Assembly (NCBI GenBank): GCA_964520885.1
Contig: CAZFQD010000001.1
Coordinates: 1 to 52,571, forward strand
Source of the DNA: an uncultured Oscillospiraceae bacterium
GTDB taxonomy: Bacteria; Bacillota; Clostridia; Oscillospirales; SIG519
Length of the DNA: 52,571 nt
Direction of reading: 5' to 3'
Shown here: positions 1-52,571 of the stretch, piece by piece
Layout of the letters: every line of letters begins with the position of its first letter
Position numbering within the stretch: the first letter of the stretch is position 1
Notes under the pieces: model-generated
Seen by the model: only the letters and a program-made list of their open reading frames with translations
Told to the model about the DNA's origin: nothing
Database searches by the model: none
Position numbers and translations under genes: made by a program

Positions 1-55
1 AGAAAAATAATCTAATTACCCCCTTTATGAAGATAAATAGATTATACGTGAAAAA

Positions 56-1924
56 ATGACATATACAGCAGAAGAATATGATATTGCAGTTATTGGAGCA
101 GGGCATGCAGGTATTGAAGCCGCCCTTTGTTGTGCACGGCTCAATCTAAAAACTATACTTTTTACCATTAACTTAGATGCAGTAGGCAATATGCCTTGCA
201 ATCCATCAATAGGCGGCACTGCTAAGGGGCATTTAGTTTTTGAAATAGATGCTTTGGGTGGGCAAATGGGCAAAGTGGCAGATAAAACTTTTATTCAATC
301 AAGAATGCTAAATAAAGGTAAAGGTCCTGCTGTTCACAGCCTTAGAGTTCAGTCGGACAGGAGAGCCTATCAAGTTCTTATGAAGCATATCATTGAATTG
401 CAAGAAAACCTTGATTTAAAGCAAGCGGAAATAATAGATATTGGTGTTAAAAATGGCAAAGTAACCTCGGTTACTACTCATATTGGAGCAGTTCATAAGG
501 CAAAAGCAGTAATTATTTGCTCCGGAACATATTTAAAAGGCAAAATAATTGTTGGCGATTATGCTTATAGTGGCGGACCTGATGGAATGTTTCCTGCAAA
601 TAGCCTTTCGGATAAATTAAAGGATTTGGATATTGAACTTTTAAGATTTAAAACAGGAACACCTGCAAGAGTTTTAAAAAGCAGTATTGACTTTTCTCAA
701 ATGGAGGAACAAAAGGGAGATGATATTATTGTCCCATTTTCATCTGATACTGAGAATTTAGGACAAAACAAGGTTTCTTGTTATCTAACATATACTAATT
801 TGCAAACTCATAAAATAATTAAAGATAATTTGCACCGCTCCCCACTTTTTGGTGGGAAAATTGAGGGTGTTGGACCACGATATTGCCCAAGTATTGAAGA
901 TAAGGTTGTTCGTTTTGCCGATAAGCAAAGGCATCAACTTTTTATAGAGCCTATGGGTTTAAACACTGAAGAAATGTATGTTCAAGGTATGTCCTCGTCC
1001 TTGCCTGAGGATGTTCAACTTTTAATGCTTCGCTCAATTAAAGGTTTGCAAAAAGTAAAAATTATGCGTAATGCCTATGCTATTGAATATGACTGCGTAA
1101 ATCCATTAGAGCTATTGCCAACTTTGGAATTTAAAAAAACCAAAGGGCTTTATGGTGCAGGGCAATTTAATGGCACAAGCGGATATGAAGAGGCGGCGGC
1201 ACAAGGCTTAGTTGCAGGAATAAATGCCTCATTAAAACTAAAAAACAAAGAGCCTCTAATTTTAGATAGAAGTAGTTCTTATATTGGTATGCTAATTGAT
1301 GATTTAGTTACAAAGGGAACAAATGAACCTTACAGAGTTATGACCTCACGAAGTGAATATCGCCTTATATTAAGGCAAGATAATGCCGACGCAAGGCTTA
1401 CTCCAAAGGGCTATGAAATAGGGCTAATTTCAAAAGAGAGATATGAAAAGTTTTTACAAAAGCAAAAGTTAATAGAAAATGAAATAAGCAGAGCCGAAAA
1501 AGAGAATATACCTCCGACAAAAAAGTTAAATGAAATATTAATTGACAATGAAACTCAGGAATTATCAACAGGGGCAAAACTTGCCGATTTAATAAGGCGA
1601 CCACAATTAAACTATGAAAAATTATCTGAGATAGATAAAAAAAGGCCAAATCTAAAAAGCGAAATTTTTGAGAGTGCAGAAATAGCAATAAAATATGAGG
1701 GCTATATAAAAAGACAACTAATTCAAATTGAACAATTCAAAAAAATTGAGCAAAGAGAATTGCCAAAGGAAATAGATTATTCAAAAATAAAAGGGCTAAG
1801 AATTGAGGCAGGACAAAAATTAAACAAAATCAAGCCTTTAAATTTAGGTCAAGCCTCACGAATTTCGGGAGTAAGCCCTGCCGATATTTCTGTTTTGCTT
1901 ATTTACTTAGAGCAGAATAAGTGA
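56..1924 (+). CDS. mnmG: tRNA uridine 5-carboxymethylaminomethyl modification enzyme MnmG (GidA)
   Basis: 622-aa ORF with an N-terminal FAD fold ([15 protein letters not shown]), the family-typical CNPSIGG.AKGHLV.EIDALGG block and a full-length C-terminal helical domain. Confidence 0.95.
1739..1924 (+). repeat. Direct repeat copy 1: intact last 62 codons of mnmG (partner 8006-8191)
   Basis: Hand alignment to 8006-8191: 186 nt, no indels, 19 mismatches. Confidence 0.85.
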
Positions 1925-1961
1925 TATAATTAAGATATATTTAGTTAAATGGGGGATGATT

Positions 1962-4900
1962 ATGAAAATTAATAAAAAACTAATAAAAATAGTGTCAATT
2001 AATTTACTTACCCTTGTTTTTATATTTAGCAATATTTTTGCATCCTTTGTTATTGTTTCAGGAGAACAGGTAACGGTTAATGAAGTTATAAATATGATTG
2101 ACCAATTGCCAAATACTTACTCAGGGTTGCCATTAGTAAATGGTGAAATAGATGAGATTACTTATTCAACAAATGCTTTGCCGTTTATAAAAGATACTTC
2201 TGTTGCTTTTGAGGGAATTAATCCAATTAAGATTACCTCTGAGTCTGGTGGCAGTGATGAAACTACTTTCGGCAAAACATTTGCCTCTTCGCAAGATTTA
2301 TCCGATTTAGATAATATTGAAATGTTGCTTTGGTTTTATGAACAAAATCCTGAATTATATTTAAGCAGTTTTAGAATTGACTTAGTAACATCAGCGGGTA
2401 ATTATTTTTATAAGTATGTTGATGGTTCATATTGGAAAAGATGCCCCGGTGCATCAAGAATAAGATATAATATATCAGAATTTAAGATATATGGAAATCC
2501 GGATTTATCTAATATCAATAGTTTTAACTTGCGGATAAAAGGCGTTGACTATATGGTTGAGAGTTTAGGGCTTTTTTCCGTAACCTACAATGCAAGGAGC
2601 ACCCCAAAAGTAATACTTACCTTTGATGACGGATGGCAAGATAATTATGATAATGCTTTTCCTATTTTAGAAGCACAAGGTTTTAAAGGGGTATCTTATG
2701 CTGTAAGTGATTTCGTTCAAGGAAACGACCCTAATTATATGAGAAAACCAACCCTTGACATTCTTTACAATGCAGGCTGGGATATATCAAATCACTCAAA
2801 GCACCATGAAAATTATAAGATAACCCCCGGAGCAAATGCGGAATATATGGGGACAAGCTACAAAACTTGTCTTGACTTTCTTTTAGATTGTGGCTATGAG
2901 AGAAGTGCAAGATATGTTTGTTATCCGGATGGTAGTTTTGATGATGAATTAATTCCATATTTAAAGGATATAGGTATAGTTTCTGCAAGAACCACAAGAA
3001 TTGGCTATAATGCAGAGCCTTATACTGATTTGTACAAATTAAAACAGTATACAATTGGAGCTGTCACAACCTTTGGAGTTGACAATTCTTCTAATGATAT
3101 TAAAGCCTGTATTGACCGTGCAATTGCTTCGGGGCAAACTATGTCAGTAATGATGCACCGAGTTTCGCTTGATAACCAAATGAATATCTCAGGAGATAGC
3201 ACTAATTCTATAAAAACATCTGTAACTATGTTAACTCAAGTTGTTCAATATTTAAAAGATACAGGTGTTAAAGTTTGCACAATGAGTGAGTGGTATGATG
3301 AGCTACCCTCTATAAAAACATTAACTCTTTTTGATAAATATGATGTATATAATGCAAAAACAGCATATGACCAACTATATTCAGAGCAAAAAGCATTAGT
3401 TACAAATTATAAAAACCTTACCGACGCTATAATTAAAATAGAACAGCTTCAAGGTGAAGCATTGCAACAAGTTATTGATGAAATTTTTGCTTTGCCTTTA
3501 GTAGAAAACTTAACATTAACTGATAAATCGGCGATTATTAAAACAAGACAATATTATGAATTGTTAACGCAACAACAAAAGGAATTAGTTACTAATTATT
3601 CTATTCTTGTTGATGCCGAACAAGCAATTTATTATCTTGAAATAAATACTATTATAGAAAAAATAGATTTTTTGCCAAGTGTAGAAAATTTAGTTCTTTC
3701 GGATAAAACAAGAATAGCATCAATAAGAGAAAATTATAACAATTTAACTACCGAGCAAAAATTACTTGTAACAAATTATGATAAGCTTACAAGTTTAGAA
3801 GCTAAAATATTAATTCTTGAGGATAATGCAGTTTTTGAAATAATTGATTTAATTTATGCTTTGCCGGACATTCAATATTTGGTTCTTGAAGACAGAGCAT
3901 TCGTAGAAGAAGCAAGGGCAAAATATAATATATTAGATGATATTTTAAAAGTTCGTATTAGCAATTACGAAACACTTCAAAAAGCAGAATTATCAATTGA
4001 TAATCTTTTAGCAGAGCAAGTTGTTGATAAAATTAACGCATTACCAATTAACAATTCAGGTATAACTTTAATAAATGGGAAATTAGATGATATTACTTAT
4101 TCAACTAACACCTCGCAAATTATTAAAGACACTTCAGTTAGTTTTGAAGGAGCTTACCCTATTAAAATTACATCAGAAAGCGGGTCAAATATAACTCCAA
4201 CTACATTTGGAAAAACATTTGAATTTTCAAAAGATTTATCAGATTTAACTAATATCGAAATGTTACTTTGGTTTTATGAACAAAATCCCGAATTATATTT
4301 AAGCAGTTTTAGAATTGACTTAGTAACATCAGCGGGCAATTATTTTTATAAGTATGTTGATGGTTCGTATTGGAAAAGATGTCCCGGTGCATCAAGAATA
4401 AGATATAATATTTCAGAATTTTTAACAGTTGGTTCTCCCGATTTGTCTAATATCAATAGTTTTAACATACGAATTAAAGGTGCTGAAGGTATGATTGAGA
4501 GTTTGGGGATTTTTTCAATAGACTACAATGCAAGTAGCTCTCCAAAGGTAATTTTAACATTTGATGACGGATGGCAAGATAATTATGATAATGCTTTTCC
4601 TATTTTAGAAGCACAAGGTTTTAAAGGGGTATCTTATGCTGTAAGTGATTTCGTTCAAGGAAACGACCCTAATTATATGAGAAAACCAACCCTTGACATT
4701 CTTTACAATGCAGGCTGGGATATATCAAATCACTCAAAGCACCATGAAAATTATAAGATAACCCCCGGAGCAAATGCGGAATATATGGGGACAAGCTACA
4801 AAACTTGTCTTGACTTTCTTTTAGATTGTGGCTATGAGAGAAGTGCACGATTTTTAAGTTATACCGATAGCAATTCAGATGACGAATTAATTCCATATTT

Positions 4901-6158
4901 AAAAGATATGGGAATTGTTTCGGCAAGAACAACAAGAATAGGATATAATACAGAGCCCCCGGTGGACTTATATAAATTAAAGCAGATTACAATTGGGGCT
5001 GATACAACCTTTGGAGTTGACAATTCTTCTAATGATATTAAAGCTTGTATTGACCTTGCTATAGCCTCAGGGCAAACGATGGCAATAATGATGCATCGAG
5101 TTTCGCTTGATAGCCAAATGAATGCACCCGATGATTCTTCAAATTCAATAAAAACCTCAGTAACTATGTTAACTCAAGTTGCACAGTATTTAAAAGATAT
5201 AGGTGTTGAAGTTTGCACAATGAGTGATTGGTATAATGAATTAGAAACTACTGAAAAATTAACTCTTGCAAATAAAACAGAAGTGTCAGATGCAAGAGCT
5301 TCATATAATCAATTATCGCAAAGCCAAAAGGAATTTGTAACAAATTATAAAACTCTTTTAGTTGCCGAAACTATACTTTCACAATTATCTAATGAAGCCT
5401 TGCCAAAAGTAATTGATGAAATTTCGGCATTGCCTTCATTAGAAAACTTAAAGATAGAGCATAAATTTGCAATAGAAAAGGCAAGACAAGATTATGAATT
5501 TTTACCGTCAGAACAAAAGCCACTTGTTACAAACTATTCTAAACTTTTAGGAATAGAAAGCAAGTTTGAACAGCTTAATAATGCAGTAAATATTATTATT
5601 GGGTATGCCGACAATAATAACGCAAATTCATTGACCATTTCACAGTTATCAGCGGTTGGGGTAACCAAAGCTTATGAAGAAAATTTGGCAGAATACAAAA
5701 CTGAAATAGAAAACTCAACAGAAATTTCAGTAAACACAATTTCAAAAATCCAAGCAATAATTGACACAGTAAATACTCCAATAATAACTATAAATTCTTA
5801 TATAACTACCCAAACAAATCAAAATATTATAGTTACAGCTTCAACCAGTAAAGGAATACTAAATTCTTATAGTTATACTTTTACTAAAAATGGAAGTTTT
5901 GAATTTATTGCTACTTATAAAAATGAATATATTGTTAAAAAAACTGTTACAATTACAAATATAATTATTAAGGGCGATGTAACAGGTGATGGAATTGTAA
6001 ATGCACTTGATTTATTACAGCTTAAAAAACATCTTTTAGGCCAAGTATCAATAACAGGCAGTAAGGCTTTAGCGGCAGATGTAACAGGTGATGGCAAAAT
6101 AAACGCACTTGATTTGTTAAAACTTAAAAAATATCTTTTAGGTCAAGTTCAATTATGA
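1962..6158 (+). CDS. Secreted multidomain protein: 2 x [beta-rich module + NodB/CE4 polysaccharide deacetylase], helical linker repeats, Ig-like module, C-terminal dockerin
   Basis: Start moved to ATG 1962 (GGGGG RBS at 1951-1955; hydrophobic N-terminus MKINKKLIKIVSINLLTLVFIF). Two copies of TFDDGWQDNYD...SNHSKHH (NodB motifs 1-2). Repeated ~57-aa helical units contain QK.LVTNY. The C-terminus carries two DVTGDG.(I/V)NALDLL.LKK.LLG calcium-loop segments. Confidence 0.8.
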   Translation: MKINKKLIKIVSINLLTLVFIFSNIFASFVIVSGEQVTVNEVINMIDQLPNTYSGLPLVNGEIDEITYSTNALPFIKDTSVAFEGINPIKITSESGGSDETTFGKTFASSQDLSDLDNIEMLLWFYEQNPELYLSSFRIDLVTSAGNYFYKYVDGSYWKRCPGASRIRYNISEFKIYGNPDLSNINSFNLRIKGVDYMVESLGLFSVTYNARSTPKVILTFDDGWQDNYDNAFPILEAQGFKGVSYAVSDFVQGNDPNYMRKPTLDILYNAGWDISNHSKHHENYKITPGANAEYMGTSYKTCLDFLLDCGYERSARYVCYPDGSFDDELIPYLKDIGIVSARTTRIGYNAEPYTDLYKLKQYTIGAVTTFGVDNSSNDIKACIDRAIASGQTMSVMMHRVSLDNQMNISGDSTNSIKTSVTMLTQVVQYLKDTGVKVCTMSEWYDELPSIKTLTLFDKYDVYNAKTAYDQLYSEQKALVTNYKNLTDAIIKIEQLQGEALQQVIDEIFALPLVENLTLTDKSAIIKTRQYYELLTQQQKELVTNYSILVDAEQAIYYLEINTIIEKIDFLPSVENLVLSDKTRIASIRENYNNLTTEQKLLVTNYDKLTSLEAKILILEDNAVFEIIDLIYALPDIQYLVLEDRAFVEEARAKYNILDDILKVRISNYETLQKAELSIDNLLAEQVVDKINALPINNSGITLINGKLDDITYSTNTSQIIKDTSVSFEGAYPIKITSESGSNITPTTFGKTFEFSKDLSDLTNIEMLLWFYEQNPELYLSSFRIDLVTSAGNYFYKYVDGSYWKRCPGASRIRYNISEFLTVGSPDLSNINSFNIRIKGAEGMIESLGIFSIDYNASSSPKVILTFDDGWQDNYDNAFPILEAQGFKGVSYAVSDFVQGNDPNYMRKPTLDILYNAGWDISNHSKHHENYKITPGANAEYMGTSYKTCLDFLLDCGYERSARFLSYTDSNSDDELIPYLKDMGIVSARTTRIGYNTEPPVDLYKLKQITIGADTTFGVDNSSNDIKACIDLAIASGQTMAIMMHRVSLDSQMNAPDDSSNSIKTSVTMLTQVAQYLKDIGVEVCTMSDWYNELETTEKLTLANKTEVSDARASYNQLSQSQKEFVTNYKTLLVAETILSQLSNEALPKVIDEISALPSLENLKIEHKFAIEKARQDYEFLPSEQKPLVTNYSKLLGIESKFEQLNNAVNIIIGYADNNNANSLTISQLSAVGVTKAYEENLAEYKTEIENSTEISVNTISKIQAIIDTVNTPIITINSYITTQTNQNIIVTASTSKGILNSYSYTFTKNGSFEFIATYKNEYIVKKTVTITNIIIKGDVTGDGIVNALDLLQLKKHLLGQVSITGSKALAADVTGDGKINALDLLKLKKYLLGQVQL
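2622..2909 (+). repeat. Intragenic duplicate block, copy 1 (100% identical to 4560-4847)
   Basis: Base-by-base comparison: 288 nt identical at a constant offset of 1938 nt. Flanking sequence of the duplicated module is only ~75-96% identical. Confidence 0.95.
4560..4847 (+). repeat. Intragenic duplicate block, copy 2 (100% identical to 2622-2909)
   Basis: Same comparison as for copy 1; the block lies in the second NodB module. Confidence 0.95.
5973..6155 (+). other. Dockerin module (two EF-hand-like segments) at the C-terminus of the deacetylase protein
   Basis: GDVTGDGIVNALDLLQLKKHLLG ... ADVTGDGKINALDLLKLKKYLLG, the canonical duplicated dockerin pattern. Confidence 0.75.
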
Positions 6159-6172
6159 TGGGAGTGAAAAAT

Positions 6173-7948
6173 ATGAAAAAATTTATCTCTTTATTAGTAT
6201 CACTTTTAGTCTTTGGTTCAACATTAATGTTACCATCCTTTGCAACCTCTAAAAGCACAGTTATTTCATTGGTTCCCACAAATACAACTGTTAGAATAGG
6301 CGATACTATTACAATTACAGGTAAATTTAATGGAAATGCAATGGTGGGAACATTTAATGTTTATGTAAAATACAATGTCACACAATTACAATATAAAAGT
6401 GTTGAGGGTATCTCACCTTCAATAAAAGCCGGCGAACTTGATGCTGTTAGTAGTAGTGGTAGCATACAACTTTTATACCTTGATGCTGATGGTGGCGAAA
6501 CGGGTATACTATCTGCAAATGCTTTTAAGTTAACTTTTAAAGTGGTTGGCGGAAATGTTGGAGATACTATTTCTGTAAATACACAAGTTGATACAGTAGG
6601 CGATGTAAACGTAACTGAAGTGGAAACATCGGTAGTTGCTGCTACAATGAAAATAGCCGCACCACTTTCAACAAATAATTATCTAAGTAGTTTAAGCATA
6701 GATAACGGCACTCTTTCACCTTACTTTAAAAAAAGTGTAACTACTTATAATGTTTCTGTGCCGTTTACTGTTTCAAAGTTAAATGTAAATGCAAAAGCCG
6801 AGGACACTAATTCAAAAGTTTCTATAAATAACCCAACTCTTACACCTAATTCAACCACAAATATTACTGTGTTAGTTACTGCTCAAAATGGTGCTAAAAA
6901 AACTTATACAATTAAGGTGGCAAGAGCCAAAGACCCTAATTATCAGCAAAGTAGCAATAATTATCTTTCAAGTATAACAGTTAATCTTAGTATGCTTTCT
7001 CCAATTTTTAATAAAGATGTAACAAGTTATGTAGTTTGGTTGCCATATGAAACGGATAATATTGTGGTTGCAGGCACTGCCGAAAACAACAAAAGCACAG
7101 TAAGTGTTATCGGTGGTAGCAACTTAGAAGCGGGTAAAGATAATACTATTACACTTGTTTGCACAGCAGAAAATGGGGATGTTAAAACATACACCATAAT
7201 TGCTAAAAGAGCGTCAGAAGATTTTAGCCAAACTCCAACGCCAACGGGAACTCCAACCTCTTTAGATATTGAAAAGATTAAAAATGAAATCTCAGTTGCA
7301 CAAAAATCTCAAGTTAGCAAGACAGTAAATGTTGATTTAAGTAATAGCGGTTCAAAACTACTTGACAATTTATTTTTTAACCAACTTTCAAGTAGTAAAG
7401 ATGTAATAGTAAATATAAATTTAGGTGGAGCAAAAATAGTATTTGAGGGCAAAGAAACAACAGTTCTATCAGAGCAAAAAACCTATGATTTTTCATATGT
7501 TAATAATAGCCAATATAAAGATATAATGATAAAAGATGTAGGTAGTGAAAACGATATATTTACATATTCATTTGCTTATCACGGAGACTTGCAAGGATTT
7601 GCAACATTTAATATTTACACTAATTTTGTTTCTGGCGATAAGGTTAATGTTTATAAGTATGATGCAGAAAAACCACAATATATTTTAATTGCCCAAAACA
7701 TAACTGTTGGCACAGGTGGTGTGGTTACATACATTAATAACTCTTGCTCAGATTATTTAATTACAAAAAATACAATTGCAAATGCTTTAAAATCCGATGT
7801 TATTGCAAAACAGGTTTTGCAAAACACAAGTGATGATTTTTTATTAAATATAGTAATATTTGCTGTAATATGTGTATTAATTTTAGCATTAGGTATTTTT
7901 ATTGGATATAATATTAAAGTCAATAGAACACAAAACAATATAATTTAA
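6173..7948 (+). CDS. Membrane-anchored cohesin-domain protein with two cadherin-like beta-sandwich repeats
   Basis: Start moved to ATG 6173 (GGGAG RBS 6160-6164; signal peptide MKKFISLLVSLLVFGSTLMLPSFA). aa ~35-170 show a cohesin-like pattern (RIGDTITITGKFNGNAMVGTFNVYVKYN..LQYKSV; FKLTFKVVGGNVGDTISV). Two NNYLSS(L/I)..G.LSP.F...VT.Y.V.(V/L)P ... KTYTI units follow. There is a TP-rich linker and one C-terminal TM helix (IVIFAVICVLILALGIFIGY). Confidence 0.65.
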   Translation: MKKFISLLVSLLVFGSTLMLPSFATSKSTVISLVPTNTTVRIGDTITITGKFNGNAMVGTFNVYVKYNVTQLQYKSVEGISPSIKAGELDAVSSSGSIQLLYLDADGGETGILSANAFKLTFKVVGGNVGDTISVNTQVDTVGDVNVTEVETSVVAATMKIAAPLSTNNYLSSLSIDNGTLSPYFKKSVTTYNVSVPFTVSKLNVNAKAEDTNSKVSINNPTLTPNSTTNITVLVTAQNGAKKTYTIKVARAKDPNYQQSSNNYLSSITVNLSMLSPIFNKDVTSYVVWLPYETDNIVVAGTAENNKSTVSVIGGSNLEAGKDNTITLVCTAENGDVKTYTIIAKRASEDFSQTPTPTGTPTSLDIEKIKNEISVAQKSQVSKTVNVDLSNSGSKLLDNLFFNQLSSSKDVIVNINLGGAKIVFEGKETTVLSEQKTYDFSYVNNSQYKDIMIKDVGSENDIFTYSFAYHGDLQGFATFNIYTNFVSGDKVNVYKYDAEKPQYILIAQNITVGTGGVVTYINNSCSDYLITKNTIANALKSDVIAKQVLQNTSDDFLLNIVIFAVICVLILALGIFIGYNIKVNRTQNNII

Positions 7949-8005
7949 TTGTTTTTATATTTTACCTTAGTTTTTCATATTCCCTCATTATTAAAAATAT
8001 ATTTT

Positions 8006-8191
8006 AAAAAAATTGAGCAAAGAGAATTATCAAAGGAAATAGATTATTCAAAAATCTAAGGGCTTAGAATTGAGGCAGGGCAAAAACTAAACAAAAAAAA
8101 GCCTTTAAATTTAGGTCAAGCCTCGCGAATTTCGGGAGTAAGCCCGACGGATATTTCGGTTTTGCTAATATATTTAGAGCAGAATAAATAA
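8006..8191 (+). pseudogene. mnmG: Displaced remnant of the mnmG 3' end (direct repeat copy 2)
   Basis: Collinear with 1739-1924 (167/186 nt identical). In-frame TAA at 8057-8059. No upstream gene body. Confidence 0.85.
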
Positions 8192-8360
8192 TGATATGAA
8201 TGTAATGAGGAATTAGGAATGAGAAATTTAGGTGACAAAATTTTTTTCTTTATTATGTTATTTTCTTATATCTTTTAGGCTAAGGGTGAATGGTTAAAGT
8301 TTAATGACAAAAATGTTATTCTACAACTAAATTGTCATTGCGAGTGTAACGAAGCAATCT
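8192..8360 (+). repeat. Composite intergenic repeat: heptamer array + conserved core + palindrome
   Basis: Heptamer units GAATGTA/ATGAGGA/ATTAGGA/ATGAGAA (8198-8232). Core ATTTAGGTGACAAAATTTTTTTCTTTAT (8226-8253). Palindromic GTCATTGCGAGTGTAACGAAGCAATC (8334-8359), which recurs at 24572-24597. Confidence 0.6.
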
Positions 8361-8419
8361 TAAAATTATTTAATATAATAAATTAATATATGTATAAATA
8401 AAGTTATTTTCAAAATAAA

Positions 8420-8448
8420 ATGACAATAAAATATATTTGTGATATAAT
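8420..8448 (+). promoter_or_regulatory. Putative sigma-A-type promoter for the glmS ribozyme and glmS
   Basis: ATGACA (8420-8425), 17-nt spacer, TG-extended TATAAT (8440-8448). Confidence 0.45.
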
Positions 8449-8517
8449 ATAAAAGTTAAAGAATAAAAGGAGGGCAGAATAGAACTTTAACTTAAAATTA
8501 AATAATAGAATATTTAA

Positions 8518-8672
8518 AGCGCCAGAACCGAAATTTTTTATCGGTTGACGAGGAAAGGGATTATCGAAATTATCGGCGGATACCCTTCGGCTATTTGCGT
8601 AATGGTCGTTAGGCTTTTTGTAAAAATTATGGGTAACCATAAAACAAAGCAAAAGCCAATACTACGCAATTT
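8518..8672 (+). ncRNA. glmS ribozyme: glmS ribozyme (GlcN6P-dependent self-cleaving riboswitch)
   Basis: Conserved core strings in order: A|GCGCCAGAAC, CCGA..TCGG hairpin, GGTTGACGAGGA, TATCGAAATTATCGGCGGATACCC, and closing helix TTGCGTA...TACGCAA. It lies immediately 5' of glmS. Confidence 0.85.
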
Positions 8673-8727
8673 TTATGCCCAAAAACAAGATATTAAAAAT
8701 AAATTTAACTTTGAAAGGAATAAATAT

Positions 8728-10539
8728 ATGTGCGGAATAGTTGGATATATTGGCGATAAAGAATGTTCAGATATATTAATAGAAGGCTTAAAGAAATTAG
8801 AATATAGAGGCTACGACTCTGCTGGAATAGCAGTATTTGACCATAATATTAATGTTGTAAAAGTAAAAGGAAGATTGGCAAATTTAGAAAATAAAATAAA
8901 AAATGAGGGAACTCCAAAGGGCAAAGTTGGAATTGGACACACGCGGTGGGCTACTCACGGAGAGCCATCTGATGTAAATTCCCATCCGCATTGTAGTGGA
9001 AAGGTTGTTATAGTTCATAATGGAATTATTGAAAACTACTCTGCTTTAAAACAGCATATGCAAGAGCATAATAGAAAATTTGTTTCAGCAACTGATACTG
9101 AAGTTGTTGCTCATTTGATTGACTTTTATTATGAGGGTGACCCATTAGAAGCAATATTTAAAGCAACAAGTAGAATTAGAGGCTCATATGCTTTAGGGAT
9201 ATTATTTGAAGATATTCAGGATAAAATATTTGCTATTAGAAAGGATAGTCCTTTGGTTGTGGGAATTGGAAAGGGAGAAAACTTTATAGCATCCGATATG
9301 CCTGCAATTTTATCTAAAACAAGAGAGTATTATTTAATTGAAGAGGGCGAATTGGCAGTTTTAACTAAGGATAATATTACGATTTATAATCAAGATAAAG
9401 AAGAAATCAATAAGGAAATAACAACTGCAACTTGGGATGTTGAGGCCGCTGAAAAGGGTGGCTATCCTCACTTTATGTTAAAGGAAATTTATGAACAACC
9501 GAAAGCTTTGAAAAATACTATTAATCCGCGAATAGCAGGTGGTATTCACAATATTTTGTCGGAAGAACTAATTGACACTTCAAATATTAAACGAATTAAC
9601 ATTATTGCTTGTGGCTCTGCAATGCATACCGGTCTTTTAGGAAAATATGCATTTGAAAGATTAGCAAGAATTCCTGTTAATGTAGATGTTGCATCGGAAT
9701 TTCGTTATAGGGACCCCGTTTTATCAGATGGAGACATTGTTTTAATAATATCTCAATCGGGAGAAACAGCGGATTCTTTGGCGGCACTTAGATTAGCAAA
9801 AAGTAGAAACATTCCTACCATAGCAATTGTTAATGTTGTGGGTTCATCTATTGCAAGAGAAGCCGATTCGGTTATTTATTTTCAAGCAGGTCCCGAAATT
9901 GCTGTTGCCACTACAAAGGCTTTTACTTGCCAAACCGCAGTTTTATATCTATTTGCACTAAGATTAGCAATTGACAATAAAACAATTAGTGAACAACGGG
10001 CAAATGAAATTTTAGACGCATTATTGTCCGTCCCAAATGCTGTTGAAGAAATATTAAAGAATATTGAGCATTACCAACATTTAGCTTCATTTAATCAAAA
10101 TATTCATAACCTTTTCTTTATTGGCAGAGGGCAAGATAATGCTCTTTGCTGTGAAGGCTCATTAAAGCTCAAAGAAATATCCTATATGCACAGTGAGGCA
10201 TACGCCGCAGGAGAATTAAAGCACGGAACAATATCCTTAATTTATGACGGTGTGCCTGTTATTGCAGTTGCAACAGAAGATGTGCTTATGGAAAAAACAA
10301 TAAGCAATATTAAAGAGGTTAAAGCAAGAGGGGCTACTGTAACATTTATGTGCAAAAAGGGTGCTGTTAAGGACGGCGATTTTTATGACCATCTTATTGA
10401 ATTGCCAATTTTAGATGAATTTGTTATGCCAATTTTGGCAATCGTGCCTTTGCAAGTTTTTGCTTATTATACTGCTATATATAAGGGCTGTGATGTTGAT
10501 AAGCCAAGGAATTTAGCAAAATCAGTTACAGTTGAATAA
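8728..10539 (+). CDS. glmS: Glutamine--fructose-6-phosphate aminotransferase (isomerizing)
   Basis: True start is MCGIVGYIG (catalytic Cys2). Two SIS domains are present (SQSGETADS) and the C-terminus is ..AKSVTVE. The upstream part of the 8545 track ORF is the ribozyme. Confidence 0.95.
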   Translation: MCGIVGYIGDKECSDILIEGLKKLEYRGYDSAGIAVFDHNINVVKVKGRLANLENKIKNEGTPKGKVGIGHTRWATHGEPSDVNSHPHCSGKVVIVHNGIIENYSALKQHMQEHNRKFVSATDTEVVAHLIDFYYEGDPLEAIFKATSRIRGSYALGILFEDIQDKIFAIRKDSPLVVGIGKGENFIASDMPAILSKTREYYLIEEGELAVLTKDNITIYNQDKEEINKEITTATWDVEAAEKGGYPHFMLKEIYEQPKALKNTINPRIAGGIHNILSEELIDTSNIKRINIIACGSAMHTGLLGKYAFERLARIPVNVDVASEFRYRDPVLSDGDIVLIISQSGETADSLAALRLAKSRNIPTIAIVNVVGSSIAREADSVIYFQAGPEIAVATTKAFTCQTAVLYLFALRLAIDNKTISEQRANEILDALLSVPNAVEEILKNIEHYQHLASFNQNIHNLFFIGRGQDNALCCEGSLKLKEISYMHSEAYAAGELKHGTISLIYDGVPVIAVATEDVLMEKTISNIKEVKARGATVTFMCKKGAVKDGDFYDHLIELPILDEFVMPILAIVPLQVFAYYTAIYKGCDVDKPRNLAKSVTVE

Positions 10540-10552
10540 TTAGTAATTTTTT

Positions 10553-10588
10553 AAACGGCTTCAAACAGAAATTTGAAGCCGTTTTTTT
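10553..10588 (+). terminator. Rho-independent terminator after glmS
   Basis: Perfect 13-bp stem AAACGGCTTCAAA/TTTGAAGCCGTTT followed by a T-run. Confidence 0.85.
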
Positions 10589-10656
10589 GTGTAATAATTT
10601 AGAAAAAATTAAACATACTATTAAATGAAAACATCTTATGAAAGAAGGAAAAAAAT

Positions 10657-11100
10657 ATGAATACAAATGTTGAGTTTCTGAATTATATCCATCAAAATGC
10701 ACAAATGGGCAAGGATACTGTAAAGCAATTAATTGACATTTCAAATGATGAGCAATTTAAGAATATGTTAAAATCGCAACACAATGAATATGTTAGCGTT
10801 TTTGACAAAACCAATACTTTATTAGAACAGTTTAACAAAAAAGCAAAAGGGACTAATGTATTATCAAAGGTTACATTTTATTTAATAGTAAATATGCAAA
10901 CCTTAACAAACAAAACAGCCTCGCATTTATCCGAAATGCTGATTCAAGGAAGCACAATGGGAATTATTCAAATTACTAAAAAAATAAGCGAATACAATAC
11001 TGCCAACACGCAAATTTTAGATTTAGCAAATCAACTTCTTAATATTGAGCAAAAAAATGTAGATGAATGTAAAAAGTTTTTAGGCTCATTTGTTAAATGA
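10657..11100 (+). CDS. Hypothetical protein, predicted all-helical (four-helix-bundle-like)
   Basis: 147-aa ORF with an AGGAA RBS and no recognisable catalytic motif. Confidence 0.55.
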   Translation: MNTNVEFLNYIHQNAQMGKDTVKQLIDISNDEQFKNMLKSQHNEYVSVFDKTNTLLEQFNKKAKGTNVLSKVTFYLIVNMQTLTNKTASHLSEMLIQGSTMGIIQITKKISEYNTANTQILDLANQLLNIEQKNVDECKKFLGSFVK

Positions 11101-11231
11101 TTTATCTTTAATCATAGTTGGCTGTCGAGAAATGTGCAGAATTTGACTAAATTAAATTCGTCATCGTATAAAAGATACGATAGAGTTTGATTTGGTCAAA
11201 AGCCACAAAAACCTCACTCCTGTGCGGTTTT

Positions 11232-12359
11232 TTAAAACCCTTTATTTTTAATATTAATTGCCTTTTGAGGGCAAATTTCTTGACAGCAAAAGCATTTAAT
11301 ACAGTTCTTATAAAGAATTACAGCTTTTTTATTCTGCATTTTTATAGTTTTTGCAGGGCAGGTTCTATAACAATCGGCACAGCCTATACATTTTGAATTA
11401 TTAATTTTTGGAATTTGGGTAAAGTAATTTTGCAAAGGTTGTTTTATAAAATTTGGCATTCTTTGAAAAGCCGACATTTTATTTGAACTATTTGGTCTTT
11501 TAAAATTCTTTATAATAAAATCTTTAATATTATCTCCAACTATATCTAATTCATTTGCATTTTGTGGGCACAATTTTCTTTCAACTATTCTTTTTATAAT
11601 ATCAACCTCATCGGTTGAAAAACCTATTATTTCACAACAGGCTCTGTCTAAATGAAATGAGTTTTCGGATGCTAATGTAACTCCAATAAATCGTGGATTG
11701 CCACTTGAAGGACCATTTCCCTCCATACCTACTATTCCATCCATAAAGGCAAGTGTTGGTTTAGTAGCCAAACACAAATCTATTAACATATCGCAAAAAT
11801 CCTCAACCTTTGGAAAGCGAAAATGGTATTTTGCCTTTTCTAAGCCGGGAATTAAGCCAAAAATATTTTTAACAGCTCCTGTATATTTTGTTAAAGCGTG
11901 AGTTTTTAATTTTGAAACTGATATTACTATATCTGCATCAAAAAAAGCCTGCGTAATGTTAAATCTTTTAGCTTTTTCTCCTTTGGAATAGGAAAGTTCT
12001 TTGTATTTAAGGTCGTAGTTTAAATTACATTTAGTTACATTTGCAACCTTTTCCATTCCAGTTCCAACATAAATTGATTTAATAAAATTTGTAGTATGCG
12101 GACCGCCGGGGCAATCGGCAATAGTAACAACCCCGCCACTTTCCATAATTACTTTTGTTAAAGCAGTCATAAAAATTGGATGAGTTGTAACTGCTGTATC
12201 AGGATTTCGTTTAGTAATTAAATTTGGCTTTAATAAAACTTTTGTGCCTTTTTTTATGTATTTTTGAATTCCACCCAAATTATCAAAATGCTTGATAATT
12301 ATTTTAGTAAGCAAATGCTCATCATATTGAGCACAACCCAAAAGCGAAACAGTATTCAT
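11232..12359 (-). CDS. DUF362 domain protein with C-terminal 2x[4Fe-4S] ferredoxin domain
   Basis: 375-aa ORF with an AGGAG RBS. C-terminal CIGCADCYRTCP and CIKCFCCQEICP cluster motifs. Confidence 0.8.
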   Translation of the reverse strand: MNTVSLLGCAQYDEHLLTKIIIKHFDNLGGIQKYIKKGTKVLLKPNLITKRNPDTAVTTHPIFMTALTKVIMESGGVVTIADCPGGPHTTNFIKSIYVGTGMEKVANVTKCNLNYDLKYKELSYSKGEKAKRFNITQAFFDADIVISVSKLKTHALTKYTGAVKNIFGLIPGLEKAKYHFRFPKVEDFCDMLIDLCLATKPTLAFMDGIVGMEGNGPSSGNPRFIGVTLASENSFHLDRACCEIIGFSTDEVDIIKRIVERKLCPQNANELDIVGDNIKDFIIKNFKRPNSSNKMSAFQRMPNFIKQPLQNYFTQIPKINNSKCIGCADCYRTCPAKTIKMQNKKAVILYKNCIKCFCCQEICPQKAINIKNKGF

Positions 12360-12474
12360 ATAACGCTCCTTTAAAATTAATTAAGATTGATTTTATTATA
12401 AGATATTAATCACTATTTATCAATACTAAAAATTAGTTGCTATTGCATTTATTATTAAACTAAATAAAAAACGC

Positions 12475-12503
12475 TTGACAAGAATAAAAAGTTATGTTAA
12501 AGT
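12475..12503 (+). promoter_or_regulatory. Putative sigma-A-type promoter of the ATPase leader
   Basis: TTGACA (12475-12480), 17-nt spacer, TG-extended TAAAGT (12495-12503). Confidence 0.5.
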
Positions 12504-12540
12504 AACCATAAACTTTTTTATTTCATATATTATTATTAAT

Positions 12541-12641
12541 AACTGAGCAGGCGATGAGTTTAATTACTCGTGGGGCTGGGCCTTTAAGGGCAACAGGAAT
12601 ATACCTGTGGGACAGAAATGTGTTTCACAAGGTATTTTTTT
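12541..12641 (+). promoter_or_regulatory. Structured 5' leader with intrinsic terminator (candidate metal riboswitch or attenuator)
   Basis: G-rich blocks GTGGGGCTGGGCC, GGGCAACAGG and TGGGACAG. Terminator ATACCTGTG...CACAAGGTAT plus T-run (12601-12641). Its 5' arm can instead pair with ACAGG at 12593-12597. Confidence 0.4.
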
Positions 12642-12682
12642 ATACTCAAAAATTAATTTTAATTTTTTTGGAGGGGAAAAGC

Positions 12683-15217
12683 GTGTTAGAAAATATTATT
12701 ATTGGTTTAACAAGTGATAAGGCTAAAGAATTACAAATAAAATACGGAAAAAACCAACTTACTATAGAAAAAAAAGAAACATTTTTTCATAAAATTATTG
12801 AAGTTATAAAAGAGCCAATGTTTATTTTGCTTATGGTTGCCGCTGTTATATACTTCATTTTAGGGGAACCAAGAGACGGAGCAATTATGCTTGTTTTTGT
12901 TGTGGGCATAATTAGCATTGATGTAATTCAAGAATGGAAAACAGATAAAACCTTAAAGGCTTTAAAGGATTTATCGGCACCACACATAAAAGTAATTAGA
13001 GATGGAAATGAAATATTAATAAATAGTTGCGATTTAGTGCCAAATGATTTAATGCTAATTTCGGAAGGGGTAAAAATTCCTGCTGACGGAGTTGTAATTA
13101 GAGCCAATGACCTTTGCGTTGACGAATCTTCCTTAACCGGTGAAGCTTTAGGAGTTTGGAAAGTAATTACTGAAAAAGTTAATAAAGAGGACAAGGATTA
13201 TTGGCGAAAAGATTATTGCTATGCAGGAACTCTTGTAACGAGTGGTAGTGCAACTATATTAGTAGACAAAATCGGCTTAGAAACAGAGTATGGAAAAATT
13301 GGTGCTAATGTTGCTAATGTTGAAGAAACGATAACTCCATTGCAAAGGCAAACGGGTGCGTTAGTAAAACTAAGTGCTGTAATAGCCGCAATTTTGTTCG
13401 CATTTGTAGCAATAATAACCTTTTTCAACATTCTCGACCATATTTTGAAAGATAGAATTATTGAGAGTATATTGTCCGGCATAACCTTATCTATGGCTAT
13501 GATACCGGAGGAATTTCCTGTTATTTTAACTGTATTTTTATCAATGGGTGCATGGCGATTGGCAAAAAAGCAATCTCTTGTTAGAAAACTTCCATCGGTT
13601 GAAACACTTGGTATGGTTTCAGTTTTATGTGTTGACAAAACAGGAACAATAACACTTAATAAAATGACAGTTAAGGATACATTTCCTTTTAATTGTGACC
13701 AAAAAGAATTGAGTTTTATTATGGGTTTAGGTTGTGAAACTAATACTTATGACCCTATGGAAAAGGCTATGCTTTCTCATTGCGAACAATTGGGAATTAG
13801 CAAAGAAACTCTTTTTAGTAATGAACTAGTTAAAGAGTATTCTTTCACAAATGAAACAAAGATTATGGGACATATATGGAAAATGCCTAATGAAATATTA
13901 GTTGCGGCTAAGGGTTCGCCCGAGAAAATAATTTCTCTTTGCAATTTATCTTATGATGAGGAAAAAAACATAACCGACAAAATAACGCAAATGTCTAAAG
14001 AAGGACTAAGGGTAATTGCAGTCGCAAAAATGTCATTAAAAGACAAAAATAACATTCCCGAAACTCTACTTGAATGCAAAATGCAGTTGTGTGGTATAGT
14101 TGGACTGGCGGACCCTCCAAGAGAAACAATTAAGGATGATATAAAGCGATGCTCAAAAGCCGGAGTTCGCGTGGTTATGATAACCGGCGACAATGGAATT
14201 ACAGCAAGTTCTATTGCAAAACAAATAAAAATGCCTAATTGCGATGAAATTATAACCGGCGATGAACTTAATAAAATGAGCGATGAGCAGTTAAGAGAAA
14301 AAGTAAAGAGAGTAAACATTTTTTCAAGGGTTATCCCTGAGCATAAAATGAGAATTGTTAAGGCTTTCAAGGAAAATGGGCAAGTAGTTGCTATGACAGG
14401 CGACGGAGTAAACGACGCTCCAGCACTAAAAAATGCCGATATAGGAATTGCTATGGGCAAAAGAGGTTCGCAGGTTTCAAGAGAAGCGGCAGATTTAATT
14501 TTACTTGATGATAATTTTTCCACAATAGTTGATACAATTAAAGACGGAAGAAGAATATATGATAATATAAGAAAAGCAATAGGCTATGTTTTTACAATTC
14601 ATATTCCTATTGCACTTGCTTCACTTTTTGCACCATTATTGAAAATCGAACCTGCTTTATTAATGTTTTTACCATTGCATATTGTTTTGCTTGAATTAGT
14701 TATAGACCCTACCTGCTCAATTGTTTTGGAAAGACAGCCTGCCGAAAAAGATATAATGGAAAGACCACCTCGAAAAACTAATGAAAAAATACTAAATTTT
14801 TATATTTTAGCAAAGAGTTTTATTCAAGGGTTAGTGATTTTTGCGACTTCCTTCGGAACATATTTTGCAATAACAATAAGCAACCCTGAAAATCAATACC
14901 TCGCACGCACTATGGGACTTTGTATAATTTTACTCTCCAATATCTTTTTAGTTCAAGTTAACAGTTCAAATAGCGATTTCTTTTTTGTTTCATTTAATCG
15001 TTTAAAAAAAGACAGAGTAATGTGGATAGCAAATGGGGCAATAATATTTGGACTGCTAATTATGTTATACACGCCACTTTCAGCTTTATTAAAATTAACT
15101 CCTCTATCCTTTTCGCAATTAGCATTGGTTGCAATAATAGCCTTTGCTTCTGTAATGTGGTTTGAAATTGTAAAGTTAGTAAAATATATTATTAGGAATA
15201 AACATAGAAGTAATTAA
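12683..15217 (+). CDS. Cation-transporting P-type ATPase (type II, Ca2+/Mn2+-ATPase-like)
   Basis: GTG start after a GGAGGGG RBS. Phosphorylation motif CVDKTGTITLNKM, plus MITGDN and TGDGVNDAPALKNADIGIAMG. About 10 TM segments. Confidence 0.9.
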   Translation: MLENIIIGLTSDKAKELQIKYGKNQLTIEKKETFFHKIIEVIKEPMFILLMVAAVIYFILGEPRDGAIMLVFVVGIISIDVIQEWKTDKTLKALKDLSAPHIKVIRDGNEILINSCDLVPNDLMLISEGVKIPADGVVIRANDLCVDESSLTGEALGVWKVITEKVNKEDKDYWRKDYCYAGTLVTSGSATILVDKIGLETEYGKIGANVANVEETITPLQRQTGALVKLSAVIAAILFAFVAIITFFNILDHILKDRIIESILSGITLSMAMIPEEFPVILTVFLSMGAWRLAKKQSLVRKLPSVETLGMVSVLCVDKTGTITLNKMTVKDTFPFNCDQKELSFIMGLGCETNTYDPMEKAMLSHCEQLGISKETLFSNELVKEYSFTNETKIMGHIWKMPNEILVAAKGSPEKIISLCNLSYDEEKNITDKITQMSKEGLRVIAVAKMSLKDKNNIPETLLECKMQLCGIVGLADPPRETIKDDIKRCSKAGVRVVMITGDNGITASSIAKQIKMPNCDEIITGDELNKMSDEQLREKVKRVNIFSRVIPEHKMRIVKAFKENGQVVAMTGDGVNDAPALKNADIGIAMGKRGSQVSREAADLILLDDNFSTIVDTIKDGRRIYDNIRKAIGYVFTIHIPIALASLFAPLLKIEPALLMFLPLHIVLLELVIDPTCSIVLERQPAEKDIMERPPRKTNEKILNFYILAKSFIQGLVIFATSFGTYFAITISNPENQYLARTMGLCIILLSNIFLVQVNSSNSDFFFVSFNRLKKDRVMWIANGAIIFGLLIMLYTPLSALLKLTPLSFSQLALVAIIAFASVMWFEIVKLVKYIIRNKHRSN

Positions 15218-15235
15218 AAGTTAATTTTATATAAG

Positions 15236-15264
15236 ACACTATAACAAAATATAGCGTTTTTTTG
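15236..15264 (+). terminator. Probable terminator after the ATPase gene
   Basis: Imperfect stem ACACTATA/TATAGCGT (7 of 8 bp) followed by T7. Confidence 0.45.
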
Positions 15265-15435
15265 TTGTTTAATTGGTTTAAATGCTTTTTTGTTACCGTT
15301 TTGTAACTACTTTTTTTAAAAAATAGTGTATAATAGCAATAATGTATAAATATTATTGAAAAATATTGTATATTTTAAAACATATATAGTTTTTTATGGT
15401 ATAATTAATTTAATGATGCAAGTTGAAGTATTGGC

Positions 15436-15712
15436 AAAGACATAAGATATACCGCCCCTTGTTTTTTTGGCGGTGCAATAAGATAAAATTTTGTCTTTAT
15501 ACCAATTCCAAATAAAAATCTGGAATAGATTTTTGCAAGCATAGCTTGCCGAATTTTCCAAAGGAAAATTCATTTGGTTTGGTTCAATGCTAATTCCCTC
15601 AAAATTTGCATTGTTATTTTAGCAAATTTTGAGTTAGTCGCAAAGCGACTTTTAAAAAATACTCTATTTTTTAAACTGGAATTAGTATTACAAGGTGCAA
15701 TTCATTTGCACC
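15436..15712 (+). promoter_or_regulatory. Train of seven hairpins in the spo0A upstream region
   Basis: Nested hairpin at 15436-15498, then ATTCCA/TGGAAT 15505-15526, GCAAGC/GCTTGC 15535-15549, GAATTTTCC/GGAAAATTC 15551-15571, CAAAATTTGC/GCAAATTTTG 15600-15631, GTCGC/GCGAC 15637-15649 and GGTGCAA/TTGCACC 15694-15712. Confidence 0.4.
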
Positions 15713-15735
15713 ACGGGAAAGGAATGGTTATAAAA

Positions 15736-16551
15736 ATGAATGAAAAAATTAAAGTATTGGTTGTTGATGACAATCCATCATTTTGCTTTCTTGCTTCTGA
15801 AGAACTGAAAATAAGAAATTTTGAGGTTGTTGGAACCGTCGGAGATGGACATACTGCGTTACAATATATCTTAGATGAGACCCCTGATGTTGTGGTTCTT
15901 GACCTTATTCTATCTGGCATTAATGGTATTGGAGTTATGAGTTCTGTTGCAGAAAGTAATTTAGCAAAAAAACCGGCATTCATTATTTCAACTGTTATGT
16001 CAAACGAGTATTCATTTAAAGAATGTTCAAAATGGGGAGCTTCATACTATTTAGTAAAACCTTATGATTTTGATATATTAGCTCTTAGAATTAATGGCTT
16101 ATTTCCAAATAAAATATACGATAATACACAAATAAACGATAAAGATAATCATATTAATATCAACAATCGAGCAATTGCCAATAGACTACTTTCTTCGTCA
16201 AAAGATATAGATACGCAAGTTACTACACTTATTATAGATATGGGTATTCCTGCACATCTTAAAGGCTATCAATATATTCGCACTGCTATTATGATGGCTA
16301 TTGAAAATAGAGATATTATAAAATCAATAACTAAGGGTTTATATCCAGCAGTGGCAAATATACATTCAACTACTCCTTCAAGAGTAGAAAGAGCTATAAG
16401 AAATGCAATTGAAGTGGCTTGGCAAAGAGGAAATATTGTTGCTTTTCATAATATCTTTGGGTATACAATATCAAATGAAAGAGGCAAACCAACAAATTCT
16501 GAATTTGTAGCTCTATTAGCCGAAAAGATAAGAATAGAAAATAATAAATGA
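15736..16551 (+). CDS. spo0A: Sporulation master regulator Spo0A
   Basis: Receiver domain (KVLVVDDN...VVVLDLIL). Spo0A-specific C-terminal effector strings PAHLKGYQYIRTAIMMAIEN and SRVERAIRNAIEVAWQRGN. Start taken at ATG 15736 after AAAGGAA. Confidence 0.9.
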   Translation: MNEKIKVLVVDDNPSFCFLASEELKIRNFEVVGTVGDGHTALQYILDETPDVVVLDLILSGINGIGVMSSVAESNLAKKPAFIISTVMSNEYSFKECSKWGASYYLVKPYDFDILALRINGLFPNKIYDNTQINDKDNHININNRAIANRLLSSSKDIDTQVTTLIIDMGIPAHLKGYQYIRTAIMMAIENRDIIKSITKGLYPAVANIHSTTPSRVERAIRNAIEVAWQRGNIVAFHNIFGYTISNERGKPTNSEFVALLAEKIRIENNK

Positions 16552-16696
16552 AACAACCGATATTACAACTATATATGCAACTGCTTATAATGATAAACTT
16601 AAATTGGAAATTGAACTTTATCAACCTGTAAAAAAAGGGGCAGACGGCATTTGGGCAGTAAAAAGATTTAGATATGTAAATTAAATATTAATATTA

Positions 16697-16727
16697 TAAA
16701 AAGCCCTCTTTTTGAAGGCTTTTTTTC
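16697..16727 (+). terminator. Terminator downstream of spo0A
   Basis: AAAAGCCCTC TTTTT GAAGGCTTTTTTT, a stem with one mismatch plus a T-run. Confidence 0.6.
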
Positions 16728-16812
16728 TTCTCAAAACTTAAATATTTTTCGCTTTACACTACTACATAAAACTGATATAATATTATAATATAAAATAAAA
16801 AGGAAGATTTTT

Positions 16813-18210
16813 TTGAGCCAAAATGAGAACGAAACACAAAATTTATATATACAAAAGGTCTTGCACTTAAACGACCAAAGAGGTGCAATGCCATATTGTG
16901 TGGTGCAAACATTTGGTTGTCAACAAAACGCAAGCGACTCTGAAAAGTTAAAAGGTATGGCCGAAAAAATGGGGTATATTATTACAAATAAAATCGAAAT
17001 TGCCGATTTAATTATATTTAATACCTGTGCTGTTAGGGATAGTGCTGAAAAAAAAGTTTTAGGAAACATTGGTGCAATTAAGCATTTAAAGCAAAATAAT
17101 CGAAATGTCATTATGGTTTTGTGTGGCTGTATGATGGCTCAACAGCATATCCCAAAAATGATAAAGGAAAAATATCCTTATATTGATATGGTTTTTGGAA
17201 CAAATGCACTTTATAAATTCCCCTCATTATTATATGAAAAAATTTCTACTAAAACTAAGGTTTTTTTGACAGAAAATATAGATATATCAATACCCGAAGG
17301 AATACCGATTAAAAGAGAAAGCACTTGCAAAGCATATGTTACAATTATGTATGGGTGCAATAATTTTTGCTCATATTGTATCGTGCCTTATGTTAGGGGC
17401 AGAGAAAGAAGCAGACAGTCTTATGAGATTGAAAAGGAAATAAAAGAACTAATAAAAGACGGTTATAAGGATATAACTCTTTTAGGGCAAAATGTAAATT
17501 CCTATGGCAAGGACTTGAAAATAGAAACCGATTTTGCCGACTTGTTAAGGCAATTAAACAATATTGAAGGCGATTTCCGATTAAGGTTTATGACAAGTCA
17601 TCCAAAGGATATTACAAAAAAATTAATAGATACTATTACAGAGAGTGAAAAGGTATGCAATCACATTCATTTACCTGTTCAAGCAGGCTCAAACAAAATT
17701 TTAAAATTAATGAACAGAGGCTACACAAGAGAAAAATATTTTGAACTTATAGACTATGCAAAAAGCAAAATAAAAGATTTAGTTTTAACGAGTGATATAT
17801 TAGTGGGCTTTCCAACCGAAACAGATGATGATTTTTTAGAAACTATTGATTTAATAAAAAAAGTAGAGTTTGATTGCTTGTTTACCTTTATTTATTCTAA
17901 AAGAAAAGGCACTCCGGCAGATACTATGGAGGGGCAAATACCTTATGAACAAAAGCACAAAAATTTTGCTATACTTATAAAAGAGCAAAATTTAATTTCA
18001 AAAAGGATTAATGACAATTATTTAGGCAAAACTGTTAGAGTATTAGCAGAAGGCAAAAGCCAAAGCAATGAAGATATGCTAACCGGCAGAACTGAAGGAA
18101 ACAAGATAGTAAACTTTGCAGGAGATGAAAAGTTAATAGGGCAATTTGTAAATGTTAAAATTTTAGAAAGTAAAACTTGGCACTTATTAGGAGTTAATAT
18201 TAAAAAATAA
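16813..18210 (+). CDS. miaB: tRNA-2-methylthio-N6-dimethylallyladenosine synthase MiaB
   Basis: TTG start 6 nt after an AAGGAAG RBS. UPF0004 domain (VQTFGCQQN), radical-SAM CNNFCSYC motif and a TRAM domain. Confidence 0.9.
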   Translation: MSQNENETQNLYIQKVLHLNDQRGAMPYCVVQTFGCQQNASDSEKLKGMAEKMGYIITNKIEIADLIIFNTCAVRDSAEKKVLGNIGAIKHLKQNNRNVIMVLCGCMMAQQHIPKMIKEKYPYIDMVFGTNALYKFPSLLYEKISTKTKVFLTENIDISIPEGIPIKRESTCKAYVTIMYGCNNFCSYCIVPYVRGRERSRQSYEIEKEIKELIKDGYKDITLLGQNVNSYGKDLKIETDFADLLRQLNNIEGDFRLRFMTSHPKDITKKLIDTITESEKVCNHIHLPVQAGSNKILKLMNRGYTREKYFELIDYAKSKIKDLVLTSDILVGFPTETDDDFLETIDLIKKVEFDCLFTFIYSKRKGTPADTMEGQIPYEQKHKNFAILIKEQNLISKRINDNYLGKTVRVLAEGKSQSNEDMLTGRTEGNKIVNFAGDEKLIGQFVNVKILESKTWHLLGVNIKK

Positions 18211-18233
18211 ATAAAAATTAAGGAGAACAAAAA

Positions 18234-18629
18234 ATGAGTAAAGTTATGGAAAAGGCAAATGAATTAGGCGAAGTTTTAAAGCAAGATGAAAGGTTTTTAG
18301 TTTATCAAGCAAAAAAAGAACAACATGATAATGATTTAGAACTTAAAAAAATGATTTCTGAATTTAATCTTACAAGAATGAATTTAGATAGTGAAATGAA
18401 GAAAGATGACCGTGATGATGAAAAGGTTCAATCTATTCAAAAAACGCTTGAGCAGCAATACAAAATCATTATGGATAATAAAAATATGAAAGAATTTATG
18501 ATGGCAAGAGAAGATTTAGAGGAAATTGTAAACAATATTTATGGCACAATTAATTACCATATAACAGGAGAGCAACAAGGCTGTGATGACTCTAAATGCG
18601 AAAGTTGTGGCGGAGGGTGTGAGCATTAA
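18234..18629 (+). CDS. ymcA: YlbF/YmcA-family regulatory protein with C-terminal Cys cluster
   Basis: 131-aa helical protein that follows miaB as in the B. subtilis ymcB-ymcA arrangement. C-terminal CDDSKCESCGGGCEH. Confidence 0.7.
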   Translation: MSKVMEKANELGEVLKQDERFLVYQAKKEQHDNDLELKKMISEFNLTRMNLDSEMKKDDRDDEKVQSIQKTLEQQYKIIMDNKNMKEFMMAREDLEEIVNNIYGTINYHITGEQQGCDDSKCESCGGGCEH

Positions 18630-18650
18630 ACATAATGTAGCATTATGTTT

Positions 18651-18767
18651 AATGTAATGAATACTGAATATTGAATAATGAATAATTTCGGTATCAAAAC
18701 TATTTTCTTTATAAAAATGATAAAGTGTAAGAGTCAAAAGTGTAGGGGCGATTATTAATCGCCCGAA
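18651..18767 (+). repeat. Composite repeat: (TGAATAN)x5 + core + GTAGGG-hairpin
   Basis: Heptamers at 18651-18685. Core TTTCGGTATCAAAACTATTTTCTTTAT (18686-18712). REP-like GTAGGGGCGATTATTAATCGCCCGAA (18742-18767). Confidence 0.6.
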
Positions 18768-18815
18768 TAATAAAATTGAATTATCGGGATTTTATTATTT
18801 GTAGAAAATGCAATT

Positions 18816-18940
18816 AAGAAATAAAAAAGAAGAAATAAGAATTAAGGTATCAAAACTATTTTCTTTATATTTATTAATATTTGTTACACAAGAAAAAACA
18901 GAAAATATTGACATTGCAACGGAACGGTCAAGACCGCTCC
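18816..18940 (+). repeat. Composite repeat: (AAGAANN)x5 + core + palindrome
   Basis: Heptamers at 18816-18850. Core AAGGTATCAAAACTATTTTCTTTAT (18844-18868). CGGAACGGTCAAGACCGCTCC (18920-18940). Confidence 0.6.
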
Positions 18941-19011
18941 AAAAGTTAAATTTATTGATTTTATTATTATTATAATTATTATTTAGATTTTGCGAAATGT
19001 GGTGAAAAGTT

Positions 19012-19515
19012 GTGAAAATACACATTATTGGCGGAAGTGGCACAGGCAAGTCATACATTGCGGAAAAAATATCTCGTAAGTTTGGAATGAAGCATTATGA
19101 TTTGGATGATATTTTTTGGGATAACGTAGCAGATACATATGGTACAAAAATGCCAATAGATAAGAGAACAGCTAAACTTAACGACATTCTTAAAAATGAC
19201 AACTGGGTAATTGAAGGTGTGTTTTACGATTGGCTTAGTGATAGTTTTTCGTTGGCGAATTACATTTTTATATTAAAAACAAAACCTATCGTTTTTAATT
19301 TCAGAATTATAAGAAGATTTTTTAGAAGAAAGTTTGGCATTGAAAAAGCGAAGAAAGAAACACTAAAATCTTTGAAGAATTTGCTTGTTTGGACGAACAA
19401 TTATCAAAAAAATAATATTCCAAAGATTGTATTATTTTTAGAGCCTTATAAGCAAAAAGTAATTTTGCTTAACAATGCCGAAAAAATATTAGATTATATT
19501 AACTTCACAAAATAA
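19012..19515 (+). CDS. P-loop NTPase, adenylate-kinase/FlaR-like (AAA family ATPase)
   Basis: GTG start. Walker A IIGGSGTGKSYIAEKI. ~165-aa single-domain kinase-like fold. Confidence 0.7.
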   Translation: MKIHIIGGSGTGKSYIAEKISRKFGMKHYDLDDIFWDNVADTYGTKMPIDKRTAKLNDILKNDNWVIEGVFYDWLSDSFSLANYIFILKTKPIVFNFRIIRRFFRRKFGIEKAKKETLKSLKNLLVWTNNYQKNNIPKIVLFLEPYKQKVILLNNAEKILDYINFTK

Positions 19516-19633
19516 CCCTTTAAAATGGGGAAACGATAAATATTTTATTATACAATAATTAAAAATGAGATTGCCACGCAATGTCAACTTTCAACTTTCC
19601 ACTTTCAACTTTCCACTTTCAATTTTCCACTCA
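19509..19633 (+). repeat. RAYT-like 3' remnant followed by a 7-unit heptamer array
   Basis: 19509-19544 matches 27425-27460 (35/36 nt; encodes NNPLKW.NDKY). (CAACTTT/CCACTTT)x7 at 19585-19633 ends 7 nt before the mutS RBS. Confidence 0.6.
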
Positions 19634-19654
19634 AAAACGAAAGGAAGATTATTT

Positions 19655-22258
19655 ATGTCCGAAATGTCCCCTATGATGAAGCAATACCTTGAAATAAAAG
19701 AAAAGAACAAAGATGCAATTGTATTTTTTCGTTTAGGCGACTTTTACGAAATGTTCTTTGAGGACGCAAAATTAGCCTCAAAGGAATTAGAACTTACCTT
19801 AACAGGCAGGGATTGTGGGCAAGAGGAAAGAGCCCCAATGTGTGGTATTCCTTACCATAGTTGTGATGGCTACATTGCAAGGCTTGTTCAAAAGGGTTAT
19901 AAGGTTGCCATCTGCGAGCAAACAGAAGACCCTTCACAGGCTAAGGGCATTGTAAAAAGAGAGGTTGTCCGAGTTATTACTCCGGGAACGGTTATAGATA
20001 CAGGAATGTTAGAGGAAAGCAAAAACAATTTTTTAGCTTGCGTTTACTTAAACAAAAACAGTGCCGGAATTTGCTTTGCAGACATTTCCACAGGAGAAAT
20101 ATTTGCAACTCAAACTACAAAAGAGGGCGTTGTTAGAATAGTAAACGAATTAGGCAGATTTTCGCCTAAGGAGGTTGTTGTAAATAGTGAGGCGAATGAA
20201 AGTAAAGAAATAAACTCATTTGCTAAGGATAAATTAAATTGTTTATTGTCAAAAGCAATGGACAGTGATTTTGAATTAGAAAAGTGTAAAAATATTGTAG
20301 ATGAGCATTTTGGAGAAAGTGCAAGCACTATAAATAAAGAAGATTGGGAAAATGCAATAAGAGCATTAGGAGTTTTAATTAAATATTTAAACGACACTCA
20401 AAAGGTTAATTTATCCCATTTGGTCAATCTTTCTTTATATGAGCAGTCACAATTTATGGATATAGATTTATTCACAAGGCGAAATTTAGAACTAACCGAA
20501 ACAATGCGACAAAAAGAGAAAAAAGGCTCTCTTTTATGGGTGCTTGATAAAACTAAAACTGCAATGGGTAGTAGAATGTTACGAAATTATATTGAACAGC
20601 CCTTAGTTAGTTGCACTTTAATTAATAAACGCTTAAATGCTGTGGACGAACTTAGCAAAGAGTATATTAAAAGGCAGGAAATTTGTAATGCCCTTGAAAA
20701 TGTTTATGATATTGAAAGGCTAATGACTAAGGTTGTTTTTGGCAATGCAAATGCAAGGGATTTAAAGGCATTGTCGGCAACTGTTTCGCATATGCCAAAT
20801 ATAAAAGAGCAGTTAAATGGGCTTTCTTCTGCTTTGATTAATGAGACGAATAATGCAATAGACAATTTAAAGGATATACATATTTTAATTGAGAGTGCGT
20901 TAACAGATGAACCTCCAATTACAATAAAAGAAGGAAATATTATTCGCAAAGGTTACAGCGAGCAAGTGGACGAACTACTCACTATTATTAATGATGGGCA
21001 ATCGTGGTTTTCAAAAATGGAAGCCACCGAGCGAGATAAAACTGGAATTAAGAAGTTGAAAATTGGCTATAATAAAATATTTGGATATTATATAGAGGTT
21101 ACCCCGTCTTATTATGATTTGGTGCCGGAAAGTTACATAAGAAAGCAAACTTTATCAAATTGTGAGAGGTTTATTACACAAGAATTAAAGGAAATGGAAA
21201 ATAAAATTCTTTCAGCCAAAGAGAAAATTACACAGCTTGAATACGAAATTTTTTGTGATGTGAAAAATGAGATTGCCACTGCGTTACACAGAATTCAAAA
21301 TACAGCCAGTGCAGTAGCAAGGCTTGATGTTTTGTGTTCTTTCGCAGAGGTGGCGGTAAAAAATAATTATATTATGCCACAGGTTGATTATAGCAATGTA
21401 ATTGATATAAAGGACGGGCGACACCCTGTTGTGGAAAAAATGCTTTCTAATTCTTTGTTTGTCCCAAATGACACTTATATGGACAATGACCAAAACAGAT
21501 TAAGCATAATAACAGGACCTAATATGGCAGGAAAATCTACATATATGAGGCAGGTAGCAATTATTGCTTTAATGGCTCAAATAGGCAGTTTTGTGCCAGC
21601 CACATCAGCAAGAATTGGCGTTGTGGACAAGATTTTTACAAGGGTTGGAGCATCGGACGATTTAGCGTCAGGTCAATCCACATTTATGGTTGAAATGAGT
21701 GAGGTTGCAAACATATTAGATAATGCCACTAAAAAAAGCCTTTTAATTTTTGACGAAATAGGCAGAGGAACCTCAACCTTTGACGGTATGAGCATTGCAA
21801 GAGCAGTGCTGGAATTTGTTGCTAATAAGAAAAAATTAGGAGCAAAAGCTTTGTTTGCAACCCATTATCACGAGTTAACCGAATTAGAGGAAATGGTTGA
21901 AGGGGTTAAAAATTACAATATCGCCGTTAAAAAAAGAGGGGACGATATTACCTTTTTAAGAAAAATCGTTCGTGGCGGTGCAGACGATAGTTATGGAATA
22001 GAGGTTGCAAAATTAGCGGGAATTCCGCACGAGGTAATAGAAAGAGCAAAGGATATTTTATTAAAATTAGAAGAGGGACAAGCGGTAGACAATTGCAAGG
22101 GTAATAATAAAAAGGTTATTGAAGACCCCTTAATGCAAATTTCAATGTCGGAAGGAAGCAATAACGAAATTATTGAAAAGTTAAAAAGCTTTGATTTGAA
22201 TGTTTTAACACCAATTGAAGCAATGAATATTTTGTATGAGTTAAAGAAGATGATGTAA
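19655..22258 (+). CDS. mutS: DNA mismatch repair protein MutS
   Basis: Start at MSEMSPMMKQYLEIK after an AAGGAAG RBS. Walker A GPNMAGKSTYMRQ, plus STFMVEM and DEIGRGTSTFDG. Confidence 0.95.
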   Translation: MSEMSPMMKQYLEIKEKNKDAIVFFRLGDFYEMFFEDAKLASKELELTLTGRDCGQEERAPMCGIPYHSCDGYIARLVQKGYKVAICEQTEDPSQAKGIVKREVVRVITPGTVIDTGMLEESKNNFLACVYLNKNSAGICFADISTGEIFATQTTKEGVVRIVNELGRFSPKEVVVNSEANESKEINSFAKDKLNCLLSKAMDSDFELEKCKNIVDEHFGESASTINKEDWENAIRALGVLIKYLNDTQKVNLSHLVNLSLYEQSQFMDIDLFTRRNLELTETMRQKEKKGSLLWVLDKTKTAMGSRMLRNYIEQPLVSCTLINKRLNAVDELSKEYIKRQEICNALENVYDIERLMTKVVFGNANARDLKALSATVSHMPNIKEQLNGLSSALINETNNAIDNLKDIHILIESALTDEPPITIKEGNIIRKGYSEQVDELLTIINDGQSWFSKMEATERDKTGIKKLKIGYNKIFGYYIEVTPSYYDLVPESYIRKQTLSNCERFITQELKEMENKILSAKEKITQLEYEIFCDVKNEIATALHRIQNTASAVARLDVLCSFAEVAVKNNYIMPQVDYSNVIDIKDGRHPVVEKMLSNSLFVPNDTYMDNDQNRLSIITGPNMAGKSTYMRQVAIIALMAQIGSFVPATSARIGVVDKIFTRVGASDDLASGQSTFMVEMSEVANILDNATKKSLLIFDEIGRGTSTFDGMSIARAVLEFVANKKKLGAKALFATHYHELTELEEMVEGVKNYNIAVKKRGDDITFLRKIVRGGADDSYGIEVAKLAGIPHEVIERAKDILLKLEEGQAVDNCKGNNKKVIEDPLMQISMSEGSNNEIIEKLKSFDLNVLTPIEAMNILYELKKMM

Positions 22259-22263
22259 ATTAA

Positions 22264-22536
22264 TTGTGGAATGGTCTTGACCATTCCGAAAAAGAAAACC
22301 TTGTATATATTATAACGGAACGGTCAAGACCGTTCCCTACCATACAAAAAATAATGGGTTTATACAAATCGGGTGTTTCAAAAAACATTCATTTAATTAA
22401 TGAAAAAATAGAAGTGTGGCAAAAATCATATTATGAACACATAATACGAAACGAACAAGATTACAAAGAAATCTATGAATACATAGAAAATAACCCTTTA
22501 AAATGGGAATTGGATAAATATTTTAACTTATCTTAA
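22264..22536 (+). pseudogene. 5'-truncated RAYT/IS200-like (Y1 HUH) transposase remnant with embedded palindromes
   Basis: C-terminal WQKSYYEHIIRNEQDYKEIYEYIENNPLKWELDKY is present but there is no HUH motif. Inverted palindromes GGAATGGTCTTGACCATTCC (22268-22287) and GGAACGGTCAAGACCGTTCC (22318-22337). Confidence 0.6.
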
Positions 22537-22615
22537 CACTAAAAGATTAATAGTATATAATAAAATTGAATTTTATATTAGTCGGAAAAATAAAAATAAC
22601 AATGCACAATTAATT

Positions 22616-22680
22616 AAAGAAAATGACTTTGAAACCGAAAATTTTCAATTTTCAATTTTCAACTTTTCACTTTCAACTTA
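22616..22680 (-). repeat. Core (inverted) + heptamer array upstream of mutL
   Basis: AAAGAAAATGACTTTGAAACCGAAA is the reverse complement of the core. (ATTTTCA/ACTTTCA)x6 at 22641-22680. Confidence 0.6.
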
Positions 22681-22696
22681 AAAAGGAGCCAAAAAA

Positions 22697-24493
22697 ATGG
22701 ACAAAATTAATGTCTTAGATAAGCACACAAGTGAATTAATTGCCGCCGGTGAGGTAGTGGAAAGACCTGCATCGGTTGTTAAGGAATTGGTGGAAAATTC
22801 AATTGATGCCGGTGCTACTTTAATTGTTGCGGAAATAAAAAACGGAGGGCTTTCCTACATTAGAATTACCGATAATGGTTGTGGAATGAGCGAAAATGAT
22901 GCAAAAACCTCATTTTTACGGCACGCCACAAGTAAAATACATAATAAAGACGATCTTCAAAGTATTAACACAATGGGCTTTAGAGGTGAGGCTCTTGCGG
23001 CAATTTCAGCAGTTTCCAAAATAGAGCTTTTTACAAAGGAAAAGGGAGCCCAAAACGGAACCAAAATTTCGGTTGAGGGAGGAGATATTTTAAGTATTTC
23101 TCCTGCCGGTTGCCCCGATGGAACCACAATAGTTGTAAAAGATTTGTTTTATAACACTCCGGCAAGGCTTGCTTTTATGAAAAAGGATAGCACCGAAGCC
23201 TCTTACATTGCTTTAATTTTAGATAAATTAGCACTCTCTAACCCTCACATTTCAATTCGTTTTATTAAAGAGGGGAAAGAAGACCTTTTTACAGCAGGAG
23301 ATAATAAACAGTTATCAGTTATTTATAGTGTTTATGGCAGAGATTTTGCAAATGGCTTATTAGAAACAAAGTATTCTTATAATGATATTACAATAAAGGG
23401 CTATATTTCTAAGCCCTTAAATGTTCGCCCTAACCGAAATATGCAGGTGTTTTTTGTAAATGGTAGGGTAATTCGTTCAAGGCTTTTAATGGCGGCATTA
23501 GAGCAAGGCTATAAAAACTCTATTATGACAGGGAAATTCCCTTGTTGTGTCCTAAATATAAAGGTAAATTTAAAAAAAGTGGATGTTAATGTTCATCCTT
23601 CAAAACAAGAGATAAAATTTTCTAATGAAAAGGATATTTTTGATGCACTTTATTTTACTGTTAAAAATGTATTGGAAAATGATTTAGGAAGAAAGGAAAT
23701 CCAACTTAAAAATGTTAATCCTGTTTTGGTAACTGATACCTTTAAAGCAGATGAGCCTATTAACCAAAACACTCAAAGGTTATTTAATTTACTCGATAAT
23801 ATGAAGACAGATGATAACTTTTCAGTAAAGCAAAATGACGAAATAACTTCACAGGTTAATTCCTTTAAAAGTCAAGAATATTCAAATAACACAAATGTTA
23901 AAGTTGAAATAGAAGACCAACCAATTATTGATTTTTTAGTAATTGGTCAAGCATTTAATACATATATAATTGTTCAAGAGGGACAAAGCATTTTATTTAT
24001 TGATAAACACGCAGGGCACGAAAGAATTATATATGAAGAGTTAAAAAACAATGATAATGAGGCAAATTCTCAAATATTGCTTAGCCCAATAGTTGTGAAT
24101 TTACCTAAGGACCATTGTGAATTTGTAATGAATAATATAGGTGAATTTGAAAATTTAGGATTTTCACTTGAAGATTTTGGAAATGGTAGTATAATAATTA
24201 GAGAAGTGCCTTTAATTTTACCCGAAAGTGAGATTGAAGGGGCAATAATGGAATTAGCAGGAATAATTAAGCATAACAAAGGGTGCATAAATTTAAAGGT
24301 AAAAGATGAAATTTTACATAGTGTAGCATGCAAGGCGGCAATAAAAGGTGGCAGTTTAATGAGCGAATTTGAGCAAAACAGCTTTGTTAGAATGCTTTTA
24401 TCAATGCCCGATATAAAGTATTGCCCTCATGGGCGACCGATAATTGTTGAAATGACAAGGTATCAGTTGGAGAAAATGTTTAAAAGAAGCTAA
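22697..24493 (+). CDS. mutL: DNA mismatch repair protein MutL
   Basis: GHKL ATPase N-terminus (IAAGEVVERPASVVKELVENSIDAG, DNGCGM, GFRGEAL) and a C-terminal dimerisation domain. Confidence 0.95.
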   Translation: MDKINVLDKHTSELIAAGEVVERPASVVKELVENSIDAGATLIVAEIKNGGLSYIRITDNGCGMSENDAKTSFLRHATSKIHNKDDLQSINTMGFRGEALAAISAVSKIELFTKEKGAQNGTKISVEGGDILSISPAGCPDGTTIVVKDLFYNTPARLAFMKKDSTEASYIALILDKLALSNPHISIRFIKEGKEDLFTAGDNKQLSVIYSVYGRDFANGLLETKYSYNDITIKGYISKPLNVRPNRNMQVFFVNGRVIRSRLLMAALEQGYKNSIMTGKFPCCVLNIKVNLKKVDVNVHPSKQEIKFSNEKDIFDALYFTVKNVLENDLGRKEIQLKNVNPVLVTDTFKADEPINQNTQRLFNLLDNMKTDDNFSVKQNDEITSQVNSFKSQEYSNNTNVKVEIEDQPIIDFLVIGQAFNTYIIVQEGQSILFIDKHAGHERIIYEELKNNDNEANSQILLSPIVVNLPKDHCEFVMNNIGEFENLGFSLEDFGNGSIIIREVPLILPESEIEGAIMELAGIIKHNKGCINLKVKDEILHSVACKAAIKGGSLMSEFEQNSFVRMLLSMPDIKYCPHGRPIIVEMTRYQLEKMFKRS

Positions 24494-24500
24494 ATTAATA

Positions 24501-24597
24501 TAGAATGTAGAATGTAGAATTTCGGTGTCAAAGCCATTTTCTTTATTTGAATTTTGCATATTGTTAAATTTGTCATTGCGAGTGAAACGAAGCAATC
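24501..24597 (+). repeat. Composite repeat: (TAGAATG)x3 + core + palindrome
   Basis: Core TTTCGGTGTCAAAGCCATTTTCTTTAT (24520-24546). GTCATTGCGAGTGAAACGAAGCAATC (24572-24597). Confidence 0.6.
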
Positions 24598-24636
24598 TCA
24601 TAATATTAGGGATAAAGGGATAAAGGAAAAATTATA

Positions 24637-25575
24637 ATGAAAAAACCAAATATTTTAGTTATATGCGGACCTACTGCTACAGGCAAAACAAAATTATCAA
24701 TTGAAATTGCTGCGTTAAAAAATGGCGAAATAATTTCGGCTGATTCAATGCAAATATATAAAAAAATGAATATTGGAACTGCAAAACCAACGATAAAGGA
24801 AAGACAAGGTGTAAAACACTATTTGATTGATGAAATAGAACCAAATGAGTCTTTTAGCGTTGTAAAATATAAAGATTTAGCAGTAAAATATATTGAAACT
24901 ATATTAAGTAATAACAAATTACCGATAATTGTTGGAGGAACAGGGCTATATATTAATTCAGTTATTGATAATTTGGAATTTCCAAATTACAAAGTAGATT
25001 ATGATTATAGAAATAAACTTTGCGAAATAGCCAAAAATGAAGGAGGTCAAAAGTTAAAAGAAATGCTTTTAAAGGTGGATGAAACCACCGCTTTGGCATT
25101 ACATAATAATGACATTAAAAGGCTTTGCCGAGCATTAGAAATATATAATACAACAGGAAAAACTCAAAGTTATTGGAATGAAAAGTCAAAGCAAAACCAA
25201 TGCTCATATAATCCTATTATGGTAGGGCTAACTTATAAGGATAGAAACTTGCTTTATGAAAAGATTAATTTAAGAGTAGATAAAATGTTAGAAAACGGCT
25301 TAATTGATGAGGTAAAAGAACTATTAAACAGTGGTTTGAATGAATTGGCAACCTCAATGCAAGCAATAGGGTATAAAGAATTAGCACTGTATTTAAAGGG
25401 CGAAACTACAAAAGAGAAAGCAATTGATAAAATCAAGCAAGAATCAAGAAGATATGCCAAAAGACAACTTACTTGGTTTAGAAATGATAATAGAATAAAA
25501 TGGATTTTCATTGATGAAACAAAAGAAAGCGAAAACATTTTAAAAAACATTTTAAATTATATGGAAATTAATTAA
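24637..25575 (+). CDS. miaA: tRNA dimethylallyltransferase MiaA
   Basis: P-loop GPTATGKT, SADSMQIYKKMNIGTAKP and GGTGLY motifs. Confidence 0.95.
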   Translation: MKKPNILVICGPTATGKTKLSIEIAALKNGEIISADSMQIYKKMNIGTAKPTIKERQGVKHYLIDEIEPNESFSVVKYKDLAVKYIETILSNNKLPIIVGGTGLYINSVIDNLEFPNYKVDYDYRNKLCEIAKNEGGQKLKEMLLKVDETTALALHNNDIKRLCRALEIYNTTGKTQSYWNEKSKQNQCSYNPIMVGLTYKDRNLLYEKINLRVDKMLENGLIDEVKELLNSGLNELATSMQAIGYKELALYLKGETTKEKAIDKIKQESRRYAKRQLTWFRNDNRIKWIFIDETKESENILKNILNYMEIN

Positions 25576-25616
25576 AGTATATGGTATAATAAGGAAAAAA
25601 TAAAGGAGAGAGAGAA

Positions 25617-25856
25617 ATGAACAAGGTATTAAATTTGCAGGATGTATTTTTAAATCAAGTTAGGAAGGAAAAAATCAATGTTACAGTATTCTTAACAAAT
25701 GGTTTTCAATTTAAAGGATATGTTAAAGGTTTCGATACTTTTATAGTTATTTTGGAATGCGATATGAAACAGCAATTAGTATATAAGCATGCAATTTCTA
25801 CTATTATTCCAGCTAGGTCTGTCAGTATTTTAAATTCTTTAGATACAATCGAATAA
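25617..25856 (+). CDS. hfq: RNA chaperone Hfq
   Basis: 79 aa with Sm1/Sm2 motifs ([34 protein letters not shown]...VYKHAISTI). Confidence 0.9.
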
Positions 25857-25871
25857 TTTTGGTGGTGAAAC

Positions 25872-27092
25872 TTGGTGAAGAATAAAGGTACAAAAATTTA
25901 TTTAGTAATAGCTGTAATAATTATTTCCGCATATGCAATAATTCAAGCAATATTTTTGTTTGCAAAGCCTTTAAAAACTGAAAAATTAGTTGAATTTACT
26001 GCTGATGATTTTATTTCATCAGAAGGTTTTATTATGCGAAAGGAAACTCTAATTAAGACTTCTAATAGTGGCTCTCCTGAATATTTAGTTGGAGAGGGAG
26101 AAAAAGTTAAAAAAGATAGTATTATTGCAGTAATGTATTCGGGTAACGATGATGTAGCCACAAAAAACAAAATTAATGATTTGGAAAAGAAAATTAGTCA
26201 AATTGAGAATAGTCTTAGCACAAATGATTTATTTATGTCTGATGCTTTAAAATTGGAAAATATGATTGAAGAAAAGCTAATGCTCATTGCTAAGGCAAGC
26301 GGAACAAAAAAAACCGTTTTAGTTTCACAATATACAAATGAATTGCAAACCTTACTAAATAAAAAGCAAATTATTTTAGGTGAGGTTGAAGGTTTTGACA
26401 AAAAACTTAAGAGTTTAAAGCAAGAGAGAGATAACTTAAAAGAAAACTTTTCAGGGCAGTTTGCCAATGTATCAACACCAGTAGCAGGTTTTTTTTCAAG
26501 TGAATTTGATGGTTATGAAAATCTCTTAGAACCGGAATTTTTAAAGAAGAATGGATTTTCTGCTTTTAATGAAGTTTTAGCATTAAAAAGCGGTTCAAAT
26601 AAACCCTCAAATTATATAGGCAAAATTATTGAGGATTTTAAAATGTATTATGCATGCATAATGCCTTTTAAACAAATAAGGGATTATTCAGTTGGAGACA
26701 ACTTTAAAATTAGGTTTGAAAATTCAAAAGGAGGAGAAGTTAATTCAAGCATTTGGCATATGGATGAAAGTAGCCAAGATGTTCTTGTTATATTTGAATG
26801 CGATACTGCTAATTCGCAAACTAATAATTTAAGGAAAGAAAAAGCACAAATTATTACCAAAAATTATAAAGGCTATAAGGTAAATAAATCAGCTGTTCGA
26901 ATGATTGATAATACTACCGGAATTTTTGTTTTAGTTGGAGTTCAAATTCAGTTTAAACCTGTAAAAGTCCTTTTTTCAAGGGATGATTATATGATAATAG
27001 TTGCAGATAGTGAAAAAAGGGGTAGCCTTATGACTAATGAACAGGTTGTAGTTGAAGGCAAAGAACTTTTTGATGGGAAAATCGTGAAATAA
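25872..27092 (+). CDS. HlyD-like membrane-fusion/barrel-sandwich protein with N-terminal TM anchor and coiled coil
   Basis: N-terminal TM helix, a lipoyl-like GEGEKVKKDSIIAV segment and a long coiled coil. The start is ambiguous (TTG 25872 or GTG 25875). Confidence 0.5.
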   Translation: MVKNKGTKIYLVIAVIIISAYAIIQAIFLFAKPLKTEKLVEFTADDFISSEGFIMRKETLIKTSNSGSPEYLVGEGEKVKKDSIIAVMYSGNDDVATKNKINDLEKKISQIENSLSTNDLFMSDALKLENMIEEKLMLIAKASGTKKTVLVSQYTNELQTLLNKKQIILGEVEGFDKKLKSLKQERDNLKENFSGQFANVSTPVAGFFSSEFDGYENLLEPEFLKKNGFSAFNEVLALKSGSNKPSNYIGKIIEDFKMYYACIMPFKQIRDYSVGDNFKIRFENSKGGEVNSSIWHMDESSQDVLVIFECDTANSQTNNLRKEKAQIITKNYKGYKVNKSAVRMIDNTTGIFVLVGVQIQFKPVKVLFSRDDYMIIVADSEKRGSLMTNEQVVVEGKELFDGKIVK

Positions 27093-27109
27093 TTGCAAAT
27101 TGCAAATGA

Positions 27110-27472
27110 ATTGTTGAGAACAATATAAATATTATTGCAAATTACAAGGAATACATAAAGGTTATAAATTATTGCATAATGCCAAATCACATTCATTTGT
27201 TGTTGGCAATTTGTAGGGAACGCATTGTATGCGTTCCGAATGAAAACCGAACCAAAATGGAAATTTCAAAAATAATACAGCAATTTAAAGCATCAGTTTC
27301 AAAACAATGTAGTGCAATCAATAATAACGGAACGCATACAATGCGTTCCCTACAATGGCAAAAATCATATTATGACCACATAATCAGAAACAAAAAAGAC
27401 TATAAAGAAATTTATGAATACATAGAAAATAACCCTTTAAAATGGGAAAACGATAAATATTATTGCAAGTAA
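27110..27472 (+). pseudogene. 5'-truncated RAYT/IS200-like (Y1 HUH) transposase remnant with embedded palindromes
   Basis: The in-frame stretch ..YKEYIKVINYCIMPNHIHLLL (HUH motif) opens only after TGA 27107. The C-terminus is WQKSYYDHIIRNKKDYKEIYEYIENNPLKWENDKY. Perfect hairpins GGAACGCATTGTATGCGTTCC (27216-27236) and its reverse complement (27328-27348) lie inside the reading frame. Confidence 0.65.
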
Positions 27473-27481
27473 ATATTAATT

Positions 27482-27539
27482 AAAGAAAATAGTTTTGATA
27501 CCATAATTGTTAATTGTTCCTTGTTAATTGTTCATTGCA
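27482..27539 (-). repeat. Core (inverted) + heptamer array upstream of yggS
   Basis: AAAGAAAATAGTTTTGATACCAT is the reverse complement of the core. (AATTGTT/CCTTGTT)x5 at 27505-27539. Confidence 0.6.
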
Positions 27540-27551
27540 AAGGTGATTTTT

Positions 27552-28247
27552 ATGAGTATTTGCGAAAACATTAAAGAAATTAAATATAATATTGAACAAG
27601 CCACTCAAAAAAGCGGCAGAAATGTTGATGATATTTTACTTTTAGCAGTAACTAAAACAGTTCCAGCAAACATAATAAAAGAAGCAATTAATTGCGGTAT
27701 TACTGAAATTGGCGAAAATAAGGTTCAAGAATTAGTATCAAAATATGAGCAATTAGGTTCGCTTACCAAGTATCATTTTATTGGCACACTGCAAACAAAT
27801 AAGGTTAAATATTTAATGAATAAAGTAGAACTTATTCATTCTGTGAACAGCTTGAAATTAGCACAAGAAATAAATAAGCAATCAAATAAAAATAATATTA
27901 TTTCTGATATTTTAATTGAAATAAATATTGGGGATGAGTTATCAAAAAGCGGAGCAAATAAGCAAGATATTTACAACTTATTGCAAGAAATTAGTGTTCT
28001 TTCTAATATAAGGATTAAAGGTTTGATGACAATTCCACCTTATTCGCAAGATTTAGCCAAAACAAGAGAATATTTTAAAAGAATGTTTAACATATTTATT
28101 GACATTAGACAGAAAAAATTAGATAATGTATATATGGATTTATTATCTATGGGAATGTCAATGGATTATATAGTTGCAATAGAAGAAGGTGCAAACATAG
28201 TTAGAATAGGAAGTAAAATATTTGGCCAAAGAAAAAAGGAGGATTAG
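27552..28247 (+). CDS. yggS: YggS/YlmE-family pyridoxal-phosphate homeostasis protein
   Basis: Start at MSICENIKEI after an AAAGGTGA RBS. LLAVTKT (PLP lysine), HFIG.LQTNKVK and a TIM-barrel-length ORF. Lies in the division-cluster context. Confidence 0.85.
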   Translation: MSICENIKEIKYNIEQATQKSGRNVDDILLLAVTKTVPANIIKEAINCGITEIGENKVQELVSKYEQLGSLTKYHFIGTLQTNKVKYLMNKVELIHSVNSLKLAQEINKQSNKNNIISDILIEINIGDELSKSGANKQDIYNLLQEISVLSNIRIKGLMTIPPYSQDLAKTREYFKRMFNIFIDIRQKKLDNVYMDLLSMGMSMDYIVAIEEGANIVRIGSKIFGQRKKED

Positions 28248-28249
28248 AA

Positions 28250-28672
28250 ATGGGAATAGGTGATCAGTTTAAAAAAATCTTGGGGCTACCAGAGGACGAA
28301 GAAATTGAAGAAGAAACTGTCGATACTATTGATGAGGAACAACCTCAAAGCAGGCATAAGACAAGAGCAAACGAAGGTGGCTTAAGTCATGGTACTAAAA
28401 TGCAATTTGTATTAGTCAAGCCAGAAAAATATGATGAGTGCATTCAAATTGGAAATCATCTTTTGGAAAGAAAAACTGTTGTTCTTAATTTAGAGGCTAC
28501 CGGTAAGGATGTTTCAAGAAGAATTGTTGATTTCTTATCAGGAGTTGCTTTTGCCTTAAATGGACAAATAAAAAAGGTTTCTGTTGCTACATACATTATT
28601 GTTCCTACTAATGCTGATATTTCAGGCGATGCTTTATATGAAATTGAAGGCGGAGGATTTTCTGTAAATTAA
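28250..28672 (+). CDS. sepF: Cell division protein SepF
   Basis: 140 aa. Acidic N-terminus and a conserved C-terminal domain (..VVLNLE......RRIVDFLSG...AL.G.I.KV....YI..P). Confidence 0.85.
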   Translation: MGIGDQFKKILGLPEDEEIEEETVDTIDEEQPQSRHKTRANEGGLSHGTKMQFVLVKPEKYDECIQIGNHLLERKTVVLNLEATGKDVSRRIVDFLSGVAFALNGQIKKVSVATYIIVPTNADISGDALYEIEGGGFSVN

Positions 28673-28757
28673 GAATCTTAAAATGACAATTGAAATGCTT
28701 AACTTTTCAACTTAAATTGTTAATTGTTGGTTTTATTTAAAACGGAAGGGTAGTTTT

Positions 28758-29039
28758 TTGTTTATGATTTCACAAAGTGCAGTTTTAATGGCTTTCTCTT
28801 GGCTATTATCATGCTTAGAAGTATTAATTCTTGCAAGAGTAATTTTATCACTTATTTTTACTTTTACGCATAAAGAATGGAAAATAACAGCTATCGTTAT
28901 TGCAATAACGGAGCCATTTTTAGCACCAGTAAGAAAACTTTTAAATAAATTTGAAGCAATAAAGAAATTGCCAATAGATTTATCTATTTTGGTTGTTTGG
29001 TTATTAATTGATTTTATTAGAAGTATAGTAATAGGATAA
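28758..29039 (+). CDS. yggT: YggT/YlmG-family membrane protein
   Basis: ~90-aa two-TM protein in the conserved position after sepF. The start is either TTG 28758 or ATG 28764. Confidence 0.75.
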   Translation: MFMISQSAVLMAFSWLLSCLEVLILARVILSLIFTFTHKEWKITAIVIAITEPFLAPVRKLLNKFEAIKKLPIDLSILVVWLLIDFIRSIVIG

Positions 29040-29150
29040 GTATAAAAAATTAGTAATTATGAATTAGGAATAAAAGTATGGCTTTGTCACTTGATATTAA
29101 TTTAAGTCAACTTTGGCACACATTAATTATACAATGCAAAAAAAAATAAA

Positions 29151-29930
29151 ATGGGAGTGAGTTTTGTGTTTAATCCTCAAGATATTGAAGAAAAAACCTT
29201 TGAAAAGGCGTTTATTGGTGGTTATAAAGCAGAAGATGTAGATGATTTTCTTGATGGGCTTGCAGTAGATTACAAGAGAATGTTTGTTGAAAATGCTGAG
29301 ATTAAGAAAAAGATTGTAATTTTAGCCGAAAAAATTGAGGAATATAGAAAAAGTGAAGAAACTATTAAAACAGCAATCATATTTTCTCAAAAGTTAAAGG
29401 AAGATTCCACAAAGGAAGCCCAGAATATTTCTGAGAAAATTTTAGCAGACACAAAAGCCGAAGCAGATGAAATAATTAAAGAGGCTCAAGATAAATCAAA
29501 GGAAATATATGATGATGCAGATAGATTTGTTGAGGTTACAAAGAAAACAAATGCCGATTTAATTCAAAGGGAAAACGATGCTTTAAATGCAATTAAAAAA
29601 GAAGTATCGGATTTTAAAACACAACTTCAAACTATTTACAAATCTCATTTAAAGGTTATTATGTCCTTGCCAAATTATGAGGAACCTATAAAATCAAAAG
29701 AGAATGTTCAAATTGAAAAAGAAATTGAGCAAGTTATAGAAAAAAAAGAAGAAATATTAGAAATAGTTGAAAAAGTTGAAATAATTGAAAAAGTTGAAAA
29801 CAGTGATGATGTTTCTAATGAGAAAATAAATATTGCACTTAATATTAAAGAGGAGCCAGACGAGGACGAGGAGCCAATCGTTTTATCAAAGCCAATTAGT
29901 ATTGATTTTGAAATTACACCTAAGGAATAA
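29151..29930 (+). CDS. divIVA: Cell division/septum-site protein DivIVA
   Basis: N-terminal FNPQDIEEKTFEKAFIGGYKAEDVDDFLD lipid-binding motif, a coiled coil and an acidic tail. The real start may be GTG 29166, which follows GGGAGTG. Confidence 0.85.
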   Translation: MGVSFVFNPQDIEEKTFEKAFIGGYKAEDVDDFLDGLAVDYKRMFVENAEIKKKIVILAEKIEEYRKSEETIKTAIIFSQKLKEDSTKEAQNISEKILADTKAEADEIIKEAQDKSKEIYDDADRFVEVTKKTNADLIQRENDALNAIKKEVSDFKTQLQTIYKSHLKVIMSLPNYEEPIKSKENVQIEKEIEQVIEKKEEILEIVEKVEIIEKVENSDDVSNEKINIALNIKEEPDEDEEPIVLSKPISIDFEITPKE

Positions 29931-29963
29931 TTTTTTATATTACAAAAGGGGAGTATTAATATA

Positions 29964-32753
29964 ATGCCACAGGATTACAATCAAACTTTAAACCTGCCAA
30001 AAACGGATTTTCCAATGAGGGCAGGTTTGCCACAAAGAGAGCCGGAATTATTAAATAAATGGTCGCAAGAAAAATTATATGAAAATATTTTAAAGCAAAA
30101 CAATGAAAAGCCACTTTACATTTTGCATGATGGACCGCCTTATGCTAATGGCGACATTCATATAGGACACGCATTAAATAAAGTTTTAAAGGACATTGTT
30201 GTTAGATATAAAAATATGTCAGGTTTTAAGGCTCCTTATGTTCCCGGCTGGGATACTCATGGCTTGCCTATTGAACTTCAAGCTATAAAAAGCTTAGGAA
30301 TAAATAGAGCAAATACTGATGTATTGGAGTTTAGAAAGCATTGCAAGGATTTTGCATTAAAATATGTAGCAAATCAAAAAGAACAATTTAAAAGGCTCGG
30401 TGTAATTGGCGATTGGGATAATCCCTATTTAACTTTACAACCTGAATTTGAAACAAAGCAAATAGAAATTTTCGGTGAAATGGCTAAAAAAGGGTATATT
30501 TATAAGGGCTTAAAGCCTGTTTATTGGTGCCCCCACGATGAAACTGCTCTTGCAGAAGCAGAAATAGAATATGCTGAAGATACAAATAATTCTGTATTTG
30601 TAAAGTTTAAAGTAACAGATGATAAAGGCAAATTGACTGCTTTAACTAATGAAAAGTGCGACAATATGTATTTTGTTATTTGGACTACTACAATATGGAC
30701 TTTGCCGGGCAATGTTGCTATTTGTGTTGGACCTAAATATAAATACTCTCTTGTTAAATGTAATAATGAAATTTTAATATTAGCAAACGAATTAATAAAA
30801 AGTGTAATGAAAGCCACAAACATTGATGATTATAAGGTTTTAGCCGAAATAAACGGAAAAGACCTTGAATTAATGAGTACACAACATCCTTTTTTAGACA
30901 AGCAATCACTTGTTATAGTTGGTGACCATGTAACTTTAGAAGCTGGAACAGGTTGTGTTCACACAGCACCGGGACACGGTGTGGATGACTTTATTGTTTG
31001 CCAAAATTATAAACAACTAAAAATAGTAGTCCCCGTTGATAATAAAGGGGTTATGATTGCTGATGCCGGAAAGTTTGCTGGGCTTTATTATAAAAAAGCA
31101 AACAAGGCAATTTTTGAAGATTTGCAGGAAACAAATGCACTTTTAGCAACAGAAACAATAATTCACCAATACCCTCATTGTTGGAGATGTAAAAGCCCGA
31201 TTTTGTTTAGAGCGACGGAACAATGGTTTTGTTCAGTAGAAGATTTTAAAGAGCAAGCTATAAAGGCTTGTCATAGTGCCAAATGGGTTCCTGCTTGGGG
31301 CGAGGATAGAATTGTAAGTATGATTAAGGATAGAAATGATTGGTGCATTTCAAGGCAAAGAGTTTGGGGCGTTCCAATTCCTGTTTTCTATTGCAAAAAA
31401 TGCGGAAAATATATTATTAATGATGAAACTATTAATGCCGTATCAGAAAAATTTAGATTAGAAGGCTCTGATGCTTGGTATAAATATAGTGCAAAAGAAC
31501 TTTTGCCAAATGGTATTTCTTGTGAATGTGGGCATACTGAATTTAGAAAAGAAACTGATATTATGGATGTTTGGTTTGATAGTGGCTCCTCTCATAAAGC
31601 AGTGCTTGAAACAAGAGAGGGTTTAACAAGCCCTGCTGATATGTATTTAGAAGGGAATGACCAATATAGAGGTTGGTTTCAGTCCTCTTTGTTGACTTCG
31701 GTAGCAACAAGCGGAATTGCTCCTTATAAAACAGTTTTAACTCATGGCTTTGTAGTGGATAAAGAAGGTAAAAAAATGTCCAAATCACAAGGCAATGTTA
31801 TTAGTCCACTTGATATAATAAAAGAATATGGGGCAGATATTTTAAGGCTTTGGGTGGCAAGTTCTGATTATACTGTGGATGTGAGGATTTCAAATGATAT
31901 TTTAAAGCAGTTATCTGAGGTTTACAGAAAAATAAGAAACACCGCAAGATTTATTTTAGGAAATATTAATGATTTTAATCCAGATAATGATATGGTGGAA
32001 TATTCAAAAATGCCAGAACTTGATAAATGGGCATTAATCAAACTTAATGCCTTAATTGAAAAGGTTAACAAAGCATATAACGAGTATGAATACCACACTG
32101 TTTATCACTCTATTCACAATTTTTGCGTTGTTGATATGTCGAATTTTTATCTTGATATAATAAAGGATAGGTTATATTGCGAAAACGCCTCTTCGGTTGA
32201 TAGAAGAACTGCTCAAACGGTAATGTATATTATACTTGATGCGTTGGTTAAAATACTCTCGCCCGTGCTTTGCTTTTCTGCTGAGGAAATTTGGCAGTTT
32301 ATGCCTCATACAAGTGATGTAAAAAAACAAAGTATTTCCTTTAACCAAATCCCAAAGATTAATACTCTATATGTAGATAATATAATTTCAGAGCAATTTG
32401 ATAAACTCTTAGAAATAAGAGAGGATGTTAAAAAAGTTCTTGAAATAGCAAGAACAGCAAAAACAATTGGCTCTTCGCTTGAAGCGAAATTGGTTATTTA
32501 TTGCAATCAAGAAAAATACGATTTTCTAAACGGAATTGAAGACTTTTTAACAACCGCCTTTATTACCTCACAAGTGCAACTTGTAAAGGGAGAAAACAAG
32601 GACGCATTTATAGGCGAGTATAGTGGAATTGCTGTTGAAGTTAAAAAAGCCGACGGCTTAAAATGTGAACGATGCTGGGTATTTAGCACAACGGTAGGGC
32701 AAAGCGAAAAGCACCCGACGCTTTGTGAAAGATGTACAAAAGTAGTCGGTTAG
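29964..32753 (+). CDS. ileS: Isoleucine--tRNA ligase
   Basis: HIGH motif (PYANGDIHIGHALNK), KMSKS motif (GKKMSKSQGN) and a C-terminal zinc-finger CERCW...CERC. Confidence 0.95.
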   Translation: MPQDYNQTLNLPKTDFPMRAGLPQREPELLNKWSQEKLYENILKQNNEKPLYILHDGPPYANGDIHIGHALNKVLKDIVVRYKNMSGFKAPYVPGWDTHGLPIELQAIKSLGINRANTDVLEFRKHCKDFALKYVANQKEQFKRLGVIGDWDNPYLTLQPEFETKQIEIFGEMAKKGYIYKGLKPVYWCPHDETALAEAEIEYAEDTNNSVFVKFKVTDDKGKLTALTNEKCDNMYFVIWTTTIWTLPGNVAICVGPKYKYSLVKCNNEILILANELIKSVMKATNIDDYKVLAEINGKDLELMSTQHPFLDKQSLVIVGDHVTLEAGTGCVHTAPGHGVDDFIVCQNYKQLKIVVPVDNKGVMIADAGKFAGLYYKKANKAIFEDLQETNALLATETIIHQYPHCWRCKSPILFRATEQWFCSVEDFKEQAIKACHSAKWVPAWGEDRIVSMIKDRNDWCISRQRVWGVPIPVFYCKKCGKYIINDETINAVSEKFRLEGSDAWYKYSAKELLPNGISCECGHTEFRKETDIMDVWFDSGSSHKAVLETREGLTSPADMYLEGNDQYRGWFQSSLLTSVATSGIAPYKTVLTHGFVVDKEGKKMSKSQGNVISPLDIIKEYGADILRLWVASSDYTVDVRISNDILKQLSEVYRKIRNTARFILGNINDFNPDNDMVEYSKMPELDKWALIKLNALIEKVNKAYNEYEYHTVYHSIHNFCVVDMSNFYLDIIKDRLYCENASSVDRRTAQTVMYIILDALVKILSPVLCFSAEEIWQFMPHTSDVKKQSISFNQIPKINTLYVDNIISEQFDKLLEIREDVKKVLEIARTAKTIGSSLEAKLVIYCNQEKYDFLNGIEDFLTTAFITSQVQLVKGENKDAFIGEYSGIAVEVKKADGLKCERCWVFSTTVGQSEKHPTLCERCTKVVG

Positions 32754-32802
32754 GAGTTAGTAATGAAATGATAAATGACAATTGTTTAAAGGAGATGAAG
32801 AA

Positions 32803-33069
32803 ATGCCTGAACTTTGCAGATTTGAAGGTATGATAATTAAACTTATTTTTGGCGATAATGTTCAACATAACAAGCCACATATACATGTTTATTTTGCAGA
32901 ATTTGAAGCTTCAGTTGGAATAGATGGTGAACTATTATCAGGTTCATTACCGGTAAAAAAACTAACAATTTTACAGGCTTGGATGATATTACACGAAGAT
33001 GAACTTTATAAAGCTTGGAATAAAGCAGTAAGAAACGAGCCTTTTGGTAAAATTGAGCCTTTAAGATAG
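32803..33069 (+). CDS. DUF4160 family protein
   Basis: Start at ATG 32803 after an AAGGAG RBS. MPELCRFEGMIIKLIFGDNVQHNKPHIHVYF is the family-typical N-terminus. Confidence 0.75.
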   Translation: MPELCRFEGMIIKLIFGDNVQHNKPHIHVYFAEFEASVGIDGELLSGSLPVKKLTILQAWMILHEDELYKAWNKAVRNEPFGKIEPLR

Positions 33070-33081
33070 GAGGTATTCAAC

Positions 33082-33381
33082 ATGTATATTATTGACGGTA
33101 TTGCTTATGCAGGTGAGCCAAAGCCCCCCATAATTGTTAAGGCGGCTCGCTCACTTGACGACTATAAATTATGGATTCGTTTTGCAAATAATGAGGAAAA
33201 AATATTTAATTTTACACCTCTTTTAAATTATCCCTGTTATACTCCTTTAAAAGATAAATCCGTGTTTGATAAAGTGTATATAGATTTTGGTTGTCCAGTT
33301 TGGAACAATGGAGAAATTGATATTGCTCCGGAATTACTTTATAAAGATGGAATGCCAACAGGAGAAAATACCAATTCTTAA
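33082..33381 (+). CDS. DUF2442 family protein
   Basis: 99 aa. LWIRFANNEEKIFNF..LL and W.NGEIDIAPELLY are typical of DUF2442. A GGAGG RBS is present and the gene lies 12 nt after the DUF4160 gene. Confidence 0.75.
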   Translation: MYIIDGIAYAGEPKPPIIVKAARSLDDYKLWIRFANNEEKIFNFTPLLNYPCYTPLKDKSVFDKVYIDFGCPVWNNGEIDIAPELLYKDGMPTGENTNS

Positions 33382-33398
33382 TTGGCACATAATTCTTC

Positions 33399-33472
33399 AG
33401 CATAACAGTAGGGCAAAGCGAAAAGCACCCGACGCTTTGTGAAAGATGTGCAAAAGTAGTTGGTTAGGAGTT
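33399..33472 (+). pseudogene. ileS: Displaced copy of the ileS 3' end (partner 32685-32758)
   Basis: 74 nt with 4 mismatches and no indels. Includes the TAG stop and the first heptamer unit. Confidence 0.85.
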
Positions 33473-33505
33473 GGGAATTAGGATTTAGGAATTAAGAATA
33501 AAATT
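33464..33505 (+). repeat. Heptamer array (TTAGGAG/TTGGGAA/TTAGGAT/TTAGGAA/TTAAGAA)
   Basis: Six consecutive 7-nt units read directly from the sequence. Confidence 0.55.
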
Positions 33506-33536
33506 AGATTTTATAAGTTACAAAAATTATAACAAT

Positions 33537-33573
33537 AAAAATCTCACTTTCAATTTTGAAGGTGAGATTTTTA
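33537..33573. terminator. Bidirectional terminator between the ileS region and the convergent beta-propeller gene
   Basis: 10-bp stem AAAATCTCAC/GTGAGATTTT with A/T runs on both sides. Confidence 0.6.
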
Positions 33574-33605
33574 ATTATTTGATTAGTAAAGTTAAAGTTT
33601 TAAAA

Positions 33606-35762
33606 TTATTTTAAATTCAAACGATAAGTTTCCTTTAATGAATTGTAATCATAAGTAATTAAAACTCCACGAATAGAAAGATAAACATTATTATTAATAT
33701 ACAACACTCTTGAATTATTATAATAAGAGTTTTCATTTAAATTGTCAGGCAATAATCTGCCTTTTTCAACAAGTTTATTATCTTTTACCGATACCATAAT
33801 AGCACCCTCACGATAAATCCCCCCATTGTTGTAATCAATGTTACCATCAGTTCCATTAATATATGCCGGGAAAAGTGCAGTGGTTTTATTATTCCACCAA
33901 ACAAAAGCTCTTGGATTATATTGTGCTTCGGACGATGAACCAACTCCACCAAAAACTAAATTATCAAGTTCTTTTGGTTTTTTAGGGTCTGAAACATCAA
34001 ATAATGATGCCTTTAAGCCACCAACTCTATTTCCAACTACTGTTTCTTTGCCATCTTTATCCTTTGAATATATTTCTACAGTATCAACACCAATACCCAT
34101 TAAGAGATTAGCACTAACAGGATGAAGATAATTAGAAAATCCGGGAATTTTTAGTTCGCCTAATACCTTTGGTGCATTAGGATTTGATAAATCAATAACA
34201 AATAATGGGTCCATATTTTTAAATGTTACAATATACGCTGTTTTGCCCATAAATCGAACTGATTTAATGGTTTCACCGACAGCCAAGCCTTCAATTTTTC
34301 CAGCCAATTGCAAATTGCTATTTAATACATACAAATTATTAGTTGCCCCATTTTGTCCCCACTTTGTAGTGGCAATTCTAAAAGTGCTACCAAATTCATC
34401 CATACTATATTGATTTAATATTTGTCCGGGAACCTCGCCTGCTACAATAAATTTTACAGAAGTTTCGGTAATATCAAATTTCATAATTACTGTTCCTTCT
34501 TCGGCAGGTGCAATTATTTCAGATTTAATTGATGGATTTATCTCTTTAATTCCATCAACCGCAGTTACTGTTCCATCTGCTGATGTAACAGTAGTTTGAG
34601 ATGATAATTTTTGTTGTCTGTAATAAGGTGAAACAATATACAAAGAACTATTACTCATATATAAATTACTGCCTGCACCTAAGATTGTTTCAACTGAAAC
34701 GGGGTTATTATTATTTATATCAAATATAGAAATTAATAGAAAGTTTTGAGAAATATTTTCAGGACAATATTGAATACTTTCTGCTTTTATTACAATGTTA
34801 TCTTTTCCCTTAACACTATCAGAATAAAAGGGTAAAATCTGTTGAGGTTGCACTTGCGAAATTGGATAATGTTGTATATATTTATTAGTTACAATATAAA
34901 ATTTGCCATCCTTTTCACGAGTGGATAAAATACTACCATCAAAGGTTAATTCCCGATTAAGAACTGGCTTTTCTTTATTTGAAACATCGTAAACTTTAAC
35001 CATTGTAGTTTGATAACCCATATAACGCATATCGGCAGTTTTGCCCATTGAAGGAGAATCAATAGCAGGTTCAATCTGAGCGAAAGTGTCAGGCTCACCT
35101 TCAATTTGAGTTGATTTTGAACCAATAATAGTAAGTAAATTGCCCTTTAAATAAATTTCACTAATATATTCATTAGTGGCTAAAACTATACTGCCAATAT
35201 TTTTAGGCTGTGGATTAGCCGCAACAATAAAAACCTTGTTGCCACTAACAATATAAATAAACTCACCATCATTTTTGATAATATCTCCCTCGTCAACACC
35301 GCTAACCTGAGTGTTAGTGGAAGAATAGTCTGCACTGTCAGATGTTGTTTGTGCTTCAGGTGCACCTGCAACTGATTTTGCATTATCTGTTGTGACCGAT
35401 TGAGATTGAGCATAATCGTATGTTGTGGTATTGCCTTCATATAAAACACCCATACTTTTTAGCAAACTAACCATCTCAGCATAAGTTTTAAATTTTGGTA
35501 GTTTAACTTCTTGATTAATTTTAATAATTGCAGGACTACTTTTTAAAGTTTCTCCCGAAATTAAAGGAACTTTATCAGCAGTATTACTTGAATTTTCCGA
35601 ATTGCTTTCTGATTGCGTTATTGAACCGCTTGAATTTGAGTTTTGAATTGAAGTATTTGCCTTTTTAAACCATCCAAAAACATTCGCCAAAATTAAAATT
35701 CCAAAAACAATAGTCATAGCCGTTGAAGATGCTAAAATAATTAATAATCTTTTTTTATTCAT
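33606..35762 (-). CDS. Secreted beta-propeller domain protein (Beta_propel family)
   Basis: Start at ATG 35762 (GGAGG RBS; MNKKRLLIILASS signal anchor). Family-typical TNTQVSGVDEGDIIKNDGEFIYIV, and a C-terminal propeller with DPLFVIDLSNP. Confidence 0.8.
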   Translation of the reverse strand: MNKKRLLIILASSTAMTIVFGILILANVFGWFKKANTSIQNSNSSGSITQSESNSENSSNTADKVPLISGETLKSSPAIIKINQEVKLPKFKTYAEMVSLLKSMGVLYEGNTTTYDYAQSQSVTTDNAKSVAGAPEAQTTSDSADYSSTNTQVSGVDEGDIIKNDGEFIYIVSGNKVFIVAANPQPKNIGSIVLATNEYISEIYLKGNLLTIIGSKSTQIEGEPDTFAQIEPAIDSPSMGKTADMRYMGYQTTMVKVYDVSNKEKPVLNRELTFDGSILSTREKDGKFYIVTNKYIQHYPISQVQPQQILPFYSDSVKGKDNIVIKAESIQYCPENISQNFLLISIFDINNNNPVSVETILGAGSNLYMSNSSLYIVSPYYRQQKLSSQTTVTSADGTVTAVDGIKEINPSIKSEIIAPAEEGTVIMKFDITETSVKFIVAGEVPGQILNQYSMDEFGSTFRIATTKWGQNGATNNLYVLNSNLQLAGKIEGLAVGETIKSVRFMGKTAYIVTFKNMDPLFVIDLSNPNAPKVLGELKIPGFSNYLHPVSANLLMGIGVDTVEIYSKDKDGKETVVGNRVGGLKASLFDVSDPKKPKELDNLVFGGVGSSSEAQYNPRAFVWWNNKTTALFPAYINGTDGNIDYNNGGIYREGAIMVSVKDNKLVEKGRLLPDNLNENSYYNNSRVLYINNNVYLSIRGVLITYDYNSLKETYRLNLK

Positions 35763-36006
35763 AATAAATTCCTCCAATTTATTTAGTTTTTGCTCTTTAA
35801 TTTAATCTACAACTATTTAGACTATAAAAATAGTAAAAAGTTCCCGTTTATTAAAAAGTATTTCATATTAAGATTATATCATATTAATTTTAATGTGCAA
35901 CACAAAATGGCACTCTCGTTTTTTGTTGACTAAGGTATATTTTTGTGATAATATTAAACAAATTAAAAAGATTTTCAATTGTTTTTCGGAAGGAATTGAG
36001 TTTTAA

Positions 36007-36708
36007 ATGGTAAACCAACTTTCAAGACTATTAATTTTATTAAGACAAGAAAAGGGAATATCACAAAAAAAAGCCGCAGATGCTTTGGAAATTTCTCAAG
36101 CCTTGCTATCCCATTATGAAAAGGGAATTAGAGAATGTGGCTTGGATTTTTTGATAAAGGTTGCTAATTTTTATAATGTGTCCACCGATTACTTATTGGG
36201 CAGAACAGCCGATAGACAAGGCGCCATTTTTTCATCAGAAGATATCCCCGATGAAAATTCAATGGGAAAGGAAAATATTTATAAGGGTAGTGTTTTGTCT
36301 ACCTTAAATAAAAGATTAATATTTAATTCATTAAACATTCTTTTTGACCTTTTGCAAAAAACCAACAATAAGCAAATAGTAAATGAGGTTTCCACTCATA
36401 TAATGCTTTCGGTTTATAGAAATTTTCGCTATATATATTGCTTAAATGAGGATAATCCAACAAGCCTTTTTGCCGCAGATAATGCTGTTTTTTCTCATTT
36501 ATGTAACTGTGCAGAAAATATGGCTGAGTTAAATGTTAGTTGTTTAACTAATTATAAACAATCAAAAAGTATTAAACCAATAAATATTGAAAAAGAAAAA
36601 TTTACTTTAAATCAACAAGAAATAGAGAGGCTTTATCCTTTGTATGCGTCGTCATTGCTAAATTTAATTCAAAATTGCGAAACAAAAATGAATGTCAGAA
36701 AAAAGTAA
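36007..36708 (+). CDS. XRE-family HTH transcriptional regulator with uncharacterised C-terminal domain
   Basis: N-terminal HTH LRQEKGISQKKAADALEISQALLSHYEKG, then ~160 aa with no recognised motif. Confidence 0.8.
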   Translation: MVNQLSRLLILLRQEKGISQKKAADALEISQALLSHYEKGIRECGLDFLIKVANFYNVSTDYLLGRTADRQGAIFSSEDIPDENSMGKENIYKGSVLSTLNKRLIFNSLNILFDLLQKTNNKQIVNEVSTHIMLSVYRNFRYIYCLNEDNPTSLFAADNAVFSHLCNCAENMAELNVSCLTNYKQSKSIKPINIEKEKFTLNQQEIERLYPLYASSLLNLIQNCETKMNVRKK

Positions 36709-36727
36709 AAATTAATAAGACAAAACA

Positions 36728-36762
36728 AAAAATGGGCGAATAAAAACCGCCCATTTTTTTTA
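36728..36762. terminator. Terminator after the XRE gene (bidirectional shape)
   Basis: AATGGGCG AATAAAAAC CGCCCATT followed by T8, with an A-run upstream. Confidence 0.8.
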
Positions 36763-36823
36763 TTTTGCTTAATCAATACTCAACCACTCTTAACTCCTCG
36801 TTCCTAATTCCTAACTGTTATTA

Positions 36824-36889
36824 ATCAATTAACTAAAACCCCATTATCATTTTGCAGTAAAATCAATATATCCTCTTCATTGCCATTTT
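36824..36889 (-). pseudogene. ypeB: Displaced copy of the ypeB 3' end (partner 39129-39194)
   Basis: 66 nt with a single mismatch, which is synonymous (GGA/GGC) in the ypeB frame. Same orientation as the intact copy. Confidence 0.85.
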
Positions 36890-37065
36890 CCTCATATTAT
36901 GAGCTATACTTAATACTAATTCTCCATTAAAATATAGAAAATATTTTAATACGAAAGGGTAAACTTTCAAAACATTTTGTAAAAATGTTTGAGAATGAAA
37001 AGACATGGAAAGACAGGGTTCAGTCTAAACGGTCCCTTATGTTCGCTGTAATATTATAAACTATA

Positions 37066-38781
37066 TTAGCTAATTGTTTGTATTCCCAAAAGATGTTTTT
37101 TTATCGCAATTAAATCGCTTATAGAAATATTCCCGTTGTCATAAATATCTCCGGCAATTTTATTAATACCATTCAAAAAATTTATTCCCAACAAGTGGTT
37201 TTTAACAGCTGCTAAGTCCAAAATATCAATAATATTATCCCCATTAGTATCACCCAATTTATAAATATTTGCTATTGTAACAGTTTTATTTGTTACATTT
37301 CCGGCATCATCGGTTGCCACAAATTCAAAGATACCGTTTTCAGCAAAAGTATGAGTTGGAGCATTTAATGAACCTTCATTTGTTGAGGCAGTTACTGTAA
37401 TATTTTTATTTGTTGGAGTTGTATTATAATCTGCAAGTGTTATCATAGGTGCCACCTTATCAATATTATTTATTGTTACTGTTATTGTTATAACATTGCC
37501 CACATCATCTGTTGCCACAAAATCAAAGCTGCCATTTTCAGTAAATGTATGGCTTGTTTCATTTAATGTACCTTCATTAGCCGCAGCTGTAACAGTAACA
37601 TTTTGATTTGTCGGAGTGTTAACATAACTATTTATTGTAATACTCACTGAAGGTATTACTACGAACTGTATATTTTTACTTGCTGCAAATGTCTTAGCAT
37701 ATGAATTGTCAGCCCCATATATAACTACTTTTGTGCTACCGAAAAATGCATTTGGTGCAATACTTGTTACACTATTAGGAATTGCAATTTTAATTAAATT
37801 AGCACAACTGCTAAATGTATCGCTACTTATACTTGTTACACTATTGGGAATGGTTATTGTTGTTATGCCGGAGCATAGGTAAAATGCTCCATCTCCTATA
37901 CTTGTTACACTATTTGGAATTGTTATTGATGTTATACCACAACTACTAAATGTATTATTTCCAATACTTGTCACACTATTGGGAATGGTTATTGATTTTA
38001 AACTAATACATTGATAAAAAGCAAACTCTCCCAAAATTGTTACACTATTTGGAATGATATAGCAAGTTGTTGTTTTCCCTGCAGGGTATTGAATAATTAT
38101 TGTCTTATCTTTGTTAAACAATACTCCGTCGGTGCTTGAATAAAATAAATTATTTGAGTCCACATTAATTGAGGTTAAGACGGGAGAAAAATAAAATGCT
38201 TGTTTTCCTATACTTGAAACACTACTTGAAATATCTACTGTTGTTAATTTTAAACAACCAGAAAACGCATAATCTCCAATGATTGTTACACTATTTGGAA
38301 TTGTTATTGATGTTAAACTACTGCAAGATGAAAATGCATAATTACTGATATTTGTTACACTATTTGGTATTATTATTGAGGTTAATTTTCTGCATCCATA
38401 AAATGCATAGATCCGAATATTTTTTACGCTATTTCCTATTGTTATTGAAGTTATTCCACTACATTGTAAAAATGCATAGTTATTTATATTTATTACACTA
38501 TCCGGAATTATTACTGAGGTGATACTGGTTTTATTTTCAAACGCATTATATCCAATTTCAGTTACCGGTTTCCCTGCAATTGTATCAGGTATAGTAACCG
38601 CACCACCGGTTCCCGTATAACCTGTAATTCTAACATTAGCACCATTATCAATTAACGCATAATTAAAATTCCCACTTGATAATGCAAACGATGGCAATGC
38701 CAAACTCGACACCAAAGAAATCGCCAAAAGTAATGTTAATAAAACCGATACTGCTTTTTTAATAATATTCACTTTTTTCAT
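37066..38781 (-). CDS. Secreted BspA-type leucine-rich-repeat protein with two Ig-like modules and C-terminal dockerin
   Basis: Signal peptide. About 12 repeats of IPNSVT.I...AF..C..LTSITI. Two TN(Q/K)N(V/I)TVTA...HTF.ENG.F.FVATDD.GN modules. Dockerin GDTNGDNIIDILDLAAVKNHLLG...GDIYDNGNISISDLIAIKKHLLG. Confidence 0.8.
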   Translation of the reverse strand: MKKVNIIKKAVSVLLTLLLAISLVSSLALPSFALSSGNFNYALIDNGANVRITGYTGTGGAVTIPDTIAGKPVTEIGYNAFENKTSITSVIIPDSVININNYAFLQCSGITSITIGNSVKNIRIYAFYGCRKLTSIIIPNSVTNISNYAFSSCSSLTSITIPNSVTIIGDYAFSGCLKLTTVDISSSVSSIGKQAFYFSPVLTSINVDSNNLFYSSTDGVLFNKDKTIIIQYPAGKTTTCYIIPNSVTILGEFAFYQCISLKSITIPNSVTSIGNNTFSSCGITSITIPNSVTSIGDGAFYLCSGITTITIPNSVTSISSDTFSSCANLIKIAIPNSVTSIAPNAFFGSTKVVIYGADNSYAKTFAASKNIQFVVIPSVSITINSYVNTPTNQNVTVTAAANEGTLNETSHTFTENGSFDFVATDDVGNVITITVTINNIDKVAPMITLADYNTTPTNKNITVTASTNEGSLNAPTHTFAENGIFEFVATDDAGNVTNKTVTIANIYKLGDTNGDNIIDILDLAAVKNHLLGINFLNGINKIAGDIYDNGNISISDLIAIKKHLLGIQTIS

Positions 38782-39028
38782 TTTGTCCCCTCCAAATTGT
38801 GTTTAATTAAGTGTAATTTTTTTCTAATTAAGTAGTATTATATTGTATTTATATTAATATTTCAATATATATATAACATTTTACTGCCAAAGGGATGCAC
38901 CAAAGGGACGGAGTTTTGACAATCATATATATTATGCTAATTTAACATCTAAATATTACATACATAATAGCATATTGAAAACTATTTTGTCAATCACAAA
39001 TTTTTTTGTTTTTTATTCAAAAGTTGAG

Positions 39029-39058
39029 CAAAAAAATGGACGAATTTACTCGTCCATT
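39029..39058 (-). terminator. Minus-strand terminator just downstream of ypeB (inside the inserted segment)
   Basis: ATGGACGA/TCGTCCAT stem. On the minus strand a T-run follows it (complement of A-run 39031-39036). Confidence 0.7.
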
Positions 39059-39129
39059 TCTCATTTGTGCAAACAATTTTTTTGTACAAACTTCCCATTT
39101 TTAATATAATTATGCATTATTTTCTTTTA

Positions 39130-40479
39130 TCAATTAACTAAAACCCCATTATCATTTTGCAGTAAAATCAATATATCCTCTTCATTTCCATTTTTTGCGT
39201 TTATATATATTAACATATTTTTATCGTCAATAGTTTTACATTTAAATTCATAGCAAAGTCGTTCAACTTTTCCCGGAGTTGGTATAATACATAGCTCACT
39301 TCCTTCAATTTTTAAAGAAGGGCTAACTTTTTTTTCTGCTTGTGCTTTGGTTAAAATTGGAGTTACATCTCTATTTGTAGTATGATTCATTAAATATCCA
39401 TTTGCTTCAAAACTCATAATTTTACCATCATTTAAAGAAACACCCACCTTAATTAAATCGGGATAACATATTGCATTATCTAATACATAAGCGAAATTAA
39501 TTGTTAAAATATTATTGCCTTCATAATAATAGCTTTCTTTCATATTTTTATAATTCTTGCTAATTAAAAACCCTTGTGCTTTCTTAATTGCTTGCTCAAA
39601 ACTAATATTTTTAGCGGTAATAGCAGCACTATTTAACATACTATAAACAAATCCGCCCTGCCGAGTAATTTCAATTGAAACAGTTCCACTATTAAACGAA
39701 AAGGTGGGAATTAAACCATTAGTTTCGCCTACATAAACGATATTTTCAATATTTACATTTAAAAATTCCGCCGCCTTTTTTTTAGCATTTACATTAGAAA
39801 ATTGAGGTTGATTTTTTAGCATTGTAGGGGATAAGTTTTCTAAATGCTCGCTAAATGGTCCATCATAAATTAATTTTGGGTAACTTGCAATATCCTCTTC
39901 AATTTTAGCCATTTCACTTGTTAAACTTATGGCATTCTCATTGCCGTTTTTTTCAGTGTTTTTAATTAAATTTAATAGTTCATTATTTTTTAGATTTCCA
40001 TTTTGCACCTCGCTTTGCAAGAAACTAATTTGTGTTGCTAAAATTGTGGCTTCATCCGAAAGGTTTTTCAAAGTTTCTCTATCTTGTTCGTTAATTACTC
40101 CACCCTCTAAAACTTTCCTCGATAAAGAATTCACATACTCACCTGTTTGAGATAAAAATTTTGCTGTTCCCATTAAATTAGAAGCATAAAAAGGCAATGC
40201 CGAAATGCTTTCCTTTGCAGCACTGGTTGTTTTCCAAATTTGACTTGCCAAACCCACTAACTGCAATGAAGAATTTGCATATAGGCCCTTTTGCAAAGTG
40301 GCATCAATAGTATTCATATATTCCGATAATTGTGCAAATGAGCCTTGATAGGTATAGCTAATATATCGTCTGTAAATTGAAGATTGAACAAAAAAGGTAA
40401 GTGCAAAACCAGCTATAACTGCCATTAAGGATACAGTATAGCTTATTATTCTAATTAATTGTCTTCTTGTTAAATGCAT
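39130..40479 (-). CDS. ypeB: Spore germination protein YpeB (PepSY-domain)
   Basis: 449 aa. N-terminal TM anchor, the YpeB-type N-domain (SFAQLSEYMNTIDATLQKGLYANS) and C-terminal PepSY repeats. Confidence 0.8.
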   Translation of the reverse strand: MHLTRRQLIRIISYTVSLMAVIAGFALTFFVQSSIYRRYISYTYQGSFAQLSEYMNTIDATLQKGLYANSSLQLVGLASQIWKTTSAAKESISALPFYASNLMGTAKFLSQTGEYVNSLSRKVLEGGVINEQDRETLKNLSDEATILATQISFLQSEVQNGNLKNNELLNLIKNTEKNGNENAISLTSEMAKIEEDIASYPKLIYDGPFSEHLENLSPTMLKNQPQFSNVNAKKKAAEFLNVNIENIVYVGETNGLIPTFSFNSGTVSIEITRQGGFVYSMLNSAAITAKNISFEQAIKKAQGFLISKNYKNMKESYYYEGNNILTINFAYVLDNAICYPDLIKVGVSLNDGKIMSFEANGYLMNHTTNRDVTPILTKAQAEKKVSPSLKIEGSELCIIPTPGKVERLCYEFKCKTIDDKNMLIYINAKNGNEEDILILLQNDNGVLVN

Positions 40480-40734
40480 AATTAATTCAATTCCTTTCGC
40501 TTTTGTTAGTATTATTTTTTTGCTTTTGGTAAAAATTATACATTATAATTTTAAAATATTGAAAAAATAAAAATTTTTTTTAAAAAGCATTGCTATTATC
40601 AATTTTATGTGGTATTATGTTTTGGCTAATTAATAAACTATGGAATTTAAATAATAACCTATTCTCTTTAATTTTTTTTGAAGACATGAAAGATTATTTT
40701 TCACTTTCCAAATAAATTAAAGGAGGATATTAAT

Positions 40735-40932
40735 ATGGCTGATAAAACAATTAAGTGTAAGGATTGTGGAGCAGATTTCTTGTTTACTGATAGTGAGCAA
40801 GCATTTTACAAGGAAAAGGGTTTTGAAAATGAACCACAAAGATGTGCTGATTGCAGAAGATTAAAGAAGCAACAAAGAAATGAAGGCGGCTTCGGCGGCA
40901 ACAGAAACTTTGGCGGCGAAAAAAAGTGGTAA
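40735..40932 (+). CDS. Small zinc-ribbon protein (CxxC...CxxC) with Gly-rich tail
   Basis: 65 aa. IKCKDCGADFLFTDSEQAFYKEKGFENEPQRCADCRR. Strong AAAGGAGG RBS. Confidence 0.7.
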   Translation: MADKTIKCKDCGADFLFTDSEQAFYKEKGFENEPQRCADCRRLKKQQRNEGGFGGNRNFGGEKKW

Positions 40933-40953
40933 ACTAACTCTTAGTTCACAATA

Positions 40954-40988
40954 AAAAGCCTCTTGAATATTTCAAGAGGCTTTTTATT
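40954..40988 (+). terminator. Rho-independent terminator
   Basis: 14-bp stem AAAAGCCTCTTGAA/TTCAAGAGGCTTTT plus a T-run. Confidence 0.85.
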
Positions 40989-41087
40989 ATAGTATTTTAG
41001 AAATAAATCACTTGAAAAGAAATCACTTAATTAATTTAGCTTTTCGCAAAGCCATTACAACAACAACCGACAAAGTGTCACCTATCA

Positions 41088-41116
41088 TTGACGACTTAAG
41101 AAAAATTTTCTATAAT
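41088..41116 (+). promoter_or_regulatory. Putative sigma-A-type promoter of the wzz/BY-kinase operon
   Basis: TTGACG (41088-41093), 17-nt spacer, TATAAT (41111-41116). Confidence 0.5.
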
Positions 41117-41200
41117 ATTTTAAAATAATATTTGCATATTATTATAAAAAATGCTATTATTATAAAAAAACTAATTATTAAATTAAAATGGAGGCAAAAA

Positions 41201-41995
41201 ATGAATAGTGATAAGATTCAACCCATAGCTGGAACACCTATTAATACAACTATTTTTATGAGGCCAAAGCAAACTATTAATAACCAAAATAACGATATTA
41301 CTGATGATAGTGCTTTTGCTGATTACAAATATTTGTTTTTTGTTTTAATTAAGAAATGGTGGATAATTGCTTTAATTGCAATTGTTAGTGGAATTATTGC
41401 GGCAATATATTCCTTTTTCTTTGCAAAACCAATTTTTAGTGCTGAGGCGAGTTTGTATTTATATAGCAAAACAAGTCAAAGTGCTTTATTGTCGGAACTC
41501 AATGCAAGCGAGCTTTTAGTTAAGGATAGTTTGGAAATAATAAAAAGTAATACGGTAATGCAAACGGCTATTAAGAAAATTACTGTGGCAACTAAACCTT
41601 CCATTTCATCATTAAAAAACAGCACTTTCGTATCATCACAATCTGATACACGAATAATAAGAATACGAGTTGAGGACACAAATGCCTCAGATACAGCATT
41701 ATATGCCAATGCAATTGCTAAATCATTTGTGGAAGAAATGAGCAATTTAATAGGTTCGGACTATCAAAGCAATGATATTGTAAATGTTCTTGATGAGGCT
41801 AATAAGCCGACATCTCCAATTAAACCCAATAAGTTAGTAAACATTCTAATTGCTGTTCTTATTGGAGTTTTTTCTGGAGCGGCATTGTTATTTGTTTTAG
41901 AGAAAATAGATGATACTCTTAAATCACCAGAAAAGGTTAAAGCTATATCAGGACTTCCTATGTTAGGAGCAATAATGTTCTTTGATGAAAAATAA
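41201..41995 (+). CDS. Wzz/YveK-type chain-length determinant (BY-kinase transmembrane modulator)
   Basis: Start at ATG 41201 after GGAGG. Two TM helices flank an extracellular domain. Lies immediately upstream of the kinase gene. Confidence 0.8.
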   Translation: MNSDKIQPIAGTPINTTIFMRPKQTINNQNNDITDDSAFADYKYLFFVLIKKWWIIALIAIVSGIIAAIYSFFFAKPIFSAEASLYLYSKTSQSALLSELNASELLVKDSLEIIKSNTVMQTAIKKITVATKPSISSLKNSTFVSSQSDTRIIRIRVEDTNASDTALYANAIAKSFVEEMSNLIGSDYQSNDIVNVLDEANKPTSPIKPNKLVNILIAVLIGVFSGAALLFVLEKIDDTLKSPEKVKAISGLPMLGAIMFFDEK

Positions 41996-42012
41996 AAAAG
42001 GAGAATTGACTT

Positions 42013-42834
42013 ATGTTAAATACAAAATCATTAATAATGGTAAATAAAAAAAGGTCGCCTGCCGCTGAGGCATATAGAATGATAAGAACAAGTCTTTTAT
42101 ATTCTAAAAATGGTCAGTTACCTCAAGTTATTATAGTTACAAGCACAAGGACTAGTGAAGGAAAAACTACCACCGCAAGCAATCTCGCCTTGGCATTTGC
42201 TCAAACAGGAAGAAAGGTTTTGCTTTTAGATGGTGATGTTAGAAAGCCTTCAATTCACCAGCTTTTTGGAATTAGCAAATTAAAAGGTTTAACTTCCTTG
42301 CTTAAAAACACTTCAACAATAACTGAAAGTGTTTTTCATATTGATGATTATAATATTGATATTATGCCTTCAGGTCCCAGTATGTCGGACCCTACAGAAC
42401 TTTTATCTTCTTCTATTTTATCTGAAATATTTAATGAGCTAAAAGAGATGTATCAAGTAATATTAATTGATACTCCTCCTGTTGGAGTTGTAACTGATGC
42501 GGCTATGTTAGCTCCCATTGCTGATGGATATGTTATAGTTGTTTCCGAAGGTGGAGCTACTGTTGCAGAATTTAAAAACGCCAAAGACCATCTTGAAAAA
42601 GTTGGAGCTGACATTTTAGGGGTAGTATTTAACAAAATGGGTGCTGTTTTGGGCAAGGATAGTTATTATTATAAGTATTATTATAATAGATATTATTATT
42701 ATGGTTATGGAAGTGTTTATGGTTCTAAAAACAAGAAAAAGAAAGGTTTGTTTAAAGATAAAAAAACAACTCCAAACGAAGAAACAAAAAATTCTGAGTT
42801 GAATAAAGAAACTACTAAAACTGAAAATAAATAA
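42013..42834 (+). CDS. CpsD/CapB-family protein tyrosine kinase (BY-kinase) with extended Tyr cluster
   Basis: Walker A TSTRTSEGKTTTASNLA, Walker A' LLLDGDVRKP, Walker B VILIDTPP. C-terminal DSYYYKYYYNRYYYYGYGSVYG, then a Lys-rich tail. Confidence 0.85.
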   Translation: MLNTKSLIMVNKKRSPAAEAYRMIRTSLLYSKNGQLPQVIIVTSTRTSEGKTTTASNLALAFAQTGRKVLLLDGDVRKPSIHQLFGISKLKGLTSLLKNTSTITESVFHIDDYNIDIMPSGPSMSDPTELLSSSILSEIFNELKEMYQVILIDTPPVGVVTDAAMLAPIADGYVIVVSEGGATVAEFKNAKDHLEKVGADILGVVFNKMGAVLGKDSYYYKYYYNRYYYYGYGSVYGSKNKKKKGLFKDKKTTPNEETKNSELNKETTKTENK

Positions 42835-42852
42835 TAGATAGGAGGGATTCTC

Positions 42853-43698
42853 TTGTCTAATAATAAAAAATTTATTGATTTACATATACATACTAATATG
42901 TCTGATGGAAGTTATTCCCCTGAGGAAATAGTATTATTAGCAAAACAAAATGGCATTAGTGCTATTGCTATTACCGACCATGATACTTTCGAGGGTGTTG
43001 AAGATGCTATGTATTATGGGGCAAAATACGGAATTGAAGTAATAGCGGGTGTTGAAATAGGTATTGATTTTAGTTATAACTTTGGTGTTCATGGTTTAGC
43101 CTATTTTTTTGACAATAGATTTTTACAGTTACAAGAGTGGTTTTTTAATTTAAGAAATTATAATGTAAATTCATTTATTGATAGTATTTCAAGAAAAGTT
43201 ATTGAAATTGGAATACCTTTTTCAAATAAAGATTTTATGAAATTTTCAGGCAATAAATATATTAACATCTATTGCGTTTTTGATTATATTTCCACTATAA
43301 GTGATTATACAAGTGCTTTTGAGGTTGAAAAAGAATTGTTTACTTTTGGCAAGCCTTGTTTTATTGAAGGTTTGAACATAATTTCTGAAATTATTAGAAT
43401 TGTTAAGGATTGTGGTGGTAAATTATTTCTTTCTCATCCATTCAAATACGGATTAGAAAAAAATGATGCAATTGAATTAGTAAAAACTGCAAAATTAAGA
43501 GGCTTTGATGGAATTGAGGTTTATAACGGAGAATCCTCATTAGAGCAAACAAAAATTCTTGAAAATTTAAGTAAAGAGTTGAAATTTTTAATCACTGGCG
43601 GAAGTGATTTTCATGGAGAGAACAAACCAAATGTTAAAATTGGAATTGTAAATAATAAAAATTTATCTTATGAAATATTAGAAAAAATTAGAAATTGA
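42853..43698 (+). CDS. PHP-domain phosphoesterase (TrpH/YciV-like), possible cognate phosphotyrosine phosphatase
   Basis: TTG start after GGAGGG. FIDLHIHTNMSDGSYSPEEIV...IAITDHDT and C-terminal GGSDFHG metal-ligand motifs. Confidence 0.7.
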   Translation: MSNNKKFIDLHIHTNMSDGSYSPEEIVLLAKQNGISAIAITDHDTFEGVEDAMYYGAKYGIEVIAGVEIGIDFSYNFGVHGLAYFFDNRFLQLQEWFFNLRNYNVNSFIDSISRKVIEIGIPFSNKDFMKFSGNKYINIYCVFDYISTISDYTSAFEVEKELFTFGKPCFIEGLNIISEIIRIVKDCGGKLFLSHPFKYGLEKNDAIELVKTAKLRGFDGIEVYNGESSLEQTKILENLSKELKFLITGGSDFHGENKPNVKIGIVNNKNLSYEILEKIRN

Positions 43699-43781
43699 TA
43701 TTTTTTCTTTATTTTTTTATTATTATGTTGAATAACAAAAATTAATTAACATAAAATAATTAAGTGCCAAGGGGTGAAAAT

Positions 43782-44681
43782 GTGAAAAAAGTAATAAAAA
43801 TTATTTTTGGGATATTAGTAACTGCCGTTATTTTATATTATAGTATTCAAGCTCTTGGTTTAGTAGATTTTAGAACAATTAGAAGTATAAACATTAATTG
43901 GTTTTATATTTTTTTTGCAGTAGTAGCTTTTGTTGGAAGTAACTTAGCTAAAGGAGCTATGTATACTTTTGGAATAGCTAAGGGAATTAGTTTTTTTGAT
44001 GCAGTTAGATTTAATTCTGTTGGTAATGCTTTAAATATGGTGCTTCCTTTTAAGGCTGGAGACGGATTAAAACTCTCGCTTTTTCCTAAGGAATACTCTG
44101 TTTCTCAAAGAGGGGTTTTATTTGGTCTTTCAATGGCATTAGACTGTATTTCTATTATATTCTTTGCAATATTAGCATTGTTGTTTTCTGATTTTACAAA
44201 AGATATAATAGGATATAACCTTGACCTTAAAGCTCTTATTATTGTTAGTAGTATAGTAATATTTTTATTGGGCTTTGGTGGAATTGTAATTGGAATGCGT
44301 TTTGAAAAAACAAAACAACAAATCCTTGATTTACTAAAAGGCGATATAAAACATGCCTTAATGTATAATATGCTTTCTTGGTTTTTGCTATATGTTTCTA
44401 AGGTGTTTAGTTTATTGGCTTTAGATTATTTTACTTTAATCCCCTCAATAAAAGATGCTTTGTTAGTTACGGTAACAACTAATGTTGCATTAGTAATCCC
44501 AGCTGCTCCGGGAGGAATAGGCCTTTTTGAATTTGCTTGTGTAATTGCTCTTACTCAATCTAATTTGAATGTCGCTGAGGCTACTACTGCTGGCATTGTA
44601 ATTCATATAATACAATACATAGGGCTTGTGCCTATGGGAATTTATTATTATTTTAAAGGATTGAAGAGAAAAAATGCCTAA
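43782..44681 (+). CDS. Flippase-like/LPG-synthase-TM (UPF0104) family membrane protein
   Basis: Start at GTG 43782 (MKKVIKIIFG) after AAGGGG. About 8 TM helices, with PAAPGGIGLFE near the C-terminus. Confidence 0.6.
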   Translation: MKKVIKIIFGILVTAVILYYSIQALGLVDFRTIRSININWFYIFFAVVAFVGSNLAKGAMYTFGIAKGISFFDAVRFNSVGNALNMVLPFKAGDGLKLSLFPKEYSVSQRGVLFGLSMALDCISIIFFAILALLFSDFTKDIIGYNLDLKALIIVSSIVIFLLGFGGIVIGMRFEKTKQQILDLLKGDIKHALMYNMLSWFLLYVSKVFSLLALDYFTLIPSIKDALLVTVTTNVALVIPAAPGGIGLFEFACVIALTQSNLNVAEATTAGIVIHIIQYIGLVPMGIYYYFKGLKRKNA

Positions 44682-45366
44682 TGGTTTTATTAAGGCTTTA
44701 GCAGTAACAAAATTTTATGAAATGGGCTATTCAAGGCTTAGTGCGTTAGATAGAATTACTACAACTATTAACAAAGGTGAGTTTATTGCAATACTTGGTC
44801 CATCCGGTTCTGGAAAATCCACCCTAATGAATTTAATTGGGGGACTTGACTTGCCTGAACAAGGCAAGATTTTTGTTAAAGGACAAGATTTATCAAAACT
44901 TTGTGATAAGGAAATGTCTTTGTATCGCAATAAAACGGTCGGTTTTGTTTTTCAAAGTTTTAATTTAGATAATTCATTAACTGCAATAGAAAATGTAATG
45001 CTCCCATTAATGTATGCTGGAGTTTCACGGTCAAAAAGGGCAGATATTGCCTACGAGGCACTTTCTAATGTTGGTCTTTCTGATAGAGTAAAACATCGCC
45101 CCTCAGAACTTTCGGGTGGGCAAAGACAAAGAGTTAGCATTGCAAGAGCAATAGTTAATCAACCTGAAATTATTTTAGCCGATGAACCAACAGGTAATTT
45201 AGATACTCAATCTGGCGAAATGGTGTTAAACCTTTTGCAAGAGTTAAACAAAAAAGGCTACACAATAATAATGGTAACCCATAATCCTTTGCAAGCGAAC
45301 TATGCAAATAGAGTAATAGAAATATGTGATGGGAAAATTGTGAGGGATGAATGTTTGAACAATTAA
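44674..45366 (+). CDS. ABC transporter ATP-binding protein (MacB/LolD-like), no adjacent permease
   Basis: Walker A GPSGSGKST, Q-loop, signature LSGGQRQRVSIARA, Walker B ILADEPTGNLD. Overlaps the upstream gene by 8 nt. Confidence 0.9.
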   Translation: MPNGFIKALAVTKFYEMGYSRLSALDRITTTINKGEFIAILGPSGSGKSTLMNLIGGLDLPEQGKIFVKGQDLSKLCDKEMSLYRNKTVGFVFQSFNLDNSLTAIENVMLPLMYAGVSRSKRADIAYEALSNVGLSDRVKHRPSELSGGQRQRVSIARAIVNQPEIILADEPTGNLDTQSGEMVLNLLQELNKKGYTIIMVTHNPLQANYANRVIEICDGKIVRDECLNN

Positions 45367-45442
45367 TAACCAACAACACAATCTGCCATCTTTTTTGCTA
45401 CCCATCTAAAAAAAATAAGCCTAATAAGTTAGAACAGCAAAT

Positions 45443-45658
45443 TTTATCATTAAACAAAGTGGTATCATTAAGTAAAACGATTTCATTAAATGAGCAAAGC
45501 GAGTGATTTCATTAAGCAAAGCGATTTCATTATTAAAACTTAAAACTTAACAACTAAAATGAAAAAATGAAAACGGGACTTATGTCCCTTAATGAAACCG
45601 CTACACTAAATGATATCGGTGCTTTGCACCTAAATGATATCGTGCTACGCACTTAATG
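45443..45658. repeat. Inverted arrays of an 11-nt box (GATWTCATTAA)
   Basis: Five direct boxes (45445, 45462, 45479, 45505, 45522). GGGAC-TTAT-GTCCC hairpin at 45575-45588. Four inverted boxes (45588, 45607, 45631, 45652). Confidence 0.55.
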
Positions 45659-45713
45659 TTTGCTGATTAAACTTATAGCCATAAAAACCATAAACGAAAG
45701 GACAAATTTTATA

Positions 45714-46961
45714 ATGAGTGATACCGCACTGCAAGAAGTTACAAGATGTTTAAAATGCAAAAATGCACCTTGTATGAAAGCATGCCCTGTCCAAACACCT
45801 TTACATAAGGCATTTGACCTTTTGGAAAATGGAGAAATTGAAAAGGCGGGCAAGTTGCTTTTTGACAATAATCCTCTCTCAATTGCTTGTGCTCATGTTT
45901 GTCCTCAAGAGTTACAATGTGAAGGCAACTGTGTATTAGGAATAAAAAGCCTTCCCATTAGGGTGCATGAGGTTGAAAAATATATTTCAAATTTCTATTT
46001 GGATTTAAAAGAAAAAGATGTCCCGAAAGCGGATATAAACAAAAGAGTGGCAATTATTGGAGCCGGTCCCGCAGGCATTACTATTGCAATTGTTTTAGCC
46101 AAAAAGGGTTATGCAACTACTATTTTTGAAGTTTATGATAAAATAGGTGGTGTTTTGCAATATGGAATACCTGAATTTAGATTGCCAAAGCAAATTTTAG
46201 AACGATTAAAGCAGAAAATGCTGGATATGGGTATAAAAATTCGCCCCAATACTCTTATTGGGCAAACTATTACAATAGATGATTTACTTAATGATGGTTA
46301 TAAAGCTGTTTTTATTGGCACAGGAGTTTGGAAAGCCAACACTTTAAAAATTAAAGGCGAAACATTTGGCAATGCCCATTATGCTATTGATTATTTAAAA
46401 ATGCCTCAATCATATAACCTTGGAAACAGCGTTTGTGTAATTGGTGCCGGAAATGTTGCAATTGATGTTGCCCGCACTGCTTTAAGAAATGGAGTAAGAG
46501 AAGTAACAATAATGAACAAAGGCAATGAATATGATATGGCATCCTTAAAATCAGGAATTGCTTATGCCAAGTTGGATGGGGTTAAGCTTTTGCACTTTAA
46601 AATGCCGATAGAAATTTTAGATGATGGTGTAAAATATTTAGAAACTTGTTATAACGATGGAAACTTACTTATTGTAAAAGAAAACAGTGAGGGATTTTTT
46701 CCTTGTAGCAGTGTAATTATTTCAATAGGACAAGGACCTCGTTCTCTGATAGTTTCAAGCACAAAAAATATTTCAGTGAATAATAAAGGGCTTGTTATAA
46801 CTGATAAAGAAGGTAAAACTTCAAAGGAAGGCGTTTTTTCCTCTGGTGATGTGGTTACCGGTGCAAAATCAGTTGTTCAAGCTGTTGTGCAATCTAAAAT
46901 AGTTGCTGATAATATAGATAAATATGTAACTGAACTCTTAAAAAAAGAAAAGAGACCTTGA
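45714..46961 (+). CDS. NAD(P)H-dependent oxidoreductase of the GltD/NfnB/SudA family (glutamate synthase small-subunit-like)
   Basis: Start at MSDTALQE (ATG 45714). N-terminal Fe-S motifs CLKCKNAPCMKACP and CAHVCPQELQCEGNC. FAD/NAD folds IIGAGPAGITIA and VIGAGNVAIDVA. Confidence 0.8.
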   Translation: MSDTALQEVTRCLKCKNAPCMKACPVQTPLHKAFDLLENGEIEKAGKLLFDNNPLSIACAHVCPQELQCEGNCVLGIKSLPIRVHEVEKYISNFYLDLKEKDVPKADINKRVAIIGAGPAGITIAIVLAKKGYATTIFEVYDKIGGVLQYGIPEFRLPKQILERLKQKMLDMGIKIRPNTLIGQTITIDDLLNDGYKAVFIGTGVWKANTLKIKGETFGNAHYAIDYLKMPQSYNLGNSVCVIGAGNVAIDVARTALRNGVREVTIMNKGNEYDMASLKSGIAYAKLDGVKLLHFKMPIEILDDGVKYLETCYNDGNLLIVKENSEGFFPCSSVIISIGQGPRSLIVSSTKNISVNNKGLVITDKEGKTSKEGVFSSGDVVTGAKSVVQAVVQSKIVADNIDKYVTELLKKEKRP

Positions 46962-47042
46962 TTTTGGCTCTCTTGACAATATATTTTTCTTATGATAAAA
47001 TAAATGAAAATTTGCATAAAAATATTATTAGGAGAGTGTAAA

Positions 47043-48197
47043 ATGAACTATTTTCTTACAGAAGAACAGCAAATGATTAAAGACCTTTCTAAAACAATAG
47101 CAGATGAAAAAATTGCTCCAGTAGCAATTCAATATGATGAAGAAGGTAAATTCCCAAATGATATAATAAAAATATTAGCAGATTCTGATTTGTGTGGAGT
47201 ATATATTGAAGAGCAATACGGCGGTTTAGGCGGTGGTATTTTTGAAATGGCACTTGTTATTGAGGAATTAAGCCGTGCTTGTGGAGGAATAGCACTTTCT
47301 TATGCTGGAACAGGACTTGGAACTTTTCCAATTATTCTTTTTGGAAATGATGAGCAAAAAAATAAATACTTACCCCAAGTTGCATCAGGCAAAAAACTTG
47401 CGGCTTTCGGTTTAACTGAAGCCAATGCCGGTAGCGATGCCGCCGGTGTTCAAACCACAGCAGAATTAGATGGTGATGAATACATATTAAATGGGACAAA
47501 ACAATGGATAACAAATGGTGGCGAGGCTGATATTTACACAATAATCGCTTGTACAAATAAAACAAAAGGTTCAAGAGGCTTTTCGGCATTTATTGTTGAT
47601 AAAGGCACACTCGGTTTCTCTTTTGGAAAAAAAGAAAACAAAATGGGAATTAGAGCTTCTTGCACTGTTGAATTAGTTTTTGAAAACTGTAGAATTCCAA
47701 AAGAAAATCTGCTTGCAAGAGAAGGAATGGGCTTTATTGTGGCTATGAAAACGCTTGATAGAACAAGACCGGGCGTTGCCGCTCAAGCATTAGGTATTGC
47801 ACAAGGTGCTTTTGAAGTAGCAGTAAAATACTCAGGAGAAAGAGTTCAATTTAGGCAAAAAATTTCATCTTTCCAAGCAATTCAACACATATTAGCTGAT
47901 ATGGCAATTCAAATAGAAGCTTCAAGAGCATTAGTTTATCAAACATGCAAATTTATTGATAGTGGTGCGAAAAATATTTCCAAAGATTCTGCTATGTGCA
48001 AGGTTTTAGCATCTGATACTGCAATGAAAGTTACTACTGATGCCGTTCAGGTTCTCGGAGGATATGGCTATATGAAAGAATATCCTGTTGAAAAAATGAT
48101 GAGAGATGCAAAAATCACTCAAATTTATGAGGGAACAAACCAAATTCAAAGAAATGTAATTGCACTTGAATTGATAAAAGAACAATCAACCAAGTAA
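47043..48197 (+). CDS. Acyl-CoA dehydrogenase (butyryl-CoA dehydrogenase-like)
   Basis: Start at MNYFLTEEQQMIKD after AGGAGAG. GLTEANAGSDA and QVLGGYGYMKEYPVEKMMRDAKITQIYEGTNQIQ. Confidence 0.9.
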   Translation: MNYFLTEEQQMIKDLSKTIADEKIAPVAIQYDEEGKFPNDIIKILADSDLCGVYIEEQYGGLGGGIFEMALVIEELSRACGGIALSYAGTGLGTFPIILFGNDEQKNKYLPQVASGKKLAAFGLTEANAGSDAAGVQTTAELDGDEYILNGTKQWITNGGEADIYTIIACTNKTKGSRGFSAFIVDKGTLGFSFGKKENKMGIRASCTVELVFENCRIPKENLLAREGMGFIVAMKTLDRTRPGVAAQALGIAQGAFEVAVKYSGERVQFRQKISSFQAIQHILADMAIQIEASRALVYQTCKFIDSGAKNISKDSAMCKVLASDTAMKVTTDAVQVLGGYGYMKEYPVEKMMRDAKITQIYEGTNQIQRNVIALELIKEQSTK

Positions 48198-48218
48198 TAG
48201 TAAATTATATTTAATTAG

Positions 48219-48236
48219 CGGCTTCAATTGAAGCCG
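48219..48236 (+). terminator. Palindromic hairpin after the acyl-CoA dehydrogenase gene (weak or partial terminator)
   Basis: CGGCTTCAATTGAAGCCG, followed by AT-rich sequence containing a short T-run. Confidence 0.35.
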
Positions 48237-48277
48237 TTAATTTAAAGTTTTTTATAAGATATAAAGGAGTGAATATA

Positions 48278-49072
48278 TTGAACATTATTGTATGTATAAA
48301 GCAAGTTCCAGCTACTGATGAAGTAAAAATCAACAAGGAAACCAATACTATTATTCGCGAGGGAGTTTCGGCAATTATTAATCCCTTTGATTCTTATGCT
48401 ATTGAAGAAGGTTTGAGAATTAAAGATAAAATTGGCGGAAATGTTACTGTTATGAGTATGGGAATTCCTGCTGTTGCCGATCTACTTAAAGAAACCATTT
48501 CTTTTGGTGTTGATGATACCGTTTTGCTTAGTGACAGAGCATTTGCAGGTGCCGATTCATTAGCCACTGCTTATGCACTTTCAATGGGAATAAAAAAAAT
48601 AGGGCAATATGATTTAATAATTTGCGGAAAACAAGCAATTGATGGAGATACAGCACAAGTAGGTCCTTCTCTTGCTGAAAAATTAGGTATTCCTCATACA
48701 ACCTATGTTAAAAAAATTGAAGAAATCCGTGAAGGATATATAAGATGCCAAAGAATGACTGATGATGGCTATGAAGTTATTGAAATGTCTTTGCCTGCTG
48801 TTATTACTGTTGTTAAAGAAATAAATGAACCGAGATTACCATCTATAAAAAATAAAATTCGTGCAAAAAATGCCACAGTTAATGTTCTTACTGCTGATGA
48901 TATAGGTGCAGATAAAGAATTATGCGGATTAAAAGGCTCTCCTACTCAAGTTGTTAAAACTTTTGTCCCCACTCATAATGTTAATAGTGAAATGATAGAG
49001 GGGCAACCAAACGAGCAAGCAAATAAATTAGCAGATAGGTTAATGAATTTGAATATAAAGATTAGTAATTAA
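48278..49072 (+). CDS. etfB: Electron transfer flavoprotein beta subunit
   Basis: Start at TTG 48278 (MNIIVCIKQVP) 8 nt after AAGGAG. Conserved NPFD and GKQAIDGDT motifs. Confidence 0.9.
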   Translation: MNIIVCIKQVPATDEVKINKETNTIIREGVSAIINPFDSYAIEEGLRIKDKIGGNVTVMSMGIPAVADLLKETISFGVDDTVLLSDRAFAGADSLATAYALSMGIKKIGQYDLIICGKQAIDGDTAQVGPSLAEKLGIPHTTYVKKIEEIREGYIRCQRMTDDGYEVIEMSLPAVITVVKEINEPRLPSIKNKIRAKNATVNVLTADDIGADKELCGLKGSPTQVVKTFVPTHNVNSEMIEGQPNEQANKLADRLMNLNIKISN

Positions 49073-49091
49073 GATTAATTTGGAGGTTATT

Positions 49092-50279
49092 ATGGCAGAA
49101 ATTAAAATAATTCTTGAAAAATGTATAGGATGTAAACTTTGTATTAAGGCTTGTCCGTTCGGTGCAATAGAGGTTGAGGAAAAAAAGGCTAAAATCCTTG
49201 ATAATTGCACTTTGTGCGGTGCTTGTGTATCGTCTTGTAAATTCGACGCCATTGATTTGCAAAAAGATGAAATAAAAGAAACAAATGATTTAGCCTCATA
49301 TAAAGGTGTTTTAGTATTTGGGCAACAAAAAGACAGTGTTGCTTCAAGCGTTACTCTTGAATTGCTTGGAGAGGGAAGAAAATTAGCCGACAAATTAGAT
49401 GTTTCTTTATTGGTAGCTTTATTGGGAGAAAATATTGAAAATACAGCAAAAACATTGATTTCTTATGGTGCCGATATAGTTTATAAAGTTGATAACCCAT
49501 CTTTAAAAGATTTTAATGATGAGTCATACTCAGATATATTTGTTCAAATAATAAATGAGTATAAGCCGGAAATTATTTTAATGGGTGCTACTACTTATGG
49601 AAGGTCTTTAGCACCAAGAGTTTCTTCAAGGCTAAATACTGGCCTTACAGCAGATTGCACTAAACTTGAAATAGATGAAAAAGAGAATATTCTTCTCCAA
49701 ACAAGACCAGCATTTGGTGGCAATTTAATGGCTACCATTATTTGCCCCAATCACAGACCGCAAATGTCCACAGTCCGTCCAAAGGTTATGAAGGCTTTAG
49801 AGCCTGATAGTTCAAGAACAGGGCAAATAATTAATGCAGATGTAAAAATACCACAAAATTTAAAAACAAAAGTTATAGATGTGGTATCAGAGCTTTGCGA
49901 AACAGTTAATTTAACCGAAGCAGATGTTATTGTTGCGGGTGGCAGAGGTATGTCGGACCCTAAGAATTTTAAGTTACTTGAAGAGCTTGCAAAAGTTTTG
50001 GGTGGTGCAGTCGGTGCTTCCCGTGCCGCCGTCGATGCCGGCTGGATAGAATATAGCCATCAAGTAGGGCAAACAGGCAAAACAGTAGGTCCAAAAGTCT
50101 ATTTTGCATGTGGCATTTCTGGTGCTGTTCAGCATATTGCAGGAATGTCCTCATCGGATATAATTATTGCAATAAATAAAAATCCCGATGCACCAATCTT
50201 TAAAATAGCCACATACGGAATTGTAGGCGATGTATTACAAGTTATTCCGGCTTTGATAAGTGAGTTTAAAAATAGATAA
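49092..50279 (+). CDS. etfA: Electron transfer flavoprotein alpha subunit with N-terminal 2x[4Fe-4S] ferredoxin domain
   Basis: Start at ATG 49092 after GGAGG. CIGCKLCIKACP and CTLCGACVSSC, followed by a canonical EtfA (GASRAAVDAGW, QVGQTGK, YFACGISGAVQH). Confidence 0.9.
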   Translation: MAEIKIILEKCIGCKLCIKACPFGAIEVEEKKAKILDNCTLCGACVSSCKFDAIDLQKDEIKETNDLASYKGVLVFGQQKDSVASSVTLELLGEGRKLADKLDVSLLVALLGENIENTAKTLISYGADIVYKVDNPSLKDFNDESYSDIFVQIINEYKPEIILMGATTYGRSLAPRVSSRLNTGLTADCTKLEIDEKENILLQTRPAFGGNLMATIICPNHRPQMSTVRPKVMKALEPDSSRTGQIINADVKIPQNLKTKVIDVVSELCETVNLTEADVIVAGGRGMSDPKNFKLLEELAKVLGGAVGASRAAVDAGWIEYSHQVGQTGKTVGPKVYFACGISGAVQHIAGMSSSDIIIAINKNPDAPIFKIATYGIVGDVLQVIPALISEFKNR

Positions 50280-50379
50280 ATAAAATTATTAACTATTTGA
50301 AAAATGAGTAGACAAAATAGGAGCGGCAAACCAAGTGATGTACTAAAAAAATATTTTTAAATAATTTCGAGGTGCAGTA

Positions 50380-51606
50380 ATGATACGAAAAAGAATAAAA
50401 AAGAGGCAATTATTAAAAAAGAAAAAGCGAGGCGAATTTTTTCTTTATTTAACAGTAATTATTTTTTCTGTACTTTTTCTTTTTTTAGGGAATAAAATTG
50501 CAACTAATGATTTACCTGTTTTAAATGGTGATTATTCAAAGCAAACAATTGTAACGGCAAAAATAGAAAAAATAACGGACAGGTCTTTAGAAGAATATAG
50601 CCTTGATGAAAATAATACGAATAAAATTGTTAAGATAACCTTTGATGCTATGATTCTCAGCGGAGCAGAAAAAGGAAAAAAAGTTGCAGGAATTCAAAGC
50701 ATTGGTAGCATTTACATTTATGATATGAATACACCAGAGGTCAAAAAGGGGGACAAAATTTTACTCCTATACAACGAAGGTCAGGAAGAAATTGATTGGC
50801 AATTTGTTGAGTTTGTAAGAACGGACAAGCTTCTTGTATTTGGCATTCTTTTTGTTTTTGCGTTGCTGTTATTCGGACACATAAAAGGGTTCAATACACT
50901 ACTTTCTCTTGTTTTTACTTGCGGTGCTATTTTTGCAGTTTTTATTCCATCCATACTTTCCGGAAAAAATATTTATTTATCATCTATAATCATTTGTTTA
51001 TATACAATTTTAATGACATATCTGATAGTAAATGGGTTCAATAAAAAAACACTTTCAGCCATTCTTGGTTGCTTTGGTGGAATTTTTATATCTGGAATAT
51101 TAACCATTATTATGGATAAAGTTCTTGCATTAACAGGATATGTTAATGAGGAATCAGGTTATTTATTTTGTGTATCGACCGAAGCACCAATTGATTTAAA
51201 AGCAATTATTTTTGCCGCCATACTTATTGGAGCAATGGGTGCAATAATGGATGTTTCAATGTCGATATCTTCTTCTCTTTGGGAAGTAAAAAATAAATCA
51301 GACTATTCTTCTTTCAATGTTTTGTTTAAATCAGGAATGAATATTGGTAGAGATGTAATGGGAACTATGGCAAACACTTTAATTCTTGCCTACATAGGAA
51401 GTTCGCTTTCCGTAGTTTTACTTCTTAGCATATATAGCACATCTTTAATATATCTTTTAAATCAGGAAATGATTGTTGTAGAAATCATTCAGGCACTTGT
51501 AGGCAGTTTTGGAATATTGTTTACAATACCTTTAACCTCTCTTATTTGTGCTGCAATTTACAATAAAGACATTAATGAAAACAGAGCAAGACAGGAGATA
51601 AGTTAA
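50380..51606 (+). CDS. YibE/F-family integral membrane protein
   Basis: 408 aa. N-terminal TM plus an extracytoplasmic domain, then ~6 TM helices with YibE/F-like composition. GAGGTG RBS. Confidence 0.7.
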   Translation: MIRKRIKKRQLLKKKKRGEFFLYLTVIIFSVLFLFLGNKIATNDLPVLNGDYSKQTIVTAKIEKITDRSLEEYSLDENNTNKIVKITFDAMILSGAEKGKKVAGIQSIGSIYIYDMNTPEVKKGDKILLLYNEGQEEIDWQFVEFVRTDKLLVFGILFVFALLLFGHIKGFNTLLSLVFTCGAIFAVFIPSILSGKNIYLSSIIICLYTILMTYLIVNGFNKKTLSAILGCFGGIFISGILTIIMDKVLALTGYVNEESGYLFCVSTEAPIDLKAIIFAAILIGAMGAIMDVSMSISSSLWEVKNKSDYSSFNVLFKSGMNIGRDVMGTMANTLILAYIGSSLSVVLLLSIYSTSLIYLLNQEMIVVEIIQALVGSFGILFTIPLTSLICAAIYNKDINENRARQEIS

Positions 51607-51731
51607 CTAGCATAAGTAAAGGGATAATAGAAAAGTTATAAATGTATAAATTATACCAAAGACACAGAACAGGTCTGACCCCAAAAAAGTAGACAAAATA
51701 GGGACGGATAATATATGCTAAAAATATGGAA

Positions 51732-51830
51732 ATGAAAAGAATGAAAAAAGTATATTCAGACTAGTTCAAAAAGTATGTAATAGAAAATTATTATAACAGT
51801 CCGTTGGGAATAAAAGTAATTGCCCAAAAG
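51732..51830 (+). pseudogene. Remnant of an IS3-family transposase OrfA N-terminus
   Basis: MKRMKKVYSD*FKKYVIENYYNSPLGIKVIAQKK resembles the YS.EFK...V..Y....S...IA HTH start of IS3 OrfA. An in-frame TAG replaces the Glu codon, and nothing follows. Confidence 0.4.
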
Positions 51831-51850
51831 AAGGAGCATTTTATATTATT

Positions 51851-52375
51851 ATGGCATTTTCTTTATTAATTTTATTTTCATCTTGTAAGCCAAATATTAA
51901 TTCATCAAGTTCGATTGTTTCAAACAATAGTTCTAATATGGTATCCTCTGAGCTATTAAATAAAGTTTCAAAGCTGATAATATTTGCAGAGGAACACAGA
52001 TATTAAAGAGCAACTCTCCTTTGGGACCATTTATTCCTATATCTGATAAACCTATTACTCCTAATGATTGGGAGTGCCTTGACGGAACTTTGTTGATTGA
52101 AAATGGAATTCCTTATATAATATTTTCTCATGAATGGGCACAAGTATATGATGGGCAAATTTGTGTTATGCCTTTGTCCGAAGACTTGAAAACACCATTA
52201 GATAAGCCAACCATTCTATTTAGAGCATCAGAAGCCCCTTGGACAATGGCTAATAATTGGAATGATATTTAAAAGCTTAGGTAATGAGCTTATACTTACA
52301 ATTCATTGTCCAAATAATACTCCGTTTGAGCGACCTGTTTTCTTTAAAATTGAAGAAAAAAATGGGCAAGATTAA
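51851..52375 (+). pseudogene. Fragmented GH43-like glycoside hydrolase lipoprotein gene
   Basis: Three pieces in different frames. Lipoprotein signal MAFSLLILFSSC ends at a stop at 52004. The middle piece is GPFIPISDKPITP..LDGTL...NGIPYIIFSHEW...LFRASEAPW (52021-52272). The C-terminal piece is [27 protein letters not shown] (52274-52375). The catalytic N-terminal part is missing. Confidence 0.55.
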
Positions 52376-52520
52376 AGATATTGTTTATACTCCAAATGTT
52401 AAAAACGTAGCAATTTACGATAAAATATATGCTGAATATGAAATATTACACGATTACTTTGGCAAAAATGCCAACGATGTTATGAAAAGGCTTAAAAAGA
52501 TTAAGAAGGAAACGAGGTAA
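52362..52520 (+). pseudogene. araB: Isolated 3' fragment of a ribulokinase-like (FGGY) gene
   Basis: [42 protein letters not shown] matches the conserved AraB C-terminus. There is no kinase body upstream. Confidence 0.55.
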
Positions 52521-52571
52521 AATATTATGCTTAAAAAATATGTGTACATCTGCAAATAATGATAGCGAATG

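What the first reader, a model, noticed from the sequence alone, without database searches (positions are those of the whole stretch)
36824..39194. LRR-dockerin gene inserted behind the germination gene ypeB with a near-perfect 66-nt duplication
The last 63 nt of ypeB (minus strand) plus 3 nt of flank at 39129-39194 recur at 36824-36889. The single mismatch is synonymous (GGA/GGC). The 2.2-kb segment between the copies carries its own terminator for ypeB (39029-39058), a promoter region and the BspA-type LRR/Ig/dockerin ORF in the same orientation. Beyond the displaced copy lie a heptamer array and the bidirectional terminator shared with the XRE gene, which looks like the original ypeB downstream context. 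The near identity suggests this is the youngest of the three insertions. It delivers a second dockerin-bearing cargo for the cohesin encoded 30 kb away.
Basis: partly seen in the sequence, partly recalled or inferred. Interest (0 to 1): 0.7.

Follow-up and report, generated by a model that had tools for sequence, protein, structure and literature searches.

The report
Gene cassette inserted behind ypeB
A 2.3-kb cassette carrying one secreted LRR-dockerin surface protein gene sits directly behind the spore-germination gene ypeB, flanked by two copies of ypeB's last 66 bases; it is one of three such insertions in this 52-kb contig, a familiar island architecture found here without any recombinase gene.

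Summary
Bases 36824-36889 and 39129-39194 are a 66-nt direct repeat with one mismatch (GGA/GGC, synonymous). No such repeat appears in shuffled sequence. It is present in five read sets. The upstream copy is the true end of ypeB. The downstream copy is a non-coding relic lying next to a period-7 array and a bidirectional terminator. Between the copies lie a terminator, promoter-like sites and an intact signal-peptide/LRR_5/dockerin gene.

The insertion reading is well supported by this geometry. The same geometry recurs at mnmG (190 nt, 89%) and ileS (83 nt, 92%). No empty site was found, because every public sample is the same population (at least 99.88% identical).

Across the three repeat pairs, 19 of 26 differences are synonymous. 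The two copies are therefore two functional alleles, not one copy decaying in place. The incoming DNA brought its own gene terminus. Percent identity therefore does not date the events, and "youngest" is not established.

No integrase or transposase lies in the cassette or anywhere in the window. The closest known kind is a decayed, att-flanked integrative element (CIME-like). One-sided homologous capture from a relative remains a live rival.

The distant "cohesin" is supported by a family profile. Binding is untested. Interest is moderate.

The parts
39130..40479 (-). ypeB, intact germination gene and target of the insertion
   Evidence: Pfam YPEB_N and YPEB_PepSY1-2. The terminal 21 aa lie in a conserved part of the last PepSY domain; E433, L437, I438 and G445 are invariant in 9 sequences.
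39129..39194 (-). Gene-proximal repeat copy: the last 62 coding bases and stop codon of ypeB plus 1 nt of flank (attL-like)
39034..39059 (-). Cassette-borne intrinsic terminator that now ends the ypeB transcript
   Evidence: Hairpin of -17.7 kcal/mol, z -4.4, followed by U7 on the minus strand
38837..38993 (-). Two sigma-70-like promoter matches upstream of the LRR gene: TTGACA-18-TATTAT with TG, and TTGAAA-17-TATAAT
   Evidence: Both score 11 of 12, the best in the region. The scan as a whole is not enriched over shuffles, so this evidence is weak.
37066..38781 (-). Cargo gene: signal peptide, BspA-type LRR_5 repeats, two roughly 66-aa tandem repeats of unassigned fold, and a type I dockerin
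   Evidence: Pfam LRR_5 1e-71 and Dockerin_1 4e-10. The dockerin matches solved type I dockerins 2ccl_B and 1ohz_B. The signal peptide is read directly from the N-terminal sequence; no predictor was run.
36890..37065 (-). Distal non-coding end of the cassette. It has no strong terminator, so the LRR transcript probably reads through into the relic and the old ypeB terminator.
   Evidence: The fold gives z -1.96 only. No terminator-like site was found here.
36824..36889 (-). Displaced, non-coding copy of the ypeB terminus (attR-like relic)
   Evidence: 65 of 66 identical. The frame is closed upstream, so it is not part of any ORF.
36780..36820 (-). Period-7 array (GTTAGGA ATTAGGA ACGAGGA GTTAAGA), presumed native 3' UTR of ypeB
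   Evidence: Read directly. Arrays of the same kind follow the displaced mnmG and ileS termini and several uninterrupted genes.
36727..36759 (.). Bidirectional intrinsic terminator shared with the convergent XRE gene (36007-36708)
   Evidence: -23.3 kcal/mol on the minus strand and -20.5 on the plus strand, z -5.4 and -6.2

Best explanation
A 2.3-kb accessory cassette entered the chromosome by a recombination event whose crossover lay within the last ~66 bp of ypeB. The cassette comprises a terminator, promoter-like sites, one secreted LRR-dockerin gene and a short tail.

The incoming DNA carried its own copy of the ypeB terminus. After the event, YpeB is completed by one copy. The other copy is pushed 2.3 kb downstream as a non-coding relic, still attached to the old 3' UTR and terminator, which now serve the LRR gene. 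This is the outcome of Campbell-type integration of a circular molecule through a short homologous or att-like segment.

The cassette encodes no recombinase. The enzyme was therefore supplied in trans (an integrase encoded elsewhere or since lost, giving a CIME-like decayed integrative element) or was the host's general recombination system.

Shown: the repeat, its position, the intact genes, the regulatory signals, the recurrence at two other core genes, and the allele-like nature of the differences between copies. Inferred: that an empty site once existed, the circular intermediate, and the enzyme.
For: The repeat is exact enough to exclude chance and is present in five read sets.

The geometry of gene, cargo, displaced terminus, period-7 array and terminator occurs three times in 52 kb, at mnmG, ileS and ypeB. 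In all three the cargo has the same orientation as the target gene.

The duplicated YpeB segment is conserved and probably needed, which explains why only insertions that restore it survive.

Differences between copies number 19 synonymous against 7 non-synonymous, with 21% synonymous expected at random (p about 1e-8). Even against a model of one decaying copy plus one selected copy (40% expected), p = 6.5e-4. For mnmG, about 0.38 of synonymous sites differ against 0.027 of non-synonymous sites. So one terminus came from a diverged functional allele.

In every pair, similarity stops 1-11 nt after the stop codon.

Gene-terminus duplications are about 25 times denser here (3 per 52.6 kb) than in 1.3 Mb around ypeB in 80 other species plus the relatives' contigs (at most 3, of which one looks genuine).

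CIMEs of 1.2-13 kb carrying cargo genes and flanked by att repeats at gene 3' ends are documented in Firmicutes (PMC5704250, PMC7563491).
Against: No empty site, excised circle or second context of the cassette was found. Every sample is at least 99.88% identical. The repeat core is absent from 185,579 species genomes and from the JGI contigs.

No integrase, transposase or relaxase lies in the cassette or anywhere in the window. There are no remnants of ICE or IME genes, and no similarity to plasmids or phages beyond the LRR repeats.

The three repeats share no sequence, and the cargo ends share no significant motif, so a single site-specific recombinase is not indicated.

None of 80 other ypeB loci has its terminus repeated within 10 kb, so the ypeB end is not a recurrent attachment site.

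The cassette's GC content equals that of its flanks.

The ypeB pair alone has one difference, so the two-allele argument rests mainly on mnmG.
Confidence: 0.6

Rival explanations
1. One-sided homologous capture from a related lineage (homology-facilitated illegitimate recombination, or break repair copied from foreign DNA). A break about 66 nt before the ypeB stop was repaired using DNA from a relative in which the LRR gene already lay behind ypeB. The left end invaded the homologous ypeB and copied the donor terminus plus the cassette. The far end was then joined without homology to the resident terminus. No circle or integrase is required.
For: The differences between copies look like differences between two functional alleles. 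The repeat lengths vary (66, 83, 190 nt) and there is no common motif. Similarity ends where synteny would end, just after the stop codon. There is no recombinase in the window. The GC content is the same as the host's. The population also shows illegitimate recombination at a 12-nt microhomology.
Against: It needs a donor lineage that already carries cargo directly behind the same three core genes, which moves the question of origin elsewhere. No such lineage exists in the databases: the next YpeB is 62% identical and lacks synteny. In the nearest relatives the cohesin module lies at other loci. From my own knowledge, published HFIR events usually delete recipient DNA rather than duplicate it. 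No obvious microhomology is visible at the 36889/36890 joint.
Confidence: 0.25
2. A long target-site duplication. The cassette was pasted into a staggered break with overhangs of 66-190 nt that were then filled in. The copies were identical at first and diverged afterwards, or the gene copy was later replaced by allelic recombination.
For: Direct repeats flank the insert exactly. The ypeB pair is nearly identical.
Against: No transposase and no terminal inverted repeats are present. From my own knowledge, no known bacterial element makes target duplications of this length and variability. The synonymous excess in the mnmG and ileS pairs contradicts divergence in place unless a second event is invoked.
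Confidence: 0.05
3. No insertion occurred. The LRR gene is ancestral at this site, and the 66-nt copy is the remnant of a partly deleted second ypeB, or of a local duplication or gene conversion. Alternatively, the repeat is an assembly artefact.
For: No empty site was found anywhere. All the data come from one population.
Against: Three separate core genes show the same geometry, each relic being followed by a native-looking 3' UTR and terminator. This would require three independent duplications of essential single-copy genes, each trimmed to its last 66-190 nt. An artefact is excluded by contigs built with k=141 that span everything, and by k=31 contigs that break exactly at the repeat.
Confidence: 0.05
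4. The repeat pair is a template/variable repeat pair of a diversity-generating retroelement acting on the YpeB C-terminus.
For: A gene's 3' end has a near-identical non-coding copy close by.
Against: No reverse transcriptase is present in the window. The only mismatch is synonymous, and the adenine is in the gene copy, not in the would-be template. IleRS and MnmG are not plausible diversification targets. The YpeB terminus is conserved.
Confidence: 0.01

Closest known systems
CIMEs (cis-mobilizable elements): decayed ICE/IME remnants flanked by attL/attR at the 3' end of a target gene, described in streptococci (PMC5704250, PMC7563491)
   Same: Size is 2.3 kb, within the reported 1.2-13 kb range. 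It carries only cargo. It has no integrase or transfer genes. It is flanked by direct repeats, one of which is the functional 3' end of the target gene. The gene is kept intact.
   Different: No neighbouring ICE or IME. No remnant of element genes. The repeats are not shown to be att sites. ypeB is not among the target genes named in the passages I read of those two papers. Three unrelated targets lie within 40 kb with no shared core. All cargo is co-oriented with the target gene, and in two cases has no intervening terminator.
Integrative elements and prophages that insert into the 3' end of tRNA or protein genes and carry a replacement terminus
   Same: The target's 3' end is duplicated, with an element-borne copy that diverges mostly at silent positions. 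The resident end is displaced to the far side.
   Different: No integrase, excisionase or any phage or conjugation gene is present. The element is a single-gene cassette.
Homology-facilitated illegitimate recombination during natural transformation
   Same: Foreign DNA is anchored by one homologous segment in a conserved gene. No dedicated recombinase is needed.
   Different: To my knowledge, described events replace or delete recipient DNA rather than leaving a duplicated anchor.
Cellulosome-type cohesin-dockerin systems with BspA-like LRR cargo
   Same: The cargo has a type I dockerin with two Ca-binding repeats. The window also encodes a cohesin plus cadherin-like protein downstream of a dockerin-bearing polysaccharide deacetylase.
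   Different: The cohesin partner of this dockerin is unknown. The LRR protein has no enzymatic domain, so it is more likely an adhesin displayed on the cell surface.

Membership tests
CIME (decayed integrative element) | Flanked by direct repeats (attL/attR), one of them overlapping the 3' end of the target gene | tested here: met
   66-nt repeat, 65 of 66 identical, with the gene-proximal copy forming the ypeB terminus
CIME (decayed integrative element) | Lacks functional integration, excision and transfer genes | tested here: met
   The only ORF is LRR-dockerin. No recombinase family was found in the cassette or the window.
CIME (decayed integrative element) | Derived from an ICE or IME: remnant element genes, or a related intact element using the same att site | tested here: not met
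   No remnants, and no similarity to plasmids or phages. The repeat core is absent from genome and metagenome collections. None of 80 other ypeB loci shows a repeated terminus within 10 kb.
CIME (decayed integrative element) | The repeats are recombined by a site-specific integrase (excision to a circle plus an empty site) | not testable with these tools
   This needs raw reads, PCR, or the rest of the genome.
Transposon / insertion sequence | Transposase gene, terminal inverted repeats, short target duplication | tested here: not met
   No transposase. No inverted repeat at the cassette ends. The duplication is 66 nt.
Diversity-generating retroelement | Reverse transcriptase, and template/variable repeats differing at template adenines | tested here: not met
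   No RT in the window. There is a single synonymous mismatch with the A in the gene copy.
YpeB germination protein | YPEB_N plus PepSY domains, full length | tested here: met
   Pfam 1e-29 and 2e-47. It aligns end to end with YpeB of other Clostridia.
Dockerin-bearing (cellulosome-type) surface protein | Type I dockerin with duplicated Ca-binding segment | tested here: met
   Pfam Dockerin_1 4e-10 at residues 509-565. Matches solved dockerins.
Dockerin-bearing (cellulosome-type) surface protein | Binds a cohesin encoded by the same organism | not testable with these tools
   A cohesin candidate exists at 6155-7948. Binding requires an experiment.

The most novel reading that the evidence does not exclude
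This uncultivated low-GC Clostridia lineage has a recurrent way of capturing accessory genes that needs no cassette-borne recombinase. The genes are placed directly behind core genes using the last 60-200 bp of the core gene as the recombination segment. The inserts are scarlessly excisable, and the lineage uses them to assemble its cohesin-dockerin surface repertoire. The density of three events in 52 kb, all co-oriented with the target gene, would then reflect a lineage-specific mechanism and not three unrelated decayed elements.
Probability: 0.15. Interest if true: 0.7.

Novelty: new member of a known kind. Interest (0 to 1): 0.4.

Why it matters
If the reading is right, the locus shows how a poorly known spore-forming anaerobe adds surface proteins to a cohesin-dockerin display system without disturbing essential neighbours. 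The incoming DNA repairs the gene it lands in and borrows that gene's old terminator.

The three parallel events give a small natural series for asking whether such islets arise through integrases acting in trans or through ordinary homologous recombination with relatives. The synonymous-bias test used here is a simple way to tell an incoming terminus from a terminus that decayed in place.

In practice, 66-190-nt repeats of this kind break short-k assemblies, as they do in the Logan contigs here. They can also mislead dating of insertions by repeat identity.

Tried and rejected
Search for an empty site or a second context.
- Exact-protein look-ups were run for YpeB, the LRR protein, XRE, the zf_Tbcl neighbour and DUF2442. 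They returned only the same arrangement, at 99.88-100% identity, from ENA, Logan and JGI samples.
- Exact scans for the repeat core found nothing in the species-representative genomes or in the JGI metagenome contigs.
- The nearest YpeB relatives are 62% and 52% identical and have no synteny downstream of ypeB. The insertion therefore cannot be polarised.

Homologues of the LRR protein. The list is dominated by longer multi-repeat proteins. No close orthologue or donor could be identified.

Mobile-element signatures.
- No recombinase family was found in any ORF of 120 aa or more within 1-29 kb, nor in the insert region. For 29-50 kb, precomputed Pfam annotations show none.
- There is no similarity to plasmids or phages beyond the LRR repeats.
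- There are no terminal inverted repeats.
- There is no shared motif at the three cargo ends: the best shared 8-mer with one mismatch occurs in 4.5% of random triples.
- No compositional anomaly is seen.
- No Rfam family overlaps the repeat.

Is the ypeB 3' end a recurrent attachment site? None of 80 loci from other species shows a repeated terminus within 10 kb.

Repeat scans of relatives' contigs (L005, L006, L019, L021) found no flanking duplications.

An accession search of the literature for the source samples found nothing.

The 'Ig' domain assignment gave no Pfam or PDB sequence hit. Structure prediction was not used, because it would not bear on the insertion.
Full report
**1. The observation**

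The stretch 36824-36889 recurs at 39129-39194 with one mismatch in 66 nt. Extended by three bases, the match is 67 of 69. A search for the 66-mer allowing three mismatches finds exactly these two places, and none in 100 dinucleotide-preserving shuffles.

The ORF at 39130-40479 on the minus strand is a full-length YpeB (Pfam YPEB_N 1e-29, YPEB_PepSY1-2 2e-47). The upstream copy therefore holds the stop codon, the last 62 coding bases and 1 nt of flank. The mismatch is GGA in the gene against GGC in the other copy, both glycine.

The second copy is not part of any ORF, because its frame is closed by stop codons just upstream. The 21 residues encoded by the repeat lie in a conserved part of the last PepSY domain. 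E433, L437, I438 and G445 are invariant among nine YpeB sequences that are only 37-61% identical overall.

**2. What lies between and beyond the copies**

Reading on the minus strand from the ypeB stop, the features are as follows.
- A strong hairpin at 39034-39059 (-17.7 kcal/mol, z -4.4) is followed by seven U.
- Two sigma-70-like matches score 11 of 12, at 38993-38964 and 38865-38837. The scan as a whole is not enriched over shuffles, so this is weak evidence.
- An intact 571-aa ORF (37066-38781) has a signal-peptide-like N-terminus, BspA-type LRR_5 repeats (1e-71) and a type I dockerin (4e-10). The dockerin also matches solved dockerins 2ccl_B and 1ohz_B.
- The two roughly 66-aa tandem repeats before the dockerin have no Pfam or PDB sequence hit, so 'Ig' is unverified.
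- The 176 nt after the LRR stop contain no convincing terminator.
- Then come the displaced ypeB terminus, a period-7 array (GTTAGGA ATTAGGA ACGAGGA GTTAAGA), and a bidirectional terminator at 36727-36759 shared with the convergent XRE gene (-23.3 and -20.5 kcal/mol).

If one repeat copy and the segment between the copies are removed, the result is a normal gene end: ypeB, stop, about 65 nt of 3' UTR, terminator.

**3. Independent assemblies**

- Contigs from ENA samples ERZ27248920 and ERZ27248965 cross both copies and the cargo at more than 99.9% identity to the window.
- A 2.2-kb contig from ERZ27248885 joins the XRE side to the LRR gene across the displaced copy.
- Logan contigs (k=31) from SRR8437287 and SRR8437278 end at 36853 on the XRE side and at 39157 on the ypeB side. 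Each end lies exactly 30 nt into the 58-nt identical stretch, which is the expected behaviour when a sequence longer than k occurs in two contexts.

The repeat is therefore real. All these samples, and two JGI metagenomes, hold essentially one population (99.88-100% identity), so they cannot provide a strain that lacks the cassette.

**4. Search for an empty site or a donor**

- The YpeB cluster at 90% identity has only this species. The next relatives are 62% and 52% identical, and their ypeB genes have unrelated neighbours.
- The repeat core has no exact match in one genome per species for 185,579 species, nor in the JGI contigs.
- The LRR protein has no close orthologue that I could identify, because the hit list is swamped by longer LRR proteins.
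- The cassette shows no similarity to plasmids or phages apart from the LRR repeats.
- Its GC content (29-32%) equals that of the flanks.

The insertion is therefore inferred from anatomy, not demonstrated by comparison.

**5. The same anatomy occurs three times**

A repeat scan of the whole window and codon-level comparison show two more cases.
- The last 190 nt of mnmG (1736-1925) recur at 8003-8192 at 89% identity. Between them lie a polysaccharide-deacetylase-dockerin gene (1956-6158) and a cohesin/cadherin-like gene (6155-7948).
- The last 83 nt of ileS (32682-32764) recur at 33396-33478 at 92% identity. Between them lies a DUF4160/DUF2442 pair.

In all three cases the cargo has the orientation of the target gene, the similarity stops 1-11 nt after the stop codon, and the displaced copy is followed by a period-7 array. 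For ileS and ypeB a bidirectional terminator then follows.

A generic scan recovers these three events in 52.6 kb. Of those three, only one (L092, a SpoVAC-like gene) looks genuine on inspection. With that background, three or more events in a window of this size have a Poisson probability of about 3e-4 or less. The caveat is that the window was noticed because of them.

None of the 80 other ypeB loci has its own terminus repeated within 10 kb.

**6. What the differences between copies say**

Within the homologous coding parts there are 26 nucleotide differences, 19 of them synonymous. Random change would give 21% synonymous (p about 1e-8). A model in which the relic decays freely while the gene accepts only silent changes would give about 40% (p = 6.5e-4).

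For mnmG alone there are 15 silent changes over roughly 39 silent sites, against 4 replacement changes over roughly 147 sites. One of those replacements is a stop codon in the relic.

The copies are therefore best read as two alleles that each evolved as part of a working gene, with a little decay of the relic afterwards. One terminus arrived with the incoming DNA, or was swapped in later by allelic recombination. Consequently, percent identity between copies measures allele divergence, not age. For ypeB itself there is only one difference, so this inference is by analogy with the other two events.

**7. Mechanism**

The geometry is what Campbell-type integration produces: sharp borders on both sides, a restored gene, and a displaced terminus next to the native downstream context. 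In that process a circular DNA carries a short segment matching the target's end.

No ORF in the window belongs to an integrase, transposase or relaxase family (precomputed annotations). The cassette has no inverted termini. The three repeats and the three cargo ends share no significant motif.

The closest described category is the CIME. This is a cargo-only remnant of an integrative element that keeps attL and attR at the 3' end of its target gene. CIMEs are reported at 1.2-13 kb in streptococci (PMC5704250, PMC7563491). Two of its defining features are met here: the flanking repeats, and the lack of recombination and transfer genes. Derivation from an ICE or IME was tested and not met, and activity of the repeats as att sites cannot be tested here. 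I therefore describe the locus as working like a CIME and do not file it as one.

The main rival is one-sided homologous capture from a related lineage, with an illegitimate join at 36889/36890. It explains the allele-like differences, the variable repeat lengths and the absence of a recombinase. It requires a donor that already had cargo behind the same genes, and no such lineage is known. A 1,620-bp deletion between 12-nt direct repeats in one sample shows that illegitimate events do occur in this population.

Three further readings are unlikely for the reasons given in the rival list: a long target-site duplication, remnants of duplicated genes, and a diversity-generating retroelement.

**8. 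The cohesin-dockerin claim**

ORF 6155-7948 itself hits only Cadherin-like in Pfam, even at E up to 5, and nothing in the PDB by sequence. A profile of 31 family members matches solved cohesins (1g1k, 2vn5, 5nrk and others) at about 1e-10 over profile positions 30-161. In addition, 23 of the 31 members hit PF00963. A cohesin is therefore supported.

The LRR protein's dockerin is 44% identical to the dockerin of ORF 1956-6158. Whether it binds this cohesin is an experimental question.

In the nearest relatives, the cohesin gene follows a different dockerin protein and sits at other chromosomal sites without flanking repeats. This fits a module that moves.

**9. Verdict**

The insertion reading is well supported by anatomy and by two parallels, but no empty site has been found. 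The dating claim does not hold. The functional link to the cohesin is plausible but untested.

The architecture belongs to a known kind: an islet at a gene's 3' end flanked by a duplicated terminus. The unusual aspects are the absence of any recombinase, the density of events, and the uniform orientation of the cargo. Interest is moderate.

Noticed in passing
window 1736-1925 and 8003-8192: The last 190 nt of mnmG (gidA) are repeated 6.3 kb downstream at 89% identity. They flank a polysaccharide-deacetylase-dockerin gene (1956-6158) and a cohesin/cadherin-like gene (6155-7948). The relic has an internal stop codon. 15 of the 19 differences are synonymous.
   Followed up: partly
window 32682-32764 and 33396-33478: The last 83 nt of ileS are repeated 714 nt downstream at 92% identity, flanking a DUF4160/DUF2442 gene pair. 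The relic is followed by a TTAGGAA array and a bidirectional terminator shared with the beta-propeller gene.
   Followed up: partly
window 45443-47062: Strain polymorphism. The ERZ27248920 contig lacks 1,620 bp between two 12-nt direct repeats (AGAACAGCAAAT at 45431-45442 and 47063-47074). The deletion removes a GltD-like oxidoreductase gene (45660-46961) and the first codons of the acyl-CoA dehydrogenase gene. The window and ERZ27248965 keep the segment.
   Followed up: partly
window 8204-8227, 18655-18686, 18815-18846, 19584-19631, 22640-22679, 24497-24520, 27091-27107, 27504-27537, 29048-29071, 33464-33499, 36780-36820, 45533-45559: Many intergenic regions, often directly after stop codons, hold short arrays with a 7-nt period (units such as GAATAAT, TTAGGAA, CAACTTT, AATTGCA). 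Several are followed by a conserved TTTCGGTATCAAAACTATTTTCTTTAT motif (18651-18713, 18807-18869, 24485-24547; similar at 8229-8255). Their function is unknown.
   Followed up: no
window 22417-22522 / 27356-27461; 19509-19547 / 22487-22525 / 27426-27464; 8329-8366 / 24567-24604: Dispersed intergenic repeats, 38-106 nt long and 89-92% identical, lie between core genes (mutS, mutL, miaA, ylmE). They look like a small repeated-element family and not like insertion scars.
   Followed up: no
window 8507-8667 and 12533-12617: A glmS ribozyme (115 bits) and a NiCo riboswitch (60 bits) are present. The mechanical ORF start at 8545 overlaps the ribozyme, so the true glmS start must lie further downstream.
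   Followed up: no
L092 406-525 and 1790-1909: In a Eubacteriales MAG, the last 120 nt of a SpoVAC-like gene are repeated 1.4 kb downstream at 86% identity, around a 400-aa ORF on the opposite strand. This was the only convincing analogue found in 1.3 Mb of other genomes.
   Followed up: partly
L019 135-1877; L021 1049-8640: In the nearest relatives the cohesin/cadherin-like gene sits at other chromosomal sites: upstream of valS in L019, and after an S8 peptidase-LRR-dockerin gene in L021. The dockerin-protein plus cohesin pair therefore behaves as a movable two-gene module.
   Followed up: partly
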